Origin: Patescibacteria group bacterium
Lineage (GTDB): Bacteria > Patescibacteriota > Patescibacteriia > Magasanikbacterales > UBA922
Length of the DNA stretch: 64,000 nucleotides
Reading direction: 5' to 3'
Assembly: GCA_018823045.1 (NCBI GenBank)
Contig: JAHJIX010000016.1
Span: 2,961 to 66,960 of the forward strand
Part shown: in pieces, positions 1-64,000 of the stretch
Layout of the letters: the number at the start of each line of letters is the position of its first letter
How positions within the stretch are numbered: the stretch's first letter is position 1
Made by a program: the position numbers and the translations under genes
The notes under the pieces: model-generated
What the model was told of the DNA's origin: nothing
The model's database searches: none
The model's input: the letters and a program-made list of their open reading frames with translations, nothing else

Positions 1-660
1 ACACCAGCTCAACCAGCAGCTCCAGAAGTTGATGAATATGGTTGTACAGTAAACGAAGGTATGTGTATCTATAATCCAAATTCAGATGCACTTGAATCAC
101 AAAATGTATATCCGGGGACAACATTTATGCATTGTGGCCATTGTACATATACAGAAAATATTCCAGAACAGTTACGGCCAAAACCAGTAGTTCCTGTGAC
201 ACCGGCACCGGCAGAACCAGTAGAAGATCCATATGCCTGTGAAAAAGATAATGGTCAAATGTGTATTTATAATCCAAGCTCAGATGCGGCGGAATCACAA
301 AGTGTGTTTCCAGGAGCAACATTCTTACATTGTGGTCATTGTACATATGAAGAAGGAGAAATTCCAGCAGAATTACGACCAGCACCAGTACCAGCACCTG
401 TTGTATTACCAACACCACAAGCCGATATCTATATTGAAGATGGGTATATGAATCCTGCGAGTTTAATTGTAAAACCGGGAAGTGTGATTACGATGTATAA
501 TCATAGCAGTAATACGGTAACGATTGGTGGAACAGCAACAAAAACAAATCCTATTCCACCCGGAACAATTGTACAATTAGGTATGCCAGCTACAGTAGGA
601 AGTTATGCCTATTGGGTAGTTGACAATGAAAGTATTCGTGGAACAATTGTTGTTGAATAA
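1..660 (+). CDS. Secreted Cys/His-rich repeat protein with a beta-rich (cupredoxin-like?) C-terminal domain; 5' end lies outside the window
   Basis: The frame is open from base 1 (TPAQPAAPEVDEYGCTVNEG precedes the annotated Met), so the gene starts upstream. A roughly 50-aa module is repeated 2-3 times: C..(M/Q)CIYNP(N/S)SDA.ESQ.V(Y/F)PG(T/A)TF(M/L)HCGHCTY.E..IP..LRP, joined by Pro/Val-rich linkers. The C-terminal roughly 80 aa is a beta-strand-like domain with no Cys. Confidence 0.45.
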   Translation, partial: TPAQPAAPEVDEYGCTVNEGMCIYNPNSDALESQNVYPGTTFMHCGHCTYTENIPEQLRPKPVVPVTPAPAEPVEDPYACEKDNGQMCIYNPSSDAAESQSVFPGATFLHCGHCTYEEGEIPAELRPAPVPAPVVLPTPQADIYIEDGYMNPASLIVKPGSVITMYNHSSNTVTIGGTATKTNPIPPGTIVQLGMPATVGSYAYWVVDNESIRGTIVVE

Positions 661-676
661 GTGTATATAATAGACT

Positions 677-704
677 AAGGAGGCTTGCAAGAGCCTCCTT
701 TTTG
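677..704 (+). terminator. Rho-independent terminator hairpin (aaggaggct / agcctcctt followed by a T-run)
   Basis: 9-bp perfect stem, 6-nt loop, then TTTTT immediately after the stop at 660. Confidence 0.6.
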
Positions 705-812
705 GTATATGCTGTATATATACTGCATCCATCTAAATGAATTCAATTACTTTTTGTATGTGTTGGTTCTTTGAATCAGAAATTTTGTCATGATGCATAA
801 GTCTCTTATATT

Positions 813-1436
813 ATGAAAATAGTAACTCGTTTTGCACAAAAAAGGCCAGATTTGTTTGTTTTTATTCGTTCAACACAGCAACATCCGCATGATATGTTTA
901 TTGCACGGACGGTGTTGCGTTTTTTACCAGAATCAGTGACACCAAATCAATTGACGATGGTGCGATTTTTAGGTATCCCTGTTGTTGTGTATCTATTAAT
1001 ATCACAACAATATGTGTTTGGAAGTATTATCTTTTTACTTGTTGCTTTTACTGATGTCATGGATGGTTCTTTAGCAAGGACAAGAGATAAAATCACAAAA
1101 TTTGGTATGTTGTTTGATCCACTTGCTGACAAATTATTAATTGGAAGTATGGTGTTAGTACTTGCATTTCAATATTTTAATTATTTGTTAGGAATAGCTA
1201 TCTTGGGTATTGAAATTGTGTTTATTATGATTGCTTTGGTTGCTGAAATAAAGTTTCATACGGTTAAAGCGGCAAATGTCTGGGGAAAGATTAAAATGGT
1301 TTCTCAAGTATGCGCGGTATTTATTACATTACTTGCAATCGTTTTTCATATTCCATATTTATTTACTATGGCGGCTTGGATTTTTGGTATTGCCATTGGT
1401 TTTGCTGTTATTAGTTTGTTTACTCAAGGGATTTAA
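813..1436 (+). CDS. CDP-alcohol phosphatidyltransferase (PgsA-like) membrane protein
   Basis: DGSLARTRDKITKFGMLFDPLADKLL matches the D-G-x2-A-R-x8-G-x3-D-x3-D signature; multiple TM helices. Confidence 0.6.
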   Translation: MKIVTRFAQKRPDLFVFIRSTQQHPHDMFIARTVLRFLPESVTPNQLTMVRFLGIPVVVYLLISQQYVFGSIIFLLVAFTDVMDGSLARTRDKITKFGMLFDPLADKLLIGSMVLVLAFQYFNYLLGIAILGIEIVFIMIALVAEIKFHTVKAANVWGKIKMVSQVCAVFITLLAIVFHIPYLFTMAAWIFGIAIGFAVISLFTQGI

Positions 1437-1446
1437 ATAAATTATT

Positions 1447-1857
1447 ATGAATAAAGAAAATTGTATTTTTTGTAAGATTATCGCAGGAGATATTCCAAAT
1501 GATACGGTGTATGAGGATGATTATACACTTGCATTTTTAGATATTGCTCCAAGAGCAAAAGGGCATACTGTTGTTATTCCTAAAACACATGCTTTATATA
1601 TTACAGATATGGTAGATGCGGATATTAGTGCATTGTTTTTGTCAGTAAAACAAGTGACCTCACGTTTGCAAGAAGTGCTTCATCCTGATGGTTTTTCTAT
1701 TGGGGTAAATCATGGTGAAGCTGGTGGGCAAGCCGTTCCTCATGTACATGTTCATATTATGCCAAGATGGAACGGAGATGGTGGTGGAAATATGCATAGT
1801 ATTGTTGATGCAGCGAGAGATATTTCTGTAGGAGAAATTTCACAATTATTTTTATAA
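1447..1857 (+). CDS. HIT-family nucleotide hydrolase
   Basis: N-terminal CIFCKIIAGDIP and histidine triad HVHVHIMPR. Confidence 0.8.
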   Translation: MNKENCIFCKIIAGDIPNDTVYEDDYTLAFLDIAPRAKGHTVVIPKTHALYITDMVDADISALFLSVKQVTSRLQEVLHPDGFSIGVNHGEAGGQAVPHVHVHIMPRWNGDGGGNMHSIVDAARDISVGEISQLFL

Positions 1858-1862
1858 GAGAT

Positions 1863-2411
1863 ATGCCAAAACGATTAAAAAAATTATCTGAAGAAATATT
1901 ACATAAAAATCCGTGGTATGAGTATAAACATGATCGGTATACTTTACCAAATGGAGGGGAAGGAGATTACTTTTATATTGAAACAAATGGAACGTCTATT
2001 GTTATTCCATTTTTAGAAGATGGTAGAGTGCTTCTTACTGTGCAATATCGTTATTTACACGATAAACAAAGTATTGAATTTCCTGCTGGAGGTATTAAAG
2101 AGGGACAAGATCCTTTGGTTGCTGCTAAAGCAGAATTGTATGAAGAAACTGGATGGGTTGCAAAAGACTTTGTTAAAGTGGCAACACTTGAACCAAGCAC
2201 TGGGTGTATAAAAGATAAAACACATGTGTATGTTGCACATGTTGTCGAGGAGCATGAACAGCATTTAGATGAAACAGAAGATATCGAGTTAGTATATAGA
2301 AAAGTGTCAGAAGTTGAAGATATGATTCGCAGAAATGACATTTGGGATGGTATGAGTTTAGCTGCATGGGCTTTAGCTCGGCATCATATGTATAATAATA
2401 GATTGATGTAG
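1863..2411 (+). CDS. NUDIX hydrolase (ADP-ribose pyrophosphatase-like)
   Basis: Nudix box GGIKEGQDPLVAAKAELYEETG. Confidence 0.75.
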   Translation: MPKRLKKLSEEILHKNPWYEYKHDRYTLPNGGEGDYFYIETNGTSIVIPFLEDGRVLLTVQYRYLHDKQSIEFPAGGIKEGQDPLVAAKAELYEETGWVAKDFVKVATLEPSTGCIKDKTHVYVAHVVEEHEQHLDETEDIELVYRKVSEVEDMIRRNDIWDGMSLAAWALARHHMYNNRLM

Positions 2412-2412
2412 T

Positions 2413-3324
2413 ATGGAATATTTAGAAAATAATAAATATGTCGTTCCAACAGTCGATACGATTGTGGTAAATGATGCTGATGAAGTGTTATTAGTATTGC
2501 GTCATAAAGAGCCGTCAAAAGGGAAGTGGGTATTACCTGGTGGGCGTATTGATGTTGAAGACATGAGTGCCCCTGTCGCTGCCGTACGTGAAGTACAAGA
2601 AGAAACGGGTCTTGATGTAGAGATTACTTCTTTTATGGGCGTATATGCTGATCCAACACGAGATAGTCGGTTTCATGCCGTGAGTACGGTGTATGTCGGT
2701 TCTGTTGTTGGTGGAAAAATTCAAGTGCAAGAAGGAGAAACAGACGCTGTACAATTTTTTTCATTAGATCAATTACCTGATATTGGTTTTGATCATAAAC
2801 ATATTATAGAAGAATATATTGCAGGGCGAGAAAAAGGATGTTTACCTGCATACGATGATCGTACATTATCTGTGTATGGAAAAGAATGGCAAGCTGAGGG
2901 GTATCAAGCAAAAGCAGAATATATTCATGTGGCAGTTGATACTATTGTGCGTAATACAGAAGGAAAGATTTTATGGACGTATCGGGCAAAACGATGGTGT
3001 ACAAATACCTGGATTTTACCTGGTGGTCATATGAAAGTAGGGGAAGATATTGCAGAAACCTCTGCTCGAGAAGTATGGGAAGAAGCTGGCGTGAAAATTA
3101 CATTTGATCGGGTACTTGCAACATTGTACGGGCCATATCGCAATCCGCATCATCCTGCATTAACCGTTTTATGTGTGGCAACCCTGACTGAAGAAGCGCC
3201 ATTTGCAGAAAATATTGAAGTATTAAAACGGCAATGGGCATCTATAGAAGAAACACCAGATCCTATAGGATTTGATTGTGAAAAAATGATGACATATTAT
3301 CAATTATATTTACGTTCAAACTAA
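2413..3324 (+). CDS. Tandem double-NUDIX-domain hydrolase
   Basis: Two Nudix boxes: LPGGRIDVEDMSAPVAAVREVQEETG and LPGGHMKVGEDIAETSAREVWEEAG. Confidence 0.75.
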   Translation: MEYLENNKYVVPTVDTIVVNDADEVLLVLRHKEPSKGKWVLPGGRIDVEDMSAPVAAVREVQEETGLDVEITSFMGVYADPTRDSRFHAVSTVYVGSVVGGKIQVQEGETDAVQFFSLDQLPDIGFDHKHIIEEYIAGREKGCLPAYDDRTLSVYGKEWQAEGYQAKAEYIHVAVDTIVRNTEGKILWTYRAKRWCTNTWILPGGHMKVGEDIAETSAREVWEEAGVKITFDRVLATLYGPYRNPHHPALTVLCVATLTEEAPFAENIEVLKRQWASIEETPDPIGFDCEKMMTYYQLYLRSN

Positions 3325-3454
3325 ATTCTTCTTTAAGAGTCTCGGACATTCTTATTTTTTAGTCATCAAAACTCGCAAGAGCTCAAACAGTTGCTGCCTA
3401 AAAAACAAGAACATCTCTCGGCTGTTAGATATAAAATAATTATTTATTGGAAAG

Positions 3455-4474
3455 ATGAATATGCTTATGAAATTATTAGTCACCGGTGGAGCTGGATTTA
3501 TTGGATCAAATTTCATCCATTATATGTTAGGCGCGCATGATGATGTATCAATTATTAATCTTGATGCATTAACCTACGCAGGCAATTTAGAAAATTTACA
3601 ATCTGTAGAAAACGATGATCGCTATACTTTTGTCAAAGGAAATATTTGTGATCGAGATGTCGTGTTTGATTTGGTAAAAGATGTTGATGCAATTGTGCAT
3701 TTTGCTGCAGAAACACACGTAGATCGCTCTATCATGGAGCCAGCTATTTTTTTGAATACGAATGTACTTGGTACACAAGTATTGCTTGATGCAGCAAAAG
3801 AATATGACAAACGCTTCCATCATGTTTCTACAGATGAAGTATTTGGCGCACTTGGGCAAAATGATGCGCCATTTAACGAAGATACCCCATATGATCCACG
3901 CAGCCCATATTCAGCGGCAAAAGCAGCCTCAGATCACTTGGTGCGGGCGTATTATCATACCTATGGTGTTCAAATAACCATTTCAAATTGTTCAAATAAT
4001 TACGGCCCATACATGTTCCCAGAAAAAGTATTGCCACTTTTTATTACGCGACTTATGGCAGATAAAACAGTGCCAGTGTATGGTGATGGACTGCAAGTGA
4101 GAGATTGGATTCATGTTACTGACCATAATAGAGGAGTGGATATGATTTTGCGCAAAGGACGCATTGGAGAGACCTATTGTCTTGGTGGAAAAGATGCGGA
4201 AATTAATAATTTAAACTTAACGAAACTGCTCCTCAAGATCATGGGCAAAGATGAATCACATATTGAATTTGTCAAAGACCGTGCAGGGCATGATTTCCGT
4301 TATGCGGTAGATTATTCAAAAGCACAAAAAGAATTGGGCTGGGAGCCACAGGTGAGCTTAGAAGAGGGATTAACAGACATGGTAGAGTGGTATTTGTCTC
4401 ATCAAGATTGGGTTGAGCGTTGCTTGAGTGGAGATTATCAAGCATATTATGATAAACAATACATTAAACGGTAA
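3455..4474 (+). CDS. rfbB: dTDP-glucose 4,6-dehydratase
   Basis: LVTGGAGFIGSNF Rossmann motif, YSAAKAASDHL (YxxxK), overall SDR-extended RmlB-like sequence. Confidence 0.85.
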   Translation: MNMLMKLLVTGGAGFIGSNFIHYMLGAHDDVSIINLDALTYAGNLENLQSVENDDRYTFVKGNICDRDVVFDLVKDVDAIVHFAAETHVDRSIMEPAIFLNTNVLGTQVLLDAAKEYDKRFHHVSTDEVFGALGQNDAPFNEDTPYDPRSPYSAAKAASDHLVRAYYHTYGVQITISNCSNNYGPYMFPEKVLPLFITRLMADKTVPVYGDGLQVRDWIHVTDHNRGVDMILRKGRIGETYCLGGKDAEINNLNLTKLLLKIMGKDESHIEFVKDRAGHDFRYAVDYSKAQKELGWEPQVSLEEGLTDMVEWYLSHQDWVERCLSGDYQAYYDKQYIKR

Positions 4475-4477
4475 AAA

Positions 4478-4596
4478 ATCCCTCCCCTATAAGGGGAGGT
4501 TAGGTGGGGTCTTACGGAGCGCTTAAAGAAGGGTTAATTTACACTCATCTTAATAGCAAAGATGGACCCCCTCTAACTCCCCCTCATAGGGGGAGG
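4478..4596. repeat. GC-rich inverted-repeat hairpin element: two inverted copies of a roughly 33-bp unit (CCCTCCCC-loop-GGGGAGG plus tail TTAGGTGGGGTC) flanking a roughly 52-bp core
   Basis: tccctcccctataaggggaggttaggtggggtc (4478-4510) versus gaccccctctaactccccctcatagggggaggac (4563-4596), which is its near reverse complement. A related third hairpin is at 48570-48595. Confidence 0.6.
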
Positions 4597-4636
4597 ACTT
4601 TCATTAAATATTTTTAATTTATAATTAATAATCAAT

Positions 4637-5512
4637 ATGAATATTCTTATTTTAGGAAAAGGATACGTTGGCGTTCGTTGTGCTGAAGCATGGAAAGATG
4701 CCACACTTGCTGACACTCGTATTCAAACAAAAGAAGATGTATTAGCATTACTCGATAAATACCAACCAGATGCAGTGCTTAATGCGGCTGGAGTTCGTGG
4801 AAAACCAAATGTGGATTGGTGTGAAGATCATCAATTAGAAACTATTTTGGGAAACACAAAACTGCCAATTACGATTGCAGAGGCTTGCCAAGAACGTGGT
4901 GTGTATTTACTGCACATTGGTTCTGGGTGTATTTTTTATGGAGATTCACCTCATGCTGACAAAAAATGGAGAGAAAACGATATGGGAAATCCAACAGAGG
5001 TAACCTACTCTCGGACAAAATGGGCAGCAGATTTAGTGCTTTCAACCCTCCCAAATGTTGGGATTGCACGTATGCGCATGCCAATTGATTACATTCCATC
5101 AAAACAAAACATGATTGATAAGCTGGCAACCTATCCAAAGGTGATTGATGTAGAAAATTCTGTCACCATTGTCGACGATATGGTAGATGTATTTTATCAA
5201 CTCATGGAGAAAAAAGCAGAAGGATTTTTTCATGTCACAAATCCTGGCACACTCAAACACAAAGAAATTGTTGCGTTATACGAAGAAATGGTTGATCCAG
5301 ATCACACAAATGAATGGATTAGTAATGATGATTTGGTCAAACAAGGCCTTGCAACAAAAGGACGATCAAATAACTTCTTATCTTCAGAGCGTTTAGGAGA
5401 ATTTGGTATTCACATGCGAGAAGTGCATGATGCAATGCGAGATACCATGGAAAAATATGCAAAGCTTAAAAAAGAAGGAGTAGAAACACAAGAAGGTGGG
5501 CCTACTTGCTGA
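4637..5512 (+). CDS. NAD(P)-dependent sugar reductase/epimerase, RmlD-like (dTDP-4-dehydrorhamnose reductase family)
   Basis: N-terminal Rossmann NILILGKGYVGVRC; size and position after rfbB in the deoxysugar cluster; YSRTKW (YxxxK-like). Confidence 0.5.
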   Translation: MNILILGKGYVGVRCAEAWKDATLADTRIQTKEDVLALLDKYQPDAVLNAAGVRGKPNVDWCEDHQLETILGNTKLPITIAEACQERGVYLLHIGSGCIFYGDSPHADKKWRENDMGNPTEVTYSRTKWAADLVLSTLPNVGIARMRMPIDYIPSKQNMIDKLATYPKVIDVENSVTIVDDMVDVFYQLMEKKAEGFFHVTNPGTLKHKEIVALYEEMVDPDHTNEWISNDDLVKQGLATKGRSNNFLSSERLGEFGIHMREVHDAMRDTMEKYAKLKKEGVETQEGGPTC

Positions 5513-5569
5513 TAATTTGATATATTATTACATAAAAAACGTCTAGATTTAGGCGTTTTTTACTTCTAC

Positions 5570-5929
5570 ATGGTGAAGATGGGTAAGTACGGTCAGCCCA
5601 TCATCATCGCCGAGCCTGACTTGGCCTTCGAGGCGCCCAGCTGCCTCAACTACGTCGACGCCAAGGGTGAGGAGGCCACGCCGAGCGAGAAGATCGCGGG
5701 CATTATCTGTAAGGATGGGCCGCGCTTCAGCCTCAGCAATGCCAAGAAGAAGGGAATCTCCGTTAGCGTCAACGATGAGGGTTTCATCCAGATCGACAAC
5801 GAGACTTGGTGGATCTCGACCTTGTTCTGCAAGGACAAGAACCGCATCGTGGGCTACGACGCCTACCTCGTTCGCATGAAGCCGAAGCAGGTCCTCATCC
5901 TCGAGCTCGGGGACCTCGACCTCTTCTAA
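5570..5929 (+). CDS. Hypothetical 119-aa protein encoded by a strikingly GC-rich, G/C-ending-codon ORF (foreign insertion)
   Basis: Long uninterrupted ORF; third codon positions almost all G/C; no Shine-Dalgarno; flanked by typical AT-rich native DNA; no motif recognised. Confidence 0.5.
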   Translation: MVKMGKYGQPIIIAEPDLAFEAPSCLNYVDAKGEEATPSEKIAGIICKDGPRFSLSNAKKKGISVSVNDEGFIQIDNETWWISTLFCKDKNRIVGYDAYLVRMKPKQVLILELGDLDLF

Positions 5930-6067
5930 GGAGCATTAACAACACATACCCAAGTCCCTGCACACCGTGTAAACTTGGGGGAAATAAAAAGGTTCTTATC
6001 GTTGATAGGGGCTTTTTTTGTTTCATTCTCTTGCATTTTTAGCCATTTTTTAGTAGGATATAGGTAT

Positions 6068-6928
6068 ATGGATGTATCAATTATTACCGTTACGTGGAAC
6101 AATGCAGAGCAAATTGCTCGTCAACTGAAAAGCGCTCAAGAAGGAGTTGCTACTCTTAAGATTGAGCAACATGTGATTGATAATGGATCAAAGGATGATA
6201 CTGTTGATATTGTAAAAAAACAATTCCCAGAGGTGAATCTTATCTCAAATAAAGTAGGTAAAGGATTTGGCGGGGCAAATATGCAAGGGGTAGAGGCTTC
6301 ATCTAATGATGTGCGCTATTATTTGTTTCTCAATCCAGATATGAAGGTGGAAAAGGGAAGTATAGATACTTTTGTTGCGTGGATGGATAAGCACCCTGAT
6401 GTTGGCATTGCAAGCCCCAAATTGTTAGATGAGCATGGGAAATTAAATATGGATGCAACGCCTCGTCGTTTTCCTCGTGTATGGGAGCAAGTCGCATTGA
6501 TTTTAAAAGTACCTCATATCTTTCCGTCTATTATGAATAAGTACATGATGACTGATATTGATGCAGATACAGAGCAAGATGTGGATTCTGTCCGCGGGTC
6601 ATTTATGCTCATGCGAAAAGAATTTGTTGATAAGCTTGGTTTTGCATTTGATCCACGATATTTTATTTGGTATGAAGATGTAGATATTTGTCGAGAAGCA
6701 AATCGATTAGGATACCGAGTGGTACATACGCCAATTATTTCAGCGGTAGACTATATTGGACAAAGTTTTAAAAAACGAGAAACATTGTGGAAGCAAAAGA
6801 ATTTTACAAAAAGCATGTTGCAGTATTTCCAAAAATGGGAGCCATGGTATAAGTGGATGTGGATTGCACTGTTTCGACCAGTGGGTATTGCGCTTGCGTG
6901 GTTGAATGATAAAGTGCATAAAAAATAA
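6068..6928 (+). CDS. Family-2 glycosyltransferase
   Basis: MDVSIITVTWNN start and GSKDD / NPDM D-x-D-type motifs. The annotated upstream Met at 5975 is probably not used, because the conserved GT2 N-terminus begins at 6068. Confidence 0.75.
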   Translation: MDVSIITVTWNNAEQIARQLKSAQEGVATLKIEQHVIDNGSKDDTVDIVKKQFPEVNLISNKVGKGFGGANMQGVEASSNDVRYYLFLNPDMKVEKGSIDTFVAWMDKHPDVGIASPKLLDEHGKLNMDATPRRFPRVWEQVALILKVPHIFPSIMNKYMMTDIDADTEQDVDSVRGSFMLMRKEFVDKLGFAFDPRYFIWYEDVDICREANRLGYRVVHTPIISAVDYIGQSFKKRETLWKQKNFTKSMLQYFQKWEPWYKWMWIALFRPVGIALAWLNDKVHKK

Positions 6929-6936
6929 TTTTAGTA

Positions 6937-7044
6937 ACGTCATTGCGAGGAGGAGGTATGACGAAGCAATCCCATTGTTTAATGCAATAAAGAATAAGAT
7001 TGCCGCGCTGTCCTGCCGATTGGGCAGGCTGCTCGCAATGACGT
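6937..7044. repeat. MITE-like repeat, copy A: terminal inverted repeats acgtcattgcgag / ctcgcaatgacgt; internal AGGAGGAGGT + ATG 10-codon micro-ORF
   Basis: Near-identical copy at 21702-21803 and a truncated copy at 30733-30778; 13-bp perfect terminal inverted repeats. Confidence 0.7.
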
Positions 7045-7069
7045 ACGAGTAAATATCGATTATATTGAT

Positions 7070-8122
7070 ATGAAAAAATTAAGCGTACATTTAGTAACAT
7101 GGAATGGAGCAAAGTATGTGCCATACTTGTTTGCGTCGCTTAAAAAACAAACATATACAGATTGGAAGCTCTATATTTGGGATAATGATTCAAAAGATGG
7201 CATGGCAGAAGCAATGGAAGAAGAATTGAAAGATGTTTCTTTTGAGTATGAACTCATTAAGCATACAGATAATATTGGTTTTGCAGGAGGACACAATGCA
7301 CTATACAAACAAACAGAGAGCAAATATTTTTTGCCACTTAATCAAGACATGTATTTAACGCCCGATTGTTTTGAACAGATGGTTGCATGGATGGATGAGC
7401 ATGAAGATGTGGCAGTGATTTCTCCACGTTTGATGCGTTGGGATTTTCAAAAGATGCTTGCCGGCAATGACCGTGCTGCATTTACTGGGCAAATTGATGC
7501 GCTCGGGTTAAAAGTATTTCGCAATCGTCGCATGATTGAGCAATATACTCAATATCAATGGGCTGATATTCAGAAACAATTTTTATCAGAGAGTATTCCC
7601 GTGTTTGGGGTTTCTGGTGCGTTTCCATTATATCGGCGGACGGCTATTGATGATATTGCATTTGACGATGGGACATTTTTTGATGAGTCATATCATTCAT
7701 ATAAAGAAGATGTCGATCTTGCATATCGTTTGCGGAGTGCAGGTCATGAGTCATATGTGTTACTTGATGTTGTCGCGTATCATGATCGTAGTGGTGCGGG
7801 TCCTAAAAAATTAAATGATGTTTCGGCACTCAAAAATAAAAAAGAACATTCTTCTTGGGTGAAGTATCATAGTTACAAAAATCATTTAATGACTTTATAT
7901 AAAAATGAATATTGGCAAAATACTTGGCTAGATTTTCCGTGGATTAAATGGTATGAATTAAAGAAGTTTTTTTATTTTCTTTTATTTGATCGAACGGTAT
8001 TAAAGGGATTAGGGGAGTTTATTCGTTTATATTCTGAATTGCGAAAAAAGAAAATATTGATTAAACAAAAACGGCGTGTGTCTTATAAAGAATTGAGAAA
8101 ATGGTGGGGGAAAAATAACTAA
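7070..8122 (+). CDS. Family-2 glycosyltransferase
   Basis: VHLVTWNGAKYV ... WDNDSKDG (DxD); GT2 architecture. Confidence 0.75.
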   Translation: MKKLSVHLVTWNGAKYVPYLFASLKKQTYTDWKLYIWDNDSKDGMAEAMEEELKDVSFEYELIKHTDNIGFAGGHNALYKQTESKYFLPLNQDMYLTPDCFEQMVAWMDEHEDVAVISPRLMRWDFQKMLAGNDRAAFTGQIDALGLKVFRNRRMIEQYTQYQWADIQKQFLSESIPVFGVSGAFPLYRRTAIDDIAFDDGTFFDESYHSYKEDVDLAYRLRSAGHESYVLLDVVAYHDRSGAGPKKLNDVSALKNKKEHSSWVKYHSYKNHLMTLYKNEYWQNTWLDFPWIKWYELKKFFYFLLFDRTVLKGLGEFIRLYSELRKKKILIKQKRRVSYKELRKWWGKNN

Positions 8123-8965
8123 TTGTATATGAAAGATATTAATATTGTATTTCTCAACTACATGATGAAGGATGACATTCTTCGTGCAATTGAAAGCCTT
8201 GTGGCAGATATCACTGGGTCTGTTTTTGATATCCAAATAACAGTGGCAGATAACTCAGAAAATAAAGATAATATTAAAGAAGATCTTGCAAAAAAATTTC
8301 CACAAGTTGATTATGTTGATGCAGGTGGAAATATTGGTTTTGGTGCAGGAAATATGAAAGGGTTTGAGCGAACAGAAGCACGATATTATTTTGCACTTAA
8401 TCGAGATACGATTATTCCTAAAGGAACTCAGGTGATTGATCAAATGATTACTTATATGGATGAGCATCTAAAGATTGGTTGTATTGGGCCAAAATTATTA
8501 AATATGGATGGTACTCTTCAATATTCTTGTTATCGATTTGATTTTAAATCTATTTTTATTAAACCATTAAAACAAATTAATTTTGATAAAAAATATAAAT
8601 GGGTAAAAAAACACACTGATCGTTTACTGATGAAAGATTTTGATCATAATAGTACGCGACCTGTTGATTGGGTACTTGGGGCTGCAATGATGGTACGAAA
8701 AGAAGTTATGAATAATACTGGTGGATTTGATGATCGATTTTTTATGTATTTAGAAGATGCTGACTGGTGTCATCGTATGTGGGAAGCCGGATACCCAGTG
8801 TATTATGTTCATGACATTGTTATTAAGCATGTGCATGCACGAGATTCATCAAAAGTTCCTGGAATTTTTAAAGCATTATTTAAAAACAAACTCGCTCGGA
8901 TTCATTTAGTAAGTTGGATGAAGTATTTGTGGAAATGGCGAGGTAATTATTCTTACGATAAATAA
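8123..8965 (+). CDS. Family-2 glycosyltransferase
   Basis: GT2-like N-terminal Rossmann half and DxD-type acidic motifs (ADNSENKD, YLEDADW). Confidence 0.65.
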   Translation: MYMKDINIVFLNYMMKDDILRAIESLVADITGSVFDIQITVADNSENKDNIKEDLAKKFPQVDYVDAGGNIGFGAGNMKGFERTEARYYFALNRDTIIPKGTQVIDQMITYMDEHLKIGCIGPKLLNMDGTLQYSCYRFDFKSIFIKPLKQINFDKKYKWVKKHTDRLLMKDFDHNSTRPVDWVLGAAMMVRKEVMNNTGGFDDRFFMYLEDADWCHRMWEAGYPVYYVHDIVIKHVHARDSSKVPGIFKALFKNKLARIHLVSWMKYLWKWRGNYSYDK

Positions 8966-8971
8966 ATTTTT

Positions 8972-10078
8972 ATGAAACAATATCCAAAAATAGCGATTGT
9001 GTACTTACTGTTTTATCATAATGAATCATATGTTGATAATGTAGTTTCAGCACTTAAACGTTTAACTTATCCAAAAGATAGAGTTGAGTTTATTGTGGTT
9101 GCAAATCCACATCCAGAAGATGGATCATTTGTGCATTATATTGAAGATACTGTTATTCCTCTTTCAGAAAAAGGGGAAATTCCTCATACAACCATTATTG
9201 CCAACAAAGAAAATTTAGGATTTGCTGGGGGAAATAATAAAGGATCTGATTGGGCGATTGAACATGGATTTGATTATGTGTTTTTTCATAATAATGATGG
9301 TTTTTTTGCTGCCAATGCACTTGAGCCACTTATAGAAGTACTTGAAGCAGAAAAAACTATTGGTATGGCACAGTCACTCATGCTTCTTCATCCAGAAACT
9401 GAGCTGATTAATAGTACTGGAAATGCTTTTCATTATTTAGGATTTGGGTATTCAAATGACTATCGATTAAAGATTGCAGATGTTGAATTGCCAAAAGTAA
9501 AAGAAATTGATTATGCCAGTGGTGCAGCTTTGCTTGTTCGTACAGAAATGATTAAAAAGCATGGCTCATGGGATCATGACTTCTTTATGTATCATGAAGA
9601 TTTAGAATGGGGGCTTCGTTTGCGTTCACTTGGGTATAAAGTGGTATTAGTACGTGATTCTGTTTTTTATCATCAATATCAATTTGCACGGAGTATTAGC
9701 AAATTCTATTTTATGGAACGCAATCGTTGGGCGGTAATGATTATGTATTTGAAATGGCCAACATGGATGTTGTTGCTTCCAATACTTATTCCACTTGAAT
9801 TAGGGTTGTGGTATTTCTCTTGGAGAAATGGCTATATGGCAAAACGAGTAGAAGTGTATAAATATTGGATGAAGAAGGAAAATCGTGCGATTTGGTTGAA
9901 AAAACGAAAAAAGATTCAAAAAGAGCGTCTTGTGTCAGACAGATTTTTAATGAAGCATACAGTTACAGGAATTCATTTTCAAGATGAGTCAGTGACCAGT
10001 CCTTTGGTAACATATCTTGCAAATCCAGTGATGAAGGTGTATTATTGGATTATTGTTCGTGGATTATTGTGGTGGTAA
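8972..10078 (+). CDS. Family-2 glycosyltransferase with a C-terminal membrane segment
   Basis: IAIVYLLFYHNESYV ... FFHNNDGF (DxD-like), YHEDLEWGLR; C-terminal TM helices. Confidence 0.7.
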   Translation: MKQYPKIAIVYLLFYHNESYVDNVVSALKRLTYPKDRVEFIVVANPHPEDGSFVHYIEDTVIPLSEKGEIPHTTIIANKENLGFAGGNNKGSDWAIEHGFDYVFFHNNDGFFAANALEPLIEVLEAEKTIGMAQSLMLLHPETELINSTGNAFHYLGFGYSNDYRLKIADVELPKVKEIDYASGAALLVRTEMIKKHGSWDHDFFMYHEDLEWGLRLRSLGYKVVLVRDSVFYHQYQFARSISKFYFMERNRWAVMIMYLKWPTWMLLLPILIPLELGLWYFSWRNGYMAKRVEVYKYWMKKENRAIWLKKRKKIQKERLVSDRFLMKHTVTGIHFQDESVTSPLVTYLANPVMKVYYWIIVRGLLWW

Positions 10079-10082
10079 TATT

Positions 10083-11168
10083 ATGAAAATTAAAAAAGCA
10101 ATTTTAACTGGTGGAGGACGTGCAACACGGTTGCATCCGATAACAACAACAGTAAATAAACATTTACTTCCATTGGCCAATAAACCAATGATGTTTCATG
10201 CAATTGAAAAAGCGATTGAAGCCGGAATTGATCAGATTTTTATCAATGTAAATCCAGGTGAAACAGAATTGCAAAAATATATTGGTGATGGTGGGCATTG
10301 GGGCATTACCATAACGTATTTTGAGCAAACTGGCGGTCCAAAAGGTATTGCACATGTAGTGAATCAGGCTAAAGAATTTATTGGCGATGATCCATTCATG
10401 TTTTATTTATCAGATAATGTGTTGTTGGGTGATTTGACTGAGTTAGTTGATCAATTTCATAAAGGAAAGCATGATTGTATGCTTGCGTTGTCTGAAGTTC
10501 CTGATCCCGAGCGATTTGGAGTGCCTGTATTTAATGATGAAGGTATTTTAGTAGATATTCATGAAAAACCAGCAGAGCCAAAAAGTAATTTTGCAGTGAC
10601 TGGGATTTATTTGTATGGACCAAAGGTGTTTTTTAATGCTTATGAGCACATTGAACCAAGTCATAGGGGAGAGTATGAAATTTCAAGTATTCATTCTCAC
10701 TTTTTAAAACAAGGTTTATCTGTTGGGTATAAAGAAATTACTGGCTGGTGGAAAGATACTGGAAAACCAAAAGACATGTTGCTTGCAAGTGCACTTCTTT
10801 TAGATAATTTAGATTCAGATGCATTTCCACACCAAGGAGATGTGCATCCGGATGCACACATTTCAGGGAAGGTGCAGATTGGTATTGGATCAACGATTGG
10901 AGCTGATGTGATGATTGAAGGGCCAGTAATTATTGCAGAAAATTGTGAATTAACATCTTGTCATATTGGGCCACATGTTACTGTCGGGAATGGAACGGCA
11001 ATTTACCGAGCGCATATAGATAATAGTATTATTTTGGAAAATACGACAATTGATATGGATTTGCATATCAGTGGAAGTATTATTGGGAAAAATGTGGTGA
11101 TGAAACAAAAGCAAGAGAAAAAAGGGAAAGAAATGATTATTGGAGATAAAACGCAAATTGAGTTATAA
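10083..11168 (+). CDS. rmlA: Glucose-1-phosphate thymidylyl/nucleotidyltransferase, long form with a C-terminal left-handed beta-helix
   Basis: GGGRATRLHPIT (G-G-x-G-T-R-L), LPLANKPMM; C-terminal hexapeptide-repeat-like region; sits in the rml cluster. Start chosen at the ATG at 10083 rather than 10053. Confidence 0.7.
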   Translation: MKIKKAILTGGGRATRLHPITTTVNKHLLPLANKPMMFHAIEKAIEAGIDQIFINVNPGETELQKYIGDGGHWGITITYFEQTGGPKGIAHVVNQAKEFIGDDPFMFYLSDNVLLGDLTELVDQFHKGKHDCMLALSEVPDPERFGVPVFNDEGILVDIHEKPAEPKSNFAVTGIYLYGPKVFFNAYEHIEPSHRGEYEISSIHSHFLKQGLSVGYKEITGWWKDTGKPKDMLLASALLLDNLDSDAFPHQGDVHPDAHISGKVQIGIGSTIGADVMIEGPVIIAENCELTSCHIGPHVTVGNGTAIYRAHIDNSIILENTTIDMDLHISGSIIGKNVVMKQKQEKKGKEMIIGDKTQIEL

Positions 11169-11184
11169 CAATAAAAACAGTGCT

Positions 11185-12660
11185 ATGGGGGGAATGATAC
11201 AATCAAAAAGCAAAACGTTTTTAGCGTTTTGTTTTTCGTTTTTAATAGGAGTAAGTAGTGCTTCTTTTTTTGTATTTCAGATTCCTGTCGTTTGGGTCTA
11301 TGTCAGTGTGTTTTTGTGTGTTTCTCTTGGAATACTTATTTGGGAATATCGCTTTATTCGTTTTGTTTTTTTATGTGCAGTGTTTGTCTATATTGGATTG
11401 CTTCGTTATCAGTTTGCTTTTCCTTTGGGAGAGCAGCATGTATCACATTTATCTGGTGAGCACGCTGTTGTCGGAGTTATTATCACTGAACCAGATATCC
11501 GGACTGACGCAGTAAGATATATTGTTGAGACAACGAGCGTGGACGAAGTTGTGTCTTCGGGGCGTGTGTATGTAAAGTTGCCACTTTATCCACGTTTTGC
11601 ATATGGAGATGAAATTGCGCTGGATTGTCTTCTGCAAGTGCCAGAGCCAATTGAAAAGTTTCGTTATGACATGTATTTGGCACGCTATGGCGTATTTTCT
11701 CTTTGTCGAACACAAAAAGAGGTCACACTCATTTCAGAGGGAAATGCATCTTTTTTCTTGCGGACAATATTTAGACTCAAAGCACGTATTGCAGATAAAA
11801 TTGAGTTATTATGGCATGAACCAATGGCAGGATTTATGGCTGGATTGCTTTATGGATATAGAGGGGGACTTGGGAGTTTAAATGAATTATTTGCTCGCAC
11901 AGGTGTGACGCATATTATTGCAATTTCTGGATATAATATTACGCTCATTGCCAGTATCTTGATGACAATGTGTATTCACCTTCTTATTCCACGCAAAAAG
12001 GCATTTTGGTTGTTGAGTATTGGGATTGTTCTTTTTGTTATTTTTGCTGGTGCGTCAGCTTCTGTTGTACGAGCTGGGGTTATGGGAATGATTGTATTAT
12101 TTGCAAAACGCTTAGGGAGAAATTCTTCTATTCTTCCGACAATGATGGCGACAGCCGTTTGTATGACGCTGATCAATCCATTTATTTTAATCTGGGATGC
12201 TGGGTTTCAACTTTCATTTATTGCAACTATTGGCCTTGTATATTTAACACCAATCATAGAGCGACCTTTGCGTCGTATTCCTGAGTTGTTTGGTATGAAA
12301 GAATCTCTGATTTCAACACTGGCTGCTATTATTGCAACATTGCCACTTATTTTATATCAATTTGGGCGGCTTTCTGTGGTGGCTCCAATAGTAAATATGC
12401 TTATTTTGTGGATTCTCCCTTGGATAATGATGGTCGGCTTTTTTGCGGTGGTTATGAGTTTTGTTTTTTTGCCGCTGGCGCAATATCTTGCATGGATTGC
12501 TTGGTTGGGCATGAGCTACATTGTTATTATTGTCCATTATTTTTCAGATGTATCTTTTGCTGCTGTGGATGTTTCTTTCCCGTTGTGGGGGATGCTTGTT
12601 GGGTATGCATTATTAGGATATTTGTTATATCGTCAGAAGAAACAAAGTGTGGTATCATAA
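11185..12660 (+). CDS. comEC: ComEC/Rec2 competence channel protein (DUF4131 + competence domain; no fused MBL domain)
   Basis: GVTHIIAISGYNITLIAS competence-domain signature; many TM helices; the MBL domain is encoded separately at 14373-15290. Confidence 0.75.
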   Translation: MGGMIQSKSKTFLAFCFSFLIGVSSASFFVFQIPVVWVYVSVFLCVSLGILIWEYRFIRFVFLCAVFVYIGLLRYQFAFPLGEQHVSHLSGEHAVVGVIITEPDIRTDAVRYIVETTSVDEVVSSGRVYVKLPLYPRFAYGDEIALDCLLQVPEPIEKFRYDMYLARYGVFSLCRTQKEVTLISEGNASFFLRTIFRLKARIADKIELLWHEPMAGFMAGLLYGYRGGLGSLNELFARTGVTHIIAISGYNITLIASILMTMCIHLLIPRKKAFWLLSIGIVLFVIFAGASASVVRAGVMGMIVLFAKRLGRNSSILPTMMATAVCMTLINPFILIWDAGFQLSFIATIGLVYLTPIIERPLRRIPELFGMKESLISTLAAIIATLPLILYQFGRLSVVAPIVNMLILWILPWIMMVGFFAVVMSFVFLPLAQYLAWIAWLGMSYIVIIVHYFSDVSFAAVDVSFPLWGMLVGYALLGYLLYRQKKQSVVS

Positions 12661-12692
12661 ATATATACTAGATTATTTTTAACAAGAATCAT

Positions 12693-13685
12693 ATGATCAA
12701 ACGTATGTTTTTGGGAATGGGGCTTTTATTATTTGTATTGGCTCCACTTTCATTTGTTGGTGCACAAGATATTGCTGATACAACAAGTGCAGATGCCGAA
12801 TTTGCAGAAGAAGTATTAGAAGAAATCGTGGTGGAAGAAGTGACAGAAATTCCATCAGGTTTTAATGTATTTTGGCGTGGAGTAAAAGAACGTGTTGCGT
12901 TAACGTTTACTTTTGACCCTGTAAAAAAAGCAGAAAAACAATTGGAGTACGCAGAAGAGCGTATGAATATTGCTGAGTATATTGCAGAGCATACAGAAGA
13001 TGAAGCAGTACAAGAGCGTGCTGAACAAATGATGGAGCGTGCAAATAAACTCATGGAAAAAGTAAATGAGAATAAAGATAAATGGATCGAAAAATCAGGT
13101 GCTCGTTTTGATCGTTTAGTGAAAAATTTAAGTGAATATGAAGTGCGTCGAGAAGCGGTTTTTGATAAACTAGAAGAAAAACTTCCAGAACAAGCACGTG
13201 AACGTTTAGAAAAAATTCATGATAAAGCCATTGAGCGTAGTGAACGATTAATGGAACGTTTGGGAGATGAAGATTTATCAGAAGAAGTAAAAGAACATGT
13301 TGAAGCGGCAAAAGCATATGTTCAAGAGAGACGCGAGGAAGTAAAAGAGTATAGAGAAGAACAAAAAGAATTACGCGAACGGTTAAAAGATGGTGATGAA
13401 GATGCAAAAGAAGAATTAAAAGATTTGCATGATGAACGTGTTGAAGAAATACAAGAACAACGCGAAGAGATGCAAGGTCGTGTAGAAGAGTTACGTGAAG
13501 AAGCGACTGATGGTGATGTTGGTGCGCGATTGCAATTGCGTGCTATGAGAGAAGCTGGTGAGCAAGTAAGAGAACAGACACAAGAACGACTAGGAGATCG
13601 AGAATATGATGAATTGGATGATAGTAGTAACGATGATAACGGTGATGATTCAGATGATGATTTTGATGGGGAAGATAATGATTAG
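12693..13685 (+). CDS. Secreted, highly charged coiled-coil protein with an acidic D-rich C-terminal tail
   Basis: Signal peptide MIKRMFLGMGLLLFVLAPLSFVGAQD; E/K/R-rich heptad-like sequence; C-terminus DDSSNDDNGDDSDDDFDGEDND. Confidence 0.5.
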   Translation: MIKRMFLGMGLLLFVLAPLSFVGAQDIADTTSADAEFAEEVLEEIVVEEVTEIPSGFNVFWRGVKERVALTFTFDPVKKAEKQLEYAEERMNIAEYIAEHTEDEAVQERAEQMMERANKLMEKVNENKDKWIEKSGARFDRLVKNLSEYEVRREAVFDKLEEKLPEQARERLEKIHDKAIERSERLMERLGDEDLSEEVKEHVEAAKAYVQERREEVKEYREEQKELRERLKDGDEDAKEELKDLHDERVEEIQEQREEMQGRVEELREEATDGDVGARLQLRAMREAGEQVREQTQERLGDREYDELDDSSNDDNGDDSDDDFDGEDND

Positions 13686-13762
13686 ATGTTCTCTGTTTAT
13701 TTTATATAATAGAGAATGCAAGGAAATGGGTCTGCCAGCTGTTTAACAGTTGGTGGGCTTTT

Positions 13763-14314
13763 CTAATTTAAGAGTGTTTGTATGTTTTGTGCAATATCAT
13801 TAATATTGATTTTATCAAAATCAGTCGTATCAAGAGTTATAACATGTTCATTTAGTTTGAGTGATCGATCCGTATCTTTATTAGAAAAATTGTAGTTCCA
13901 GCTATCAACATGACCAGGATGTCTATTTCCAGATTCATTGCGATCAATAAATCGTTTTTGGCGGAGTGCTTCATCACAGGTACAATATAGTTCAATTGGA
14001 AGATAATGTGGGTGTTTGTTTATGAGTTCTTGAATATTTTTTATATCATATTTTGGGATAAATGCATTTTCAATAATGATTGAGTTATGCGTTGCAATGT
14101 GATTTTCTGCAATATCAAATAAAAGTTTAATACTTGCTCCACCAAGTGTTTTTGACCATTCCCGATCTTTTACTCCAAGCGTATCAAATAATGATTCTTT
14201 AATATCATCTTTAGAAATAAGAGGAAGGGAAAGTAATTTACTTAATTTTTTAGCAATCGTTGTTTTCCCTGTGCCAGGGTGTCCGTTTACGATAATCAGT
14301 GCTGTTTTTTTCAT
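13763..14314 (-). CDS. P-loop kinase (AAA_33 / zeta-toxin-like nucleotide kinase family)
   Basis: Walker A GHPGTGKTT near the N-terminus; roughly 180 aa. Confidence 0.55.
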   Translation of the reverse strand: MKKTALIIVNGHPGTGKTTIAKKLSKLLSLPLISKDDIKESLFDTLGVKDREWSKTLGGASIKLLFDIAENHIATHNSIIIENAFIPKYDIKNIQELINKHPHYLPIELYCTCDEALRQKRFIDRNESGNRHPGHVDSWNYNFSNKDTDRSLKLNEHVITLDTTDFDKININDIAQNIQTLLN

Positions 14315-14372
14315 AATAGAAAAGTATGTTACAATATAGTCACCGTAGCATATTTTTTAAGATTATTCAATT

Positions 14373-15290
14373 ATGAAAAAAGTCATATTTATTATTTTCT
14401 TTTTGCTTGCGTCTACCATTGCCATGCGTGAATATGTTGCAGAAGATATCGCTATTGCCGAGAGTGATGTTGAGCAGACAATACTATCTGAAGGGAAATT
14501 GCAAGTCCATTTTTTAGATATCGGTCAGGGTGATGCGAGCTTTATTCAGTTTGCAGATGGACAACAGATGCTTGTTGATTGTGCTATTGATGCGCGTATT
14601 TTAGAAGCGCTTGGGCGTGTGATGCCATTTTATGATCATACAATTGATTACATGCTTATTACTCATCCAGATAAAGATCACTATGGTGGGTGTATAGATG
14701 TGTTGGAGCGTTTTGATGTTGCTAATATTGTGTATACAGGTGTAAAAAAAGATCAAAACTTTTATAGAGAATTTGAAGAAAAGATGTATGCGGAAGGTGC
14801 AGAGTATTATCAGATTTCAGGAGAAGAAACATGGAATATTGCAAGCACTTCAATTCAATTTTTATATCCAGATCATTCTGTTGTAGATGATTATCGTTTG
14901 CCAGGGTATGAAAAGGATACTGGGTATAATAATACATCAATTGCTTTTTTACTTGAGCATAATGGACGAAATATATTATTTACTGGAGACGCAGAAGAAG
15001 AGGAAGAAGAGTATTTAATTGATCGTTATGGAGAAGCGCTTGACGTTGATATTTTAAAAGCAGGGCATCATGGAAGTGCAGGGGCATCTATTCCTGAATT
15101 TTTGAGTATAACAAGTCCTGAGCATGTTGTTTTTTCTGCTGGAAAAGATAATCAATATGGTCATCCATCTCGGCGAGTATTAAAGCGTGTTGAGCGAGTG
15201 AGTAGTACTGTGTGGCGTACAGATATGCAGGGAGACATTCATGTCGTGATTGGGGAAGACATTACAATTGAGTCTCTGCCGACTTTGTGA
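14373..15290 (+). CDS. Metallo-beta-lactamase-fold protein resembling the ComEC C-terminal domain, secreted or membrane-anchored
   Basis: HFLDIGQGDASFI ... ITHPDKDHYGG (HxHxDH-type MBL motif) ... AGHHGS; N-terminal signal/TM. Confidence 0.7.
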   Translation: MKKVIFIIFFLLASTIAMREYVAEDIAIAESDVEQTILSEGKLQVHFLDIGQGDASFIQFADGQQMLVDCAIDARILEALGRVMPFYDHTIDYMLITHPDKDHYGGCIDVLERFDVANIVYTGVKKDQNFYREFEEKMYAEGAEYYQISGEETWNIASTSIQFLYPDHSVVDDYRLPGYEKDTGYNNTSIAFLLEHNGRNILFTGDAEEEEEEYLIDRYGEALDVDILKAGHHGSAGASIPEFLSITSPEHVVFSAGKDNQYGHPSRRVLKRVERVSSTVWRTDMQGDIHVVIGEDITIESLPTL

Positions 15291-15304
15291 TATGATCATG
15301 CTAT

Positions 15305-16234
15305 ATGAAAAGAAAAGAACGAATACAAGAGGTTATTCCCGTATTATTTTCTTGGTATACCAAAGAAGCACGAGTGTTGCCATGGCGAGAGACGCGAGAT
15401 CCATATCGTGTGCTTGTGAGTGAAATTATGCTTCAACAAACGCAAGTTGACCGAGTGATAGAAAAATATAAAGAATTTTTAACGGAATTTCCGACAGTAC
15501 AAGATTTAGTAAAGGCTTCAACAGCTGATGTTATTCGTTCTTGGGTAGGGCTTGGTTACAATCGGCGGGCCTTATTTTTACAAAAAACAGCCCGAGCAGT
15601 GGTCAGTGAATATAATGGAGTATTTCCTGCTGATTTAGAAAAATTAAAGGCATTGCCAGGTCTGGGAGACTATACGGCACGAGCGGTGTTATCTTTTGCT
15701 TTTGATAAAGCGGTGCCAATGATGGACACGAATCATAGGCGTATCTATACACGCTTATTTTTTGGTATTCAAGAGAAAAAAGATGCTGAGTTGATTGCTG
15801 TTGGTGAATTAATGGGGGAGCCTATGCAAAAAATGACTATTGCTAAAAAGGTTCCATTTGGGCAAAAACAAAGCAATATGTATCATTGGAATCAGATGCT
15901 GATGGATTTTGGCTCAGCACTCTGTACATCAAGGAGTCCTAAGTGTAGTGATTGCCCTGTGCAAGTATATTGCAAAGCATATCCAAAAAGTCTCACTGCC
16001 TTTGAAAAAAAGAAAAAATTAGCTAAAACAAGTAAAAAAACACCATTTCGAGACACTGATCGCTATTATCGAGGGCGAATTGTTGATTTACTTCGTCAAG
16101 ATGGGGAAGTGTCTATCACAAAAGTGCATAGTAGATTTGACGATATTCCAAAAGAACGATTAGATAAAATTATCCTACAATTAGCCAAAGATGGCTTGAT
16201 TAAAATTGAAAAAAAGCGTATAGTATTCCCATAG
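15305..16234 (+). CDS. mutY: A/G-specific adenine DNA glycosylase MutY-like (HhH-GPD with a 4Fe-4S cluster), non-canonical C-terminal domain
   Basis: LPWRETRDPYRVLVSEIMLQQTQV, HhH LPGLGDYTA, Cys cluster CTSRSPKCSDCPVQVYC; the C-terminus is basic and not Nudix-like. Confidence 0.7.
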   Translation: MKRKERIQEVIPVLFSWYTKEARVLPWRETRDPYRVLVSEIMLQQTQVDRVIEKYKEFLTEFPTVQDLVKASTADVIRSWVGLGYNRRALFLQKTARAVVSEYNGVFPADLEKLKALPGLGDYTARAVLSFAFDKAVPMMDTNHRRIYTRLFFGIQEKKDAELIAVGELMGEPMQKMTIAKKVPFGQKQSNMYHWNQMLMDFGSALCTSRSPKCSDCPVQVYCKAYPKSLTAFEKKKKLAKTSKKTPFRDTDRYYRGRIVDLLRQDGEVSITKVHSRFDDIPKERLDKIILQLAKDGLIKIEKKRIVFP

Positions 16235-16251
16235 AATTAACCAAAAATACT

Positions 16252-16599
16252 ATGTTTTTACTTCTTCGTTGGATTATCAACGCTGCCACTCTTTTAGTGA
16301 TTGCAAAATATGTACCAGGGGTCTTTTTAGATGGTTGGTATGCAGCATTTATGGTTGCTTTGGTCTTAGGATTGGTGAATGCTGTTATTCGTCCAATTCT
16401 CATCTTTTTTACCTTGCCGTTAACTATTTTGACTTTAGGATTATTTACTTTTGTCATTAATGCGGTGCTCTTTTGGTTTGTGAGTAGCTTTATGGATAGT
16501 TTTGTTGTTCAAGGGTTTTGGGCAGCATTTGTAGGCGCACTTTGTATGAGTATGATGAGTGCTCTTGTGGGTTCTCTTTTAAAAAAAGATAAAAAATGA
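16252..16599 (+). CDS. Small 4-TM membrane protein (DUF360 / phage-holin-4-like family)
   Basis: Four hydrophobic helices; sequence pattern typical of the YvlD/DUF360 family. Confidence 0.45.
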   Translation: MFLLLRWIINAATLLVIAKYVPGVFLDGWYAAFMVALVLGLVNAVIRPILIFFTLPLTILTLGLFTFVINAVLFWFVSSFMDSFVVQGFWAAFVGALCMSMMSALVGSLLKKDKK

Positions 16600-17291
16600 T
16601 AGTTATGTCAAAAAAAATTATTTCAGTTGGGGGTTCAATGATTATCCCAAAAACAGGTTTTGATACTAATTTTTTGCGAGATTTTCGTGCTCTTATTTTA
16701 GAAGAAGTAGAACGAGGAACCACTTTTGTCTTAGTTGCTGGTGGTGGAGCAACATGTCGCTATTATCAAGATGCACTTAAAGAAGTTGTTGATATGAGCG
16801 ATGAGTCACTCGATTGGATGGGCATTGCAGCCACTCGCATTAATGCAGAGTTTCTCATGCATTTGTTTCAAGGTTATGTGTATGAACGTATTATTGCAAA
16901 TCCAACAGAGCATGTAGAAACTGATAAACCAATTATTATTGGTTGTGGATGGAAACCAGGGCATTCAAGTGACGTTGACGCTATTGTTATGGCACAAACT
17001 TATGGCGCAGATACCGTGATGAATATCTCAAATATTACGCATGTCTATGATAAAGATCCAAATGAATTTTCTGACGCAGTAAAAATTGAAGATATGGATT
17101 GGGAAAGTTTTCGACGAGATATTGTAGGATATGAATGGAAACCAGGAAGCAGTGCACCATTTGACCCAATTGCAAGTAAAATGGCCCATGAATCAGGCTT
17201 AGTTGTTCAAATTGTTCAAGGAACAGCACTTGATGAAGTAGCTAAGGCGTTGAGAGGAGAGGCGTTTGAAGGGACTCTTTTGCATGTATAA
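16596..17291 (+). CDS. pyrH: Uridylate (UMP) kinase, archaeal-type short form
   Basis: ISVGGSMI, VLVAGGGATCR, GIAATRINAEF, GCGWKPGHSSDVDAIVMA, HVYDKDP; amino-acid-kinase fold, about 230 aa. Confidence 0.7.
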   Translation: MIVMSKKIISVGGSMIIPKTGFDTNFLRDFRALILEEVERGTTFVLVAGGGATCRYYQDALKEVVDMSDESLDWMGIAATRINAEFLMHLFQGYVYERIIANPTEHVETDKPIIIGCGWKPGHSSDVDAIVMAQTYGADTVMNISNITHVYDKDPNEFSDAVKIEDMDWESFRRDIVGYEWKPGSSAPFDPIASKMAHESGLVVQIVQGTALDEVAKALRGEAFEGTLLHV

Positions 17292-17333
17292 TAAACATAA
17301 TAAGTAAAAAGATAAAAATTATTTATATAACAG

Positions 17334-17564
17334 TTGACTATGAAAAATAAGGAGGCGCAGAATTGTTGGGAATTTTGGGATTGTAAAGTGAAAAAAGATT
17401 GTTATGCGTATAAAACTGATTCAGGGAGAGAATGTTGGTTTATTTCATCACGATGCCCAAGAATTAATCAAGGAAAACCAGGAGTACCCAAAGTAGATCA
17501 AGGTTTTGAATATTGTGGAGAGTGTCCGTGGTATCAAAAATTAAATCCTGAGAAGAAAAAATAG
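17334..17564 (+). CDS. Small Cys-rich protein with two Cys-Trp motifs (two-CW-domain-like)
   Basis: NCWEFWDCK and ECWFISSRC, plus CGECPWY. Confidence 0.4.
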   Translation: MTMKNKEAQNCWEFWDCKVKKDCYAYKTDSGRECWFISSRCPRINQGKPGVPKVDQGFEYCGECPWYQKLNPEKKK

Positions 17565-17621
17565 GATTAATTAAAAAAACAATTTCAGAAAAAATTTTTA
17601 TGATTAACTTATATATCATAT

Positions 17622-18230
17622 ATGAAAATAGATTTTCAGTTACCAACTGATGGAAAATATCATCAATATTGTATAAAGTGTAATTCTGAACATATTCATA
17701 AAATTATTAAGGATACTCGAACATATTATGAATGTGAAGATTGTAAAGACATATCTCCTCGTCTTATCGTTGTTGATCCAAAAATAGATTGTTGGGTAGA
17801 TGAAGACACAAAAGAATATTGGCATAAAAGTGTTGGAATCTTTGTGTTTAATGAAGACAACGAAGCATTGTTTTTTGAACGAGTTATGTATCCTTTTGTT
17901 TTTACTATTCCAGCGGGTCATCTTGATATAGGAGAAAAACCTGCTGAAGCAGTTAAAAGAGAGTTATTAGAAGAAACTGGTTTAAAAATAGATGCTGTAA
18001 AGTTTACTGTTCAAGAAAATATTATTGGTGATAAATGTTGGAGAGGTTCAGATAATCATATGTGGCATTTATATGTTGGAAAAATGAAAAAAACAAATAA
18101 TATCATATTAAATGATGAAGGAGTAAAAGCTACATGGTTGACATTAGAGCAAGCATTAAATGTTCCATTGCCTTATCCTGTTGAGTATTTTATCAAAAAA
18201 TATGGGAATTCATTATTTCAGGATGTATAA
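17622..18230 (+). CDS. Zn-ribbon-fused NUDIX hydrolase
   Basis: CIKCNSEH...CEDCKD four-Cys ribbon, then Nudix box GHLDIGEKPAEAVKRELLEETG. Confidence 0.7.
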   Translation: MKIDFQLPTDGKYHQYCIKCNSEHIHKIIKDTRTYYECEDCKDISPRLIVVDPKIDCWVDEDTKEYWHKSVGIFVFNEDNEALFFERVMYPFVFTIPAGHLDIGEKPAEAVKRELLEETGLKIDAVKFTVQENIIGDKCWRGSDNHMWHLYVGKMKKTNNIILNDEGVKATWLTLEQALNVPLPYPVEYFIKKYGNSLFQDV

Positions 18231-18291
18231 TGAGTTGGAAAAATATATCTAACATAGACTAGACATATTATTTACTTAAGGAGGAACACAT

Positions 18292-18750
18292 ATGCCAAAT
18301 AAAAATAATACAGAAAAACAATCAATGGCACTTTTTCATGAAAAAAAAGTTCGTCGTTATTTTGATGAAGAACAAGAACTGTGGTATTTTTCGGTTATTG
18401 ATGTTATTGCTATTTTGACAGATAGCTCACGTCCAAGAAAATATTGGAATGCTTTGAAAACAAAGTTAAAAGAAGATGGAAGTCAGTTGTCCCAAGATAT
18501 GGGACAACTGAAAATGTTATCTTCTGATGGGAAAAAATATTTAACTGATGTTGCTACCACAGAACAACTTTTTCGCTTAATACAGTCGGTTCCATCACCA
18601 AAAGCAGAACCTTTTAAACTTTGGTTAGCGAAAGTAGGAGAGACCGCAGGAAAAGCGAGAGAAGATATTGAAAAGAAAATTGGAGAGAGTGTTGTTTCAA
18701 GTGATAATGCGACACAATTGCAAAATAAAGATAGAAAAAAGTTAACATAA
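18292..18750 (+). CDS. Bro-N domain protein (phage antirepressor / DinD-like N-terminal domain)
   Basis: FDEEQELWYFSVIDVIAILTDSSRPRKYWNALK matches the Bro-N pattern; perfect SD AAGGAGGA upstream. Confidence 0.5.
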   Translation: MPNKNNTEKQSMALFHEKKVRRYFDEEQELWYFSVIDVIAILTDSSRPRKYWNALKTKLKEDGSQLSQDMGQLKMLSSDGKKYLTDVATTEQLFRLIQSVPSPKAEPFKLWLAKVGETAGKAREDIEKKIGESVVSSDNATQLQNKDRKKLT

Positions 18751-18751
18751 T

Positions 18752-19963
18752 ATGCCAGATAAAAACACTCCACTAGCTGCACGCATGCGTCCGCAAACAT
18801 TTGATGAATTTGTGGGGCAAGAACATTTAGTGGGTGAAGGAAAATTACTTAGAAAATTAGCAGAGCAGGGGAAATTAACCTCTGCTATTTTTTGGGGTCC
18901 TCCTGGAGTGGGGAAAACGACATTGGCTCACATGATTGCAAACTATGCAGAGGCACATATGGAAATGCTTTCAGCTGTGCGTAGTGGTAAAAAAGATTTG
19001 TTGGCTTGTTTAGCACGAGCAGAGAAACGTTTAGAAAAAGAAGAAAAAACACTCTTGTTTATCGATGAGATTCATCGGTGGAGTAAAACACAGCAAGACA
19101 CTCTTTTGCCTTATGTTGAAAAAGGAAAAGTGACACTTATTGGGGCCACAACAGAAAATCCATCCTTTGAAGTTATTCATGCCTTGCTCTCTAGATCAAG
19201 AGTTTTTGTCTTAAAATCATTGACGACTAAAGATATTGTTCAGGTACTTGTATTTGCGTTAAAGGCAGAAAAGGGTTTGGGTACAAAAGATATCCAGATA
19301 AAAAAAGAGATACTAGAATTACTGGCTGAACGTGCTGGCGGAGATGCTCGAGTAGCGTTAAATGCTCTAGAATTAGCAGTAGAAGCACAAAGTAGTGAGA
19401 ACAAAATTACGTTAAGCTCTGATGATATTGAAGAAGCTTTACAGCGCAGTATCATGGTTTTTGATAAAAAAGGAGATGCATTTTATAGTATTATCTCAGC
19501 ACTCCATAAATCAATGCGGGGTTCAGATGCACATGCGTCTTTGTATTGGCTTGCTCGGATGGTTGAGGCGGGAGCTGATCCACTCTACATTGCTCGGCGT
19601 GTACTTCGCTTTGCTTCAGAAGATATTGGTATGGCAAATAGCGAAGCGATGATTCAAGCAAACGCAGCATATGATGCCTGTCATAAATTAGGGTATCCTG
19701 AGTGTACGGTGCATTTAGCGCAAGCAGTGGTGTATTGTGCCAAATCCAAAAAATCTAATCTTCTTTATACTGCATATGGAGCTGCAGCAAAAGATGCAAA
19801 AAACACATCTCATTTGTCAGTACCAAAACACTTAGTGAATGCCCCAACAAAGATGATGAAAAATATGGGTTATGGAAAGGGGTATAAGTATAATCCTGAC
19901 TATGATGGAAAAGTCGATCAGACATATTTTCCAGATGAGTTAGTCGGGAAGGCTTATTTTTAG
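18752..19963 (+). CDS. rarA: Replication-associated recombination protein A (AAA+ ATPase)
   Basis: FDEFVGQEHL, Walker A GPPGVGKTT, Walker B LFIDEIHR, C-terminal MgsA helical domain. Confidence 0.85.
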   Translation: MPDKNTPLAARMRPQTFDEFVGQEHLVGEGKLLRKLAEQGKLTSAIFWGPPGVGKTTLAHMIANYAEAHMEMLSAVRSGKKDLLACLARAEKRLEKEEKTLLFIDEIHRWSKTQQDTLLPYVEKGKVTLIGATTENPSFEVIHALLSRSRVFVLKSLTTKDIVQVLVFALKAEKGLGTKDIQIKKEILELLAERAGGDARVALNALELAVEAQSSENKITLSSDDIEEALQRSIMVFDKKGDAFYSIISALHKSMRGSDAHASLYWLARMVEAGADPLYIARRVLRFASEDIGMANSEAMIQANAAYDACHKLGYPECTVHLAQAVVYCAKSKKSNLLYTAYGAAAKDAKNTSHLSVPKHLVNAPTKMMKNMGYGKGYKYNPDYDGKVDQTYFPDELVGKAYF

Positions 19964-19996
19964 ACAAAAACACTAATCTGCGCTATAGTAGCATAT

Positions 19997-21097
19997 ATGG
20001 ATCAATCAAAGTATACAATTTACTCAAAAACAGAAGAAGCTTGGGATGGCATGTATAAGTCAATTCAGCATGCGACCCAGTCAATTTATTGGGAAATGTA
20101 TATTTTTTCTGATGATATTATCGGGAAGAAATTTTTAGATTTACTTGAAAAAAAAGCAAAAGAGGGTTTAGATGTGAAGTTAATTATTGATGCCTTTGGA
20201 AGTTTTTGGGTATCAAATAAGCGGGCCAATTCTTTAAAAAAGGCTGGCGTAGATATGCATTTTTTTTCTGAACGAAAGCATAAGTATCGAGGATGGTGGC
20301 GGATGCTTATTTCTCGTACTCATAGAAAGATTTTGATTATTGATGAAAACATTGGGTTTATTGGTGGGGTCAATGTACAAGATTCCATGAAAGATTGGTT
20401 AGATATTCAGGTAAAGATAGAAGGAAAAGTTGTGCATTCATTACTCAGAGCTTTTGCTAAAATGTATATTATTTGCGGAGGATATAAAAAAGAAGTTCGT
20501 CATTTGTTGAAATATAAATTTCGGGTATTAAATGATAAGATTAACTTTATTTTTGATCATGCGCATAAGAAAAAATCATTTGCACGAAAAAAATATACAG
20601 AGGCATTATTAAAAGCACGAGAACGGGTTATTTTATTTTCTCCATATTATTTCCCGGATAAAAAGTTTTTATATGCATTGTGGCAGGCAAGAAAGCGAGG
20701 AGTGAAGGTTGATCTGCTTATTCCATTTCGTTCAGATTTGCGCATCGTTACGTATGCCGCTTATGCGTGGTTTTCTGTGATGAAAAAAATGGGAGTAAAT
20801 GTGCGACTTAGTAAAAAAATGATGCATGGGAAAGGGGTCATTATGGATGATGATTGGACTATGGTTGGGAGTAGTAATATTGAGTCGACAAGTTTTCATG
20901 ATAATTATGAAGCAAATGTACAAATTTCAGATAAAGTATTTGTAAAAAGGATGAAAGATATTGTAGAAGGATGGATGAAAGATTCTTTATCTTTGGAAGA
21001 TATAAAATGGGAAAAACGTGGATGGTGGCAAAAAGTACAAGAGCGAATGGCTCGTCGTATGTATCGTTTTTGGCATCGTCGTACTCAAGATAAATAA
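19997..21097 (+). CDS. Phospholipase D family / cardiolipin synthase-like
   Basis: Two HKD motifs: HRKILIIDENIGFIGGVN and HGKGVIMDDDWTMVGSSN. Confidence 0.7.
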   Translation: MDQSKYTIYSKTEEAWDGMYKSIQHATQSIYWEMYIFSDDIIGKKFLDLLEKKAKEGLDVKLIIDAFGSFWVSNKRANSLKKAGVDMHFFSERKHKYRGWWRMLISRTHRKILIIDENIGFIGGVNVQDSMKDWLDIQVKIEGKVVHSLLRAFAKMYIICGGYKKEVRHLLKYKFRVLNDKINFIFDHAHKKKSFARKKYTEALLKARERVILFSPYYFPDKKFLYALWQARKRGVKVDLLIPFRSDLRIVTYAAYAWFSVMKKMGVNVRLSKKMMHGKGVIMDDDWTMVGSSNIESTSFHDNYEANVQISDKVFVKRMKDIVEGWMKDSLSLEDIKWEKRGWWQKVQERMARRMYRFWHRRTQDK

Positions 21098-21102
21098 TAT
21101 AT

Positions 21103-21672
21103 ATGGAAGACAAAAGATTATTATTTCACGTGTGTTGTGGACCGTGTAGTATTGCATTATTTGAAGAATTAAAAACAGCATATACAGAAGTGGTGGCATA
21201 TTTTTATAATCCAAATATTCATCCAGAAGCTGAGTATATAAAAAGACGAGATGTGGTCAAACAACTGTGTGAAAAAGCAGGAGTTCCGTTTATAGAAGGG
21301 CCGTATAATAAAGAACATTGGTTCGCTCTGACTGATGCATATAAGGCAAATAATGAAGGTGGAGCGCGTTGTAAGATTTGTTTTGATATGCGCTTAGAAG
21401 AAGCAATGCGTTATGCTGATGAGCAAAAGTTTGATATTGTTGCAACAAGTATCACGAGTGGGCGCAATAAGCGGGCTGATGTGATTAATCCATTGGGGAA
21501 TGTCTGGGCAGAAACATATGGGTTAACTTTTTTAGAAGCAGATTGGAAAAAAGGCGGACGACAAGAAAAGGGCATTCAGCTAGCAAAAGAGGAAGATATT
21601 TATCGCCAAGAGTATTGTGGTTGTATTTATTCAAAACTTGTGCGAGAGAAGAAAATAAAAGAAAAACAGTAG
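21103..21672 (+). CDS. queH: Epoxyqueuosine reductase QueH (DUF208)
   Basis: LLFHVCCGPCS ... YFYNPNIHP; conserved Cys cluster CGCIYS. Confidence 0.75.
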   Translation: MEDKRLLFHVCCGPCSIALFEELKTAYTEVVAYFYNPNIHPEAEYIKRRDVVKQLCEKAGVPFIEGPYNKEHWFALTDAYKANNEGGARCKICFDMRLEEAMRYADEQKFDIVATSITSGRNKRADVINPLGNVWAETYGLTFLEADWKKGGRQEKGIQLAKEEDIYRQEYCGCIYSKLVREKKIKEKQ

Positions 21673-21701
21673 AGAATGAGTAGTCTGAATTATTAAAGAT
21701 T

Positions 21702-21803
21702 ACGTCATTGCGAGGAGGAGGTACGATGACGAAGCAATCCCATTGTTTCATGCAATAAAGAATGAGATTGTCGCTGTGTGCTAGCGCCACCTCGCAATGA
21801 CGT
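21702..21803. repeat. MITE-like repeat, copy B
   Basis: acgtcattgcgaggaggaggtacgatgacgaagcaatcccattgtttcatgcaataa ... ctcgcaatgacgt; same terminal inverted repeats and micro-ORF (MTKQSHCFMQ) as copy A. Confidence 0.7.
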
Positions 21804-21858
21804 ATCTCATTTGCATTACTCATTAAATAAGAAAATTTTATTTGGTAATAAATAATAC

Positions 21859-22632
21859 ATGTTTATAAATACTATTAATCCTATACTGCTTCAAGCAAGT
21901 ATATTCACCATTCGTTGGTATGGTGTTTTTTTAGCACTTGGTGTTGTTATTGCCTCGTTGATTATTCGGCGCTTGTTTATTCGTCATCAATTAGGTGAAG
22001 AAATGGCACTGTCTTTGGTCATTTGGTTAACGGTGGGTGGACTTATTGGTGCGAGACTTGGTGAAGCTTTATTTTACGAACCGGCATATTATTTTGCTGA
22101 TCCTATTCGAATATTATTTGTGCATCAGGGTGGACTTTCAAGTCACGGTATGACGCTTGGAATACTTATTACTTTTGCATTGTTTACTTGGAGAAAAAAA
22201 CTTGATTGGAAGTGTGCCATGGATATTGTTTCTTTGGGCATTCCAATTGTTGCTGGTTTTATTCGTGTGGGAAATTTTTTTAATTCAGAAATTGTTGGGC
22301 GAGTAACAGATATGCCATGGGGAGTATACTTTCCACGTTATGAAACTATGCCGTTATTGTTGCGTCATCCAAGTCAATTATACGAAGCTTTTCTTGCTTG
22401 GAGTATTGCAGGAGTACTCTTTATACTCTATAAGAAGTATGGGATCAAGCGACCATTACTACTCACGAACACATTTGTGCTTCTTTATTTTTCAAGTAGA
22501 TTTTTTGTTGAATTTTTTAAAGAATATCAGACACTTTCACATGGTTTAACGATGGGGCAATGGCTCTCTCTTCCATTTATATTATGGGGTATTGGTTGGT
22601 TTGTATTGAGGTATCGTAAACAGTCATTTTAA
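21859..22632 (+). CDS. lgt: Prolipoprotein diacylglyceryl transferase
   Basis: WYGVFLALG ... GGLIGARLG ... Lgt signature RVGNFFNSEIVGR. Confidence 0.85.
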   Translation: MFINTINPILLQASIFTIRWYGVFLALGVVIASLIIRRLFIRHQLGEEMALSLVIWLTVGGLIGARLGEALFYEPAYYFADPIRILFVHQGGLSSHGMTLGILITFALFTWRKKLDWKCAMDIVSLGIPIVAGFIRVGNFFNSEIVGRVTDMPWGVYFPRYETMPLLLRHPSQLYEAFLAWSIAGVLFILYKKYGIKRPLLLTNTFVLLYFSSRFFVEFFKEYQTLSHGLTMGQWLSLPFILWGIGWFVLRYRKQSF

Positions 22633-22811
22633 TATGTTTATTCGTATATTATATCAATTTGTTTGTTGCGAAGTAATTCTGTCTTTTGAGGAATAAAAGA
22701 ATAAATAGTTGTGATAAAATGTATGTGTTTTTTAATAGAATTATCTATTAACCAGGCAGAATCAACAGGTCCTCACTGCACAAATTAATATAATATACTC
22801 TTGAATATTTC

Positions 22812-22848
22812 TATAAAAAAACAGTGTAGTTCTACACTGTTTTTTTTA
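22812..22848. terminator. Bidirectional rho-independent terminator (A-run, acagtgtag/ctacactgt stem, T-run)
   Basis: Perfect 8-9-bp stem flanked by A7 and T8; lies between convergent lgt and tsaE and overlaps the tsaE stop. Confidence 0.7.
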
Positions 22849-23269
22849 TCATTCTTCCTCCATCTTTTGTATGCTCTAATTCAAGGAGAATAGTTTTTTT
22901 GTTTTTGAGTAGTTCTGTTATTTTTCCAGGCCATTCGATAATACAGAGTGTATTTGGACTTCCAAGATAGTCTTCAACACCTATGTCTTTGAGCCCTTCT
23001 TCATCTTCAAGTCGGTATGTGTCTATATGAACAAGTTCTGTAATCTTGTTTATTTCTTGAGGAAGTTCATACAAATTCATAAGAGTAAATGTTGGACTCG
23101 TAAGTGGTTCGGTGAGTCCGAGTCCTTGTGCAATACCTTTACTCAAGGTTGTTTTACCAGCACCAAGATCTCCTTGGAGTAATAAAATGTCACCAGCCTT
23201 GCAGGTTGATGCAATTTGCCTTCCAATAGCAATTTGTTCTTCTTCTGTTGACGGGTTAAATATTTCCAT
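22832..23269 (-). CDS. tsaE: tRNA threonylcarbamoyladenosine biosynthesis ATPase TsaE
   Basis: GDILLLQGDLGAGKTTLSKGIAQGLGL ... SPTFTL. Confidence 0.85.
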   Translation of the reverse strand: MEIFNPSTEEEQIAIGRQIASTCKAGDILLLQGDLGAGKTTLSKGIAQGLGLTEPLTSPTFTLMNLYELPQEINKITELVHIDTYRLEDEEGLKDIGVEDYLGSPNTLCIIEWPGKITELLKNKKTILLELEHTKDGGRMIKKTV

Positions 23270-23390
23270 AGATATATATATGTATAGTATGTTTTCGTAT
23301 TATACGGGGTTTTTCTCATTTTGAGAAGGGGAATATAGTAATTTTGGTGATTTTTTGGTATAGTGAGAGTAAATATATAATTACACACAT

Positions 23391-23624
23391 ATGGAAAATA
23401 CGGTAAAATTAGGTAAATATAAACATTTTAAAGGAGCTGAAGTAGAAGTATTGGGTGTTGCCAGACACAGTGAAACCTTAGAGGAATTAGTGGTATATAA
23501 AAAATTAGTAGATCATGGTGGCCATAAAAAAGGAGAGATTTGGGTACGACCAGTTGCGATGTTTTTAGAGAGTGTTGATCGAGATGGGGAAGTGAAGCCT
23601 CGGTTTGAATGGATAAATATTTGA
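23391..23624 (+). CDS. DUF1653-family small protein
   Basis: KLGKYKHFKGAEVEVLGVARHSETLEELVVYKKL pattern typical of DUF1653. Confidence 0.5.
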   Translation: MENTVKLGKYKHFKGAEVEVLGVARHSETLEELVVYKKLVDHGGHKKGEIWVRPVAMFLESVDRDGEVKPRFEWINI

Positions 23625-23667
23625 CATTTGTTTAGTAACGTGATACGTTAATAGTAAGCAAGGAGGT

Positions 23668-23949
23668 ATGATAAAAAGTTTTTATTGTAAAGAAACAGAA
23701 AAAATATATCATGGTAAAAAAAGTCGCAAGTTGGCAATGCATATACAACGAAATACTATGCGTAAACTATGGATGATTCATGCTTCTATAGATATTGTAG
23801 ATTTACGTGTGCCACCTGCAAATCATTTAGAGCGATTAGTAGGAGATATGAAAGGATTTTTTAGTATTCGTATAAATAAACAATGGCGTATTTGTTTTCG
23901 TTGGAAACAAGGTCATGCTTACGATGTACATATTATTGATTATCATTAA
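23668..23949 (+). CDS. higB: Type II toxin HigB (RelE/ParE superfamily 'killer protein')
   Basis: 93 aa; conserved HigB-like C-terminus FFSIRINKQWRICFRWKQGHAYDVHIIDYH; immediately followed by a HigA-like gene. Confidence 0.75.
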   Translation: MIKSFYCKETEKIYHGKKSRKLAMHIQRNTMRKLWMIHASIDIVDLRVPPANHLERLVGDMKGFFSIRINKQWRICFRWKQGHAYDVHIIDYH

Positions 23950-23953
23950 CAAT

Positions 23954-24286
23954 ATGACAACAACATATTTACAAGCAATTCATCCAGGAGAAATTCTGTT
24001 AGAAGAATTTTTGACACCATTAGATATTTCTCAATATCGTCTAGCAAAAGATGTAGATGTACCACCAAGAAGGATTAATGAAATAGTGCATGCAAAAAGA
24101 TCTGTTAGTGCAGATACTGCTTTACGTTTAGCAAAATACTTTGGAGTTTCTGCTGAGTTTTGGCTTAATTTGCAAGCACAATATGATTTAGCTGTGCAAT
24201 CAAAAAAGATTTCAAAAGATTTAGAAAAAAAAGTAAAAGTACTTCATGTACAAGCAGTACAAAGTAATAATAAAGTAATAGTATAA
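23954..24286 (+). CDS. higA: Antitoxin HigA (XRE-family HTH)
   Basis: IHPGEILLEEFL ... LAKDVDVPPRRINEIVHAKRSVSADTALRLAKYFGVSAEFWLNLQ; start at the ATG at 23954 overlaps the higB end. Confidence 0.8.
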   Translation: MTTTYLQAIHPGEILLEEFLTPLDISQYRLAKDVDVPPRRINEIVHAKRSVSADTALRLAKYFGVSAEFWLNLQAQYDLAVQSKKISKDLEKKVKVLHVQAVQSNNKVIV

Positions 24287-24292
24287 TTACAT

Positions 24293-25723
24293 ATGTTTAA
24301 AAATGACAAACAACGTGCATTAATTTTATTTGCGAGTATTGCTATTGTACTTACGAGTACGGCTGTACTTGTTGCATTGCGCTTAGATATTTGGAATAAT
24401 TATGTTGAGGGTGGTACGCAGTCATTAAGTAAAGAATATAGAGAGGAGTTAGCGCAACAAATAGCAGCAGAAAGAGAAAGACAAAAAGTGCAAGAAGAGG
24501 TTCTTGAAGAAGATTCAGTTCTTTCTAAAAAACAAAAAATAGCCCAAAAGATAGGTAAGTTGTTTGAGGAAATTGAAGATGAATTGAATGTTGATATTAG
24601 GTATGATGAAAATCCTGATTTATTTATGAATTGGCAAAGAGAAGATAATACGTATATGGCTTTGCATGACGCATATGGTATTTCTTTTCAAGTTGCAATA
24701 GAAGACAAGAAAAAAGTAAATAAAGGTGTAATCGATTTTTTTAAAACTCGAGGTTTTATTATAAATGAAGGTGAAATATATTTTAAGGAAATAGATGGGA
24801 TTAGTAAGTTAACAGGGCATATTGAAAATAGAGATACGAGGTGTTCTTTTTATGGAAGAGATGTTAAGGATAGATTTAGTTATACTGTGCATTGTGCTCA
24901 ATTAACAGAACATGATCAGTTTGTTTATGAAACATTTTATCCGTTATTTGTAAAACGAGAAAGAGCAGGTACTTCATTTGTTGTTATGGCATTTAAGTCT
25001 CAGGTGTATGATGATTTTGTTTTTGGACGTATTGGTTATATGCCTACGGGAGCATCTTGGATTGCACAAAAGAAAGAAAATGGTTGGGAAATATTACATG
25101 TTGGGCAACAAGTTCCAACTTGTGATATTATTGCCGAAGTTCCATTAGAATTATATTCTCAGTGTTTTGATCCCGAAACGAATATATTAAAAAAGAGAAC
25201 AGAAATAGATATTCAAAAAGTTTTTGAACATAAGGATACATTAATTACATTTGTTTCTAGGAATATTAGTGTTAGTTTAGATAAAACAGATCGGGAGAGT
25301 GATTTATCTGTTTCATATACTTTGCCATATACAAAAGAATACATACAAGAAAATAAGGAAAGATATTTGGTGGATATTGTGGATGTCCCAGACTGTTCTT
25401 CTGGAAGTAAAATTAAAAATAGTTATATCGTGCCATTTACAGATATTCCACCATATGATCATGCAATTATTTCTATTAGACATTTTGGGTTAACTGATGA
25501 AATTCAAGAAGAATTTGATGCATTAAAAGAAAAAGTGGCTATGAGTGAGGATACAGCACCTCAGTTTGTATGTGGTTATATAGATAGAGATCCAAAAAAC
25601 CAAGAAAAAATAGAAGAAATGCTTGAGTTGTATAGAGAAACCTACGAAGAAGAGGATATGAAGAGAATTAATAAAGCATTAGAGATTTTAAAAGAGGATA
25701 AGTTAGATGCTGTGTTTTATTAA
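24293..25723 (+). CDS. Hypothetical 476-aa protein: N-terminal TM anchor, coiled coil, large uncharacterised domain
   Basis: TM helix ALILFASIAIVLTSTAVLVAL followed by a charged helical region; no motif recognised. Confidence 0.4.
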   Translation: MFKNDKQRALILFASIAIVLTSTAVLVALRLDIWNNYVEGGTQSLSKEYREELAQQIAAERERQKVQEEVLEEDSVLSKKQKIAQKIGKLFEEIEDELNVDIRYDENPDLFMNWQREDNTYMALHDAYGISFQVAIEDKKKVNKGVIDFFKTRGFIINEGEIYFKEIDGISKLTGHIENRDTRCSFYGRDVKDRFSYTVHCAQLTEHDQFVYETFYPLFVKRERAGTSFVVMAFKSQVYDDFVFGRIGYMPTGASWIAQKKENGWEILHVGQQVPTCDIIAEVPLELYSQCFDPETNILKKRTEIDIQKVFEHKDTLITFVSRNISVSLDKTDRESDLSVSYTLPYTKEYIQENKERYLVDIVDVPDCSSGSKIKNSYIVPFTDIPPYDHAIISIRHFGLTDEIQEEFDALKEKVAMSEDTAPQFVCGYIDRDPKNQEKIEEMLELYRETYEEEDMKRINKALEILKEDKLDAVFY

Positions 25724-25738
25724 TAAGGAATATCATAC

Positions 25739-26341
25739 ATGAAAAGAAAATTACAACAATTAAAAAAGAATATTATTACAGCAGATAATATTATGTATGC
25801 ACTTATTATCAGCTTGTTGGCAATATTTTCGCCAGATTTGGTGTTAATGGGGGTATATGCATTTTTGTATCCATATTTTTGGTTCACGAGAAGAACACAT
25901 GTTTTTCCTCATTTATATATTTCCTCAGCAATTGCATTATGTTGGATGCTTATTGCAAAAGAACAATATGGGTATAATCAAGAGATGTTGGTGATTGTTG
26001 AAATAAATATTTTTGCTTTATGTGCATGGGCTTTAGGTTTGTTTGCAATATATTTGATTTATTCTTATTGGGCAGATCGATTGAAATATAAGGAGCTGAG
26101 AAAAAAGACTTTATTGTTTGTTGTTATATATTGGGTACTTATTTTGTCAGCCGAAACAATTGCGTATCATGTATTTAACTTTAGAAATATATCAACTGAA
26201 ATATATGCAGGTCTCCCTGTTTGTGATTGTATCCATGCCCCAGGTTGGATGCAAGCATCTTATTTGATTTTAGGATTAATTTATTTTGCTATTTGTGAAT
26301 TGATTGGGCTTAAAAATCCCTATCAGATTAAAAAGAAATAA
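25739..26341 (+). CDS. Hypothetical polytopic membrane protein (about 5-6 TM)
   Basis: Hydrophobic helices throughout; possible CDCIHAPGW motif; no family recognised. Confidence 0.4.
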   Translation: MKRKLQQLKKNIITADNIMYALIISLLAIFSPDLVLMGVYAFLYPYFWFTRRTHVFPHLYISSAIALCWMLIAKEQYGYNQEMLVIVEINIFALCAWALGLFAIYLIYSYWADRLKYKELRKKTLLFVVIYWVLILSAETIAYHVFNFRNISTEIYAGLPVCDCIHAPGWMQASYLILGLIYFAICELIGLKNPYQIKKK

Positions 26342-26398
26342 AAAATTTGACAAAAAAAGTTAAATAGTATATACTTTAGTATATATTTAATTTTTACT

Positions 26399-26629
26399 AT
26401 GAATACTGCAAAAATATTTAAAAATGGACAAAGTCAAGCAGTTCGTCTTCCTAAAGAGTTTCGTTTTACTGAAGATGATGTATATATCAATAAAATAGGT
26501 GATGTTGTGCTGTTATATCCTAAAAAAAGTCCTTGGGATAGTTTAGAAAAAAGTCTTGATTTATTTACAGATGATTTTTTAGAAGAGAGAAATCAACCAA
26601 AGGATACTGACATACGTTCATCATTATAA
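26399..26629 (+). CDS. vapB: Antitoxin VapB (AbrB/SpoVT/MazE fold)
   Basis: AKIFKNGQSQAVRLPKEFRF swapped-hairpin motif. Confidence 0.75.
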   Translation: MNTAKIFKNGQSQAVRLPKEFRFTEDDVYINKIGDVVLLYPKKSPWDSLEKSLDLFTDDFLEERNQPKDTDIRSSL

Positions 26630-26639
26630 TAAAGTACAT

Positions 26640-27041
26640 ATGAAAAAATATTTATTAGATACGAATATTTGTATTTATATTATAAAAGAAAAGCCATATA
26701 CAGTAATCAAACAGTTAAAAAGTAAAAATATATCAGATATTGCTATTTCAAGTATTACTTTAGCTGAGTTAGAGTATGGAGTGGAGCATAGTAGTAAACC
26801 ATTACAAAATAGAATAGCCTTAAGTCAATTTTTAGCACCGATTGATGTGATTTCTTTTGATGGTATGAGTGCATATGAATATGGACGAATTAGAAATGAT
26901 TTACAGAAGAAAGGATCAATAATTGGACCATTAGATTTATTTATTGCAGCACACGCTGTATCATTAAATCGTATACTTGTAAGTAATAATATTAAAGAAT
27001 TTCAGCGGGTAGATGGTTTGAAAATAGAAAATTGGGTATAA
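26640..27041 (+). CDS. vapC: PIN-domain toxin VapC
   Basis: LLDTNICIYIIK N-terminal acidic-triad context; about 133 aa; directly downstream of vapB. Confidence 0.8.
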   Translation: MKKYLLDTNICIYIIKEKPYTVIKQLKSKNISDIAISSITLAELEYGVEHSSKPLQNRIALSQFLAPIDVISFDGMSAYEYGRIRNDLQKKGSIIGPLDLFIAAHAVSLNRILVSNNIKEFQRVDGLKIENWV

Positions 27042-27043
27042 AT

Positions 27044-27081
27044 AAAAAAAGACTCCGTATATACAACGAAGTCTTTTTTTA
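27044..27081. terminator. Bidirectional terminator hairpin (aagactccg ... cgaagtctt + T-run) between convergent vapC and glyA
   Basis: A-run, roughly 9-bp stem with one mismatch, T7. Confidence 0.6.
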
Positions 27082-27090
27082 TGTAATTAT

Positions 27091-28341
27091 TTAAGTAACT
27101 ACTTTTTTGTATAAAGGAAACTTTTCTGTAAGTGCTTGTACATTTTTACGTACATGTTCTAAAACAGTTTCATCTGTATGATTGCTCATTGTTTCATGCA
27201 TTAGGTCAGCCACAATTTCCATCTCAGCTTCTTTCATTCCTCTTGTGGTCAGCGCTGGCGTTCCAAAACGGATTCCAGATGGATCAAACGGTGAACGAGG
27301 ATCATCTGGGATCATGTTCTTGTTAAGAGTAATTCCTGCTTTATCAAGTGCCTCTTCGGCTTGTTTTCCAGTAATTTCTTTGCTTGTTACATCTACGAGA
27401 AGAAGATGATTGTCGGTTCCTCCAAACATAATATCATAACCAAATTCTTTGAATTTTCTTTCGAGTACTTTGGCATTTTTCTTTATTTGAAGAGCATACT
27501 CTTTAAATTCTGGTTCGAGTGCTTCTTTAAACGCAATCGCTTTGGCAGCAATATTGTTTTCATGTGGACCCCCTTGCAGTCCTGGGAAAACCGCTTTGTC
27601 TATTGCTTTTGCGTATTTTTTCTTACACATGATCATTCCACCACGAGGACCTCGAAGTGTTTTGTGTGTTGTCGTTGTAACAACATCAAAGATTGGTACT
27701 GGATTTTTCATTACTCCTCCGGCAATCAATCCTGCGATGTGAGCGATGTCTGCCATTGTTATGGCTCCTACTTCGTCTGCAATAGCTTTCACCTTGCCAT
27801 AATCAATTTCTCGTGAATACGCACTATATCCGACAAGGATAACCTTTGGTTTATGCTCCAAAGCCATCTCCCTGAGATTATCCATATCAATGAGACCGTT
27901 CTTATCAGTTTTGTATCGGATAAAGTTAAAGATCTGAGCAATACTCGTCACCGGATGTCCATGAGTCAAATGTCCACCATGAGACAAATCCATACCAAGA
28001 ATCGTATCACCCGGCTGCATGAGGGCAAAGTATGCAGCAATATTTGCAGGAGCACCAGAAAGTGGCTGAACATTTACATGCTCTGCCCCAAATATTTCTT
28101 TTGCGCGGTCAATGGCAAGTTGCTCAATTGTATCAATATGCTCACATCCGCCGTAGTATCGTTTTCCTGGATATCCTTCTGAATATTTATTGGTAAGGAC
28201 ACTTCCAAGCGCTTCAAGTACAGCAGGAGAAACAAAATTTTCTGATGGGATAAGTTCAAGACCTTGTTCTTGGCGATCAAGTTCATTGTCCATTGCTTTG
28301 CGAAGTTCTGGATCAAATTGTGCTATTGTTTGTTTATTCAT
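27091..28341 (-). CDS. glyA: Serine hydroxymethyltransferase
   Basis: PLP-lysine motif [14 protein letters not shown]; full-length, roughly 416 aa. Confidence 0.9.
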
Positions 28342-28432
28342 ATGTAATAATTGTAAATTGTGAAGGGTGAATTATATCTATTGAGAATTCTCCAAAAATT
28401 TACTTATGTTCCAAAGATTCAAAAATCATACA

Positions 28433-28888
28433 TTATTGATTATGTTTTTTATATGTCTCAACAACAGTCCGAACATTATCTGCAACGTTATCTGGCAATG
28501 CATCAATACCAAACCAATCCCATTCAATTGTCCTCTCTCCGGGTTCTACCTCATTGAGTCTTTTTGCAAGATAGTGAACTAAAAGAATCACTCCATTTGT
28601 TTTTGGATGTGGAATCATAATAGTATCAAGAGGGGAGAGAATCTCAATTTCTAAGCCTAATTCTTCCATCACCTCTCGTCTACAGGTATCTTCTAGTGGA
28701 AGGCTATAGTCATTTATTTTTCCACCTGGAATCATGAATTGTTTTTTCTCCAAACCATCTTTATCAAATTCACGATTAAGAAGAATCTTATTATCTTCTA
28801 TAATGACTGGCCCTACAGCAATAATAGATTGTTCTGGGATAAACATAGAGGCAATTGAGGTGATATTTACATAGTCGTAGTGTAGCAT
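28433..28888 (-). CDS. NUDIX hydrolase
   Basis: IPGGKINDYSLPLEDTCRREVMEELGLE Nudix box. Confidence 0.7.
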   Translation of the reverse strand: MLHYDYVNITSIASMFIPEQSIIAVGPVIIEDNKILLNREFDKDGLEKKQFMIPGGKINDYSLPLEDTCRREVMEELGLEIEILSPLDTIMIPHPKTNGVILLVHYLAKRLNEVEPGERTIEWDWFGIDALPDNVADNVRTVVETYKKHNQ

Positions 28889-28981
28889 ATAGGGGGTTTT
28901 AAGACAAATAAAAAAAGGCGAGGGGAATCTCTCTGGGATGATTTCCGACGCCTTTTTTGAGCGGGGAGCTCTGTTTTTGTG

Positions 28982-29434
28982 TTAGATCTTAAAGGATAGT
29001 CTTATAAATCCTTCGGGACGTAGTAAGCCTTTTTTGGAATCTCGTATCTGATAGGATACACCTGAATGCAGATCTCTTCTTATGAGATGTACATTAAATG
29101 TATAGTTTTCTGGGTCTTTTTCTATCACAGATAATTTCATAAATTGAAGAGGAGTATTTGGATCATTGTACTCAAATAGCCTCTGATTGTCGGCTTGATT
29201 TGCGGTTTCTTTTTTCTGGAGATTATAGAGATGGCCATCATAATATACGATCAGATGACAGTCGGGGTTGGGACAAAATAATAATACTACACCATCATTA
29301 TGTAAGGTTGAAAACCAGACCATTTCTGGTTTAGCTTCCTCTGTCTCATAATATTCACATAATGTGATTTGTTTTTGTCCACATCCCGCGATGAGAAACA
29401 TGACAAAAAAAATGATCCAGTTTTTCATGATCAT
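28982..29434 (-). CDS. Lipoprotein of unknown function
   Basis: Signal peptide with lipobox MFLIAGC; flanked by a 13-bp inverted repeat gagcggggagctc. Confidence 0.5.
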   Translation of the reverse strand: MIMKNWIIFFVMFLIAGCGQKQITLCEYYETEEAKPEMVWFSTLHNDGVVLLFCPNPDCHLIVYYDGHLYNLQKKETANQADNQRLFEYNDPNTPLQFMKLSVIEKDPENYTFNVHLIRRDLHSGVSYQIRDSKKGLLRPEGFIRLSFKI

Positions 29435-29501
29435 CTACCTTTCAGCTTTGGTTGAGTTGTCAAAGAGCTCCCCGCTCTGAGTATGACCGACAGAATTGAC
29501 G

Positions 29502-29515
29502 GATCTATACCACTT
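29502..29515 (-). promoter_or_regulatory. Extended -10 promoter element aaGTGgTATAGATc (minus strand) about 68 bp upstream of the lipoprotein gene; identical 14-mer upstream of the next gene
   Basis: Identical 14-mer gatctataccactt at 29502-29515 and about 30563-30576, each at a similar distance upstream of a minus-strand start codon; TGn + TATAGAT resembles an extended -10. Confidence 0.4.
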
Positions 29516-29621
29516 GCTTGCATATATTTTCTATATGAAAATAAGTGAGATACATCTAAATTGGATTGGGGGGCGGAAGCGACATCATGCATGGTGATGA
29601 GTCGCTCCCTGGGGGTGGGCT

Positions 29622-30485
29622 TTACTTACGGGGGGAGGGAGGGGAGAGGTCGTGGTGGGCTCGTTGGAGCCAGCCCATGATTATGACTTTTGTCATTTCC
29701 TTTCGGTATATTCTGCGTGTCATCCACGCGTAATATTCACCAAACGGTCCGGCGTTAATGCCAGAGTTTGGAAAAAACCGAATGCATTTCGATTGAGTGA
29801 AGGAGTTCATACACTGTGATTTGTCATTGTAGACTTTTTCCTTGGTGTACTCTTCACACAAATCTGATGCAAGACTGTAGCAGTCTCCTTTTTGGAGTTG
29901 CAGAAGAAATGCGAGTTCCGCTTCCTCGTCATATTTCTTCGTCGCCTCCATGAGGTTTTGAAGAAGCTCGAGGATTTCAGCGCGCTTCTTTGGGTAAATG
30001 GTGAAAGAGGCTTTTGCCATCGTAATGGCATACTTGTAGCTCTCTTCGATTGTTTTTTTGTCGCTATAGATATCTTTTGACATCTTTTCGTTGGTGCTCA
30101 AGAAGAGCCATGCATTGATGTCGATAATCGATAATTTTTCTATTGCAACGCCGTCCCATGTGCTATGATAGATAGGAGTACGGTGCTTCAAAGAAGAAGG
30201 AATTGTAATCTTTTGAGTAGCTTTTTTGAGGTGTTTTTTTTGAAGTTCTTGGGACTTATATTCAAGTCTTAAGACCTCTATATCAAAAGATGATTTGTCC
30301 TTTTTAGCTCTCTCGAGGGTTTCAATTTGCTCCTCGATCTTGCTCAGTTCCTTCTGAGCCTCTGTTTGTGTTGTTGTCGGGGCGTTGTCGCCCGCAGTAA
30401 CTTGCACCTCGGCGTGGGCCGCCGTGATGCTGAGGTGGAAGGAAGGCAGCAAGAATAATGCTACCAAGAGAATGATTCGCATCAT
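29622..30485 (-). CDS. Secreted hypothetical protein (signal peptide; Cys-containing C-terminal domain)
   Basis: GGAG-preceded ATG ATG start (MMRIILLVALFLLPSFHLSITAAHA); the annotated upstream start is a non-ATG codon. The 3' end runs into a GC-rich G-tract region. Confidence 0.5.
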   Translation of the reverse strand: MMRIILLVALFLLPSFHLSITAAHAEVQVTAGDNAPTTTQTEAQKELSKIEEQIETLERAKKDKSSFDIEVLRLEYKSQELQKKHLKKATQKITIPSSLKHRTPIYHSTWDGVAIEKLSIIDINAWLFLSTNEKMSKDIYSDKKTIEESYKYAITMAKASFTIYPKKRAEILELLQNLMEATKKYDEEAELAFLLQLQKGDCYSLASDLCEEYTKEKVYNDKSQCMNSFTQSKCIRFFPNSGINAGPFGEYYAWMTRRIYRKEMTKVIIMGWLQRAHHDLSPPSPRK

Positions 30486-30732
30486 TTTCTCCGCTGTAAG
30501 TAAATTGTCCAAAGGACATGCGCCACACCTTGTGTGACGGGTATTGTTCGACCAGAATGGAAGATCTATACCACTTAGTTTTACCTAAAACTAGATAAAA
30601 TTAACTAATATAGATGATATAACGGCGTACCTTAGCATATTTTGAATGTTTTGTCAAGTCGAGTGTAGTGGAGGATAAAAAAAGAAAGCAGGGGAGTGCT
30701 TCTTTTTTTGCTAGAATAGGTTGTTGTTGCAA

Positions 30733-30778
30733 AACAATGGGATTGCCGCGCTGTGCTAACGCCAGCTCGCAATGACGT
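30733..30778. repeat. MITE-like repeat, truncated copy C (right half only)
   Basis: gattgccgcgctgtgctaacgccagctcgcaatgacgt matches the right half and terminal inverted repeat of copies A and B. Confidence 0.6.
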
Positions 30779-30790
30779 GGTGGGTAAGTG

Positions 30791-32476
30791 TTATATGTTT
30801 TTCACCATATACGTCCCAATTTTTCTATACCCTAATTTACGATAATATCCACGTACACCAACACCAGAAATAACAGCAATTTTGCTTTGTTTTGCTTCTT
30901 TTTTCACTAATTCTTCTGCTTTTATCATCAGTTGTGTCCCGAGTCCTTTATGTTGGCTTGCTCCGTGGTCTGTTTTCCCGATTTTTACTAATTGGCCGTA
31001 TACATGCAGTTCGCGAACAAATGCACAGTCTTTGATTTCAGGAATAGTCTTTTGTAATATATCAGTTTCATTCTTTCTCATCCATGACTCTATATTGTGT
31101 TCATGAGGAATACGGAGGCGTAAAAAGCCATAGACTGCAATACGATTTGGATCTTCTACCGTAATAAAATGCTCTGTGCCACCAGAGGTTTTGTATGTAT
31201 CTACGAAGATTTCTGTTCGTTTATCACCTTTGAGTTGTGTTTGTTGACGGCCAATTTCACGACAACGTAAACAAGCACAGGTGTTTCCTTGTTCTATCAT
31301 TTTTTTATGTAGGGCTTCTCTGAGATTGGTAATGCTATTACCCGCTTGAATATCTGGAGTTGGAATATCTCGAATAAGACGAGAAATACGACAGTATCGT
31401 GGGGTAGCTTTTTTCATTTCAATTAACGCATTAAAAAGCTCTTTATCTCCATATGGTGTGTAGCGTCCATCTTTAAACCATTCAGCAAGCTCAGCTGTTT
31501 CAATCACCGTATTTGGATAAATTTTTACCATGTCTGGTTTGAGTGCAGGGTCTTCAAAAAGTAGTTTATACATTTCTACATCATGTGCTGGCGTTGTCCC
31601 AGGCAAATCTGGCATGAAGTGAAGATCTACTTTAAAGCCAGCTTCACGGAGTAGATACATAGCACGACGAAATTCATCGACGTTATGTCCACGTTTCACT
31701 AAAGAAAGAATCTTATCATCAGGTGCTTGGAGGCCAAGTTCAATACGCGTACAGCCTTGTTTGCGCATGTGGGAAATGGTTTTTGGCGTTACTGCATCTG
31801 GGCGTGTTTCAAGCGTAAGCCCAATAATACGATGTTTTGCCCCTTCATTATACCGTTGTTCTTTTTCCATGGCATCTTGAATAGCACTGAGTGGTTTATT
31901 GCACCAGTCTTCTTCTGTTGTTTGTGCTGTAGGTTTCCGGCGAGATAAATTATTACACGCACGAAATGATTCTAAGATATACCAATATTGATACACGAGT
32001 GGATATGCATTCCAGGTACCACCTTTTGTAATATATTCAATTTTGTCTGTTGGGTGACCATTGGCTTCAAGCATCTCGATTCGTTTTTGCATGAGTGGAT
32101 AGGGGTGGAAATTGAGTGCAAGTGAGCGTGCAGCTGCAGGTTCACTTGATAAATAGCTTTTTGGCATGCGTGCCTCTGTTGGGCAATACACACATTCACC
32201 TGGGCAAGCGTATGGTTTGAGCAGCGATGTAATGACTGCAATACCAGATTGGCTGCGAATTCCCGCTTTTACCACAAATTGTCTGAGAGCCAAATTGGGT
32301 TTAATCCTTTTCTTTTTTACTAAATTTTGATAGGCTTGTAGGAGTAGGCGGTTTGCTGGTTGATTTATTCGTAGGCGACTACAGGTTTTTCTTCGTACAG
32401 CATCAAACTGAGCCTTTGTTTGAGGATTATTCTCTATAATATCTAAAATAATTGTTTCTAAATCTTCTTGTTTCAT
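30791..32476 (-). CDS. elp3: Elp3-family radical SAM + GNAT acetyltransferase (tRNA U34 cm5 modification enzyme homologue)
   Basis: Radical SAM CPGECVYCPTE (Cx3Cx2C); roughly 560 aa with a C-terminal GNAT-like region; overall Elp3 architecture. Confidence 0.75.
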   Translation of the reverse strand: MKQEDLETIILDIIENNPQTKAQFDAVRRKTCSRLRINQPANRLLLQAYQNLVKKKRIKPNLALRQFVVKAGIRSQSGIAVITSLLKPYACPGECVYCPTEARMPKSYLSSEPAAARSLALNFHPYPLMQKRIEMLEANGHPTDKIEYITKGGTWNAYPLVYQYWYILESFRACNNLSRRKPTAQTTEEDWCNKPLSAIQDAMEKEQRYNEGAKHRIIGLTLETRPDAVTPKTISHMRKQGCTRIELGLQAPDDKILSLVKRGHNVDEFRRAMYLLREAGFKVDLHFMPDLPGTTPAHDVEMYKLLFEDPALKPDMVKIYPNTVIETAELAEWFKDGRYTPYGDKELFNALIEMKKATPRYCRISRLIRDIPTPDIQAGNSITNLREALHKKMIEQGNTCACLRCREIGRQQTQLKGDKRTEIFVDTYKTSGGTEHFITVEDPNRIAVYGFLRLRIPHEHNIESWMRKNETDILQKTIPEIKDCAFVRELHVYGQLVKIGKTDHGASQHKGLGTQLMIKAEELVKKEAKQSKIAVISGVGVRGYYRKLGYRKIGTYMVKNI

Positions 32477-32477
32477 T

Positions 32478-33182
32478 ATGAAAAATTACAACGAACAGAA
32501 TAAATCTGTCTATAATAAGATATCTGCGATATTTGCCCAAACAAGAGGCTATGTATGGCATGATATTGCACCACTTATCTCATATACGCACGATGGAGAC
32601 ACTGTTCTTGATCTTGGTTGTGGTACAGGTAGATTATACCAGCTTTTTCAAGAATTTCAAGGGGAGAAGGGAGTTTCTTACATTGGAGTGGATCATAGCG
32701 AGGGGCAAATTGAGGTCGCAAAAAAACAATATCCTCAGGCAAATTTTCAAGTAGGAGACATGCTCGCTATTTCTTTGGCTGATAATACTGTCGATATTGT
32801 GTATAGTATTGCTGCATTTCATCACTTATCAACCGAGGAAACACGCTTGCAAGCGCTTGCTGAAATGAAAAGAGTGTTGCGTCCAGGTGGCATTATTGCT
32901 ATGACCAACTGGTTTTTAGATAGTACCTATGCACGCAATAAATTATCATCGGGTAAATGGCATTATGGAGAAACAAAAAAAGATGTGATCATCCCATGGA
33001 GAAATGCAGATGGCAGTGTCGTTGGAGAGCGGTATTATCATGCTTTTGATATGGATGAAATGGAAGATCTTTTGGCACGTACTGGATTTTCTGTAGTTGA
33101 GCAATATTTGAGTGAGCCAGCGCCAGAGAGTAATGATACAGAAGGGAAGAACTTTATTACTGTGGCTCGTTTGAATACATAA
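32478..33182 (+). CDS. Class I SAM-dependent methyltransferase, Trm9-like (tRNA carboxymethyluridine methyltransferase family)
   Basis: IFAQTRGYVW (Trm9 F-x-x-TR...W), SAM motif VLDLGCGTGRL, C-terminal PWRNADGSVVGERYYHAF (Trm9-like RYYHxF). Confidence 0.6.
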   Translation: MKNYNEQNKSVYNKISAIFAQTRGYVWHDIAPLISYTHDGDTVLDLGCGTGRLYQLFQEFQGEKGVSYIGVDHSEGQIEVAKKQYPQANFQVGDMLAISLADNTVDIVYSIAAFHHLSTEETRLQALAEMKRVLRPGGIIAMTNWFLDSTYARNKLSSGKWHYGETKKDVIIPWRNADGSVVGERYYHAFDMDEMEDLLARTGFSVVEQYLSEPAPESNDTEGKNFITVARLNT

Positions 33183-33288
33183 CAGATGCTTTGTTTCATT
33201 ATAATTAGATATTATTCTATATTGACAGTATATGATTTTTTTGCTAGTGTTATACTATAGATTATATTTATTTAGTAATATTAAACAT

Positions 33289-34152
33289 ATGTGGTTTACA
33301 CCAGTCATGATCATACTTATTGTAATTTTTTTCTTGGGCATCCGTATTGTTCGTCCAACTCACCGGGGTCTTATTGAGCGCCTTGGTAAATACAAACGCT
33401 TTGCTCAACCGGGGTTCAACTGGATCATTCCAGTAATCGATAAAATGATCAAAGTAAATATTACTGAGCAAATGATCGATGCAATGCCTCAAGAAATCAT
33501 TACCAATGATAATTTGAATGCAACGGTTGATGCACAAGTATATTTTAAAGTAAAAACAGATGAAGAGAGTGTGAAAAATTCTCAATATAATGTTCAAAGG
33601 TATCAAGTTCAGGTTGTGAATCTGGCACGAACAACATTGCGTAATATTATTGGGACACTGACACTGAGAAGTGCCAATTCAGAACGGAACAAAATTAATG
33701 AACAATTGCTTGAAGTACTGAGTAAAGAAACAAAAAATTGGGGCATGGATATTGTGAGAACAGAACTCAAACAAATTGATCCACCTCAAGATGTTCAAGA
33801 AACCATGAACAAAGTGGTCAAAGCTGAAAATGAAAATATTGCAGCACTTGATTTTGCGAATGCACGAGAGAGAGAAGCAGATGGTATGCGTCGTTCAGAG
33901 ATTAAGAAGTCAGAAGGTATACGCCAAGGAAAGATTCTTGAAGCTGAGGGGGAGGCAGAAGCAATTAAACTGGTGAATGAAGCTGCAGAAAAATACTTTG
34001 TCGGTAATGCACAAATCTTGCGAAAAATTAAAGCAGTAGAAAAAGCACTAGAAAACAATGCAAAAATTGTTCTTCCTTCTGACGGAGAGTTGATCAATAT
34101 TATCGGAGACATGGCTGGAATTACCCCTGTGCCGATGAACAAAAACAAATAA
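33289..34152 (+). CDS. SPFH/band-7 (stomatin/prohibitin-like) membrane protein
   Basis: N-terminal TM VMIILIVIFFLGIRIVRPT followed by an SPFH-like domain and a C-terminal coiled-coil EA-rich region; the upstream annotated Met is not needed. Confidence 0.65.
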   Translation: MWFTPVMIILIVIFFLGIRIVRPTHRGLIERLGKYKRFAQPGFNWIIPVIDKMIKVNITEQMIDAMPQEIITNDNLNATVDAQVYFKVKTDEESVKNSQYNVQRYQVQVVNLARTTLRNIIGTLTLRSANSERNKINEQLLEVLSKETKNWGMDIVRTELKQIDPPQDVQETMNKVVKAENENIAALDFANAREREADGMRRSEIKKSEGIRQGKILEAEGEAEAIKLVNEAAEKYFVGNAQILRKIKAVEKALENNAKIVLPSDGELINIIGDMAGITPVPMNKNK

Positions 34153-34164
34153 TTAAAACAGAAT

Positions 34165-34198
34165 AAAAATCCATCGAATATATCGATGGATTTTTTTG
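34165..34198. terminator. Bidirectional terminator (atccatcga / tcgatggat perfect 9-bp stem + T7)
   Basis: Between convergent SPFH and PALP genes. Confidence 0.7.
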
Positions 34199-34199
34199 T

Positions 34200-35081
34200 T
34201 TACTCTCCAGTGACAATACATACGACAGCCCCATCCCAAGTCCAACCGGCTTGTACTGCTTTTTTAATTCCAACAAGTCCGAGAATTCCATTTGGTGAAA
34301 GGGTCATCTTTGTGGTTCTTTTAACCAGAGTAATCATGTCTTTAATTTCTTTATTTGTGACAACCCATCCACTACCATGTGTTTGGTTGATCGCAGAAAT
34401 AACTGATAATTTTCTATGTGCAACGCGATCACAAATTGCAGGGGCTACTGTCGTGCTTGTTGGCTCCACGTCTGTATCAAAGATACTTGCTATAGGAGAA
34501 CACGCGCTTGTTTGTACGATATGAATTTGAGGAACATGATTCATATCGGTAAATACTTCTGCAATTCCTTGTGCAGTTGTTCCTGATGATGTTGGAATAA
34601 ATATTGCTTGTAGGTCAGGAATTTTACTTAATTCTTGCCCTAAACTGTAATAACCACGTAGAGCCGTATCATCAGTTGACTGGCGTAAAGAAACTGCTTC
34701 ACCTTTTTTATCTTTTTGAAAAGCCATTTGTTTTGGGTTGTCTACCTGAGAGATATGAATGGAGTCAGAAATATATGCTTGTAGTCGTGTTAATTTATGT
34801 TTTGTAATATTTTTGCCAACTAAAATTTCAAGAGATATTGGTTTTTCTGGATTATTTTTATTATGATTTTCTACAGTGATTGCTGCTGCAAGCGCTGCAT
34901 TTCCTGATGATGAAATAACAAAATGACCAACGTTTTTTCGTTTATAATATTCCTTTATCATGAGTGGGATAGATCGTCCTTTGTGTGATCCATAGGAATG
35001 CTGGTCTTCTCGTTTGAGCCATAAGTCTTTTACACCGATAGTACGAGCCAGAAAGGGATATTGTTTTTGAACTGTTTTCAT
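34200..35081 (-). CDS. PLP-dependent enzyme of the tryptophan-synthase-beta superfamily (threonine synthase-like)
   Basis: LWLKREDQHSYGSHKGR resembles the PLP-lysine region of threonine synthase/PALP enzymes; Gly-rich SSGNAALAAA. Confidence 0.5.
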   Translation of the reverse strand: MKTVQKQYPFLARTIGVKDLWLKREDQHSYGSHKGRSIPLMIKEYYKRKNVGHFVISSSGNAALAAAITVENHNKNNPEKPISLEILVGKNITKHKLTRLQAYISDSIHISQVDNPKQMAFQKDKKGEAVSLRQSTDDTALRGYYSLGQELSKIPDLQAIFIPTSSGTTAQGIAEVFTDMNHVPQIHIVQTSACSPIASIFDTDVEPTSTTVAPAICDRVAHRKLSVISAINQTHGSGWVVTNKEIKDMITLVKRTTKMTLSPNGILGLVGIKKAVQAGWTWDGAVVCIVTGE

Positions 35082-35152
35082 AAGGAAAATATTGAAAAAT
35101 TGTGTGATTGTGTTATAATAGGCCTAAAAGAGTATTAAGTCAACTATTTTAT

Positions 35153-35317
35153 ATGAAAATTACTTGTGTTGAGTGTAAAAACAATGTGGATATGTCTGCT
35201 TACTCAGAGGTAAAAGTAGATAATGTTATTGAGTGTAATCATTGCGGAATTACCTTAGTTGTTACCAGTATTGTCGATGACATTGCTGAAGTTGATGTTA
35301 TGGATGAAGGAAAATAG
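35153..35317 (+). CDS. Small zinc-ribbon protein, LysW-like (4 Cys, acidic C-terminus)
   Basis: MKITCVECK ... CNHCG; acidic tail EVDVMDEGK; 54 aa from the ATG at 35153. Confidence 0.35.
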   Translation: MKITCVECKNNVDMSAYSEVKVDNVIECNHCGITLVVTSIVDDIAEVDVMDEGK

Positions 35318-35351
35318 GGATTATTTTTTTGTATTGTCATAAGCAAAATAT

Positions 35352-36281
35352 CTAGTATATCTGGATTTTTTTGTTTACTTGTCTATGAGAACGAAGGACA
35401 AAAAAGAGTAATAAAACACAAAGGATAATAATTGGGTAACGTAGTTTATTGATGACAAAAGATATTGTCTGGCCTGCCGTGTATGGTTTTGCTTTTGTTA
35501 TGAGTATTTCTTTTTGTATGTTGTGGAGTTTCTTATTACTATCAAGAACATCAATATAGACCGTATATGTGCCTATAGGTAGATCAGTTGGAATATCGAC
35601 AAGTAGTGTGTGATATGTTTGCTCTGGGATGTGTTCTGTTGGAGTAATGACATGTTTTTCAAGAATGGTATGTCTGTCATCATAAATACGACTATATATT
35701 TTTTGTATTGCATTAGTATCATTTCCTGCATTTTCTATATAGAGTGCTAGGCGAATATTTCCTTGAATATTCCACCAAAAGAGTTCTTGTGTATCAATGG
35801 CTTCGGCAATATTGAGTTCATGAATATGGACTTTTTTGATTGAGTCAACAACATGTATGGCTATTTTTGCTTGTACAGATGTGAGGCTTTGTACACCATC
35901 AAGTATTCCTGTTTTTTTCGGGACAGGAATGGTCGTAATATTGAGGAGCCCTTTGTATGTTTGTATATTTGCATCTTCTGGTATGTGTAGTTGAATAGTA
36001 ATGTCTTTTTTTTCTTCTCCTGCATAAAAAGGGACAATATAATCAGTGATATTTTCAAAAGTAATCCAATTTTGTGTGAGTGGAAGGTTTAAATTAAGTT
36101 TAAAATATTCATCTGTTGTTTGTTCTTGGCGGATAATGCTAATAGTTAATGTTTCTGTTGTTCCCGGAAGTATTGTCGTTTCAATAACTGCAGGGCTTAT
36201 ACCTAAAGCAGATACAGAATGTACAAAAAAGAGACTAGAAAAAATAATGTTCAAGAAAAAGAATAAACTGTTTTTTTTCAT
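35352..36281 (-). CDS. Surface protein: N-terminal signal peptide, beta-rich ectodomain, C-terminal TM anchor
   Basis: MKKNSLFFFLNIIFSSLFFVHSVSA signal; C-terminal PIIILCVLLLFFVLRSHRQ. Confidence 0.45.
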   Translation of the reverse strand: MKKNSLFFFLNIIFSSLFFVHSVSALGISPAVIETTILPGTTETLTISIIRQEQTTDEYFKLNLNLPLTQNWITFENITDYIVPFYAGEEKKDITIQLHIPEDANIQTYKGLLNITTIPVPKKTGILDGVQSLTSVQAKIAIHVVDSIKKVHIHELNIAEAIDTQELFWWNIQGNIRLALYIENAGNDTNAIQKIYSRIYDDRHTILEKHVITPTEHIPEQTYHTLLVDIPTDLPIGTYTVYIDVLDSNKKLHNIQKEILITKAKPYTAGQTISFVINKLRYPIIILCVLLLFFVLRSHRQVNKKIQIY

Positions 36282-36290
36282 ATGAAAATA

Positions 36291-39200
36291 TTATGGCCAG
36301 GGTGTATCATTGATTGTTGCAGAATAGGTTGTAAATCCACTATACGTTCCAGCAGCCGTTGGCATAGGTATTGATAATCCCCACCAAAGAGTTGATGTGT
36401 TGTTTTGTGTGGAAGTGTTTTTGGGAATATCAAGCTCAAGCATCACAGGAGAATTTGTTAGTATTGTACTTGATGCAAAAGGAATTGATGATGTTGCATA
36501 TACGCGAGAACCAACAGGGATGCTGTGATTATTAGAGTTCATCGCTGTTCCAAATAATAATAGGTCAAGAGAAATATTTCCTGTGGAAGTTATTGTGAGT
36601 GTTTTATCAATTGGGTCATTTTTTTCTCCGACTGCGAGTGCACCAAAATTTGTGCTATCTGACACTGTAATAGCAAGAAGAGAAGACATGTCTGTCGTAT
36701 CAACGGGGCTAAACCCGCTGTGTGTTTGGCTTAGTGAATCATAGGCTTGAATCCATACACGCCAATATTCATTTGTCCAGGGTGTTCCAGCATCAGTTGG
36801 TTCAGCAAAAAATTGAATGTCAGCTGAGCAAGTTGCGGTACATGAATTTCCAGAACAGTTACTGAGTGAACATGAAAAAATTTCATAGCAGTTATTTTCG
36901 TCTGATGCACAATATTCTGCTCCACCAACACCTGATCGATACATTTTTGCACTGACAAAACTAATATCACTATATCCATCTGGGTCAGTAATGGTGGCTG
37001 TAGCAGAAACAGTAGTCGTTGTATTTTCTGTGAGTAAGATATGTTCATCGCCATTGAGTGAAATATTGCTTACCGTCGGTGATTCATTTGCTGGTGTGTA
37101 GGTGACTGTTGCATAGGTTGAGTAGAGTTGTGATGATGTTACAGGGGTTGTGTTATTCGTATTGACAAATTTAACACGTAAACCATCGAGTTGACTTTGG
37201 GTGAGAGATAAGCTAGAGAAGGTTGCACTATCCCAAGTGTTTGATGTGCTTACTGCGAGTTGTTGGGTTATCCCGTATTGTGTTGTTTCTGTGCTATCCC
37301 ATAATTCAACATCCCATTGCATGTTTGCATTACCATTGTTGTGGTAGGCAAAGACTTGTATTTCTGTTGCAGTGCCGACATTGCTTAGTGTTGTCATTTG
37401 TAGCAGAGTACTTTCTGTATCGTTACAAGTAATATAATCAGAAGTATCTGGAGTTGTTGGGAGTCGTGTCGCATCGTCAACAGTTGTATAATCACTTCCT
37501 CCGGGTGTTGGTGTACAAGATGATGTGCCATCTCCATCTGGGTCAATGGTGCCAACTGCATCAGAGGCAATATGCCATTGTCCTGATTCTTCAAATGTGC
37601 CAATAAATCGAGGGGTGGTTGTTGATATATATACATCATTAGAAGTACTGTCTAATTGAAATGGTCCTAATAAAAATAAATATGGACTAATATTTGGTGC
37701 ATCAAACGTATACGAAAGAATATAGCTATCACCAGCATGCCATGAAACGTCTGCACGTATTTCTGTACTATGACTATTTTGAGAAATAGTCAGTGGGGTA
37801 GAGGAGGTTGGACCAATTTGTTGTGGAATGAGTTCCATGTGTTTCACTGTAAAGCTTTGTGGCATTGGTTCAATAAATGTCCCTTCAAAATCTTCATTAA
37901 CGGTAATCGTTACTTCCATTGGATAATCAGCTGGTGGATAAATACGTGTTGGCCCAACACGAGAAATATCAAATGGCGTATATGATTTTACATCAAAAAA
38001 ATCAGTGATCATGGCTGTTGTGTCGAGATTGGTTAAGCGAATGCCATAACGTCCTTCGCTTGTTGGTGTGTACGTAGTAAAATAATCAGGGACATCAATA
38101 ACATTGTCTGGTCCACAAAGACCACTTGTTTGAATATTTGGTGTGCTCACATTGCCATTTGGTGCTGTGATTTCGAGTAACAGTTGTGCATCACAGAGTG
38201 TATGGCCATCTGCATTAAGTGCTGCCATGTGAATGTGTGCGGTATCTTTTGTGATATAAATAGATTTGTCAGTATTGACTGCAAGTACGCCAAAGGTAAA
38301 GTCTTCTTGGTGAATAACAATATCTTCTGCTTCATAAATGAGTACTTCAAGAGTATATGTTCCAGATGGTATTTCTCTTTTTTGTTGTTGAGGAATAGAG
38401 ACAGTAAATGTATTATTTGGGTATGGCACAATTTGAGGAATAATGTTGGTCATTTCTTGTTGTTCACTATTATAAATATGTGCTTCAATTCGGACTTCAT
38501 CAAGAGAAATACTTTGGCTGGGTTGTTTTTTTGTTGCATCATAATTAAAAATAAAAAGAGCCTCATCTTCAAGAGAAAAATCTTTTTGTGTTGAAATAAA
38601 TGAAACCACATTTTTTGCAGGGTCGCTTGTTTCTGCTTCCAGTTCAATCCAAATTGCGTCTAAAAAGAGCATGTTTTCTGGGAGTATTCCTTCTGTTGAG
38701 ATAGTCACACGAATTTCCATTTGTTGTAATTCTTGGGGTGTGGAGACCTGTTTGAGTGGATAAGAAAAATAATCATTATTGCTTGCATTTGATCTTGCCT
38801 CTTCTAATGATAGGGTAACAAGTTTTTTCCATGTGTTCTTTTTTTTGTATTCAATAGTGATTGTGCCTTCTGAAATTGCTTGATGCGCTAAAGAAAGCAT
38901 GATATATGGATTTGAAAATTCATCATGAAGATACGTGCTTGCTTTTTCTTGTATGGTAAAGTGAGATAGTTCTAAGGAAAGTTCTTGTTTTGGTTGTTTT
39001 TTCTCTTTTTTCTCTTTTTTCTCTTTTTTATCAGATTGAATTGTTGCGGAAGGACTTGCTGTCGGTGTGCTGCTTACAAATTCAAATGATTCTGTAGAAG
39101 TTGCTTGTTGTGTTTCTGCGCTAGTTACTGTTGGAGTCTCAATTGATTCTATTGGAAGATCTACGAGAATCTCTTCTGTTGTTGTTTCAATTATTTCTTC

Positions 39201-40034
39201 AGTCGGAGGAGCTTCTTCAATAGGAGAAATTTCTGGGATTGTTTCTTCAATGATAACTTCAGGCATTGGTTCTGGTTCGGGTGCTGGAGTTTCAATAGTT
39301 TCTTCTACAGCAGAAGCTTCTGGTTCAGGGGTTGGTGTTTCTACAGAGAGCGCTTCTTCTGTTGATTGTGCCCAGGCTTCTGAAATAGAAAAAAGTGAAA
39401 GAAACCATTGTTTGGTATTAAAAAATGATAAATCTCCTGATTCGCTTGTTTCTTCATTTTTTTGATTCTTTTCCTCCTTTTTTTCTTTTGTATTATCTTC
39501 AGGTGTTTCAACTTCTTCAATAATAACTTCAGGCGCTGGTTCATGAGCAGGTATTTCAAGTATTTCTTCATCTTCTTCGATTATGTCGTCCTCCTGTTCA
39601 GTTTCTTCTTCAATAATAGCTTCAATTATTTCTGTAGAGGTTACAATTTCTTTTGTTGTTGAGGGTGTTATAATATCTCCAACAAGTGGCAAGGTGACTG
39701 TTTCTTGAGGAGAGGTAAATTGAGGTACTGTAGGTGTATCTGTTTGTATTTGTGGTGTATTGCCTTCATTATGTGCAATAAACAAAGAGATGTCTGCTGT
39801 ATTTGGAAGGTCTATTTGTTTGAGTTGATCAAGATTATTCCAATCACCAGAAATAATTTGAGGAATTGCGGTGAGGGTAATTTCATCATGAGAAAATGAT
39901 AAGGTTGGAATGGTATAGCCAACAACAAAAAGAATTGCAATAGATATTACAATAAAAGAAATAGATAGATGTGATACCTTTTTTATCCAATTCATGCAGG
40001 TATTATAGCATGTTTTTTTCTTAATTTCCAACAA
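36291..40034 (-). CDS. Giant (1247 aa) membrane-anchored surface protein with an acidic/Pro/Thr-rich low-complexity stalk and C-terminal beta-rich domains
   Basis: N-terminal TM ISFIVISIAILFVVGY; EEIIEE/PEPE/KEKKEKKEKK low-complexity tracts; long S/T-rich repeats. Confidence 0.5.
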   Translation of the reverse strand: MLEIKKKTCYNTCMNWIKKVSHLSISFIVISIAILFVVGYTIPTLSFSHDEITLTAIPQIISGDWNNLDQLKQIDLPNTADISLFIAHNEGNTPQIQTDTPTVPQFTSPQETVTLPLVGDIITPSTTKEIVTSTEIIEAIIEEETEQEDDIIEEDEEILEIPAHEPAPEVIIEEVETPEDNTKEKKEEKNQKNEETSESGDLSFFNTKQWFLSLFSISEAWAQSTEEALSVETPTPEPEASAVEETIETPAPEPEPMPEVIIEETIPEISPIEEAPPTEEIIETTTEEILVDLPIESIETPTVTSAETQQATSTESFEFVSSTPTASPSATIQSDKKEKKEKKEKKQPKQELSLELSHFTIQEKASTYLHDEFSNPYIMLSLAHQAISEGTITIEYKKKNTWKKLVTLSLEEARSNASNNDYFSYPLKQVSTPQELQQMEIRVTISTEGILPENMLFLDAIWIELEAETSDPAKNVVSFISTQKDFSLEDEALFIFNYDATKKQPSQSISLDEVRIEAHIYNSEQQEMTNIIPQIVPYPNNTFTVSIPQQQKREIPSGTYTLEVLIYEAEDIVIHQEDFTFGVLAVNTDKSIYITKDTAHIHMAALNADGHTLCDAQLLLEITAPNGNVSTPNIQTSGLCGPDNVIDVPDYFTTYTPTSEGRYGIRLTNLDTTAMITDFFDVKSYTPFDISRVGPTRIYPPADYPMEVTITVNEDFEGTFIEPMPQSFTVKHMELIPQQIGPTSSTPLTISQNSHSTEIRADVSWHAGDSYILSYTFDAPNISPYLFLLGPFQLDSTSNDVYISTTTPRFIGTFEESGQWHIASDAVGTIDPDGDGTSSCTPTPGGSDYTTVDDATRLPTTPDTSDYITCNDTESTLLQMTTLSNVGTATEIQVFAYHNNGNANMQWDVELWDSTETTQYGITQQLAVSTSNTWDSATFSSLSLTQSQLDGLRVKFVNTNNTTPVTSSQLYSTYATVTYTPANESPTVSNISLNGDEHILLTENTTTTVSATATITDPDGYSDISFVSAKMYRSGVGGAEYCASDENNCYEIFSCSLSNCSGNSCTATCSADIQFFAEPTDAGTPWTNEYWRVWIQAYDSLSQTHSGFSPVDTTDMSSLLAITVSDSTNFGALAVGEKNDPIDKTLTITSTGNISLDLLLFGTAMNSNNHSIPVGSRVYATSSIPFASSTILTNSPVMLELDIPKNTSTQNNTSTLWWGLSIPMPTAAGTYSGFTTYSATINDTPWP

Positions 40035-40244
40035 AAAAACAGAGACTATCTCCGTTTTTTGGTAGGGGTATTATCCCATGTATAATTTTAATGTATTTGT
40101 TGTGGGGTCATTTTGTCAATTGTTTATGTTATGACTGTATAGATTACATAATTTTTTTTGTCTATATTTGTATGTCTTTATTCAGATATGTGGCCAGAAT
40201 GAGTTCTCACTGCATAAATAAAAATAATACAGGATCAATTTAGA

Positions 40245-41618
40245 TTATTTCATTTGCTCAATAAGTTCTTCAATCATACCGCGGAAACTATGAGAACCAA
40301 GAAATGCTACGACATCTCCGTTGTTTGTGTTGTTTTTTATATGTTGGATAAGGTCATCATCTTTTGTAATATGAAGAACGTGTGGGTGGCTTTTTTTAAT
40401 AACATGAGCTAAATGTTCACCATCAAATGCTGTTGGTTTATTTGGATCCTGTTTGATCCGTGTTAAGCGTGGAATAATAACTTCGTCTGCATGTGCAAAA
40501 GCATCTGTGTAGAGTGGAGCAGATTCTGCTTGGCGATTGCCAGTATTTGGCTCAAAGATAGTAATAATTTTTCCATCATAGACTTTACGAATACTTTGAA
40601 GAATTGCCTCTGCTTTTGATGGAGAGTGTGCAATGTCATCAATAATCGTGATTGATCCTTCGTAGCGTTTTTCACTTCGGCGTTTCAGTCCTTTAAATTC
40701 TTTCATCGCAGCAATAATGATTTCAGGATCAATACCTAAACGGAGTGCCATTGCAAAACATCCTGTTGCGTTATCTGCCATATATTCACCAAGCATGGGA
40801 ATTTCAATATGATATTGTTCTTCTTTGTGTAAAATATCAAAAGAAACGACATCTTTTGTTTGTACGACATTAGTGTATTTAAAGTCATTTCCTTCTTTTT
40901 TTCCGTAGGTCCATGTCTCTGTATGCGCTACTGAAGAAACAGTTTCGCGTACTTTTTCTGATAACACTAAAAATCCAGATAGTGGTATGGAATCAAGTAA
41001 GTTTTTAAATGCTTGGACATATGTTGCTTCTGTTGGATAAATATCTGCATGATCCCAAACAACAGAGGTGAGCAGTAGATGAGTTGGGGAGTAGTGAGCA
41101 AATTTTGGACGTATGTCCCAGCGGGCAGTTTTGTATTCATCTCCCTCAAGAATGCTGACGGTACTATCACTCATGTGAGCTGCATCCATGGCGTTACCGG
41201 GTATACCGCCAAACATATAGCTAGGATCTTTTTTTGCGTAAAGCAAGATCCACGATAGTAGGGTAGTACTCGTGGTTTTCCCATAGGTGCCGGCACAAAC
41301 AACAGAAGTGTCTTTTATGAGGTATTCATGAATAAATTCAGGGTAAGAAAGGTAAGGAATATTTTTTTCTTGTAGAGTAAGCCATTCAGGATTTTTGGAT
41401 CCTGCAACATTACCAACAACAACAAGATCTGGAGTACCCATTTTTTTTGGATGCCATCCTGGATAGTAGGCAATGCCCGCTTGTTTGAGGTAAGTTGACA
41501 CAGGTGGATAAAATCCCTTGTCAGAACCAGTAACTGCCCATCCTTTTTTGTGACATGCAATAGCGAGAGCCGACATTGCAACGCCGCAAATTCCTATAAA
41601 GTGGATGTGTTTATTCAT
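40245..41618 (-). CDS. Mur ligase family enzyme, Mpl/MurC-like (UDP-N-acetylmuramate:peptide or L-Ala ligase)
   Basis: HIHFIGICGVAMSALA ... VTGSDKGFYPPVSTYLKQAGI (Mpl/MurC N-terminal pattern), GTYGKTTSTTL P-loop. Confidence 0.65.
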   Translation of the reverse strand: MNKHIHFIGICGVAMSALAIACHKKGWAVTGSDKGFYPPVSTYLKQAGIAYYPGWHPKKMGTPDLVVVGNVAGSKNPEWLTLQEKNIPYLSYPEFIHEYLIKDTSVVCAGTYGKTTSTTLLSWILLYAKKDPSYMFGGIPGNAMDAAHMSDSTVSILEGDEYKTARWDIRPKFAHYSPTHLLLTSVVWDHADIYPTEATYVQAFKNLLDSIPLSGFLVLSEKVRETVSSVAHTETWTYGKKEGNDFKYTNVVQTKDVVSFDILHKEEQYHIEIPMLGEYMADNATGCFAMALRLGIDPEIIIAAMKEFKGLKRRSEKRYEGSITIIDDIAHSPSKAEAILQSIRKVYDGKIITIFEPNTGNRQAESAPLYTDAFAHADEVIIPRLTRIKQDPNKPTAFDGEHLAHVIKKSHPHVLHITKDDDLIQHIKNNTNNGDVVAFLGSHSFRGMIEELIEQMK

Positions 41619-41763
41619 AATATAATATTATCTAGTCTATCTGCTTATAGATCTATGTTATTTTTCATATTCTCATGTAATTTGATTCATGTAGTTTTGG
41701 TGTGGCAACAGTTCAAAATAAAATAGATATATAAGCAAATTAATTATCTTGAGTATTCAAATA

Positions 41764-42492
41764 TCATACTGTAGATACTATTTCTTTGAGTACATCAAGA
41801 TTCGTTTGCCACTGTGCGCCATCAAACCATTCAAGTCCTGCAAATTGTAGTTTATAATGATCTGTTGGGCGTTGTACTGAACCAACATACATATAGTGTT
41901 TGCCTTGTTTTTTTGCATACTCAATAGCACGGATCATCATACCCATGCCAATATTTTTATTTGGGAATTCAAGGTTATAAAATGGATATGAGTAATGCAG
42001 TATATTTTCATTTTCATAGCAGATTGTATAACCAACTGGAAGACTTTTTGTTTCTTCAATCGCGTCTGGATCAGTATCGATATGGCAGTGGCAAAATTCT
42101 GCGGCAAGACCATCTTCTGTAATACGATATACAAATAAACGATTAAAGTTTGTTTTATTAGTATTGCTCAGTACTTCTTTCATTTTGTTTGCACTAAATG
42201 TACCTATGCCAAATTTTTTATCATAAAAATCTTTGCCCATTTTCCCAAGGCTCCAATGGTAGTCTGTATATGGAATGTCTTTTATTTTCATGACAATATC
42301 TTCTGTCTTACGTAATATACGTCTATTTTCACTTGAGAGTTCAAATTGTTCAAGATCAATACGAAGTAAGCGAGTTTGAGTCATGATTCCTTTTCCTATG
42401 CGACCAAAATAATAGCCTTCATTATATTTTTCTGTTATGTTTTTTGCAGAAAAATCGTTGAGTGTGATTTGTTTCCAGTTAAGATATGACAT
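41764..42492 (-). CDS. Arginyl/leucyl-tRNA--protein transferase family protein (ATE_C / Bpt-like GNAT fold)
   Basis: ILHYSYPFYNLEF ... GKHYMYVGSVQRPTDHYKLQFAGLEWFDGAQW matches the ATE C-terminal consensus (yYLGYwi..KM.YK..F.P.E.L...W); lacks the N-terminal Cys motif. Confidence 0.45.
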   Translation of the reverse strand: MSYLNWKQITLNDFSAKNITEKYNEGYYFGRIGKGIMTQTRLLRIDLEQFELSSENRRILRKTEDIVMKIKDIPYTDYHWSLGKMGKDFYDKKFGIGTFSANKMKEVLSNTNKTNFNRLFVYRITEDGLAAEFCHCHIDTDPDAIEETKSLPVGYTICYENENILHYSYPFYNLEFPNKNIGMGMMIRAIEYAKKQGKHYMYVGSVQRPTDHYKLQFAGLEWFDGAQWQTNLDVLKEIVSTV

Positions 42493-42495
42493 AGC

Positions 42496-43665
42496 TTAGT
42501 AGAGTGCGATCCAAAGACCAAGTAAAACAAAGCCTGCATGAATAATCCAAAAACGCATCACTGTTTTTTCTTCTGTCCATCCACGGAGTTCAAAATGATG
42601 GTGAATTGGGGCCATTTTAAAAATACGACGACCCAAAATATATCGGCCAGCAATTTGTATAATAACTGTGCTGATTTCTATATAAAAGAGAAAGCCAATC
42701 AGTGGCAGTACGAGCATCTGATTAATGACAATGGCATTTATGGCAAGCAGTGCTCCGAGCCCTAAGGAACCCACATCTCCCATCTGAAAGCGGGCCGGTT
42801 TAATATTAAAATAGGTATAGGTAATCAGTGCACCTGCGGTTGTTGCGTTTAAATAGGTCATTTCTTCATATCCACCGATCCACGAGAGAATCATCAGTGC
42901 TGCAAAGGTCACAATAAGAGATCCTCCGGCAAGACCATCCATACCATCAGCAATGTTGACTGCGTTTGCGGTAAACATGACACAGAGAATAATAATTGGA
43001 ATAATCCACCAACCAATGTTGATATAGCCATCAAATGGAATATGAATTTCACGCCAGCTCTCGCCAAGTTTATAGTAGACCCACCATGCGGTAATACCCC
43101 CAGCTAAAAATTGCATGAATAAGCGTTCATGCACATGAAGACCTTTTCCAGGGTGAGACCCAAGCCAGAGTGATGCACGTTTAACTATTGCCCAAGGAAG
43201 GGTGAGGGCAAGCCAAATACGTTGTTTTTTATCTTTGTGAACGCGAATAAGTTTGAGAACTTGCTTGATTTTTCTGACCCGGCGTTTTTTCCCGCGGACA
43301 TTATTCATAAAATCATCAACTCCACCAAGGAGGGCTGCAAGTAGCATGACCCCAATTGGGACCCAAGTAAAGCTGCGTTCCCAGTTAAATAAGTAGGTGA
43401 GAACGGCAACCGTGATAATTACAACCAGCCCTCCCATGATTGGAACGCCGTCTTTACTTTTTCTTGCGCCGAGCGCAAGGGTGGGGTCAAACTCGTTTTT
43501 TCGAGTAATATTGTATTTATAGAGAAATTTAATCAGTAGTGGTGCCCATAAAAAGGCAATTCCAGCTGAAATAATGGCAAATCCAATAGCATCTCGGAGT
43601 ATGTTTAATTGTTCAGGTATAATAAGCATATAGCATAGTATAGCATAAAAAGACCAGTAAATCAA
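42496..43665 (-). CDS. mraY: Phospho-N-acetylmuramoyl-pentapeptide transferase
   Basis: NAVNIADGMDGLAGG and PIHHHFELRGW hallmarks; 10 or more TM helices; an extra basic cytoplasmic loop (KKRRVRKIKQVLK). Confidence 0.8.
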   Translation of the reverse strand: MIYWSFYAILCYMLIIPEQLNILRDAIGFAIISAGIAFLWAPLLIKFLYKYNITRKNEFDPTLALGARKSKDGVPIMGGLVVIITVAVLTYLFNWERSFTWVPIGVMLLAALLGGVDDFMNNVRGKKRRVRKIKQVLKLIRVHKDKKQRIWLALTLPWAIVKRASLWLGSHPGKGLHVHERLFMQFLAGGITAWWVYYKLGESWREIHIPFDGYINIGWWIIPIIILCVMFTANAVNIADGMDGLAGGSLIVTFAALMILSWIGGYEEMTYLNATTAGALITYTYFNIKPARFQMGDVGSLGLGALLAINAIVINQMLVLPLIGFLFYIEISTVIIQIAGRYILGRRIFKMAPIHHHFELRGWTEEKTVMRFWIIHAGFVLLGLWIALY

Positions 43666-43756
43666 TGTTTTTTGCTCTTATTGAGTGTTTTAGGGTATAC
43701 TAGAGAAAATATACAATTATTTAATGTGATATTTTATTAAGAAATAACTTTTCTAT

Positions 43757-44152
43757 ATGAATGAACAAAGAAGTAAAAATAATAAACAATGGTTTGCAAA
43801 AAATGGGCGTTGGTTTATTCCTCTTATTATTATAGGACCAATGGTATTAATATCTTTGGTCATGAGTTTGATAAAATCATCTGGGGCATATGAAATTGCA
43901 ATGGAGGTGGTCCATGATTCTCCGATTATAGAAGGACTGCTTGGTGAATCAGTAAAAGATGGATTTTTTGTTTCTGGGAGTATTGAAGTGAATGGGAGTT
44001 CGGGCACTGCTGATTTAAGTGCTTCTTTGAAAGGACAAAAAGATAGCGCAAAGCTTTATATTCGTGCTGTAAAATCGGAGGATGAGTGGAATATTATTTC
44101 ATTAAAAATGAGACCAAAGTCTAGTGGAGAAATAGTTGTTTTGATAGAGTAA
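43757..44152 (+). CDS. Hypothetical single-TM membrane protein
   Basis: TM FIPLIIIGPMVLISLVMSLI, then a small soluble domain. Confidence 0.4.
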   Translation: MNEQRSKNNKQWFAKNGRWFIPLIIIGPMVLISLVMSLIKSSGAYEIAMEVVHDSPIIEGLLGESVKDGFFVSGSIEVNGSSGTADLSASLKGQKDSAKLYIRAVKSEDEWNIISLKMRPKSSGEIVVLIE

Positions 44153-44228
44153 TGTATTGAAACAAAGACATCGAATTAATAAAAAAAGTAAGGACATAAC
44201 TTACTTTTTTAATAGTTCTATTTATTAT

Positions 44229-45020
44229 TTATTTGTTCAACCTTCCAATCTTTACACTTTTCGCCGTCTCAACTCGCCATAATGTTTCATTGTCAGGGCT
44301 CGTTGTTTTTTCTCGTTCAGTCCAATCTTGTTTTTCTAAAGGATCCTTGATATTTTTTATATCGATTGTTCCACGACGCACGCCATGGTGTATTCCATCA
44401 GTGCTCCATTGGAGTGAATGTACATAATAAATTTTTTTTGGGATATTTTTATGGTATTCTACCGATTCAATAAGGAGTACATGATTGAGGTCATGATTTT
44501 TCCCAGTATGCATCAGGAGAATAAGATCACCGGCTTGTACATTTTTGAGTGCTATTTCTTTTGTATTTTTATCGTGGTTAAGTGTTGCCACATTTGTATT
44601 TTCGGCAGGACGAAATGATGCAATAAGTCGACGGATTGGATTTTTAATTGGGTAGTGCATTGTTTTTTTAAGCGGAGGGCGTTTATGCGCTTTCATTTCT
44701 TCATTCATCACATGATAAACAAAACCAGAACACTCAATACCAATATTTAAGTTCGTCACAAATGTGATTACTTCTTTTTTTGATAATAAAGATAAATCTG
44801 TTTTTTTTCTAAGGGCCATTAATATGATTTCATCTTCAATTTCTTGCGGGTCTCCTTTTCCTATATTTACTCGAAGTCCACCACGGACCTTCATTTTTTT
44901 ATTATTAAAGTAAGGGGTTGCAATTGTGTGTTGTCCTACAGAAATATTGAGGTATTTTGTAATAAGTTGTTGTGCCGGTAAAGATAATGTTGATTTTTTC
45001 ATAGAAGATTTATGCTCCAA
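44229..45020 (-). CDS. Hypothetical protein with an NlpC/P60-like Cys/His motif
   Basis: IECSGFVYHVM (compare the NlpC/P60 DCSGFV catalytic Cys) and a downstream NHVLLIESVEYH; weak. Confidence 0.3.
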   Translation of the reverse strand: MEHKSSMKKSTLSLPAQQLITKYLNISVGQHTIATPYFNNKKMKVRGGLRVNIGKGDPQEIEDEIILMALRKKTDLSLLSKKEVITFVTNLNIGIECSGFVYHVMNEEMKAHKRPPLKKTMHYPIKNPIRRLIASFRPAENTNVATLNHDKNTKEIALKNVQAGDLILLMHTGKNHDLNHVLLIESVEYHKNIPKKIYYVHSLQWSTDGIHHGVRRGTIDIKNIKDPLEKQDWTEREKTTSPDNETLWRVETAKSVKIGRLNK

Positions 45021-46230
45021 TTATGGTAGCAATACGTTTGCCATGGTCATTAAATATATTATGTTCTGTCATAATTTGCTCTGAAGATTGAATACGAAGT
45101 GCATCGCTGCCAGGTTTTGTGTTTTCATAAGGAAATACCGTCAGACCTTCGCTTTCAAGTTGTTGACTAAGTCGTTCAAGATGTCTCATTGGGCTATTTT
45201 GTTTATTTCTTAAAATGATTTGTGCTCCATTTTTAATAGGGATTAAATCTGTTTGTGTAACTGAAATTTCAAGAAGAGCAAGAAGATGGGCTTCTCCAAT
45301 AGTAACACCATCTTTGTGTTGTTTAGTTTGTAGATATGATTCAAATGTTGTTGATGCCGCTTGTCGTGCATTTATTTCAATAAGGAATAATTTGCCTGTG
45401 TTTTGTTCTATCATAACATCAATACCAAATAATCCACGCCAACCAGAGTTACGAAGTTGTCCACCAATTGCATGAACCATTGTTGAATATTCTTTGCGTT
45501 GCTGTTCATCAAGGAGTGTGTGTGCAACGCCCCAATCATTTCCAATCGTTGCGAATGCTTGATCAGTAAATGGGAAAAGACCTGTAATTTGATAATTAAT
45601 ATTACCAACAATAATGTCATCTTTTGATACAACATTATTGCTGGTAATCATTGCACCATCAATAACAGTACTAATGCGTACCGGCCGATGAGGAAATTTT
45701 TGTTGGAGTTCTTGTAAGGTTTCTTTGCTATGAATCAATAGTGTTCCGCTTCCTGTATGTGAGCGATTAAATTGTAAAATAAATGGTGTGTCTGCCCATA
45801 CAATATTTGAAAGCGTTTCAATGCGATGCGGAGGCAAATAACTTGCAAGATTATCTAACCATTCTACTTGTGTAATTTTTTCTTCAATACTATTGCTGAG
45901 TGTTGCCGTTGGGTTTAACAGAATCCACCCTTCTTTTGTACAAATAGATTCAATTTTTTTTGTATTTTTAAATACAAGAATATGTGGTAACGTTTGGGTG
46001 TTAATTTTTGTGATGACTTGTGGATGCTCCAGTAATTGCCACGTATCGAGTGCTGTTTCTGATTCAATTAAAATAATATTTGGGTATTTTTTTGCAAGTA
46101 TTTTGGCAAAAGGAGTATTATTTGTAATAATAGAAACAAAAGGCATTGCTTTTGCCCAGAGTGCTCGCTCAAGATCACGGCTTACATAGAATATGTGTTT
46201 GTCTGAAATATCTGTTAATTTTTTATTCAT
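45010..46230 (-). CDS. ATP-grasp ligase, D-Ala--D-Ala ligase-like C-terminal domain with a roughly 150-aa N-terminal extension
   Basis: GWRGLFGIDVMIEQNTGKLFLIEINARQAAST resembles the Ddl C-terminal G..G.IDVM....G..YLLE.NT.PG. Confidence 0.5.
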   Translation of the reverse strand: MNKKLTDISDKHIFYVSRDLERALWAKAMPFVSIITNNTPFAKILAKKYPNIILIESETALDTWQLLEHPQVITKINTQTLPHILVFKNTKKIESICTKEGWILLNPTATLSNSIEEKITQVEWLDNLASYLPPHRIETLSNIVWADTPFILQFNRSHTGSGTLLIHSKETLQELQQKFPHRPVRISTVIDGAMITSNNVVSKDDIIVGNINYQITGLFPFTDQAFATIGNDWGVAHTLLDEQQRKEYSTMVHAIGGQLRNSGWRGLFGIDVMIEQNTGKLFLIEINARQAASTTFESYLQTKQHKDGVTIGEAHLLALLEISVTQTDLIPIKNGAQIILRNKQNSPMRHLERLSQQLESEGLTVFPYENTKPGSDALRIQSSEQIMTEHNIFNDHGKRIATIIGA

Positions 46231-46478
46231 AGATATTTAAATTGTACTTAATATAGAGCAAAAAGTCCAGTCTATTATACTATGGATTAAGAACGAAAAC
46301 AATTTTTTGGACTGAAGTTGTCTTTATTTTTAGTGGAATATATGACTATATTGATTGATAATTTGCTTATATGTTTTGTTGTGGATAAGCAAATATACAT
46401 TAAGACAAAGGTGGATATTTGTGATATTTAATGGTATGATATAAATATACAATTTCTATTTTTTTATTACATAGATGT

Positions 46479-47160
46479 ATGACTATAAAAAGTAAATTTA
46501 TTATTAGTTTTTTGCTGATTTTATTTACACTTGGGTTTAGTGGTATATCAATTTTAGAGGAATAGAAAGTATCACTGAAAATTTGAATAGTATTAATGAA
46601 GAAACTGTACCAGTGATGATGGCTTTGCACGAGTTAACATTTTTTCTTTATATGTGGTTTCTGCAACAATAGAATTACTTATTATTGAAGATCATATCGA
46701 GGCTATTGAATATGAGCAAGAAGAAGTAGAAGAAGCATAAAGAGGAATTTAATGAGGGGTTATTAACATATGAACATTTAGGGAATACGTATTTCCTAGG
46801 AGAAAATGATCATAAAAATAATATTAAAAAGGAGTGGGAGATTCTTGTTGATATTGCTGATAATATGTTTATTGCAAAAACAAATTGCAAAATTTAGTAA
46901 AGCAATAGAAGTAATTTCTGCTGGAAAATTTAATATAAAAACAGATATTACTTCATAAAGATGAGTTTGGAGTGTTAGCAAAAGCATTTGATAACATGAT
47001 AGAAAAATTAAAAGAGTCACTCAAAAGTCTTGAAGAGCGTGGTGTATTGATTAAAGAACGATTAGATGAAATTGAATCAAAAAATAAAAAATTAGAAAGT
47101 TTTAATAAAATAATGGTTGAATTAAAAGAGGAACTAAAAGCTTTAAAAAAGAAAAAATAG
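46479..47160 (+). pseudogene. Decayed HAMP-domain sensor gene (MCP/histidine-kinase-like) broken by frameshifts and stops
   Basis: Fragments in different frames: MTIKSKFIISFLLILFTLGFSGISILEE* (TM1); ...RFLLILLIICLLQKQIAKFSKAIEVISAGKFNIKTDITS* (TM2 into HAMP); then KDEFGVLAKAFDNMIEKLKESLKSLEE in the +1 frame (HAMP DE.G.LA.AFN.M signature). Confidence 0.6.
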
Positions 47161-47168
47161 TGTTGTGT

Positions 47169-48095
47169 ATGATGTATAAAGAACTTAAACAATTTGGTGC
47201 GGTAAAAGTAAATGTATCTTTGGCAAAATATCTAACGATGAAGGTAGGAGGCATTGCACAATGTATTGTGATTGTTGAGGAATTGGATAAGTTAATAGAT
47301 TTATTAACTTATCTTGAGGGTACTGATATACAACCCCTTTTAATAGGTGGAGGAAGTAATATGATTCTTTCAGATGATGAATTTGAAGGAGTGGCTATTA
47401 TAGTAAAAGTAGCAAACTGTGAGATTGAAGGGGACCGTGTTATTGCAGACGCTGGGTGCTCGACAGTAGAAGTTGCTCGCAAAAGTTTTGCAGCAGGTCT
47501 CACTGGTTTTGAGTGGGGGGTTGGCGTTCCTGGGACAATTGGAGGAGCTGTTCGTGGAAATGCTGGAGCTATGGGGGGAGATATGAGCCAATCGATTGAA
47601 AAAGTTTTGGTGTATCAAGATGGAGAAACAAAAGAATTATCAGGAAAAGATTGTGCATTTGCATATCGAGATAGCCTTTTTAAACATGACTCAAGTATTA
47701 TTTTGCGCGTCTGGTTACAGTTGCAAAAAACTGAGGCAAAAGATGGTATGAAAAAAGCGCTTGAGCATATTCAATATAGAAATAAAACACAACCACAGGG
47801 GTATGCATCAAGTGGCTGTATTTTTAAAAATATATCTATTGAAGGTGAAAAAGAGGGTGTTCCAAAAGAGTTTATAGAAAAAGGAATTATTCCTGCCGGA
47901 TGGTTGATTGAGCAAGTGGGTTTAAAAGGAAAGCAAATTGGGAATGCGCAAATAAGTGAAAAACATGGAAATTTTATTGTAAATGTTGGCGGTGCTTGTG
48001 CACAAGATATTTTTGATTTAATTGATGAAGCCAAAGAAAAAGTGTTTGAACAGTTTGGGTTTAAGTTAGAAGAAGAAATTCGTATTGTTCGTTGA
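47169..48095 (+). CDS. murB: UDP-N-acetylenolpyruvoylglucosamine reductase
   Basis: FAD-binding LLIGGGSNMI, MurB fold, C-terminal CIFKN; start taken at the ATG at 47169. Confidence 0.8.
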   Translation: MMYKELKQFGAVKVNVSLAKYLTMKVGGIAQCIVIVEELDKLIDLLTYLEGTDIQPLLIGGGSNMILSDDEFEGVAIIVKVANCEIEGDRVIADAGCSTVEVARKSFAAGLTGFEWGVGVPGTIGGAVRGNAGAMGGDMSQSIEKVLVYQDGETKELSGKDCAFAYRDSLFKHDSSIILRVWLQLQKTEAKDGMKKALEHIQYRNKTQPQGYASSGCIFKNISIEGEKEGVPKEFIEKGIIPAGWLIEQVGLKGKQIGNAQISEKHGNFIVNVGGACAQDIFDLIDEAKEKVFEQFGFKLEEEIRIVR

Positions 48096-48159
48096 GTTAT
48101 ATAGAGGAGGTATGTTATACTAAATATGTAGAAGATCTTTATTTTTAATATGTGATCCT

Positions 48160-48504
48160 ATGACGATTAATATCAAGGCGTCAAACATCGACATGACTGA
48201 TGCGCTTAAACAATATGCATTTGATAAAGCTGATTCATTAAAAAAATATTTTAAAAATATTCAAAAAATTGATGTAGATTTTGGCATGGATAGTCACCAT
48301 CATCAAAAAGGAAAAATATTTCAAGCACAGATGAATGTGTTTGTCCCTGGAAAAATATTATCTGTTTCAAAAAAAGCAGAAGATCTCTATAAAGCAATTG
48401 ATAAAGTAAAAGATCATTTGAAAGTAGAGTTAGATGAATTAAAAGGAAAAATGCATCAAAAAGATCGTAAGCATATTCGTGAATCAAAAGGATATCAAGA
48501 GTAA
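48160..48504 (+). CDS. hpf: Ribosome hibernation promoting factor (RaiA/YfiA family)
   Basis: MTINIKASNIDMTDALKQYAFDKADSLKKYF N-terminus typical of HPF. Confidence 0.8.
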   Translation: MTINIKASNIDMTDALKQYAFDKADSLKKYFKNIQKIDVDFGMDSHHHQKGKIFQAQMNVFVPGKILSVSKKAEDLYKAIDKVKDHLKVELDELKGKMHQKDRKHIRESKGYQE

Positions 48505-48517
48505 CATTGAAAAAGAA

Positions 48518-48552
48518 AAAGACTCATAGTATATGCCATGAGTCTTTTTTAT
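48518..48552 (+). terminator. Rho-independent terminator (agactcat / atgagtct + T-run)
   Basis: Perfect 8-bp stem, 10-nt loop, T6. Confidence 0.7.
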
Positions 48553-48569
48553 TTGAAAAGTTGTAAGCC

Positions 48570-48735
48570 CTCCGGGGAGGGCTTGGTGGAACAGCAGAGG
48601 TTGTTCTCCTACTCGCGTGGCGTTCCGTGAGGATGCCTGCCGTGGTTTCCACGTGAGGGATTACGGTGATGATGAGGTGGGGAAGATGGAGGTTTGCCGT
48701 CCTTTGCGTGTGGCATATGTCTCCTTTATATACTA
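48570..48735. other. GC-rich (about 55-60%), hairpin-dense non-coding stretch; candidate structured RNA or leader of the downstream island
   Basis: aagccctccggggagggctt 8-bp hairpin; cgtgg-ttt-ccacg hairpin; direct repeat ccgtgagg / cacgtgagg; no ORF of 60 aa or more. Confidence 0.35.
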
Positions 48736-48803
48736 TGCCGTTGACCTGACTATATGGTAGTTGTATTTAGCTTACTTGTCAACAAAAATGAGGGCGTGGT
48801 ACT

Positions 48804-48832
48804 TGACAAATTAGTCATATTAATCTAGTATG
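48804..48832 (+). promoter_or_regulatory. Sigma70-like promoter TTGACA-17 bp-TAGTAT upstream of the island gene
   Basis: TTGACA at 48804-48809, 17-nt spacer, TAGTAT at 48827-48832; overlaps an inverted repeat ttgtcaa ... ttgacaa. Confidence 0.45.
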
Positions 48833-48954
48833 TTTTAACCCATAACAAAAGTAGACCATATCGAACCTATGAGGAATATAGGTGGTCTACACCTCTCGTG
48901 ATAGAGAGGGATTTCGAAGAGAGTCATAGGAGGACTCAAAACGTGACAGGAAAC

Positions 48955-49758
48955 ATGGAAAAAATATGGAGAGCTTTTTTAACAGTTCTCACAGATATGG
49001 GTGGTTATGCCACTCGGCAGGAAATGGAAAGTTTCTTTAACTTGAGGAAGAAAGGAGAGTTAGATAGACACTTGGGGCAGTGCAGGAAAGCGTATTATAA
49101 TCTGTATGCGAAAATCTTTCCTGTATATCGTTGTACCTTCTTTGATGAGGGACAGCGGCATCGAGATGGGTATCGCTTGGGCAATGAGGTTGACACCTTC
49201 ATTAATTCAGGTGTTTTACCAGGCCCTTCCCAGAGGTTTATGGAGATGCTTCGGCTGCGTCAGGCTGTCGGAATTTATTCTGTTCTCGATACTTTCAGTT
49301 TGAAGAGAACAATGGCCGTGGGAGGAATTATTGATCCAATCGTTCGTTTAGCACGAGAGGTAGGAGTGATCCCATTCCAGAAAGATCGGATAGTTCTTCC
49401 TAGTGGGGAATTGTGTACGGTCTATCTTTGGCCGGGAAGTGAGCTTCCTGATCCAAAGTGGATTAGTGGCCCACAAGTTGGGCGGTTGGCTAAGCCTATG
49501 CCATCTAAATCTCAACAAGAAAAACGGCCTATTACCCCCCCTGTGCGTCGTCCTCAAACAAGTACTTTGATCAATGAAATTTTGAGGATGCTGAAGAATT
49601 ATGGAACACTTACTATGACAGATGCTCAGCAAATTACAGGATTTACTATAGAAGAAATAAAAGGACTTCTGCAAATGGTACAAAGTCCTGAGGATGGCTA
49701 TTTCCGTTGGGCTGGCCCAGTGGAAAAACAATATTTGCGTTGGATTGGTCCTCGCTGA
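48955..49758 (+). CDS. Hypothetical protein on a GC-elevated island (possible winged-helix regions at both ends)
   Basis: AGGA-preceded ATG (MEKIWRAF...); roughly 47-48% GC against a roughly 36% background; no family recognised. Confidence 0.45.
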   Translation: MEKIWRAFLTVLTDMGGYATRQEMESFFNLRKKGELDRHLGQCRKAYYNLYAKIFPVYRCTFFDEGQRHRDGYRLGNEVDTFINSGVLPGPSQRFMEMLRLRQAVGIYSVLDTFSLKRTMAVGGIIDPIVRLAREVGVIPFQKDRIVLPSGELCTVYLWPGSELPDPKWISGPQVGRLAKPMPSKSQQEKRPITPPVRRPQTSTLINEILRMLKNYGTLTMTDAQQITGFTIEEIKGLLQMVQSPEDGYFRWAGPVEKQYLRWIGPR

Positions 49759-49913
49759 AGTCTCTATAAAACGAGTAATTCGTAAATAGGGCAGAGTGTG
49801 AGGAGATCATGTAGGGCGGTGCTTCTTTAGCAGGAAGTAACCGCTTTTTTTATACACCTATATCGGTAGACAGATAGAGGGAAAAATGCTACACTACCTC
49901 CGTTAATTCTCTA

Positions 49914-52718
49914 GTGTTAAAGACTATGAATGTACTTAAAAAAACATACGAAAAAGTGTTTGGAAACTTTAATATCCAAACTATGAAAGAAATACAGCCC
50001 ATTGTAGAGAAAATTAATAGTTTTGAGTCGGCATATGCGGCATTATCAGATAAAGAACTGCAAGGAAAGACTGCAGAATTTAAGGCTGCCTTAAAAGAAG
50101 GTAAAACACTTGATGATATTTTGCCAGAAGCATTTGCAACAGTAAGAGAAGTAGGAAAGCGTACCTTGGGTATGCGTCATTATGATGTACAAATGGTGGG
50201 TGGAATAGCGCTTCATCGTGGCATGATTGCAGAGATGAGAACTGGTGAAGGAAAAACGCTTGTAGCAACTCTTCCGACATATTTAAATGCACTTGAAGGG
50301 AAAGGGGTTCATGTGATTACGGTAAATGATTATTTGGCAAAACGTGATGCTGTATGGATGGGGCAAGTATATGATTTTTTAGGAATTTCACTTGGTATTG
50401 TGCAAGGGCAACGAGTGAGTTTTATCTATGATGCACAAGGTGATGATGTGACTGATGCTGAACAATTAAAAGAACATAGTGCTATTGATAGTCTTCGAGA
50501 TAAAGATGGTAGTTTTAAAGTAGAGTCATCTTATTTGCGTGGGTGTACGCGCCAAGAAGCATATTTGTGTGACATTACCTACGGGACAAATAATGAATTT
50601 GGTTTTGATTATTTGCGTGATAACATGGTGCAAGATCAAAAAGACATGGTAATGCGTGCTGGGAGTGAAATGCATTATGCGGTAATTGATGAAATTGATT
50701 CTATTTTAATTGATGAAGCAAGAACGCCGCTTATTATTTCAGCGCAAGCAGGAGAAGCCACTGATCAATATTATACCTTTGCAAAATTGGTTCGTAATTT
50801 AAATGAAGAAACAGATTATAATGTTGATGAAAAATTACGAAGTGCGACGCTTACTGAAGAGGGAATTACTGTGTTAGAAAAAGCGCTTGGCATTGAAAAT
50901 ATTTATGCAGAAGGTGGTATTCGGGTTATTCATCATATTGAACAAGCGCTTCGGTCAGAAGTATTGTTTACGCGAGATAAAGATTATGTGCTTGATGGTG
51001 AAGAAGTGGTTATTATTGATGAATTTACTGGAAGAAAAATGCCAGGTCGTCGCTATTCAGAGGGTTTGCATCAAGCAATTGAAGCAAAAGAAGGGGTAGC
51101 CATTAAGCAAGAGAGTCGTACATTGGCAACAATTACGTTTCAAAATTTGTTTCGCATGTATACAAAATTGTCTGGAATGACCGGAACGGCTGTAACAGAA
51201 GAAGAAGAATTTCGCAGTATTTATGGTTTAGATGTGTTAGTGATTCCGACAAACAAACCAGATGCAAGAAAAGATTATCCCGATCGTATTTATAAAACAG
51301 AAAAAGGAAAATATAAAGCAATTGTTGAAAAGATTAAGGAATGTCGAGAAAAAAATCAGCCAATTTTGGTTGGTACAATTTCTGTTGAAAAAAATGAAGA
51401 ATTAGGATTATTTTTACAAGCACAAGGTATTCCACATGAAATATTGAATGCAAAAAATCATGAACGTGAAGGAGAAATTGTTGCAAAGGCTGGTATGCCA
51501 GGAGCGGTAACCCTTGCTACAAATATGGCTGGGCGTGGGGTGGATATTAAATTAGGTGGTCCAGATGCCTCAGAAGAAGATCGTCATCGTGTACTTGCGT
51601 CAGGCGGACTATTTGTTTTAGGAACAGAAAGACATGAATCTCGTCGTATTGATAATCAGTTACGTGGGCGTTCTGCTCGGCAAGGTGATCCTGGTGAAAC
51701 GCAATTCTTTGTATCAACGCATGATGATTTGATGCGTATTTTTGCGGGAGATAGATTGCGTTCAGTCATGGATCGATTGAAAGTGCCAGAGGATATGCCA
51801 ATTGAACAAGGTATGATTAGTAAAATGCTTGAAAATGCACAAAAAAAAGTAGAATCTCATCATTATGATATTCGAAAGCATTTATTAGAATATGATGATA
51901 TTTTAAATAAGCAACGACAAGTTATTTATACTAAACGTCGTGAAATTTTAGATATTGCTCATGCACAAGAAGCGGGAGATGAAATAAAAAAGAGCTTGCG
52001 TGATGTGCTATTTGAATTTATTGAGCAAGAAATTGAGTTTATTATTTCATTTCACACGAATGGGCAAATACTTGAAGGGGAAGAAGGGCATAGTGATGAT
52101 TGGAATACGAAAGAGATCTTTGAGACCATGAATACTATTTTTCCTTGTGATCAAGCAGATAAAAAAGCATTAAAAGATTTAGTAGCAAAACGAGGGCAAG
52201 CAAAGGTAGAAGAAGTGGTTGTCCGTGATGAAATTGTGCAATATTTTTTAACAAAAGCACAAGTTGCTTATGACGCACTTGAAGTACAAGTGGCTGAAAA
52301 AGTACAGGATGGAACACAAGCAAAGCACATGATGGCTGTTATTGAAAAACAAGTGATTTTGCGTGCAATTGATTCTTTATGGGTTGATCATCTCGTGCAA
52401 ATGACTTATTTGCGTACAGGGATTGGTTTGCAAGGTTATGGACAACGTGATCCATTAATTGAGTATAAAAAAGAATCATTTGGCTTATTTACTCATTTGC
52501 AATCATCTATTCAAAAAGAGATTGTCTATGCGTTTTTTAAGGTGGGCGTTGGTTTACAATTAGCACCAACCGTTATGGCAGATGACAAATTAGTTTTTAC
52601 TGGGGCAAAAAAGACCTCAGACAGTGCTGCACTTGCTCGTGGAGGAGCAGGAGTTTCGACAAAACAAAAAATGAGTAAAAAAGACCGTCGTCGCTTAAAT
52701 CGGCAACAAAAAGGATAA
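49914..52718 (+). CDS. secA: Preprotein translocase ATPase SecA
   Basis: GEGKTLVATLP Walker A, DEIDSILIDEARTPLIIS, helical scaffold and C-terminal basic tail; the start may be the ATG at 49926. Confidence 0.9.
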   Translation: MLKTMNVLKKTYEKVFGNFNIQTMKEIQPIVEKINSFESAYAALSDKELQGKTAEFKAALKEGKTLDDILPEAFATVREVGKRTLGMRHYDVQMVGGIALHRGMIAEMRTGEGKTLVATLPTYLNALEGKGVHVITVNDYLAKRDAVWMGQVYDFLGISLGIVQGQRVSFIYDAQGDDVTDAEQLKEHSAIDSLRDKDGSFKVESSYLRGCTRQEAYLCDITYGTNNEFGFDYLRDNMVQDQKDMVMRAGSEMHYAVIDEIDSILIDEARTPLIISAQAGEATDQYYTFAKLVRNLNEETDYNVDEKLRSATLTEEGITVLEKALGIENIYAEGGIRVIHHIEQALRSEVLFTRDKDYVLDGEEVVIIDEFTGRKMPGRRYSEGLHQAIEAKEGVAIKQESRTLATITFQNLFRMYTKLSGMTGTAVTEEEEFRSIYGLDVLVIPTNKPDARKDYPDRIYKTEKGKYKAIVEKIKECREKNQPILVGTISVEKNEELGLFLQAQGIPHEILNAKNHEREGEIVAKAGMPGAVTLATNMAGRGVDIKLGGPDASEEDRHRVLASGGLFVLGTERHESRRIDNQLRGRSARQGDPGETQFFVSTHDDLMRIFAGDRLRSVMDRLKVPEDMPIEQGMISKMLENAQKKVESHHYDIRKHLLEYDDILNKQRQVIYTKRREILDIAHAQEAGDEIKKSLRDVLFEFIEQEIEFIISFHTNGQILEGEEGHSDDWNTKEIFETMNTIFPCDQADKKALKDLVAKRGQAKVEEVVVRDEIVQYFLTKAQVAYDALEVQVAEKVQDGTQAKHMMAVIEKQVILRAIDSLWVDHLVQMTYLRTGIGLQGYGQRDPLIEYKKESFGLFTHLQSSIQKEIVYAFFKVGVGLQLAPTVMADDKLVFTGAKKTSDSAALARGGAGVSTKQKMSKKDRRRLNRQQKG

Positions 52719-52789
52719 AATAGAGATTTTTTCTTGACGAAATAGTAGGAATATAGTACTATTGGGAACATTGTAATAACATCTTATTT

Positions 52790-54832
52790 ATGGCAAAAGA
52801 AACGTCACATATGAGGAAGAAAATTCGTACACGGCTTATATTTGTTGGTTTGGTGGCAGTACTTGGGCTTGCTTTTATTTTTCCAACACAGTTAAATAAA
52901 GCAATTGACGGGGTAAATAATACTGTTGCATTGGGTATCCCACGATTACCAGAACAAGGATTTTTGCTCGGTCTTGATTTACAAGGTGGAGCACATTTGA
53001 TGTATCAAGCAGATGTATCAAATATTCCTACAGATAATCAAGGTGAAGCAGTTGATGGCGTTCGTGATGTCATTGAACGCAGGATTAATGCACTTGGTGT
53101 GAGTGAATCAAATATTCAAGTAGCAAAAGTAGGAAATGATTATCGCTTAAATATTGAAATGCCAGGAATTGATGATGTGAGTACTGCAATCAATTTGATT
53201 GGAGAAACACCAATTTTAGCATTTAAAGAAGAAAATCTTGATCCGCCACGAACATTAACGGCGGAAGAAGCAGAACAAATTGAAACATATAATAATGAGA
53301 TGAGCGAACGTGCTCTTGCTGCAAAAACGGCATTAGAAGCTGGAACAGATATGGCAAGTGTCGCATCAGAATATTCACAAGATCCATCAAGTAAAGATAA
53401 TGGTGGTAGTTTTGGGTTTATTAATAAAAATACACAATATGGCCCTGAGGTATATAATTGGGCATCAACACATACTGATGGAGATATTTCAGATGTGATT
53501 GAAACATCATATGGCTACTTTACGCTTGTGCGCGGTGTAGAGCAAGAAGGTGAGCCTGAAGTAAGCGCAAGTCATATTCTTATTTGTTATCTTGGGGCAA
53601 CACAATGTAATGAACCAAAATATACAAAAGAAGAGGCACTAGCAAAAGCACAAGAAATTTTTGACATGGCAAATGCAGATAATTTTGCAGATCTCGCTGC
53701 TGAACATTCTACAGATCTTGCAAATAAAGATAATGGTGGTGATTTAGGTGCTTTTACCCGAAGTATGATGGTCCCTGCATTTTCAGATGCTGCATTTAAT
53801 GCAAATGTTGGAGAAATTATTGCACCAGTTGAAACAGATTTTGGGTATCATGTTATTTATAAAACAGATGAAGGAATCTTGCCTGAATACGATGTTTCAG
53901 GTGTGTTTATTGCAAAATTACAAGAACGAGATATTTTAGGACCACAAGATGAGTGGAAAAATACAGGACTTTCAGGAAAACAACTTGATCGTGCTGAAGT
54001 TGTCACTGATTCTCAAACAGGGTCAGTACAAGTATCTCTTCAATTTGACCAAGAAGGAAAAGAATTGTTTTCGGAGTTAACAGAAAAAAATATTGGGAAA
54101 CCGATTGCAATTTTCTTAGATGGTAATCCAATTAGTGTGCCAACAGTTCAATCAGTCATTACTGGTGGACAAGCGGTTATCACTGGGGATTTTACCATAA
54201 CAGAGGCACGTGAGTTATCTCAACGCTTAAATACTGGTGCGCTTCCTGTACCTATTGAGTTGATTTCTCAACAATCTATTGGTGCAACACTTGGTGCCGA
54301 GTCACTTGCAAAAGGTTTGACCGCTGGTATTATTGGTATTATCTTGGTCATGATTTTCATGGTGGGATATTATCGACTACCTGGTGTATTATCTGTGCTT
54401 TCATTATCAATATATATTATATTTACTCTTGCAATCTTTAAGTTGATTCATGTAACGTTAACGCTTGCAGGTATTGCTGGGTTTATCTTGTCAATTGGTA
54501 TGGCGGTGGACGCTAATGTGCTTATCTTTGAGCGATTAAAAGAAGAATTACAAGATGGAAAGAGCTTGAAAGCCGCGGTAGAAGAAGGGTTTATTCGTGC
54601 ATGGACATCTATTCGTGATGGAAATGCATCAACACTCATTACTTGTTTACTCTTAATCTGGTTTGGATCAAGTTTTGTACAAGGATTTGCGGCAACATTG
54701 GCAATTGGTATTTTGCTTAGTATGTTTACTGCAATTACCATTACTCGTTTCATGCTTCGCTATGTGGTCCCGTGGTTCCCATCACATGGAAACAAGTTAT
54801 TCCTAGGATATTCTTCAAAAAAAGAACAATAA
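52790..54832 (+). CDS. secD: Protein-export membrane protein SecD with two inserted parvulin (PpiC) PPIase-like domains in the periplasmic head
   Basis: SecD N-terminal TM and C-terminal 5-TM core (GIAGFILSIGMAVDANVLIFERLKEE). Inserted segments: VSASHILICYL ... DLAAEHSTDLANKDNGGDLGAFTRSMMVPAFSDAAFNANVGEIIAPVETDFGYHVIYK (classic PpiC) and a degenerate second copy ASEYSQDPSSKDNGGSFGFI...SYGYFTLV. Confidence 0.8.
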   Translation: MAKETSHMRKKIRTRLIFVGLVAVLGLAFIFPTQLNKAIDGVNNTVALGIPRLPEQGFLLGLDLQGGAHLMYQADVSNIPTDNQGEAVDGVRDVIERRINALGVSESNIQVAKVGNDYRLNIEMPGIDDVSTAINLIGETPILAFKEENLDPPRTLTAEEAEQIETYNNEMSERALAAKTALEAGTDMASVASEYSQDPSSKDNGGSFGFINKNTQYGPEVYNWASTHTDGDISDVIETSYGYFTLVRGVEQEGEPEVSASHILICYLGATQCNEPKYTKEEALAKAQEIFDMANADNFADLAAEHSTDLANKDNGGDLGAFTRSMMVPAFSDAAFNANVGEIIAPVETDFGYHVIYKTDEGILPEYDVSGVFIAKLQERDILGPQDEWKNTGLSGKQLDRAEVVTDSQTGSVQVSLQFDQEGKELFSELTEKNIGKPIAIFLDGNPISVPTVQSVITGGQAVITGDFTITEARELSQRLNTGALPVPIELISQQSIGATLGAESLAKGLTAGIIGIILVMIFMVGYYRLPGVLSVLSLSIYIIFTLAIFKLIHVTLTLAGIAGFILSIGMAVDANVLIFERLKEELQDGKSLKAAVEEGFIRAWTSIRDGNASTLITCLLLIWFGSSFVQGFAATLAIGILLSMFTAITITRFMLRYVVPWFPSHGNKLFLGYSSKKEQ

Positions 54833-54836
54833 ATAT

Positions 54837-55868
54837 ATGATTAATATTATCGAAAAACGACGGATTCCATTTATTATTTCAAGTATTGTTTTTGCAGCCA
54901 GTTTGCTTGCATTACTTGTCTATGGATTAAAACCAGGTATTGATTTTACTGGTGGATCACTTATGGAAGTTCAGTTTACTGCTGAGCGACCTGCTGTAGT
55001 TGAAGTAGAAGAAGTATTAGCACCATTTGAACTTGGAAATATTGTTGTTCAACCGGCAAATGATGATAGCATGATTATTAAAATGCGCTTTATTTCAGAA
55101 GACGAACATCAAGAAATTTTAGCAGCGATGCGTGCCGCTTTTGCTGAAGAATCTGTAGAAGACGTTGCTATGTTAGTAACAGAAAGTGATACAGAAGTCG
55201 TTGTGAGTACTGAAGGTGGAGAGACCGGTGTCGTTGCTGTTACAGCTGAGCCTGTTGCAAGTGAAGAAGAAGTACCTGTAGCGCGTGTGCTTGAAAAAAG
55301 AGTTGAAACAATTGGTGGTGTCATTAGTTCAGAGCTACAAAGACGCTCATGGCAAGCAGGGATTGCCGTTGTATTAGCAATTATTGTTTTTGTGGCGTAT
55401 GCCTTCCGTCGAGTAACAAAACCCGTATCATCTTGGAAATATGGTATTACAGCGATCGTTGCATTGATTCATGATGTTGTCATTACCATGGGTATCTTTG
55501 CTTTATTAGGAAAGTTTTATGGTATTGAAATTGATGTCCCATTTGTTGTTGCAATGCTCACTATTTTAGGGTATTCAGTCAATGATACTATTGTTGTATT
55601 TGATCGTGTAAGAGAAAAATTGATTAAACGTGGAAGAAGTAAATTTGCTGAAACAGTAAATATGGGAGTAAATGAAACACTTGTTCGTTCTATTAATACA
55701 TCTATTACAACATTAGTGGTATTATTTGGTTTGTTTATATTTGGTGGTGATTCTATTCATTATTTTTCTCTTGCATTAATTATTGGTATCATGCTTGGGA
55801 CATATTCTTCAATATTCCTTGCTAGTCCATTACTTGTTGTTTGGGAACGTATGGCAGATAGAAAATAA
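54837..55868 (+). CDS. secF: Protein-export membrane protein SecF
   Basis: GIDFTGGSLMEVQF and a 6-TM SecF core, with an acidic/Val-rich periplasmic insertion. Confidence 0.8.
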   Translation: MINIIEKRRIPFIISSIVFAASLLALLVYGLKPGIDFTGGSLMEVQFTAERPAVVEVEEVLAPFELGNIVVQPANDDSMIIKMRFISEDEHQEILAAMRAAFAEESVEDVAMLVTESDTEVVVSTEGGETGVVAVTAEPVASEEEVPVARVLEKRVETIGGVISSELQRRSWQAGIAVVLAIIVFVAYAFRRVTKPVSSWKYGITAIVALIHDVVITMGIFALLGKFYGIEIDVPFVVAMLTILGYSVNDTIVVFDRVREKLIKRGRSKFAETVNMGVNETLVRSINTSITTLVVLFGLFIFGGDSIHYFSLALIIGIMLGTYSSIFLASPLLVVWERMADRK

Positions 55869-55885
55869 TAGATATTATTCGATAA

Positions 55886-55918
55886 AAAAGAAACGTTATA
55901 GAGCGTTTCTTTTTTTTG
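55886..55918 (+). terminator. Rho-independent terminator (agaaacg / cgtttct + T8)
   Basis: Perfect 7-bp stem directly after the secF stop. Confidence 0.7.
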
Positions 55919-56001
55919 TGTTATACTAGAGGCAGTAATTAGGCGTATTGTTTTTGATAGATATTATTCAATATGTTTAGTAGATAATTTAATGATGTTT
56001 T

Positions 56002-56163
56002 ATGTCAGATAAATTTATTCGTCACTTGATCGCGTTTATTGGTTTTGTTGTTGCGGTGTTGATTTATGTCTCTGCGTATACTGCAGGGAAAAATGGGTGG
56101 TGGTGGACCAGTGTTGGTTTGATTGCCGTTTATTTTATTGTATATGGATTAGTTGAGGCATAA
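56002..56163 (+). CDS. Small (53 aa) two-TM membrane protein, translationally coupled to the downstream gene
   Basis: MSDKFIRHLIAFIGFVVAVLIYVSAYTAGKNGWWWTSVGLIAVYFIVYGLVEA; stop TAA overlaps the ATG of the next gene (taATATGtca); below the ORF-track length cut-off. Confidence 0.4.
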   Translation: MSDKFIRHLIAFIGFVVAVLIYVSAYTAGKNGWWWTSVGLIAVYFIVYGLVEA

Positions 56164-56164
56164 T

Positions 56165-57610
56165 ATGTCAATTACCTTAGGAACACTGACATTTGATCTG
56201 AATACTGTTATTGAATTTTTTAATACGGCAAGTACAGCAAGTATTATTTGGGCTTTATTTAGTATTGGTGGATATTTAATTTTGATGTATTTGTTACTCT
56301 ATGTAGGAATTGGTTATTATCAAGGGTATCGAGAAGATAAAGCTACGGCTAATTGGAAATATGTGTTGCTTGCTGTGGATGTTCCGCCAATGAATGCACA
56401 AACACCAAAGGCTGTTGAGCTTATGTTTGCTCAGCTCGCTGGGGCCTTTGATTCTCCTGATATTGCGGGAAAATATCGTGGTGGGTATAAACAGCGTTGG
56501 TTTAGTTTTGAAATTATTAGTGTTGAGGGATATATTCAATTTTTAATTTGGACAGAGGAAGCTTTTCGTGATTTAGTTGAAGCAGCTATGTATGCACAGT
56601 ATCCTGACGCAGAGGTTATTGAGGTTGAAGATTATGTTACAAATACTCCTGATACTTTTCCGCATGAATCATATGATATGTGGGCCGCTGATTTTGGTTT
56701 AGCAGAAGATAATGCTTATCCAATTAGAAATTATCATGATTTTGAGCATAATATTTCTAAAGACACTATTCTTAAAGATCCAATGAGTGCCTTTTTAGAA
56801 AGTTTTAGTCGTATTGGTCCAGGAGAGCAAATGTGGTTTCAAATTTTGATTGAACCTATTTCAAATTCTTGGAAAGAAGATGCTATTAAAAAGATTAAAG
56901 AAGTTATCGGAGAAAAGGTGTCTGCAAAAGGACCAAATATTTTTGCTACGTATTTAGTCGATAAACCAATTGCTTTGGTTGCTGAATTAGCAAATCATAT
57001 CATGGGTGCAGAAAATAGTGAATCCTCTAGTGGTGATGAAAAAAGTGGAGATAAAAATGAAATGAAGTATATGACTCCCGGGCAAATGAAAGTTGTGGAG
57101 TTAATGGAAGAAAAAATTAGCAAAATTGGCTTTAAAACAAAAATGCGTGGATTATATTTAGCAAGAAAAGAAGTCTTTAAGCCTGAGCGTGGAGTGAATG
57201 CATTGGTTGGAGCCATTAATCAATTTAATTCTCCAACAGCAAATTCAATTGTACCAAAATTTGGAGTAAGTGCCTCATACTTTTTTAGTGGTTCTCGCTC
57301 TCAAGAAAAAAAGAATTTATTAATGAAGGCGTATAAAAAAAGAAAAATAAAACCAGGAGCAAATTCTTGTGTATTAAATATTCAAGAATTGGCAACTATT
57401 TGGCATTTTCCAATGGTTCATGTTAAAACACCACTTATTCAAAAAGTGGAAGCAAAGCAATCTACACCGCCGGTTGGTTTACCTATGGAACATATTGCAC
57501 CTGCATTTGATGCGATTGTTGCAGCACCAGTTATAAAATCAGATACACCAAAAGAAAAGACAACACAAACAGATGCATATGGGTATGATTCTGGTATGAA
57601 GTTTGGGTAG
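56165..57610 (+). CDS. Hypothetical membrane-anchored protein (about 481 aa), unknown function
   Basis: N-terminal TM IIWALFSIGGYLILMYLLLYVGIGYY; large soluble domain with no recognised motif; start taken at the ATG at 56165 with GAGG upstream. Confidence 0.45.
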   Translation: MSITLGTLTFDLNTVIEFFNTASTASIIWALFSIGGYLILMYLLLYVGIGYYQGYREDKATANWKYVLLAVDVPPMNAQTPKAVELMFAQLAGAFDSPDIAGKYRGGYKQRWFSFEIISVEGYIQFLIWTEEAFRDLVEAAMYAQYPDAEVIEVEDYVTNTPDTFPHESYDMWAADFGLAEDNAYPIRNYHDFEHNISKDTILKDPMSAFLESFSRIGPGEQMWFQILIEPISNSWKEDAIKKIKEVIGEKVSAKGPNIFATYLVDKPIALVAELANHIMGAENSESSSGDEKSGDKNEMKYMTPGQMKVVELMEEKISKIGFKTKMRGLYLARKEVFKPERGVNALVGAINQFNSPTANSIVPKFGVSASYFFSGSRSQEKKNLLMKAYKKRKIKPGANSCVLNIQELATIWHFPMVHVKTPLIQKVEAKQSTPPVGLPMEHIAPAFDAIVAAPVIKSDTPKEKTTQTDAYGYDSGMKFG

Positions 57611-57689
57611 TGACATGTAAGAATTATAAAGCCGTAGTTGAAATACTATGGCTTGTATTTTTTTCAAAATAAGGTAGTATATAGGTATT

Positions 57690-58658
57690 ATGTGGTTTCA
57701 AAATATATTAGATAATAATCAAAAAATACTAGCACTGGCACCGATGGCAGATATGACTGATTCTCCATTTTGTCAAACAGTCAAGCATATTGGTGGCTGT
57801 GATATTGTTTTTCGCGAAATGGTCTCAAGTGAGGCATTAGTGCGAGATAATGACAAGACATTGTATATGACAGATTTTGATACGGCTGAACGACCAATTA
57901 TTCAGCAGATTTTTGGTGCAGATCCGTTGACTATGGCACAAGCAGCTGTGATTGTAATGGAGCGGTCACATCCTGATGGGATTGATATTAATATGGGTTG
58001 TCCTGTGCATAAAATTACGAGCAATTTTAATGGGTGTTCGCTCATGCGTGATGCGGATAAGGCTGGGGAAATTGTAAAAGAAATGAAGCAAGCCATTGGA
58101 GATACGCCATTGTCAGTAAAGATTCGTTTGGGTTGGAATGACCCTGATACTTTTAAAACATTCATTCCGGTACTTGAGGAGGCTGGAGCTCAGTTAATTA
58201 CCGTGCATGGCCGTACACGAGCGCAAGGGTATAGCGGAGTAGCAGATTGGAATCGTATTGCTGAAGCCAAGCATATAGCAACAGTACCTCTTTTGGCTAA
58301 CGGAGATGTGTTTACGCCAGAGTTAGTATCAAAGGCACTTGAAGTGACTGGAGCCGATGGGGTGATGATTGGGCGTGGTTCTCTTGGAAATCCGTGGTTT
58401 TTTTCTTTGGCGAAAGCAGGAGAGGGGAATGAAAGTGTTTCAATAGAAAAGCGAGTACAAATGATACTCTATCATCTTGATTTGCATTTGGCGCATTATG
58501 GAGAAAAGGGAATTGTTACGTTTAGAAAACATTTAGGGTGGTATATGAAATCTCAATCATTAGGGCAAAACATTCCAGGGATAAAGCAATTTCGGGGTCA
58601 ATTGGTTCAAGCATCTTCGCGGCAAGAAGTTGTGGATATATTAAATACTCTTCATTAA
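57690..58658 (+). CDS. dus: tRNA-dihydrouridine synthase
   Basis: LALAPMADMTDSPF N-terminus, TIM-barrel Dus motifs (NMGCPVHKI). Confidence 0.8.
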   Translation: MWFQNILDNNQKILALAPMADMTDSPFCQTVKHIGGCDIVFREMVSSEALVRDNDKTLYMTDFDTAERPIIQQIFGADPLTMAQAAVIVMERSHPDGIDINMGCPVHKITSNFNGCSLMRDADKAGEIVKEMKQAIGDTPLSVKIRLGWNDPDTFKTFIPVLEEAGAQLITVHGRTRAQGYSGVADWNRIAEAKHIATVPLLANGDVFTPELVSKALEVTGADGVMIGRGSLGNPWFFSLAKAGEGNESVSIEKRVQMILYHLDLHLAHYGEKGIVTFRKHLGWYMKSQSLGQNIPGIKQFRGQLVQASSRQEVVDILNTLH

Positions 58659-58766
58659 ACATGTATTTTTTAGCTCTAAATATAGACTTCATCATAGATA
58701 ATTATTATGAAGTGAATCGTTAATATATTTCTTGATTTTCCCCGTATTTTCAGGTAACATAGGACT

Positions 58767-60566
58767 ATGTCAGATATTCAAACGATTAAAGAAAAAATTG
58801 ATATTGTTGATTTGATTGGTGAATATATTCAGGTTAAACCATCAGGAACGTATCATAAAGCATGTTGTCCATTTCATAATGAAAAGACACCTTCTTTTAT
58901 GATACACAGAGATCGTCAGCGTTTTCATTGTTTTGGGTGTAATCAAGATGGAGATATTTTTACCTTCATTGAGCATATGGAAGGAATGGAGTTTATTGAG
59001 GCATTAAAGTATTTGGCTGATAGAGCAGGTGTGCAGTTAACACAAAAAGGTTCAGATACAAATAAACATCAAAAAAATAGAATAAAAGATATCAATGCCG
59101 CCGCTGCACATTTTTTTCATCAATTCTTCATGCAAATGCCTGCGTCTAAAGAGGCTATGGCATATATTCTTGGGCGTGGACTGACAACAGATACGATTGA
59201 AGCATGGCAAATTGGTTTTGTTCCAGATCAATGGGATTTACTGACAAAATATTTACTGAAAAAAGGGCATGCTATTGATGATTTGGTTGTAGCTGGTTTA
59301 ACCATTAAACGAGATAATGCAGATGCGGAGAGTGGGCGAGGGTATTATGATCGATTTCGTGGACGGATTATGTTTCCTATTTGGGATATTCATGGCTACA
59401 TTGTTGGTTTTACTGGGCGCGTGTTGGTTGAGACAGAAAAATCTGGTGGTAAATATGTAAATACGCCACAAACACCGGTATATGATAAATCTCGGGTTGT
59501 TTTTGGCTTAAATAAAGCAAAGCAAACCATAAAAAAAGAAGATAGTGTTGTGATCGTTGAAGGGCAGATGGATGTCATTACTTGCCATCAAGCAGGAATG
59601 CTTAATGTTGTTGCAAGTAGCGGTACGGCACTGACTGAACAGCAGATTGCATTGTTGAAGCGTTTTAGTAGTAATATACGCATGGCGTTTGATGCCGATG
59701 CCGCAGGGCAAGCTGCAGCAAAGCGTGGAATTGATTTGGCACTTGAAGCGGGTATGAGTGTGCGTGTTATTCGAATTCCTGAGGGGCAAGGAAAAGACCC
59801 TGATGAGTGTATTTTACAAAATAAAGATCATTGGTTTACTGCAGTAGAGCAGGCGACAGATGTAATGAATTGGTATATTGAAAAAGCATTTGCAGGAAAA
59901 GATTTAACTGATCCGAAGCAAAAACAAGCGATTGCTGAAGAAGTATTACCCGAAGTGAGTAGAATTCCATTTGCAATAGAAAAAGATCATTGGTTAAATA
60001 TGGTTGCTGGAAAATTAGGGGTAGATATTGCGGTGTTACGAGAAGATGTAGCTCGTATTGTTAAGAGTGAAACAAAAAAAGATAGAGTAGTGGGTCAGTT
60101 ATCACAAAGTGGTAGTAGTCATCAAAAAGAAATAGAAGAAACGGAAGTACCACGTTCTCAAGTTTTTTTTGTATTAGAACAGTTTTTTTCTCTTATATTA
60201 GCAAAAAATATTGAAAATGCAGTTGAATTGCTTACTGTATTAGATCCTGTGATTGCAAATCATCCTCTTTACAAATTTATAAAAATAGGATATACTGCAG
60301 GACATAATAGAGATGTAATTCGTGCATCTTTAGTGCAAAAAGATCAAGAAGTTTTTGATCGATTATTAATGCAAGCAGAACTTTCTTTTTCAAATATGTC
60401 AGATAGGGAAGCAGAAAAAGAAGCTGCTGCGTATGTTGATCAAATTATACGGATTTGGAAAAGGGAAAAACGAACAGCATTGCTTGCACAGATAGAGATT
60501 GCTAAAAAAACAGGAAATGAAGAAGAAGAGCAATCAATTTTAGTACAAGTACAACAATTACAATAA
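58767..60566 (+). CDS. dnaG: DNA primase
   Basis: CHC2 zinc finger CPFHNEKTPSF...HCFGC; TOPRIM EGQMDVI; roughly 600 aa. Confidence 0.9.
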   Translation: MSDIQTIKEKIDIVDLIGEYIQVKPSGTYHKACCPFHNEKTPSFMIHRDRQRFHCFGCNQDGDIFTFIEHMEGMEFIEALKYLADRAGVQLTQKGSDTNKHQKNRIKDINAAAAHFFHQFFMQMPASKEAMAYILGRGLTTDTIEAWQIGFVPDQWDLLTKYLLKKGHAIDDLVVAGLTIKRDNADAESGRGYYDRFRGRIMFPIWDIHGYIVGFTGRVLVETEKSGGKYVNTPQTPVYDKSRVVFGLNKAKQTIKKEDSVVIVEGQMDVITCHQAGMLNVVASSGTALTEQQIALLKRFSSNIRMAFDADAAGQAAAKRGIDLALEAGMSVRVIRIPEGQGKDPDECILQNKDHWFTAVEQATDVMNWYIEKAFAGKDLTDPKQKQAIAEEVLPEVSRIPFAIEKDHWLNMVAGKLGVDIAVLREDVARIVKSETKKDRVVGQLSQSGSSHQKEIEETEVPRSQVFFVLEQFFSLILAKNIENAVELLTVLDPVIANHPLYKFIKIGYTAGHNRDVIRASLVQKDQEVFDRLLMQAELSFSNMSDREAEKEAAAYVDQIIRIWKREKRTALLAQIEIAKKTGNEEEEQSILVQVQQLQ

Positions 60567-60588
60567 TATTTAGGTAATCTTTTTTACC

Positions 60589-61914
60589 ATGCCGCCAAAA
60601 AAAGCGACAACTAAAACAAGCACGCCAAAAAAGCGTGTTTCTAGCAAAACAGCAACTAAAAAAGTTGTTGTAAAAAAACGCAGTATAAGCGCTTTATCTA
60701 CAAAGAAAGCGACTAAAATTACAAAAACTGCAAAACCATCTACAAATAGCCAAAAAACAACAGCTGTTAAAGAAAATAAAAAAGAATTTACTTTGACAGA
60801 AGAGCCATTTATTCTTCCACAAGATGAAACAATTAGACGTCTTTTGCACAAAGGACGTGCACGTGGTTTTTTAACAGAAATAGAAGTTTTTTCTGTGTTT
60901 CCTCGTGTTGAGCAGTATATTCATTATTATGAAGGTTTTTTAGATTTACTTGATGCAAATAGTGTTGCTGTTATTGAACAAAAAGCAAAAGGATTGCTTG
61001 GAAATCAAGTTGACAGAAAAGAATTATTAGTAAAAATACAAGGAGAACAACCTGACATGGAAGTTGGATCATTTGATTTGTCAAAAATTTCTCAGGATTC
61101 AATTCAAATGTATTTGCGAGAAATTGGAAAGATTCCATTATTAACAGCAGAACAAGAAGTATCTTTGGCAAAAGCAAAAGAAAGAGGAGATAAATTATCT
61201 GAACAAAAGATGATTGAGTCTAATTTGCGTTTGGTTGTGTCTATTGCAAAGAAATTTGTTGGGAAACAATTGACTTTGCTTGATTTAATTCAAGAAGGAA
61301 ATATTGGATTGTTTCGTGCGGTAAAGAAGTTTGATTATAGAAAAGGGTATAAATTTTCTACTTATGCAACGTGGTGGATTCGCCAAGCAATTACGCGTGC
61401 ACTTGCTGATCAATCTAGGACCATTCGTATTCCTGTACACATGGTTGAAACAATCAATCGGTTTAAGCAAGTACAGCGTCGATTGTTGCAAGATCTTGGG
61501 CGTGATCCAACCCCTGAAGAATTAGCTGCAGAAATGGGTGAAGAATTACCAAAAGTAAAACAAATTATTAAAATTTCTCAAGATACCATTTCTCTTGAAA
61601 CATCTGTTGGTGGTGATGATGACGATGATTCTCCATTATCTGATTTTATTGAGGATGTTAAAAATGATAGCCCATCACATGTGGCAGGTGTAGAGTTATT
61701 GCGAGAGTATATCAATGAGGCTATTTCAAATTTATCTGCGCGTGAGCAAAAGATTTTAGAAATGCGTTTTGGATTGCGTGATGGTGTAACACATACACTT
61801 GAAGAAGTTGGGCGTGAATTTGATGTGACACGTGAACGTATTCGTCAAATTGAGGCTAAAGCATTAGAAAAAATTAAAAACTTTGAAGTGATTAGTAAAT
61901 TACGAGACTACTAA
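60589..61914 (+). CDS. rpoD: RNA polymerase sigma-70 factor with a Lys-rich histone-like N-terminal extension
   Basis: [16 protein letters not shown] (region 1.2/2.1), [14 protein letters not shown] (2.3/2.4), region 4 [23 protein letters not shown]; N-terminal about 65 aa are K/T/S-rich. Confidence 0.9.
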
Positions 61915-62017
61915 TAGCAGCTATAGAACAGAAAAACTATTAATATACTTGATAGTTTTTTTGTTCTTTACATAAAATATGGTATACTATATAAACTAAA
62001 TAGTTAATAATGATGCT

Positions 62018-63103
62018 ATGGCATTATTTCAAAAAACTGAAGGGAGCGTTGGTGTTGATATTGGAGCCCACGGAATAAAGTTGGTTGAATTACATAAAGC
62101 AAAAGGGCGTCCCCAATTATGGACTTATGCAGTGGTGAAGCAGTCAATGCCGATTCATCATATGTTTTTGGCACCAGAAAAACATATACCAGGAAATAAT
62201 CAATTGTCTACAGAAATGATGACAGAAGTTGATAATTATGCGGCATTACTTGCACGTGCAGTAAAAGAAGCAAATATTACAACCTCTCGTGTGACGGCAA
62301 GTTTGCCTGTGTCGCAAGTATTTCATACATTAATTACGTTACCTATTGTTCCTGAAAAAGAATTATCCCATCATGTTGCGGCAAAAGTAGAAAAGATGTT
62401 ACCAATGCCAATAGAAGACATGCAAATCGTACATCAGCTTGTTGAGTCAGAAGAAAAAAAGGAACAATATTTACGTGTGCTTGTTACTGCTGCACCAAAA
62501 AAATTAATTACATTTTATACGAATATTTTTGGGAAGGCAGGCTTGCATTTAGAAGAACTTGAAACAGAGGCTTTTGCACTTGAAAGATCACTTGTTGGTA
62601 CTGATAAAGCAACTGTGATGGTAATTGATATTGGAGTAGATAGAACAAACTTTTTTATCATTGATGGTGGTGTACCAATTACTCATCGCAGTATTCATAT
62701 TGGTGGAAAAGAGTTTGACACGGTATTGTCTCAAGTATTTCAGGTAGATTCTTCATATGTTGAGCAAATTAAAAAAGACATGTCTCATTATGATCAAATG
62801 CTTGCACCTGAATTATTTCAGGCAGTTATGGCACCAATGCTTAAAGAAATTGAATACAGTATTGATTTATTTATGCATCAATTAGGCAATGAGCAAAAGC
62901 GAGTAGAAAAAATTATTTTAACTGGTGGGGGTTGTTTGGCAAATCCAATTATTTCTCTTATTAAACAAGCATTTCCAGTTAATGTGTTTGTCGGAGACCC
63001 TTGGGCACGAGTAGTGTATCAGCAGGGGCTTAAACGAGTTCTTGATGATATTGGGCCACGTATGTCAGTGAGTATTGGGCTTGCTATGCGGCATATTATG
63101 TAA
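62018..63103 (+). CDS. pilM: Type IV pilus assembly ATPase-fold protein PilM
   Basis: Actin-like fold start GVDIGAHGIKLVEL; C-terminal SIGLAMR. Confidence 0.7.
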   Translation: MALFQKTEGSVGVDIGAHGIKLVELHKAKGRPQLWTYAVVKQSMPIHHMFLAPEKHIPGNNQLSTEMMTEVDNYAALLARAVKEANITTSRVTASLPVSQVFHTLITLPIVPEKELSHHVAAKVEKMLPMPIEDMQIVHQLVESEEKKEQYLRVLVTAAPKKLITFYTNIFGKAGLHLEELETEAFALERSLVGTDKATVMVIDIGVDRTNFFIIDGGVPITHRSIHIGGKEFDTVLSQVFQVDSSYVEQIKKDMSHYDQMLAPELFQAVMAPMLKEIEYSIDLFMHQLGNEQKRVEKIILTGGGCLANPIISLIKQAFPVNVFVGDPWARVVYQQGLKRVLDDIGPRMSVSIGLAMRHIM

Positions 63104-63186
63104 TACCTCTTTGTCCTTTTCTTTAAATAGTGTATACTTAAAAGAGAAAGATTGGATATGGCTATTATTTTTTATTTAAAAGTAGT

Positions 63187-63570
63187 ATGACAAAAAAACA
63201 ATTTGTTGTTCTCTTAGTTGAAGATGACACATTTCTTGCTAATATTTATAAAACAAAGTTTGAATTAGAAGGATTTAAAGTTATCGGAGCTGAAAATGGA
63301 GAATTAGGTTTAAAAGAAGCAAAAAAGAAACATCCCGATATTATTTTACTTGATATTTTGTTACCAAAGATGGATGGGTTCACTGTACTTGAGCATTTAA
63401 AATCAGAAGAAGATCTTAAAGATATTCCAGTGATTATGTTGACCAATTTGGGGCAAAAAGATGATGTAGAAAAAGGGTTGGCATTGGGGGCGGTTGATTA
63501 TCTCATTAAAGCGCATTTTAAACCATCAGAAACTGTTGATAAAGTAAAAAAAGCATTAAAGATTTCATAA
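63187..63570 (+). CDS. Stand-alone response-regulator receiver domain (CheY-like)
   Basis: VLLVEDD ... DIILLDILLPKMDGF ... receiver-domain Asp pocket. Confidence 0.8.
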   Translation: MTKKQFVVLLVEDDTFLANIYKTKFELEGFKVIGAENGELGLKEAKKKHPDIILLDILLPKMDGFTVLEHLKSEEDLKDIPVIMLTNLGQKDDVEKGLALGAVDYLIKAHFKPSETVDKVKKALKIS

Positions 63571-63582
63571 ATTATATATACT

Positions 63583-64000
63583 ATGTCTATACATAAACGA
63601 GGATTTACTTTAATTGAGCTATTAGTGGTTCTTGCTCTGATTGCTTTTCTTTCGACCGTATCTGTCCTTGCATTAGGTTCAGCACGAGAAAGTTCACGTG
63701 ATTCAAAGCGATTATCTGATTTAAAACAATTACAAGGGTCTTTAGAATGGTATTATACCAATGTAGGTTCTTACCCAGTAGCACCAACAGGTGTTGCATT
63801 GGGAATTGATGCAAATGGAACAAGCTGTCTTGATAAAGATGGTGGTTTTGAAGCAAAGGCTGATTGTGATATGAACAGTGATGATACATATATGGGTATT
63901 GTTCCAGTTGACCCTGGTTCATATAACTATATATATAATTCAGTTGACGGAGCAAGTTATACTGTTGTGGCTACACTTGAGGGGCAAATAAATAATTTAG
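63583..64000 (+). CDS. Type IV pilin / pseudopilin (prepilin N-terminal methylation motif); 3' end outside the window
   Basis: KRGFTLIELLVVLALIAFLS class III signal; no stop before the window end. Confidence 0.75.
   Translation, partial: MSIHKRGFTLIELLVVLALIAFLSTVSVLALGSARESSRDSKRLSDLKQLQGSLEWYYTNVGSYPVAPTGVALGIDANGTSCLDKDGGFEAKADCDMNSDDTYMGIVPVDPGSYNYIYNSVDGASYTVVATLEGQINNL

Follow-up and report, generated by a model that had tools for sequence, protein, structure and literature searches.

In a 64-kb stretch of DNA (64,000 nucleotides, called the window below) from a Patescibacteria/CPR bacterium near Candidatus Magasanikbacteria, a gene for Elp3 and a gene for a Trm9-like methyltransferase start one base apart on opposite strands. 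From the sequences of the two proteins and the conservation of their pairing, it is probable, at roughly three chances in four, that the pair constitutes a two-step module for the modification of tRNA U34, in which Elp3 would form cm5U34 and the Trm9-like enzyme would convert it to mcm5U34. On this reading, the pair is a bacterial instance of the already known Elp3-Trm9 pathway.

In textbook accounts, the modification of the wobble uridine at C5 is carried out by MnmE/MnmG in bacteria, and by Elp3/Elongator and Trm9 in archaea and eukaryotes. To our knowledge, the Elongator literature holds bacterial Elp3 as a Dehalococcoides curiosity, for which neither a downstream enzyme nor a product is known. 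A conserved Elp3 and Trm9-type pair in a very large bacterial radiation places this protein in a pathway, and leads one to expect nucleosides of the mcm5U type in bacteria. An earlier reading of this DNA, made from the sequence only, had proposed a complete two-step pathway that is rarely if ever described in bacteria. The identities, residues and linkage reported here support the pathway, with its enzymatic products predicted. The rarity stands for the literature searched, where no relevant paper was found on Elp3/Elongator in CPR, or on MnmG/mnmE/gidA in Patescibacteria/CPR groups; it does not stand for annotation, where pipelines already name both proteins (the elp3 gene is annotated as Elp3 by NCBI, and the JGI name for a homologue of the methyltransferase with 82% identity is TRM9).

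Gene layout and the Elp3 protein

The coordinates of the two genes and of the signals predicted around them are given in Table 1. At the junction (...gtttCAT T ATGaaa...) a single base separates the two start codons, and both this sequence and the open reading frames agree with the earlier description of a methyltransferase gene beginning 1 bp from the Elp3 start on the other strand. The start calls are credible, given that both N-termini align with homologues from the first residues; the N-termini of the methyltransferase are also alike across loci. The GC content of the pair is ~40%, the same as that of its surroundings, indicating that it is no recent island. Rfam and tRNA scans of the 64-kb window gave no matches.

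Table 1. Genes and predicted signals of the elp3-methyltransferase locus (positions in the window)
Feature	Position	Strand	Details
elp3, radical-SAM + GNAT, predicted tRNA U34 carboxymethyl-forming enzyme	30791..32476	-	561 aa, basic N-terminal extension
Trm9-like class I SAM methyltransferase, predicted tRNA cm5U34 carboxyl O-methyltransferase	32478..33182	+	234 aa
Back-to-back start codons CAT-T-ATG	32474..32480	.	Elp3 ATG (-), one spacer base, methyltransferase ATG
Promoter-like TTGAGG-18-TAAAAT, candidate methyltransferase promoter	32420..32449	+	in first ~19 elp3 codons; 9/12 matches
Promoter-like TGGGCA-16-TATTAT, candidate elp3 promoter	32512..32539	-	antisense to codons around the invariant Tyr12 of the methyltransferase
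Promoter-like TTGAAA-16-TATAAT with upstream TG, alternative candidate elp3 promoter	32633..32660	-	11/12; top match of 3-kb scan
Terminator-like hairpin	30521..30539	-	~250 nt past elp3 stop; 8-bp stem, 5 G-C pairs, T-rich tail; consensus match only

The product of the minus-strand gene is, judged by its sequence, a full-length Elp3, in agreement with what had been recognised from the motif CPGECVYCP (residues 91-99) and a GNAT domain. In the NCBIfam scan it scores 491.2 bits against TIGR01211, for which the cut-off is 350, with residues 12-561 aligned to model positions 5-522, and Pfam finds Radical_SAM (PF04055), Radical_SAM_C (PF16199) and GNAT in it. Its PDB matches are 6ia8 (MinElp3) and 5l7j (DmcElp3), with E ~1e-101. 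The cysteine motif CPGECVYC (91-98) has the spacing CX3CX2C, as it does in 43 of 43 relatives, and is accompanied by the zinc motif CxCxxC at 400-405 and the acetyl-CoA motif QHKGLG at 508. The first 75 residues contain 16 K/R versus 6 D/E, and the alignment with MinElp3 begins at residue 34. In MinElp3/DmcElp3, the residues K150/K77, K266/K193, Q461/E386, H463/H388 and Y517/Y441 of the acetyl-CoA site are required, as is the Q/RxxGxG motif (PMC6367351). The equivalents of these five positions are K145, K282, E489, H491 and Y544, according to a HMMER alignment to 6ia8 in which the offset from chain to native numbering was inferred. The radical-SAM cysteines, the zinc motif and the acetyl-CoA residues are in this way all present on the alignment.

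It could be argued that this protein is an acetyltransferase of proteins or of other substrates, or an unrelated radical-SAM enzyme, in which case tRNA would not be the substrate of the pair; in older work Elp3 figures as a histone acetyltransferase, a name that PDB entries retain. Nonetheless, the tRNA-binding basic N-terminus and every active-site residue checked are present, and the conserved partner is a tRNA-type methyltransferase, which makes this interpretation highly improbable and leaves tRNA as the expected substrate of Elp3.

Relationship of the methyltransferase to Trm9

The methyltransferase matches only generic families in Pfam (Methyltransf_11/25 at ~1e-23, Ubie_methyltran at 1.6e-9). 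Neither Pfam nor NCBIfam contains a Trm9-specific model and, for this reason, the two libraries are not decisive on Trm9 identity. The closest solved relative is Yarrowia Trm9 (5cm2_Z), which came first by phmmer, by profile hmmsearch, by hhalign and by Foldseek, so that the Trm9-like assignment made in the sequence-only reading holds by four methods, with moderate margins. The sequence search of the PDB gave E 3.9e-15 for this protein. With the family profile, Yarrowia Trm9 was the sole full-length match (8e-29, 103 bits), and the runner-up, with 86 bits, was matched over the SAM domain only. The hhalign probability is 99.7% for Trm9 (E 3e-26, score 168), and 96.3% for E. coli CmoM (2e-9, score 67). 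Foldseek ranks Trm9 first with a modest margin over other class I methyltransferases; the AF2 model of the protein has a pLDDT of 94.8. Identity to Yarrowia Trm9 is only ~25-30% in the subfamilies from CPR and Chloroflexota.

In a quick NJ tree, for which the Yarrowia Trm9 sequence and archaeal loci served as Trm9 anchors, the methyltransferase shares a clade of 65 sequences with the Trm9 of eukaryotes and archaea at a bootstrap of 63%, with all generic methyltransferases outside; it groups with Trm9 and not with small-molecule methyltransferases. The searches indicate that, of all characterised methyltransferases, Trm9 is probably the closest to this protein, by margins that are moderate. The family is a large one, with ~1,900 cluster representatives found at E<=1e-30 against its profile, and the best 150 matches of that search are CPR-type family members only.

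Two other identities were considered and rejected. Models of UbiE/MenG give 38-61 bits, where the cut-offs are 158-420 (61 vs 216 for NF001244, and 51 vs 158 for TIGR01934). CmoM is matched by BLASTP at E 2e-4, with 26% identity confined to the SAM domain, and it has neither the HH nor the RYYH motif.

Eight residues are required in ScTrm9, namely R29, D72, H116, W145, W168, R241, Y243 and N271 (PMC4678810). Their equivalents in the methyltransferase are R23, D72, H116, W145, W174, R185, Y187 and N225, to which Y12 and H115 (Sc Y18 and H115) can be added. In a 35-sequence family alignment, seven of the eight essential positions are at columns that are invariant or at least 90% conserved, the exception being W174 (Sc W168). 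Y12, D72, H116, W145, R185, Y187 and N225 are invariant, as is motif I (VLDLGCGTGR), with D72 corresponding to the acidic SAM-binding residue of ScTrm9; R23 is conserved to at least 90%. In the wider family, position 174 is W and sometimes F or Y, and position 187 (Sc Y243) varies between Y, V, I, C and L. The essential-residue equivalents are kept in most Elp3-linked homologues. The motifs by which the protein had been recognised are all found, FAQTRGYVW at 19-27, VLDLGCGTGRL at 43-53 and RYYHAF at 185-190. The C-terminal substrate-side motifs PW...RYYH...N are common to Trm9 and absent in the generic methyltransferases from the same scan.

The variation at positions 187 and 174 is what would be expected if the enzyme, although derived from Trm9 and partnered with Elp3, had a product or substrate other than canonical mcm5U34, such as another Elp3-derived side chain, only the thiolated form, or another carboxylated U34 derivative. 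The low identity of the CPR and Chloroflexota subfamilies to Yarrowia Trm9 is compatible with this, as are the lack of Trm112 in the window or as a fusion (see below) and the fact that Haloferax tRNAs bear still-unidentified U34 derivatives (PMC6144793). Nonetheless, the residues proposed to bind the carboxylate and the uracil (R23, H115/H116, W145, R185 and N225) are invariant or nearly so, the tight linkage with Elp3 points to the Elp3 product as the substrate, and E. coli CmoM, the esterase-type analogue acting on cmo5U, is a far poorer match. A non-canonical product is, for these reasons, rather unlikely, and mcm5U34 is the product that we favour.

Conservation of the pairing and the start-codon junction

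The pairing noticed in the sequence-only reading is conserved across relatives on both of its sides. In loci centred on Elp3, the methyltransferase is divergently upstream in all 22 that could be evaluated. In loci centred on the methyltransferase, taken as one per species, Elp3 lies within 4 kb in 42 of the 52 evaluable (33 adjacent and 9 more), versus none of the 19 evaluable generic methyltransferases from the same scan. It is clear from these counts that the adjacency is far beyond chance. Several of the 10 family members that lack Elp3 within 4 kb are Peregrinibacteria or Peribacteria. Elp3 is also divergently adjacent in four of five methyltransferase homologues that were looked up (33-53% identity). 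The linkage is kept where the flanking genes differ completely, and the pair spans CPR lineages, some Chloroflexota and one Fermentibacteria genome. In a crenarchaeal locus the two genes are in tandem, 1 nt apart; the bacterial arrangement is almost always divergent, with starts that abut or overlap, often as CATG.

These data bear on the possibility of an unremarkable class I methyltransferase, of the small-molecule or UbiE type, that is found beside elp3 through inherited gene order only. Such an enzyme would match generic families in Pfam and NCBIfam, including Ubie_methyltran, as this one does, and many homologues are labelled 'class I SAM-dependent methyltransferase' or 'UbiE' by NCBI and JGI. 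On the other hand, its UbiE/MenG scores are far below the cut-offs, the PW...RYYH...N motifs are held in common with Trm9 and not with generic methyltransferases, and the linkage outlasts the turnover of flanking genes and crosses into Chloroflexota, Fermentibacteria and a crenarchaeon. An inherited neighbourhood of unrelated enzymes is, in view of this, very hard to credit, and a Trm9-type partner of Elp3 is the better description.

The back-to-back geometry that had been described is real in this locus and recurrent in relatives, where the distance between start codons is -2 (the CATG overlap) in 7 loci, 0 in 2 and +2 in 2. The start codons are at most 50 nt apart in 25 of the 41 divergent pairs. 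As only one base separates the start codons, the promoter or 5' end of each gene must lie within the coding sequence of its partner, so that this part of the earlier description follows from the geometry, and the promoter sites themselves are predicted. A perfect TATAAT is present at the antisense position of the nearer candidate elp3 promoter in 10 of 25 tightly paired relatives versus 1 of 34 others, a difference that is confounded by phylogeny and GC content. The alternative candidate, which has a TATAAT box in this locus, falls within the coding sequence of the methyltransferase and precedes the elp3 ATG by ~157 nt. Promoter-like sites are no commoner than in shuffled sequence (14 versus 11 +/- 3.9) and, for this reason, the promoter scan is not independent evidence. 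The overlapping CATG starts offer a compact natural case of control regions embedded in the coding sequence of the partner.

The proposed pathway and its relation to known systems

In the first step, as drawn from orthology to the characterised archaeal Elp3, the stand-alone Elp3 would grip the anticodon stem-loop through its basic N-terminus and central cleft. The [4Fe-4S] cluster held by C91, C95 and C98 would split SAM to give a 5'-deoxyadenosyl radical, which would activate acetyl-CoA in the GNAT domain and lead to the transfer of a carboxymethyl group onto C5 of U34, giving cm5U34. In the second step, by orthology to Trm9, mcm5U34 would result from SAM-dependent methyl esterification of this carboxylate by the methyltransferase. 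Of its residues, R23 and H116 would hold the carboxylate in position; recognition of the uracil would fall to H115 and N225, with W145 stacked on the base. For bacteria in general, biochemical or nucleoside evidence of cm5U or mcm5U is noted as lacking in PMC7663514. In yeast and Haloferax without Trm9, the cm5U intermediate is reported to go to other products (PMC3110198, PMC6144793), and given this diversion the order of the steps is not fully settled.

Trm112 is obligatory for the Trm9 of yeast (PMC4678810) and of Haloferax (PMC2584109, PMC6144793). No Trm112 (PF03966) was found among the ORFs scanned in the 64-kb window, and none was found as a fusion among the longer family members. If the methyltransferase needed a Trm112-like activator that these bacteria lack, cm5U would be the end point of the pathway, or would drift on to ncm5U, with the protein inactive or in another role. 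A window of 64 kb cannot show absence from the whole genome, however, and an inactive protein is hard to reconcile with the strong purifying selection on the catalytic residues across very divergent lineages and with the ~1,900 representatives of the family. A pathway stalled in this way is quite improbable, and an active second enzyme remains the expected case.

The lone small zinc-ribbon ORF of the window (35153-35317) is LysW-like. Together with a PALP enzyme (34200-35317 for the two), it was considered as a pathway member or as a substitute for Trm112 and was rejected, given that it co-occurs in the closest clade only and is without the Trm112 signature. Among the longer family members, the only fusions are with NUDIX or WecG, with no Elp3 or tRNA-binding domain; the WecG fusions may be read-through calls, and WecG neighbours the gene in some loci.

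No MnmE, MnmG or MnmA genes are found within the 64-kb window. A broader proposal can be put forward tentatively, although we consider it doubtful as a whole: that Elp3 and Trm9 replace MnmE/MnmG as the standard wobble-uridine route across CPR and parts of Chloroflexota, with mcm5U34 made by a Trm112-free Trm9, and with the genes as a fixed bidirectional unit in which the promoter of each is set in the opening codons of the other, one -10 box running antisense to the codons for the invariant catalytic-site tyrosine of the methyltransferase. The recurrence of the pair suggests in any case that a pathway thought to be almost absent from bacteria may be routine in CPR and some Chloroflexota. The pair also bears on the kinship of the CPR translation apparatus to the archaeal one, and it provides mechanistic studies with small enzymes that need no Elongator and possibly no Trm112.

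The archaeal Elp3 of Methanocaldococcus infernus/jannaschii and DmcElp3 of Dehalococcoides mccartyi have the same end-to-end radical-SAM and KAT architecture as the CPR Elp3, have in common with it the cysteine triad, the zinc motif, the acetyl-CoA motif and the key Lys, Glu, His and Tyr residues, and are likewise without other Elongator subunits. The basic N-terminal extension of ~75 residues in MinElp3, needed there for tight tRNA binding (PMC6367351), is also found in the CPR protein. DmcElp3, the only structurally studied bacterial Elp3, is without this N-terminus and weakly active (PMC7663514, PMC6367351), so that the CPR Elp3 is 'archaeal-type' in this region. The cysteine spacing differs, with the aligned segment of MinElp3 (CPHGKCIFC) being CX4CX2C, whereas the CPR Elp3 and its 43 relatives have CX3CX2C.

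Trm9 (yeast and Yarrowia, 5CM2), the methyltransferase domain of ALKBH8 and Haloferax HVO_1032 have the same class I fold as the CPR methyltransferase and equivalents of the essential residues, and the N-terminal helix Y-x-x-I-A-x-x-F-x-x-T-R of Trm9 is also present in it. Haloferax Trm9 makes mcm5U (PMC6144793). The functional linkage with Elp3 is common to both, and in CPR the gene is physically paired with elp3. The CPR enzyme differs from Trm9/ALKBH8 in its low identity (~24-28%), in having no AlkB or RRM domains and in having no Trm112 found in the window. In Sulfolobus solfataricus the Elp3 and Trm9 genes cluster, an arrangement from which Grosjean et al. 2008 (PMC2584109) argued that the two belong to one U34 pathway; the physical clustering is alike, but the CPR and Chloroflexota pairs differ in being almost always divergent. 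Finally, MnmE/MnmG (xm5U34) and CmoA/CmoB/CmoM (cmo5U to mcmo5U) act at the same tRNA position and meet the same decoding problem, with unrelated enzymes. CmoM methyl-esterifies the carboxylate of a U34 side chain as Trm9 does, and matches the family profile over the SAM domain only.

The two genes and their encoded proteins

The two genes meet at the junction ...gtttCAT-T-ATGaaa..., where one base separates start codons on opposite strands, as the sequence-only reading had described, and every peptide motif that it cited for the two proteins is found in the ORF translations. The GC content of the pair is ~40%, similar to that of the surrounding DNA, and the gene content of the window is bacterial and of candidate phyla radiation (CPR) type, with SecA, SecDF, MurB, a Mur ligase, Lgt, ComEC, QueH and a probable TsaE. 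Database records of the exact proteins are titled 'Patescibacteria group bacterium', the closest named relatives being Candidatus Magasanikbacteria.

The minus-strand gene encodes Elp3, the name that the NCBI pipeline already gives to the protein, and this earlier identification is well supported. The protein scores 491 bits against TIGR01211 (cut-off 350) over a nearly full-length alignment, contains the Pfam domains Radical_SAM, Radical_SAM_C and a C-terminal GNAT, and matches the solved structures of archaeal MinElp3 (Methanocaldococcus infernus) and bacterial DmcElp3 (Dehalococcoides mccartyi), both at about 1e-101. Its active-site residues include the Fe-S cysteine triad (C91, C95, C98), and the zinc motif CxCxxC (400-405) and the acetyl-CoA motif QHKGLG (508) are present. 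In the alignment to solved Elp3, K145, K282, E489/H491 and Y544 are the equivalents of the residues mapped by Lin et al. 2019 as required for acetyl-CoA handling (PMC6367351). While DmcElp3 lacks a basic N-terminal extension, the window protein has one of ~75 residues, Lys/Arg-rich (16 K/R), and in archaeal Elp3 such an extension confers tight tRNA binding (PMC6367351). Conservation within CPR is high, with >100 90%-identity clusters at >=62% identity to the window protein.

Pfam and NCBIfam recognize the plus-strand protein only as a generic class I methyltransferase. The solved structures, the residue set and the tree bear out its earlier assignment as Trm9-type, and the gene is most readily read as Trm9-like. 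The best solved-structure match is Trm9 of Yarrowia lipolytica (5cm2_Z), with 3.9e-15 over residues 20-208 in a single-sequence search, 8e-29 (103 bits) with a family profile of 37 sequences, and a probability of 99.7% (E 3e-26) in hhalign. It is the sole profile match that reaches through the C-terminal half, the runner-up (86 bits) matching in the SAM domain, and it also ranks first in Foldseek with a confident AF2 model (pLDDT 94.8). Mutagenesis of yeast Trm9 has shown that activity requires R29, D72, H116, W145, W168, R241, Y243 and N271 (Létoquart et al. 2015, PMC4678810). These align to R23, D72, H116, W145, W174, R185, Y187 and N225 of the window protein, seven of them on invariant or ≥90%-conserved columns of a 35-sequence family alignment, the exception being W174. 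Elp3-linked homologues keep the eight, although W174 and Y187 vary to some extent, and generic methyltransferases from the same genome scan have none of the C-terminal motif set. In a bootstrapped neighbour-joining tree, a 65-member clade unites the window protein with Yarrowia Trm9, two archaeal homologues and every Elp3-linked bacterial homologue and leaves out all generic methyltransferases; its support is only 63%, and the order inside it is not resolved. The JGI pipeline names an 82%-identical homologue 'tRNA (uracil-5-)-methyltransferase TRM9', and at E<=1e-30 the family profile retrieves ~1,900 representatives of 50%-identity clusters.

Two other identities were rejected. The UbiE/MenG family models score far under their cut-offs, and the match between the methyltransferase family and E. 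coli CmoM, which is the known U34 side-chain carboxyl methyltransferase besides Trm9, is confined to the SAM domain.

Linkage and geometry of the pair

Methyltransferase homologues at 53, 44, 36 and 34% identity each have Elp3 divergently upstream, even where every other neighbour differs; a Peregrinibacteria homologue (33% identical) has no Elp3 nearby. A scan with the family alignment, one genome per species, gave 80 loci, which HMM score and motifs sorted into 57 family members and 23 generic methyltransferases. Among the 52 evaluable family loci, Elp3 is divergent within 350 nt in 31, in tandem in 2, within 4 kb in 9 more, and not within 4 kb in 10, while the 19 generic loci of the same scan that could be evaluated all lack it. 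In look-ups centred on Elp3, the methyltransferase lies upstream on the opposite strand in 4/4, and in 18/18 evaluable metagenome loci. Conservation of the pairing in relatives, raised earlier as a check, is thus confirmed from both sides (42/52 methyltransferase-centred loci with Elp3 within 4 kb; 22/22 Elp3-centred loci). Linked pairs are present in many CPR lineages and, outside CPR, in Chloroflexota (Aquidulcis, Anaerolineales and others) and a Fermentibacteria genome; a crenarchaeon also has a linked pair, arranged in tandem.

Two loci depart from the divergent layout. In L013 (Candidatus Gracilibacteria), both genes lie on one strand, with Elp3 first and the methyltransferase 10 nt after it; the ORF limits are uncertain because the genetic code of Gracilibacteria is altered. 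In L046, a Crenarchaeota contig, the methyltransferase comes first and Elp3 follows after 1 nt. Several MAGs recorded as 'uncultured Gammaproteobacteria bacterium' (L027, L029, L034, L036, L039, L043, L049) carry a CPR-type methyltransferase and a CPR-type Elp3 with 42-46% identity to the window protein, some with CATG-overlapping starts, and the taxonomy of these records is probably wrong.

The tight start-codon junction of the window is typical of its relatives. Of 41 divergent methyltransferase-centred pairs, 25 have start codons no more than 50 nt apart, with distances of -2 in seven, 0 in two and +2 in two. A distance of -2 corresponds to the palindrome CATG, with two bases common to both ATGs, and occurs in unrelated-looking CPR loci (L014, L017, L018, L020, L022, L023, L027); two further loci have a CATATG junction. 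The independent gene calls of the source records give spacings of 2-52 nt for the Elp3-centred look-ups. A divergent pair with overlapping initiation codons is an unusual yet recurrent arrangement, whose transcripts may be leaderless or may carry leaders that overlap in antisense.

Given that the spacer is so short, each promoter or 5' end must lie inside the coding sequence of the partner. The earlier proposal to this effect follows from the geometry, the candidate sites being consensus matches only, and such matches around the junction show no excess over shuffled sequence. One minus-strand candidate (32512-32539) runs antisense to the stretch of the methyltransferase gene that encodes the invariant Tyr12 and its neighbours: at 32512-32517 the antisense of the x-Tyr12-Asn13 codons reads TATTAT, and at the equivalent position in relatives (L012, L014-L017, L020, L022, L030, L035) TATAAT, some 35-50 nt ahead of the elp3 start codon. 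A perfect TATAAT is found there in 10/25 tightly paired loci versus 1/34 others. A catalytic-site codon may thus double as part of a -10 box, or the enrichment may be an effect of AT-rich codon usage or GC content together with shared ancestry; it is a lead only.

Neighbouring genes and other window features

The block of Mur ligase, Zn ribbon, PALP, methyltransferase and Elp3 recurs in L001, L088, L090, L091 and the P0003 contig, and is absent from the more distant lineages compared. Compared with the L001 order, the Zn-ribbon gene and the Mur ligase are separated here by an insertion that holds the genes for the 1247-aa and 309-aa proteins; neither protein has a significant Pfam domain, and the larger is probably a lineage-specific surface protein. 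In many CPR lineages whose flanking genes otherwise differ (L001, L004, L025, L029, L036, L039, L049, L090 and L091), glyA is found no more than a few kb from the pair or from a lone methyltransferase gene, which could reflect leftover synteny or a connection with one-carbon/SAM supply. The homologues P0194 and P0232 are apparent methyltransferase-NUDIX fusions of about 380 aa, which may be true fusions or read-through gene calls. In the SecD-like protein, a periplasmic-type foldase is joined to the translocon accessory subunit, an unusual combination.

Coordinates of the pair, candidate promoter-like sites and other features of the window
Feature	Position	Strand	Remarks
elp3 ORF	30791..32476	-	561 aa; ORF listing and direct reading
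Methyltransferase ORF	32478..33182	+	234 aa; ORF listing and direct reading
Candidate promoter-like site	32420-32449	+	Inside elp3; consensus scan
Candidate promoter-like site	32512-32539	-	Inside methyltransferase gene; consensus scan
Candidate promoter-like site	32633-32660	-	Inside methyltransferase gene; consensus scan, 11/12 matches
PLP-dependent (PALP) enzyme	34200-35081	-	Adjoins pair
LysW-like zinc-ribbon protein	35153-35317	+	54 aa; divergent; adjoins PALP gene and pair
309-aa protein	35352-36281	-	Directly after 1247-aa protein gene
1247-aa protein	36291-40034	-	Signal/anchor-like N-terminus; long acidic, Pro/Thr/Glu-rich low-complexity stretches
Serine hydroxymethyltransferase (glyA)	27091-28341	-	Few kb from pair
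SecD-like protein	52790-54832	+	680 aa; two PpiC-type peptidyl-prolyl isomerase domains inserted before SecDF P1 head and C-terminal membrane domain
Other tRNA-modification genes: QueH (epoxyqueuosine reductase), dihydrouridine synthase, TsaE	21103-21672, 22832-23269, 57690-58658	+, -, +	P-loop ORF probably TsaE, from TsaE Pfam match of syntenic gene in L001, L091
Four NUDIX hydrolase genes	1863-2411, 2413-3324, 17622-18230, 28433-28888		Model matched in two stretches of 2413-3324
Toxin-antitoxin-like couple	23668-24286		~93-aa RelE/HigB-like ORF overlaps 123-aa HTH ORF; judged from sequences alone
Toxin-antitoxin-like couple	26399-27041		76-aa ORF, then 133-aa PIN/VapC-like ORF; judged from sequences alone
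Local GC peak	5001-6000		45% vs ~36% for window; surrounds 119-aa ORF
Unannotated 119-aa ORF	5570-5929		Between sugar-nucleotide genes and glycosyltransferases; Arg-rich alternative frames around it

Proposed pathway and comparison with known systems

The best-supported reading of the pair is a two-step U34 pathway. Elp3 would use SAM and acetyl-CoA to form cm5U34, a chemistry established for archaeal Elp3 (PMC6367351, PMC7663514), and the Trm9-like enzyme would then methyl-esterify cm5U34 to mcm5U34, as established for Trm9 of yeast (PMC4678810) and Haloferax. Sequence, structure prediction and residue conservation place both proteins in their families, and the linkage of their genes is conserved; from here we infer their activity, the identity of the product and co-regulation. 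In eukaryotes and Haloferax, Trm9 depends on Trm112 as an obligatory partner; no Trm112-like ORF was seen within the 64-kb window, and no Trm112 fusion was found among the methyltransferase family members. The 64-kb window encodes no MnmE, MnmG or MnmA, and replacement of MnmE/MnmG by the Elp3-Trm9 route throughout CPR is a plausible idea, on balance rather unlikely.

Neither the two protein families nor the pathway as such is new. Clustering of the Elp3 and Trm9 genes was noted in Sulfolobus in 2008 (PMC2584109), and mcm5U and the Trm9-Trm112 enzyme were demonstrated in Haloferax in 2018 (PMC6144793). According to reviews, bacterial Elp3 is confined to Dehalococcoides and evidence for xcm5U derivatives is lacking in bacteria (PMC7663514), and a 2026 paper places Elp3 in 'numerous bacteria'. 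In the literature outside most subscription journals, no report linking Elongator/Elp3 to CPR and no description of a bacterial Trm9 were found; the earlier statement that such a pathway is rarely if ever described in bacteria holds for that literature, with annotation pipelines already naming the proteins. Relative to these systems, the novelty lies in the host range and in the fixed divergent layout of the two genes; independence from Trm112 may be a further new feature.

Follow-up and report, generated by a model that had tools for sequence, protein, structure and literature searches.

The window, by which we mean the whole stretch of 64,000 nucleotides that was analysed (Patescibacteria group bacterium, GCA_018823045.1 JAHJIX010000016.1:2961-66960), holds a group of peptidoglycan-precursor genes between positions 40245 and 46230. 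All five minus-strand ORFs predicted there were found at their coordinates, and the predicted gene order (mraY, a 242-aa protein, a Mur ligase, a P60-like gene and an ATP-grasp gene, with one small gene on the plus strand) was confirmed by ORFs and profiles. The features, including two nearby genes, are as follows:

34200..35081, minus strand: PALP-fold PLP enzyme, 293 aa; conserved partner downstream of the ligase
40245..41618, minus strand: MurC/Mpl-type UDP-MurNAc ligase, 457 aa; three Mur ligase domains, all present
41764..42492, minus strand: ATE/Bpt-related aminoacyl-tRNA transferase-fold protein, 242 aa, Cys-less and compact; weak profile matches plus fold
42496..43665, minus strand: MraY, 389 aa; Glycos_transf_4 97.7 bits; TIGR00445 179 bits (cut-off 192); PIHHHFELRGW motif
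43757..44152, plus strand: Coa1-family small membrane protein; PF08695 46.6 bits
44229..45020, minus strand: NlpC/P60-like cysteine hydrolase, 263 aa; NLPC_P60 19.2 bits (cut-off 23)
45010..46230, minus strand: divergent ATP-grasp amide ligase, 406 aa; Pfam ATP-grasp_3 25.9 bits
47160..48095, plus strand: MurB; NF010480 276 bits (cut-off 259)

The stop of mraY and the start of the ATE-like gene are 3 nt apart, and the P60-like and ATP-grasp genes overlap by 11 nt. The Coa1-family gene is a local insertion outside the conserved module; in most related loci the gap between the P60-like gene and mraY is 100 nt or less. In the window, two surface-protein genes separate the ligase from the gene of the PALP enzyme, which has distant matches only (threonine synthase/dehydratase/SbnA-like). 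The MurB gene is transcribed divergently from the cluster and occupies the same position in 44 related loci.

The lineages that carry the cluster are ultra-small, uncultured Patescibacteria and form a large group. The ATE-like protein was found in at least 555 species genomes, and synteny was followed in the usable loci of 80 species-level genomes. MraY lies directly upstream of the ATE-like gene in 74 of 74 usable loci and a MurC/Mpl-type ligase lies downstream in 69 of 69; the ATP-grasp gene is located upstream of MraY in 55 of 61 loci, and the PALP enzyme is present in 62 of 63. Orthologues in these conserved loci are only ~50% identical, and where genes intervene between the ATE-like gene and its ligase, they differ from locus to locus. 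Moreover, the ATE-like protein and the ligase are fused in frame in at least 12 distinct proteins (loci L012, L038 and L043 and 9 further protein clusters). Some of them recur on several independent assemblies, and they are dispersed over the ATE-like tree with ~7 state changes. Among distant subfamilies, L091 has the arrangement MurE-ATE-ligase, while in L092 and L101 the order is reversed (ligase-ATE), the genes overlap and the ligase is MurC-type. The two most distant subfamilies sampled have no adjacent mur genes, and one subfamily lies directly upstream of lysS. The presence of the arrangement in all usable loci, the fusions and the reversed-order adjacency indicate that the linkage between the ATE-like gene, mraY and a Mur ligase, on which the original prediction was built, is non-accidental. 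The cluster is a conserved wall-precursor operon of the Magasanikbacteria/Paceibacteria type, consisting of ATP-grasp, P60-like, MraY, ATE-like, MurC-type ligase and PALP genes.

The 242-aa protein scores 22.9 bits against Pfam ATE_C (cut-off 25, E 1.4e-4, residues 162–222). Seven NCBIfam arginyltransferase models also match it, the best with an E-value of 2.7e-10 over residues 43–230, and the top score, 40 bits, falls short of the cut-off of 170. Thus, the expected ATE/Bpt matches were obtained, but every one of them is under its curated cut-off. In the Pfam search ATE_N was absent, and FemAB (PF02388) gave no match at E <= 0.1. PF04377 is precomputed on many homologues, which databases label as arginyl/leucyl-tRNA protein transferases. 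A distant member (P0447) reached 41.2 bits in the ATE_C/arginyltransferase profile test, and annotated Bpt genes were detected by tblastn using a distant member of the family; ATE1 in the PDB was not retrieved by sequence with the family profile.

The AlphaFold (AF2) model of the 242-aa protein has a pLDDT of 92.7 and shows a single GNAT domain with a small N-domain. When it was compared with the PDB using Foldseek, the best 50 of 72 matches at E <= 1e-3 were all aminoacyl-tRNA-dependent transferases, which identifies an aminoacyl-tRNA transferase fold; the families among the matches listed are aaPGS, ATE1, FemX, L/F-transferase and Sba18. ATE1 gave a TMq of 0.59–0.63 at a probability of 1.00, and 0.63 is the best TM-score among the matches listed, versus 0.43–0.47 for aaPGS and 0.45–0.48 for FemX; the best E-values among the matches listed are those of A-PGS (1e-6) and L-PGS. 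Judged on this predicted structure, the resemblance to ATE exceeds chance, and a chance likeness is unlikely because of the high-confidence model, the Foldseek matches and the tblastn link to Bpt. The proposed ATE/Bpt-related fold is upheld.

The family alignment contains 48 invariant columns. Among them, Y213-K214 is invariant in 28 members and aligns with YK in the Bpt proteins of Sinorhizobium and Acinetobacter; the counterparts Y303-K304 in klAte1 and F304-K305 in FemX are essential for catalysis (PMC9351520). A basic helix (SSENRRILRK, residues 54–62) is likewise conserved, and roles for the basic tRNA-binding helix and the four-Cys zinc finger of ATE/Bpt have been described in the same work. 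The 242-aa protein thus possesses two marks common to ATE/Bpt and the Fem superfamily, namely the catalytic Lys after Tyr/Phe (GNAT motif B) and the basic helix. In the alignment, the segments that carry the cysteines in Bpt of Sinorhizobium and Acinetobacter are either deleted or devoid of Cys family-wide. The GxRRSG acid-recognition motif is also missing, as Bpt GFRRSQNIAYRP aligns with GY-----YFGRI; the Arg of this motif (GxRRSG/GFRRSG) is klAte1 R80, which is needed for recognising the acidic N-terminal residue.

Overall, the family shares with Bpt/ATE1 the size class (Bpt), the GNAT C-domain, the Tyr-Lys pair, the motifs YxYLG and YK..F..E, a basic helix expected to hold tRNA, and the best TM-score among the PDB matches listed. 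It differs from them in the absence of the zinc-finger cysteines and GFRRSG motif, in an invariant Ala where ATE1 has its Arg-binding Glu and Bpt has Gln, in scores under the curated family cut-offs, and in having mur genes, not aat, as neighbours. Like FemX, FemABX and MurM, it combines an aminoacyl-tRNA-dependent GNAT fold and a catalytic Lys after an aromatic residue with a peptidoglycan-synthesis gene setting, and the role proposed for it is the same. In contrast to these enzymes, it has no FemAB Pfam match, one GNAT instead of two and no coiled-coil, it is ~100 residues shorter, and the TM-score is only 0.45–0.48. The double-GNAT body, with which FemX binds UDP-MurNAc-pentapeptide, is missing from the model.

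Given the fold and the non-accidental linkage to mraY and the ligase, non-Fem tRNA-dependent transfer in precursor synthesis is the best reading of the cluster. We favour, with a probability of roughly 0.55, a role for the ATE-like protein analogous to that of Fem enzymes, in which an aminoacyl group would pass from tRNA to a peptidoglycan precursor in a step coupled to MraY and the MurC-type ligase. What we observed is the fold, conservation of the catalytic residues, the gene order and the fusions; from these we infer a donor, an acceptor and a biological product. The 242-aa protein is predicted to be a catalytically competent aminoacyl-tRNA-dependent transferase that would descend from the Bpt/ATE lineage and would have lost both the zinc finger and the acidic-N-terminus recognition motif. 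It would receive the aminoacyl group from a charged tRNA; arginine is unlikely as the donor residue because the donor pocket looks small and hydrophobic. The acceptor would be a free amine of a peptidoglycan precursor, most probably the side-chain amine of the position-3 diamino acid in a UDP- or lipid-linked muropeptide. The enzyme may thus act as a functional FemX/MurM analogue, physically associated with the MurC-type ligase and MraY. No published description of an ATE-like transferase in a wall-precursor cluster was found in the literature, and a conserved transferase beside or fused to two precursor enzymes points to an undescribed tRNA-dependent step of wall synthesis.

Muropeptide aminoacylation by a non-Fem enzyme, as first suggested, keeps the support of fold, linkage and fusions, but not its premise of a pared-down Mur pathway. 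Relatives with the same cluster carry MurE, a MurD-like ligase, MurF and FtsI near it. In L031, a bona fide MurE (TIGR01085, 334.7 bits, cut-off 257.3) is encoded on the contig that bears the cluster; a MurD-like ligase is present in 15 loci, FtsI-MurF lies directly upstream of MraY-ATE-ligase in three, and MurF is abundant across Magasanikbacteria (65–70% identical). The MurE proteins of L031 and L091 possess EDPY/EDTY in place of the mDAP-type DNPR, which, as a sequence signature, would be compatible with a Lys/Orn-type stem able to carry a branch.

Several points weigh against the Fem-analogous reading. The ATE-like protein is most tightly partnered not with MurE or MurF but with the first ligase of the pathway, whose product has no free amine. 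The predicted structure, with one GNAT and a small N-domain, would lack the FemX double-GNAT body, and the profile scores under cut-off and the two most distant subfamilies away from mur genes may also count against it. Moreover, since dcw-type clusters retain genes unrelated to wall chemistry, such as rsmH, synteny alone is insufficient as proof. To our knowledge, there are no Fem-MurC gene fusions. Natural Mur chimeras (MurE-MurF, MurC-Ddl, MurC-MurB, MurG-MurC and MurD-FtsW) need not join consecutive steps (PMC10214165). As in the fusions described here, some of them attach another wall enzyme to a MurC-type ligase, and the benefit is presumably complex formation or co-regulation; our fusion partner, a tRNA-dependent transferase, is not in that survey, which left out unidentified species.

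Alternatively, the ATE-like protein might add an N-terminal residue (e.g., L-Ala from Ala-tRNA) to a free peptide, scavenged from a host or made by the ATP-grasp enzyme (e.g., gamma-D-Glu-diamino acid), which the Mpl-like ligase would couple to UDP-MurNAc. We regard this as rather unlikely. The transferase would yield a peptide whose N-terminus is new and free, precisely what an Mpl-type ligase needs as its substrate; this would account for the constant ligase partner in either order and for the fusions. P60-like hydrolases typically cleave gamma-D-Glu-diamino acid bonds, which also fits, as does the lack of amino-acid biosynthesis in Patescibacteria (PMC9530719). The ligase, foreseen as Mpl/MurC-like, is pairwise nearer to Mpl (33% identity and 212 bits versus 27% and 119 bits for MurC in E. 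coli; PDB entries 3hn7 and 3eag, both Mpl, at 175 and 149 bits versus 141 bits for the top MurC), and its JGI label is Mpl. However, the NCBIfam models rank murC at or above mpl: TIGR01082 gives 268 bits (cut-off 335) and TIGR01081 257 bits, under the Mpl equivalog cut-off of 389, and the L101 ligase scores 227 versus 194 bits. In addition, the segment common to Mpl also occurs in the Gram-positive-type MurC 9ir5. We take Y346, H348, H376, R377 and R380 of H. influenzae MurC to be its L-Ala pocket, with R380 presumably binding the L-Ala carboxylate; in the alignment Y346 is replaced by I, H376 by N and R377 by T, and H348 and R380 are kept. With a preassembled peptide, the MurE, MurD-like and MurF proteins of relatives would be superfluous, and the family no longer has the Arg motif by which ATE/Bpt recognise an acidic residue. 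If this reading is true, the two enzymes would form a tRNA-dependent shortcut or salvage route that avoids MurC/MurD chemistry, with the stem-peptide main chain built partly from tRNA-activated amino acids.

Bpt-like modification of protein N-termini, the gene hitch-hiking in a stable dcw-like operon, appears distinctly improbable. By sequence, its sole named relatives are arginyl/leucyl-tRNA protein transferases, databases label its homologues accordingly, dcw clusters do keep unrelated genes, and the most distant subfamilies are not beside mur genes. However, the four zinc-finger Cys and the GFRRSG motif with the R80 equivalent are missing from the family. Moreover, true Bpt in Acinetobacter adjoins aat and not mur genes, whereas aat was not found as a neighbour of the ATE-like gene, and repeated independent ligase fusions and both gene orders are hard to square with hitch-hiking. 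Aminoacylation of another envelope lipid or polymer, similar to what aaPGS/MprF do (candidates are phosphatidylglycerol, polyprenyl-linked glycans and teichoic-acid-like polymers), is very improbable, for although A-PGS and L-PGS give the top Foldseek E-values among the matches listed, the gene adjoins that of the membrane enzyme MraY and the subfamily upstream of lysS recalls LysX, an MprF-LysRS fusion, the protein has no transmembrane or flippase domain, its fusion partner is a soluble nucleotide-sugar ligase, and by TM-score it is nearer to ATE1 (0.63) than to aaPGS (0.43–0.47).

Returning to the Fem-analogous reading, the ATP-grasp/P60 pair may add or trim one further residue. Two types of enzyme are known to build branches, namely the tRNA-dependent Fem enzymes and ATP-grasp ligases such as Aslfm; by analogy, the operon may hold both. 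The "Ddl-like" label of the ATP-grasp protein stands at the superfamily level but not as a Ddl orthologue. This candidate was rejected, as the profile search gave no Dala_Dala_lig_N/C match on the window protein, Dala_Dala_lig_C matched 2 of 26 orthologues weakly, and hhalign against E. coli DdlB reached 66% probability over the ATP-binding core only. By its setting it may be likened to the D-aspartate ligase Aslfm, also an ATP-grasp enzyme in a wall-precursor context. Glutathionylspermidine synthetase/amidase (GspSA) similarly pairs or fuses an ATP-grasp enzyme with a Cys-His amidase of the NlpC/P60-CHAP superfamily. The ATP-grasp and P60-like proteins are fused in L009, L015, L047 and L080, in the order ATP-grasp then P60, which we take to be the opposite of that in GspSA. 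The predicted NlpC/P60 relationship is weak by profile score. Across 25 orthologues, C97 (in CSG) and H180 never vary and H201 is kept in at least 90%; a signal peptide is not evident in the P60-like protein. MraY, recognised at the outset by its PIHHHFELRGW motif and confirmed by Glycos_transf_4, has a basic insertion of ~65 aa behind the DD motif, conserved among 9 relatives and not found in E. coli.

The order predicted for the minus strand of the window, whose GC content is low (~36%), is present: an ATP-grasp gene, a P60-like gene, mraY, the gene of a 242-aa protein and a Mur ligase gene follow one another, with one plus-strand gene in between.

Genes of the cluster in the window (coordinates, strand, feature)
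46230-45010, minus, ATP-grasp gene, first in the direction of transcription
45020-44229, minus, P60-like gene, overlapping the ATP-grasp gene by 11 nt
43757-44152, plus, small gene of the Coa1 family, between the P60-like gene and mraY
43665-42496, minus, mraY
42492-41764, minus, gene of the 242-aa ATE-like protein, 3 nt 3' of mraY
41618-40245, minus, three-domain Mur ligase
47160-48095, plus, murB, divergent from the cluster

An NCBI protein labelled "Patescibacteria group bacterium" has the same sequence as the 242-aa protein, whose nearest relatives belong to Magasanikbacteria. Among the window ORFs scanned with Pfam, no further mur, ddl, ftsW, femX or clpS gene was found; neither tRNA genes nor Rfam elements were found within the window, and a promoter/terminator scan returned promoter-like sites no more often than chance. 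The divergent ATP-grasp and murB genes are separated by a 930-bp AT-rich intergenic region (46231-47159); a 62-aa coiled-coil ORF in this region (46972-47160) runs up to the start of murB.

With each GTDB species represented by a single genome, relatives of the ATE-like protein turned up in at least 555 genomes. The family exceeds 1,400 proteins in a 90%-clustered collection and comprises, in a 50%-representative library, 478 clusters at E < 1e-3, 85 of them at E < 1e-30. Informative labels among the carriers are Magasanikbacteria, Paceibacterota, Taylorbacteria and Parcubacteria; many carrier MAGs (L007, L009, L010 and others) bear evident taxonomic mislabels, such as "uncultured Gammaproteobacteria", "Arenimonas", "Udaeobacter" or "Kapabacteria". 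We examined synteny in the best 80 of the at least 555 species-genome loci, each with 10-kb flanks, counting a neighbour only at loci whose contig reaches far enough. MraY is encoded directly upstream of the ATE-like gene in 74/74 loci and the ligase downstream, within 1.7 kb or fused, in 69/69, while the ATP-grasp gene is upstream in 55 of 61 and a PALP-fold PLP enzyme downstream in 62 of 63. Orthologues are 48-56% identical across loci for the ATE-like protein and 44-63% for the ligase, and the outer flanks of the cluster vary by lineage. In about half of the loci the ATE-like gene is separated from the ligase by unrelated genes (GNAT, methyltransferase, GIY-YIG or another ATP-grasp); in the remaining loci they either overlap by 4 nt or are at most 100 nt apart.

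Moreover, the two proteins are encoded by a single in-frame ORF, ATE-like part N-terminal and ligase C-terminal, in three of the 80 genomes (L012, L038 and L043), with short linkers that differ in each. A search with one fusion retrieved nine more full-length fusion clusters (658-747 aa, 46-57% identical), some of which recur on as many as five contigs of independent origin, and the fusions occupy about seven positions in a neighbour-joining tree of ATE domains, which is poorly resolved. The natural Mur chimeras in one published survey are MurE-MurF, MurC-Ddl, MurC-MurB, MurG-MurC and MurD-FtsW, the present combination not being among them; the survey also states that fusion partners need not act in consecutive steps (PMC10214165). 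Several distant subfamilies also adjoin mur genes.

Contexts of distant subfamilies of the ATE-like protein (library member, profile E-value, context)
P0392, 3.5e-59, directly 5' of lysS
P0419, 7e-43, MurE, ATE-like gene, ligase
P0447, 6e-29, without a mur neighbour
P0472, 2e-23, ligase, then ATE-like gene, the genes overlapping
P0486, 2e-21, ligase, then ATE-like gene
P0507, 9.5e-19, without a mur neighbour

Given the synteny, the fusions and these distant contexts in both gene orders, the specific and repeated partner of the ATE-like protein is a MurC/Mpl-type ligase, and the linkage to mraY and a Mur ligase that had been claimed from one genome is conserved. The canonical bpt gene of Acinetobacter differs in this respect, since it adjoins aat. 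Genes of the P0392 subfamily are followed by lysS, a bona fide lysine-tRNA ligase (L099:6240-8568 and L100:320-2660), an adjacency that could be a clue to the donor amino acid or a coincidence. In P0505, an 809-aa member of the representative library, a distant relative is fused to a PPDK_N/PEP-utilising (ATP-grasp-like phosphotransferase) module.

The match of the 242-aa protein to the ATE/Bpt fold, as originally proposed, was borne out. The protein scored 22.9 bits against ATE_C (cut-off 25) and matched seven NCBIfam arginyltransferase models (best E 2.7e-10, residues 43-230), which amounts to weak but consistent profile support for the relationship. In tblastn, distant member P0447 retrieved genes annotated as Bpt in Sinorhizobium, Acinetobacter and Ralstonia. 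An alignment of 28 members, 50-67% identical and with 48 invariant columns, yielded a confident AlphaFold model (pLDDT 92.7, pTM 0.89), for which all 50 of the Foldseek matches listed from the PDB were aminoacyl-tRNA-dependent transferases: alanyl- and lysyl-phosphatidylglycerol synthases, human and yeast ATE1, Weissella FemX, E. coli L/F-transferase and the peptide synthase Sba18. The best TM-score among the matches listed was that of ATE1 (0.59-0.63, query-normalised). Searched against PDB sequences, the family profile found no ATE1, its sole match being a GNAT (E 0.04).

When aligned with two Bpt sequences, members of the family are seen to retain Y213-K214 (the Tyr-Lys pair), the YxYLG motif, G182, E221, W228 and the basic helix SSENRRILRK. 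The equivalent pair in Ate1, Tyr303-Lys304, is essential, its catalytic Lys is common to FemX (K305) and aaPGS enzymes, and the basic helix of Ate1 binds tRNA (PMC9351520). In contrast, the Cys-bearing ATE_N zinc-finger segments of Bpt/ATE have been lost, as has the GFRRSG motif, which holds klAte1 R80, the Arg required for recognition of acidic N-terminal residues. Moreover, the arginine-binding Glu of Ate1 (Gln in Bpt) corresponds, in a register-dependent alignment, to an invariant Ala with Met, Met and Tyr/Ser as neighbours, which argues against arginine as the donor. Taken together, the profile matches, the predicted fold and the kept and lost motifs indicate that the protein has branched off and diverged from the Bpt/ATE lineage and very probably still catalyses tRNA-dependent aminoacyl transfer, with a changed acceptor.

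The "pared-down" Mur pathway that had been supposed fails for the relatives. In L031, a locus with the same architecture as the window, MurE lies 6 kb away (TIGR01085, 334.7 bits; cut-off 257.3); a MurD-like ligase stands beside the PALP gene in 15 loci; FtsI-(HAD)-MurF is found directly 5' of MraY-ATE-ligase in three loci; and MurF homologues number thousands, 65-70% identical, many labelled Magasanikbacteria. Two large Magasanikbacteria-type contigs show the order HPF-sulfatase-DXS-ATPase-rSAM-FtsI-MurF, and six ATE loci have the same HPF/sulfatase/DXS/rSAM flank ahead of MurB and the cluster. Because this flank is common to both sets of contigs, MurF and FtsI are probably 10-12 kb from the cluster in the latter. 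A second MurC-type ligase, Ddl, MurG or FtsW was found within 10 kb of none of the loci.

The N-terminal domain of the ligase is of MurC/Mpl type. NCBIfam murC scored slightly above mpl for the window ligase (268 vs 257 bits) and for a distant-subfamily ligase (227 vs 194 bits); pairwise, the window ligase is nearer to Mpl, being 33% identical to E. coli Mpl and 27% to MurC, and in the PDB it matched Mpl at 175 and 149 bits and MurC at 141 bits. Of the residues that we take to form the L-Ala site of H. influenzae MurC (Y346, H348, H376, R377, R380), H348 and R380 are kept and the others are not. An insertion shared with Mpl was rejected as an Mpl signature, since a Gram-positive-type MurC also has this segment. 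Given that MurD, MurE and MurF exist in relatives, the ligase is most parsimoniously taken as the MurC of its genome, though it may accept peptides as Mpl does.

What an aminoacyl-tRNA contributes is an activated carboxyl group, and its acceptor must offer an amine. Among known branches, those of L-amino acids and Gly are the work of tRNA-dependent Fem enzymes, and those of D-amino acids the work of ATP-grasp ligases such as Aslfm. The best-supported reading is that the ATE-like protein would carry out a Fem-like aminoacyl transfer onto a peptidoglycan precursor. The aminoacyl group would pass from tRNA to a stem peptide of Lys/Orn type, whose side-chain amine would accept it; the stem would belong to a nucleotide- or lipid-linked precursor, and the transferase would act in a complex with the ligase and MraY. 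A further residue would be added or trimmed by the ATP-grasp/P60 pair. The Arg of the E. coli DNPR motif marks mDAP-adding MurE; at this position, the MurE of L031 (L031:17007-18284) and the MurE fragment of the MurE-ATE-ligase locus L091 (L091:2-415) carry EDPY/EDTY. This hints at a residue other than mDAP at stem position 3 in two lineages, and therefore a Lys/Orn-type stem able to carry a branch is plausible.

In the main rival, a free peptide would gain a residue at its N-terminus through the transferase, and an Mpl-like ligase would then couple it to UDP-MurNAc; this route would explain why the partner is always a MurC/Mpl-type ligase, but would make MurD and MurE redundant. A Bpt-like protein-modifying role, with the gene hitch-hiking in a dcw-type operon, is possible, yet it fits poorly with the lost GFRRSG recognition motif and the repeated ligase fusions. 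Direct tRNA-dependent addition of residue 1 to UDP-MurNAc was rejected because neither UDP-MurNAc nor UDP-MurNAc-L-Ala has an amine.

To our knowledge, no family other than Fem/MurM is known to perform tRNA-dependent steps in building the wall, and we found no literature on the ATE-like family, its synteny or its fusions. If the Fem-like transfer is true, a second lineage, derived from N-degron transferases that modify protein N-termini, has been re-purposed for small-molecule or cell-wall chemistry and recruited to peptidoglycan synthesis. This lineage, present in the genomes of at least 555 species of ultra-small bacteria that are uncultured, would reveal an unrecognised feature of their wall chemistry, and the clonable enzyme pair, natural fusions included, is open to testing. 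Database labels for the family are "hypothetical", "arginyltransferase" and "leucyl-tRNA-protein transferase"; "arginyltransferase", and "Mpl" for the ligases, are probably wrong and would be corrected.

As to the accessory genes, the ATP-grasp protein had been called Ddl-like; 25 of 26 orthologues fall in ATP-grasp_3 and specific Ddl similarity is absent, so that we rejected it as the genome's Ddl. PDB searches with the single sequence and the profile gave nothing useful, AF2 without an alignment gave no usable model (pLDDT 33.7), and the genomic context of its rhizobial "biotin carboxylase" (PRK06524-like) relatives was uninformative. It is fused to the P60-like protein, which has an invariant Cys and His, in four genomes (628-690 aa; L009:6567-8453, L015:3296-5257, L047:5930-7960, L080:6550-8622), which suggests that the two target one and the same bond as synthetase and amidase. 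The PALP enzyme (window 34200-35081, L031:13917-14834 and 61 other loci, 3' of the ligase) shows no more than distant similarity to threonine synthase, dehydratase and SbnA-type enzymes and has no sequence match in the PDB; it may be the source of a D-amino acid or an unusual amino acid used in the wall.

In the window, the ligase-PALP interval (35352-40034) holds two genes. One encodes a surface-type protein of 1247 aa rich in Thr, Ser and Glu, the other a protein of 309 aa that is secreted or membrane-bound; neither has an assigned family, and the scan of the 309-aa protein gave none. In most relatives, a NUDIX gene and a small gene for a zinc ribbon take their place. A LysW-like zinc ribbon of 54-57 aa is encoded on the opposite strand of this interval (L001:13276-13440, L003:14147-14311, L005:13098-13271) and conserved in related loci; with the ATP-grasp enzyme, it recalls amino-group carrier systems (LysW/LysX). 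NUDIX hydrolase genes are unusually many in the window (at least four: 1863-2411, 2413-3324, 17622-18230 and 28433-28888), and one also lies 3' of the ligase in several related loci.

Finally, MraY carries a basic insertion of ~65 residues (window 43096-43305, residues ~121-190) directly after the catalytic DD motif. Its strongly basic consensus, KRRSRKLxQVLxLIRVHKxW...GSHPGKGVHVHEKL, is conserved in 9/9 relatives aligned and could be a docking site for ligase, transferase or tRNA. Unlike E. coli MraY, that of the window lineage has no periplasmic hairpin.

Follow-up and report, generated by a model that had tools for sequence, protein, structure and literature searches.

Accessory DNA between hpf and secA in a Magasanikbacteria-like bacterium carries a rare gene for a predicted multi-winged-helix DNA binder

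What is roughly 1.3 kb of foreign-looking DNA doing between hpf and secA in a tiny-genome, Magasanikbacteria-like (CPR) bacterium? An earlier note on this DNA had described a GC-elevated island at this position whose composition jumps right past the hpf terminator, and the sliding-window GC and tetranucleotide checks that it proposed bear out both statements. Within the window (the whole 64-kb stretch of DNA that was analysed), positions 48565–49860 have the top GC content among all segments of 1.3 kb (44.6% against a mean of 36.1%, z 2.7), and the tetranucleotide deviation of 48565–49864 is the largest in the stretch (z 3.6, matched by 0 of 627 windows). In 200-bp windows, GC climbs from 0.27–0.34 to 0.49–0.50 directly past the hpf terminator (48516–48549), a 14-bp stem that forms the left edge of the island and that should be able to act both ways because A-runs and T-runs flank it. 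On the other side, homology to the region upstream of secA in a sister genome restarts at about 49866, which marks the right edge, and a promoter-site scan placed the native secA promoter-like site at 49867–49895 (+ strand). The gene content of the island is a single ORF.

This ORF had been placed at 48955–49758 with a length of 268 aa. The reading frame is real, but its start lies more likely at GTG 48943 than at ATG 48955, giving 271 codons on the + strand (48943–49758). The upstream start is favoured because AGGAGG sits 9 nt 5' of it and because the single full-length homologue has its ATG at the aligned position, preceded 10 codons earlier by an in-frame TAA; the database start codon of the gene is thus corrected. 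Overall GC of the gene is 44.2%, the highest of 56 ORFs but short of the 47–48% that had been estimated, and its GC3 is 0.38 (mean 0.245, z 2.2). Identity to the homologue by codon position is 0.55/0.67/0.31, a pattern that indicates purifying selection on the protein and establishes, at the level of sequence, that the gene is real and selectively maintained.

A first word-index protein search had found the protein itself alone, and it was an exhaustive search that revealed relatives. Among about 15 billion proteins there is one other full-length member, with 40–43% amino-acid identity over its full length; two further contigs (L009 and L010) are 100% identical, stem from an identical strain and add nothing. 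When genome, viral and metagenome contigs were scanned with a protein pattern, only the known Magasanikbacteria locus came up, and no relatives occurred in 50,697 phage records, 72,556 plasmid records or the IMG/VR viral contigs. The homologue belongs to a sister Magasanikbacteria genome and lies on the same MAG contig as the closest SecA (80–81% identity), at a different locus (tRNA-Thr/bipA) where its cassette abuts tRNA-Thr and no integrase is nearby. It is likewise a compositional outlier, with a GC3 of 0.40 against 0.20 in its neighbours (z 4.5).

Such a distribution could be that of a Magasanikbacteria gene that is old and lineage-specific, evolves quickly, was translocated once, and owes its higher GC to amino-acid content and selection on the mRNA. 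Its presence in both sister lineages and, at full length, nowhere else fits this history, as do the lack of detectable mobility genes at the locus and the degree of promoter and leader identity (74%), which is that of orthologous intergenic DNA in the same genome pair. However, identity at third codon positions is near random (0.31, compared with 0.54–0.59 for secA, secD and secF of the same two genomes), so that the coding sequences coalesce far deeper than their hosts. Moreover, GC3 is 0.38–0.40 in both copies against 0.20–0.25 in the host, a difference that long residence should have erased, and the copies occupy different loci, each in a variable neighbourhood. We consider purely vertical descent improbable, and infer instead that a gene pool of slightly higher GC supplied the two known copies independently to their hosts, or at least to the loci where they now sit. 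The segment is thus probably horizontally acquired, accessory DNA with a regulator-type protein: the earlier suggestion of an acquired regulator finds support in the outlying composition, the variability of the slot, and a homologue that sits elsewhere and is itself a GC3 outlier.

That the hpf–secA gap is a variable slot is evident from relatives of the host. In one (L012) it holds two unrelated minus-strand ORFs of about 48% GC, in another (L013) a minus-strand ORF of about 60% GC for a 307-aa cupin-like protein, and on a JGI contig it is empty, with a gap of 484 bp. A 265-aa plus-strand gene in L013, considered as a hidden homologue, was unrelated on testing and is probably an antisense miscall of the minus-strand GC-rich gene. 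As at integration hot spots between core genes, the flanks are conserved (murB-hpf ... secA-secD-secF) and the cargo is GC-deviant or lacking; unlike typical hot spots, the slot has no integrase, tRNA or att repeat, and its inserts are of single-gene size. The flanks of the island itself contain no integrase, transposase, att-type repeat or target duplication, and no convincing flanking direct repeats, so that its description as a mobile-element remnant is unproven; nor does it have the recombinase and the border tRNA or att repeats of an integrative island or prophage remnant. An integron gene cassette (a promoterless ORF followed by an attC hairpin) was also rejected, given that the gene has its own promoter, that the conserved hairpins lie 5' of the ORF, and that RYYYAAC/GTTRRRY core sites do not flank these hairpins.

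The earlier note had recognised no family for the protein, and curated collections agree. The 271-aa protein matched no Pfam family and no PADLOC defence family at E ≤ 1, nor any NCBIfam family, and PHROGs yielded one weak, uninformative match only (Ren-like, E 0.044). No curated HTH family (Pfam MarR, HTH_DeoR, HTH_39 and others; NCBIfam) reached its gathering score, and even the distant relatives produced only sub-threshold or fragmentary matches to HTH_DeoR and HTH_39. Winged-helix-like segments had nonetheless been proposed at the N- and C-termini. The kind of fold was right, but the confident domain is the central one, which had not been flagged; the C-terminal assignment is probable and the N-terminal one possible.

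Based on AF2 models and profile searches, the central domain (aa 86–172; 49198–49458, + strand) is confidently predicted to be a canonical winged helix with H-S-H-H-S-S topology. Modelled with a 46-sequence alignment, it reached a pLDDT of 91.7 and a pTM of 0.82, with predicted elements H12–24, E26–28, H29–35, H41–58, E64–69 and E75–80. Its top Foldseek matches were all winged-helix DNA binders (MarR/PefR, TFIIE/TFE, Stf76, F-112 and phage HTH proteins), and the top 50 fold matches in PDB and BFVD were mostly wHTH/HTH DNA-binding proteins; the Foldseek E-values are weak (at least 0.006) and single out no one winged-helix family. The C-terminal domain (aa ~203–271; 49549–49755, + strand) is probably a diverged winged helix: single-sequence AF2 gave the H-S-H-H-S-S topology at pLDDT 60–69, and hhalign aligned the domain to the central-domain profile with a probability of 79% over 28 columns. 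A single-sequence model of the full-length protein (pLDDT 41) is informative for this domain only. For the N-terminal domain (aa 1–85; 48943–49197, + strand) the hhalign probability is 16%, though the alignment is co-linear over 63 columns, and the homologue has a weak profile match, making a third winged helix possible. Judging from its fold class, the protein would be a transcription-factor-like or nucleoid-associated DNA binder.

The best structural matches (MarR/PefR-type proteins, ArsR/CadC and MecI) share the H1-S1-H2-H3-S2-S3 topology of the central domain, but with Foldseek E-values of at least 0.04, TM-scores of 0.4–0.57, and scores below every Pfam HTH threshold; the MarR-type dimerisation helix is absent here, and the chain would contain three tandem modules as opposed to one dimerising module. 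By sequence, the central domain has homologues in uncharacterised proteins of high-GC bacteria (P0003–P0025; the one with a named source, P0006, comes from a Bradymonadia MAG), which carry the domain two to three times; the match (E 1e-7 to 6e-12) is specifically to their C-terminal 'type B' repeat (...RFME.LR...KAVGGIIEPI.R.A...G...PF......GE..W.WPG). These proteins differ in having a conserved N-terminal motif of about 30 aa, Ala/Pro-rich linkers and an Arg-rich tail. They are encoded by stand-alone chromosomal genes in genomes of about 60–70% GC, and the upstream regions of these Bradymonadia-like homologues share no leader. The only PDB sequence-profile match to the central domain, F-112 of SSV1 (2vqc), spans the whole domain at a marginal E of 0.018. 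Both F-112 and Stf76 of pSSVx (2mlg) were among the fold matches, and the gene here is accessory as theirs are; however, they are single-domain proteins of archaeal viruses or plasmids, and no viral relative of the protein in the window was found.

How the gene might be expressed is suggested by the sequences on either side of it. The promoter that had been recognised at a TTGTCAA/TTGACAA inverted repeat (arms 19 nt apart) is indeed present (TTGACA-17-TAGTAT, sigma70-like; 48803–48831, + strand; 10/12 consensus match), as is the strong terminator between the gene and secA, an intrinsic one consisting of a hairpin (GGCGGUGCUUC...GAAGUAACCGC) and a U7 run (about 49815–49851, + strand). The transcription start site used here was inferred from the promoter consensus alone. 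Homology to the sister locus (L001) starts at TACTTGACAAA in the promoter and extends through a 5' leader of about 105 nt and 42% GC (48838–48942, + strand). Over 122 nt, promoter and leader are 74% identical between the two loci, in contrast to 31% at the third codon positions of the adjacent coding sequence, and both elements are thus conserved across a pair in which synonymous sites are saturated. Ordinary intergenic DNA of the two genomes is also 72–78% identical; had recombination swapped the coding sequence only, the identity of the leader would require no special selection.

The leader is predicted to form three hairpins: HP1 (48851–48890), with a 7-nt 5' bulge; HP2 (48892–48909, CCUCUC/GAGAGG); and, beyond a conserved single strand (UUCGAAGAG), HP3 (48921–48937), whose loop contains GGAG of the Shine-Dalgarno sequence. 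All three were found in both leaders with differing loops, and in both the Shine-Dalgarno sequence is predicted to be unpaired. The leader has a minimum free energy of −31.8 kcal/mol (z −3.2), whereas the z of its homologue is only −1.5. Across about 24 pairs there are four one-sided changes of the G-U type, one two-sided change and no broken pair, but because only two independent sequences exist, this conservation of stems is anecdotal. No Rfam family matched the leader, a search of the 64-kb stretch and related loci with its covariance model turned up no further copy, and its DNA pattern had 0 hits in metagenomes. Three viral matches to the pattern were rejected by the covariance model, and an incomplete occurrence of the leader motif at 46687, in what by eye is an apparent decayed AT-rich pseudogene, was judged to be due to chance.

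Conservation of the leader might also reflect its role as DNA, with nested inverted repeats (GTAGACC...GGTCTAC, CCTAT...ATAGG and TTCGAA) acting as operators just 3' of the transcription start, at which the winged-helix protein would repress its own gene, and with RNA structure being incidental. Inverted repeats are the typical targets of winged-helix regulators, self-repression from sites at +10 to +60 is frequent, and the nested repeats are kept in both loci. But all four of the one-sided stem changes are tolerated as G-U, such that dyad symmetry is lost while RNA pairing is kept, and the pairing of HP3 survives a U-A to C-G swap; the variability of loops but not of stems also speaks against operators. 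A role as DNA and one as RNA could nonetheless coexist. We regard operators as rather unlikely, if the most credible of the alternatives considered here. The G-U-compatible changes, the one compensatory change, and the position of the Shine-Dalgarno sequence in the HP3 loop suggest that the leader acts as RNA, in which case it would probably set translation initiation or mRNA stability and might plausibly be under feedback by the encoded protein. Autoregulatory RBS-hairpin leaders (e.g., those of ribosomal proteins) are likewise structured, conserved 5' UTRs with the Shine-Dalgarno sequence inside the last hairpin; here, by comparison, that sequence is in a loop and unsequestered, no Rfam family applies, and binding by the protein is conjecture.

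Upstream of the promoter lies a GC-rich stretch (48565–48735; 55–58% GC), which the earlier note had taken for a hairpin-dense segment of about 58% GC and a possible cis-regulatory leader or small RNA. High GC is confirmed, but positions 48570–48735 average 55.4%, and 57.8% is attained only in the best 166-bp window (48559–48724). The named hairpins exist, as a perfect 9-bp GC-rich stem detected by an inverted-repeat scan (AAGCCCTCC-GG-GGAGGGCTT, 48565–48584) and as CGTGG-TTT-CCACG, but folding does not exceed that expected from composition (z −1.3 on the + strand and −1.95 on the − strand, relative to dinucleotide shuffles). A direct repeat reported as ccgtgagg is, in fact, a 7-mer, CGTGAGG, that occurs twice. 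The Rfam scan that had been recommended matched no family to the stretch: covariance models had 0 matches at gathering score across the whole 64 kb, and at E ≤ 10 positions 48400–50000 gave terminator-like noise only. Neither blastn nor tblastx detected similarity to any of the retrieved loci, phages, plasmids or viral contigs; codon periodicity (p 0.65) and tandem repeats are absent; and none of the small ORFs in the stretch occurs in the 15-billion-protein collection. At the homologous locus the stretch is missing and the equivalent position is occupied by tRNA-Thr and its terminator; a tRNA/tmRNA scan of the 64-kb stretch found none, so the GC-rich stretch differs from its positional counterpart. 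Its position 5' of the promoter means that it cannot be the leader of this gene, and it is most simply a lineage-specific foreign residue outside the conserved cassette.

The GC-rich stretch could instead be a unit of its own, giving rise to a minus-strand transcript of about 235 nt that either is an sRNA or encodes a His/Pro-rich peptide of 35 aa. Transcription would be driven by a divergent sigma70-like site (TTGACA-17-TACCAT; 48782–48754, − strand; 10/12), whose −35 element is the left arm of the TTGTCAA/TTGACAA repeat, and would stop at the 48584–48565 hairpin together with the hpf terminator, which can work both ways; the palindromic −35 elements could place it under joint control with the winged-helix gene. 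A speculative 35-codon ORF (MPHAKDGKPPSSPPHHHRNPSRGNHGRHPHGTPRE; 48609–48716, − strand) has AAGGAG 4 nt 5' of its ATG and a stop 25 nt before the perfect hairpin, which could be the terminator stem of this unit and is followed by a minus-strand terminator-like site, and minus-strand folding is slightly above that of shuffles. However, shuffles yield a comparable number of promoter-like sites (6.4 ± 2.2, against 9 here), the Pro/His/Arg-rich composition of the peptide is that expected from any C-rich strand, and no gene caller predicts the ORF. Taken with the lack of periodicity, of Rfam matches, of similarity in any collection searched, and of the stretch itself from the sole homologous locus, these results make an independent unit doubtful.

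The predicted multi-winged-helix architecture and the size (~270 aa) of the encoded protein are reminiscent of iteron Rep proteins, and the segment could in principle be left over from a plasmid or phage module, with the gene as a tandem-winged-helix replication initiator or repressor and the GC-rich stretch as an origin or iteron relic. The inverted repeat that overlaps the promoter, the two copies of CGTGAGG, and the Ren-like PHROG match would accord with such an origin, which we nevertheless deem very unlikely: neither a Pfam Rep nor any other Pfam family was matched at E ≤ 1, which leaves no Rep_3-type match, tandem repeats such as iterons (three or more direct repeats of 17–22 bp next to the gene) are absent, relatives are missing from the phage, plasmid and IMG/VR collections, and the distant relatives are stand-alone chromosomal genes.

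With somewhat more confidence than doubt, we therefore read the locus as a variable hpf–secA slot occupied, in this strain, by about 1.3 kb of accessory DNA, the core of which is a self-contained cassette for a rare, unannotated three-winged-helix DNA binder. The cassette would be monocistronic, comprising a sigma70-type promoter, a structured leader of about 105 nt, the 271-codon ORF and an intrinsic terminator, and its product would be a DNA-binding protein composed of three winged-helix-type modules; the GC-rich 170 bp 5' of the promoter would not be part of the conserved unit. A far bolder version, which we offer as a long shot, would have a minimal self-regulating cassette move between Magasanikbacteria and lodge in slots between strongly expressed core genes, with no recognisable recombinase involved, its leader representing a new class of RNA bound by its own protein, and, in this strain, the same protein using the palindromic −35 elements to control a divergent gene for an sRNA or a 35-aa peptide.

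On present evidence, the gene is genuine but of an ordinary kind: an acquired, regulator-type gene whose family has yet to be described. Genomes of CPR/Patescibacteria are tiny and encode few regulators, and their accessory genes are mostly unannotated; here, an orphan family receives its first fold-level assignment, as a predicted multi-winged-helix DNA binder, together with a candidate conserved 5' leader that may be an autoregulatory RNA. The hpf–secA gap emerges as a place where foreign genes of higher GC have repeatedly landed in Magasanikbacteria and, without overturning current understanding, provides a tidy case of small-scale gene flux in CPR bacteria.

The densely packed window (about 36% GC) holds proteins that match NCBI records of 'Patescibacteria group bacterium', and its closest SecA relatives are those of Candidatus Magasanikbacteria. 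Downstream of murB (47160-48095), a short hpf (48160-48504; Ribosomal_S30AE, E 5e-17) ends in a bidirectional terminator (48516-48549), directly past which GC content steps from 0.27-0.34 to 0.49-0.50. The segment 48565-49860, which separates hpf from secA (49926-52718; secD, then secF next), has the highest GC content of any 1.3-kb window in the 64 kb (44.6% vs 36.1 ± 3.1%) and the greatest tetranucleotide deviation (z 3.6; matched by 0 of 627 windows), making the compositional islet described in the earlier note genuine. Its gene (48943-49758, plus strand) has the highest GC among the 56 ORFs of the window, with a GC3 of 0.38 vs 0.245 ± 0.06. Elsewhere, a 296-aa ORF (29622-30512, minus strand) is the strongest GC3 outlier of the 56 (0.52 vs a mean of 0.245) and possibly another foreign gene. 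A 119-aa ORF (MVKMGKYGQPIIIAEPDLAF...; 5571-5930, plus strand; KKG38_03020, 'hypothetical' at NCBI), immediately 3' of a terminator-like hairpin, stands out in a 36% GC genome by a GC content of about 60% and shows strong GC periodicity by codon position; its single relative (116 aa) is in a different Patescibacteria MAG, and it looks like a further recent acquisition. Upstream of murB, the very AT-rich stretch 46440-47160 (plus strand; 22-28% GC) contains stop-interrupted, broken frames resembling, by eye, a HAMP/coiled-coil signalling protein (…FSKAIEVISAGKFNIKTDITS / …GVLAKAFDNMIEKLKESLKSLEERG…); read this way, it is probably a decaying pseudogene.

The protein encoded in the islet has no match in Pfam, NCBIfam or PADLOC even at E<=1 and a single one in PHROGs (E 0.044), and a word-indexed protein search returned nothing except the protein itself. 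Relatives emerged when 1.84 billion cluster representatives were searched exhaustively with HMMER: a sole full-length homologue, P0002 (282 aa; E 1e-50, 40% identity), and about 22 further proteins sharing only residues ~86-196. P0002, like P0026, is from Ca. Magasanikbacteria SI053_bin48. Identity between gene and homologue by codon position (0.55/0.67/0.31) marks a genuine protein that is kept by purifying selection while its synonymous sites have reached saturation. As chromosomal genes that stand alone in differing contexts, the distant relatives offer no functional clue apart from putative DNA binding. The family is unannotated and very rare, with just two clusters of full length in ~15 billion proteins.

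High-GC bacteria have hypothetical proteins with two to three copies each of the central region, its named match being one Bradymonadia MAG protein. An AF2 model of the central domain, built from a 46-segment alignment, is a canonical winged helix (H-S-H-H-S-S; pLDDT 91.7, pTM 0.82). Foldseek searches of PDB and BFVD were led by winged-helix DNA binders (PefR/MarR, TFIIE/TFE, Stf76, F-112 and phage HTH regulators), at weak support (E at least 0.006, TM 0.4-0.6), and among PDB sequences the central-domain profile matched F-112 of SSV1 alone (E 0.018). The C-terminal ~70 residues also adopt H-S-H-H-S-S in a single-sequence AF2 model (pLDDT 60-69) and align to the central-domain profile with an hhalign probability of 79%, and the N-terminal ~85 residues align co-linearly and weakly (probability 16%). 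From the modeled topology, the structural matches and these alignments, we read the protein as three putative winged-helix-type modules, with confidence highest for the central, lower for the C-terminal and lowest for the N-terminal one.

The TTGACA-17-TAGTAT promoter proposed earlier is present (48803-48831) and is the region's best plus-strand match; a divergent promoter-like site on the minus strand, TTGACA-17-TACCAT (48782-48754), matches as well, and the left arm of the inverted repeat previously pointed out doubles as its -35. Past the ORF lies a terminator made of a stem and U7, at about -21 kcal/mol. The translation start had been placed at ATG 48955; however, the homologue's ATG lines up with GTG 48943, AGGAGG lies 9 nt 5' of this GTG, and an in-frame TAA stands 10 codons upstream of the homologue's ATG, so the start moves to GTG 48943 (271 aa). 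The database start, Met-19 (window 48997; NCBI protein of 253 aa), is 18 codons too short at the N-terminus; conserved residues RAFLTVLTD, together with the homologue's aligned start, back GTG 48943.

Homology of the two loci extends from exactly TACTTGACAAA (the -35) to the stop codon, between unrelated flanks, with 74% identity over the 122 nt from -35 to start codon (E 2e-17). Folding predicts the same three hairpins in both leaders (here 48838-48942), separated by a conserved UUCGAAGAG: HP1 (48851-48890, with a 7-nt 5' bulge), HP2 (48892-48909) and HP3 (48921-48937), whose loop holds the GGAG of the SD, predicted unpaired. Across ~24 stem pairs there are four one-sided changes, each to or from G-U, no disruptions, and one two-sided change (U-A to C-G, in HP3); loops and bulge differ in sequence and length. 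Changes of the G-U type preserve RNA pairing but spoil DNA dyad symmetry, by which the reading as RNA gains, and this comparison of two sequences tilts toward an RNA element rather than DNA dyads. Ordinary intergenic DNA of the same genome pair is also 72-78% identical, and if recombination replaced the CDS only, the leader's conservation would be explained without selection. The homologue's leader has a folding z of -1.5, the leader matches no Rfam family, and a search of the window and of related loci with its covariance model gave no further copy. As a new cis-regulatory RNA, the leader is a reasonable candidate with thin support. Within the AT-rich stretch upstream of murB, position 46687 has a 17/20 match to the leader motif, which looks like chance.

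It was the GC-rich stretch at 48565-48735 that the earlier note had taken for the leader or a structured RNA, a mis-assignment: because it lies upstream of the promoter, it is not the leader of the winged-helix gene, and it folds much as shuffled sequence does. Non-coding positions 48570-48735 are GC-rich as described, at 55.4%, with ~58% reached only in the best window (57.8%), and the named hairpins are present, but the folding excess of the stretch over dinucleotide shuffles is not significant (z -1.3 on the plus strand, -1.95 on the minus strand). The stretch lacks repeats and codon periodicity, has no match anywhere searched, and is missing from the homologous locus, where a tRNA with its terminator stands ahead of the -35. 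The geometry of the minus strand is suggestive of a candidate unit: the promoter-like site at 48782-48754 is followed by AAGGAG-N4-ATG at 48716, an ORF of 35 codons rich in Pro, His and Arg that runs to 48609, a 9-bp GC hairpin 25 nt further on, and the bidirectional hpf terminator. Such an alignment of elements would fit a minus-strand sRNA or micro-ORF, yet promoter-like sites show no enrichment over shuffles, the peptide composition is as expected from any C-rich strand, and no gene caller has to date predicted the ORF. This explanation is the less likely one. A lineage-specific foreign residue ranks as likelier, at roughly even odds.

The homologue's cassette sits between tRNA-Thr(GGT) and bipA, on a 72-kb MAG contig that also carries the nearest SecA (81% amino-acid identity), secA not being adjacent. 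That contig of the sister genome (L011, JABIGQ010000038.1) ends 66 bp upstream of secA, and since these 66 bp align with window 49866-49914, the island's right edge is fixed. This contig stops (L011 1-66) exactly where the variable slot would start, an assembly break that may be due to strain-variable content. Other relatives (SecA ~70% identity) keep the order murB-hpf...secA-secD-secF with varying gap content: two unrelated minus-strand ORFs of 180 and 160 aa in L012 (3784-4811; ~48% GC vs ~38% in the flanks), neither with a significant family match; a minus-strand 307-aa ORF with a weak Cupin_2 match in L013 (2850-3870; an insert of ~60% GC, the genome being low in GC); and an empty gap of 484 bp in a JGI contig. 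GC-richer cargo therefore recurs in the hpf-secA slot. For the L013 gap, the database calls a 265-aa plus-strand ORF of antisense-like sequence; the 307-aa ORF is the more plausible gene, which probably puts the call on the wrong strand.

Third-position identity in the same genome pair is 0.54-0.59 for secA/secD/secF vs 0.31 for the winged-helix gene, and GC3 is 0.38-0.40 in both copies vs 0.20-0.25 in their hosts, so the coding sequences coalesce much deeper than the hosts and are un-ameliorated. On this comparison, the two copies more probably came in separately, from an outside gene pool, than by simple vertical descent. Searches for an integrase, att-type repeats, and phage or plasmid relatives found none. 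At the homologue's locus (L001), 18 nt around the tRNA-Thr 5' end are duplicated 78 bp upstream (6085-6102 / 6163-6180; 17/18 identical), and a 20-nt AT-rich imperfect direct repeat (6306-6325 / 7285-7304; 17/20) flanks the homologous leader and ORF; these repeats may record earlier recombination or may simply be coincidental in AT-rich DNA. Overall, the earlier note was right to guess at an acquired winged-helix regulator. The object is of an ordinary kind: a lone accessory gene that has a promoter and a terminator of its own and occupies a variable slot.
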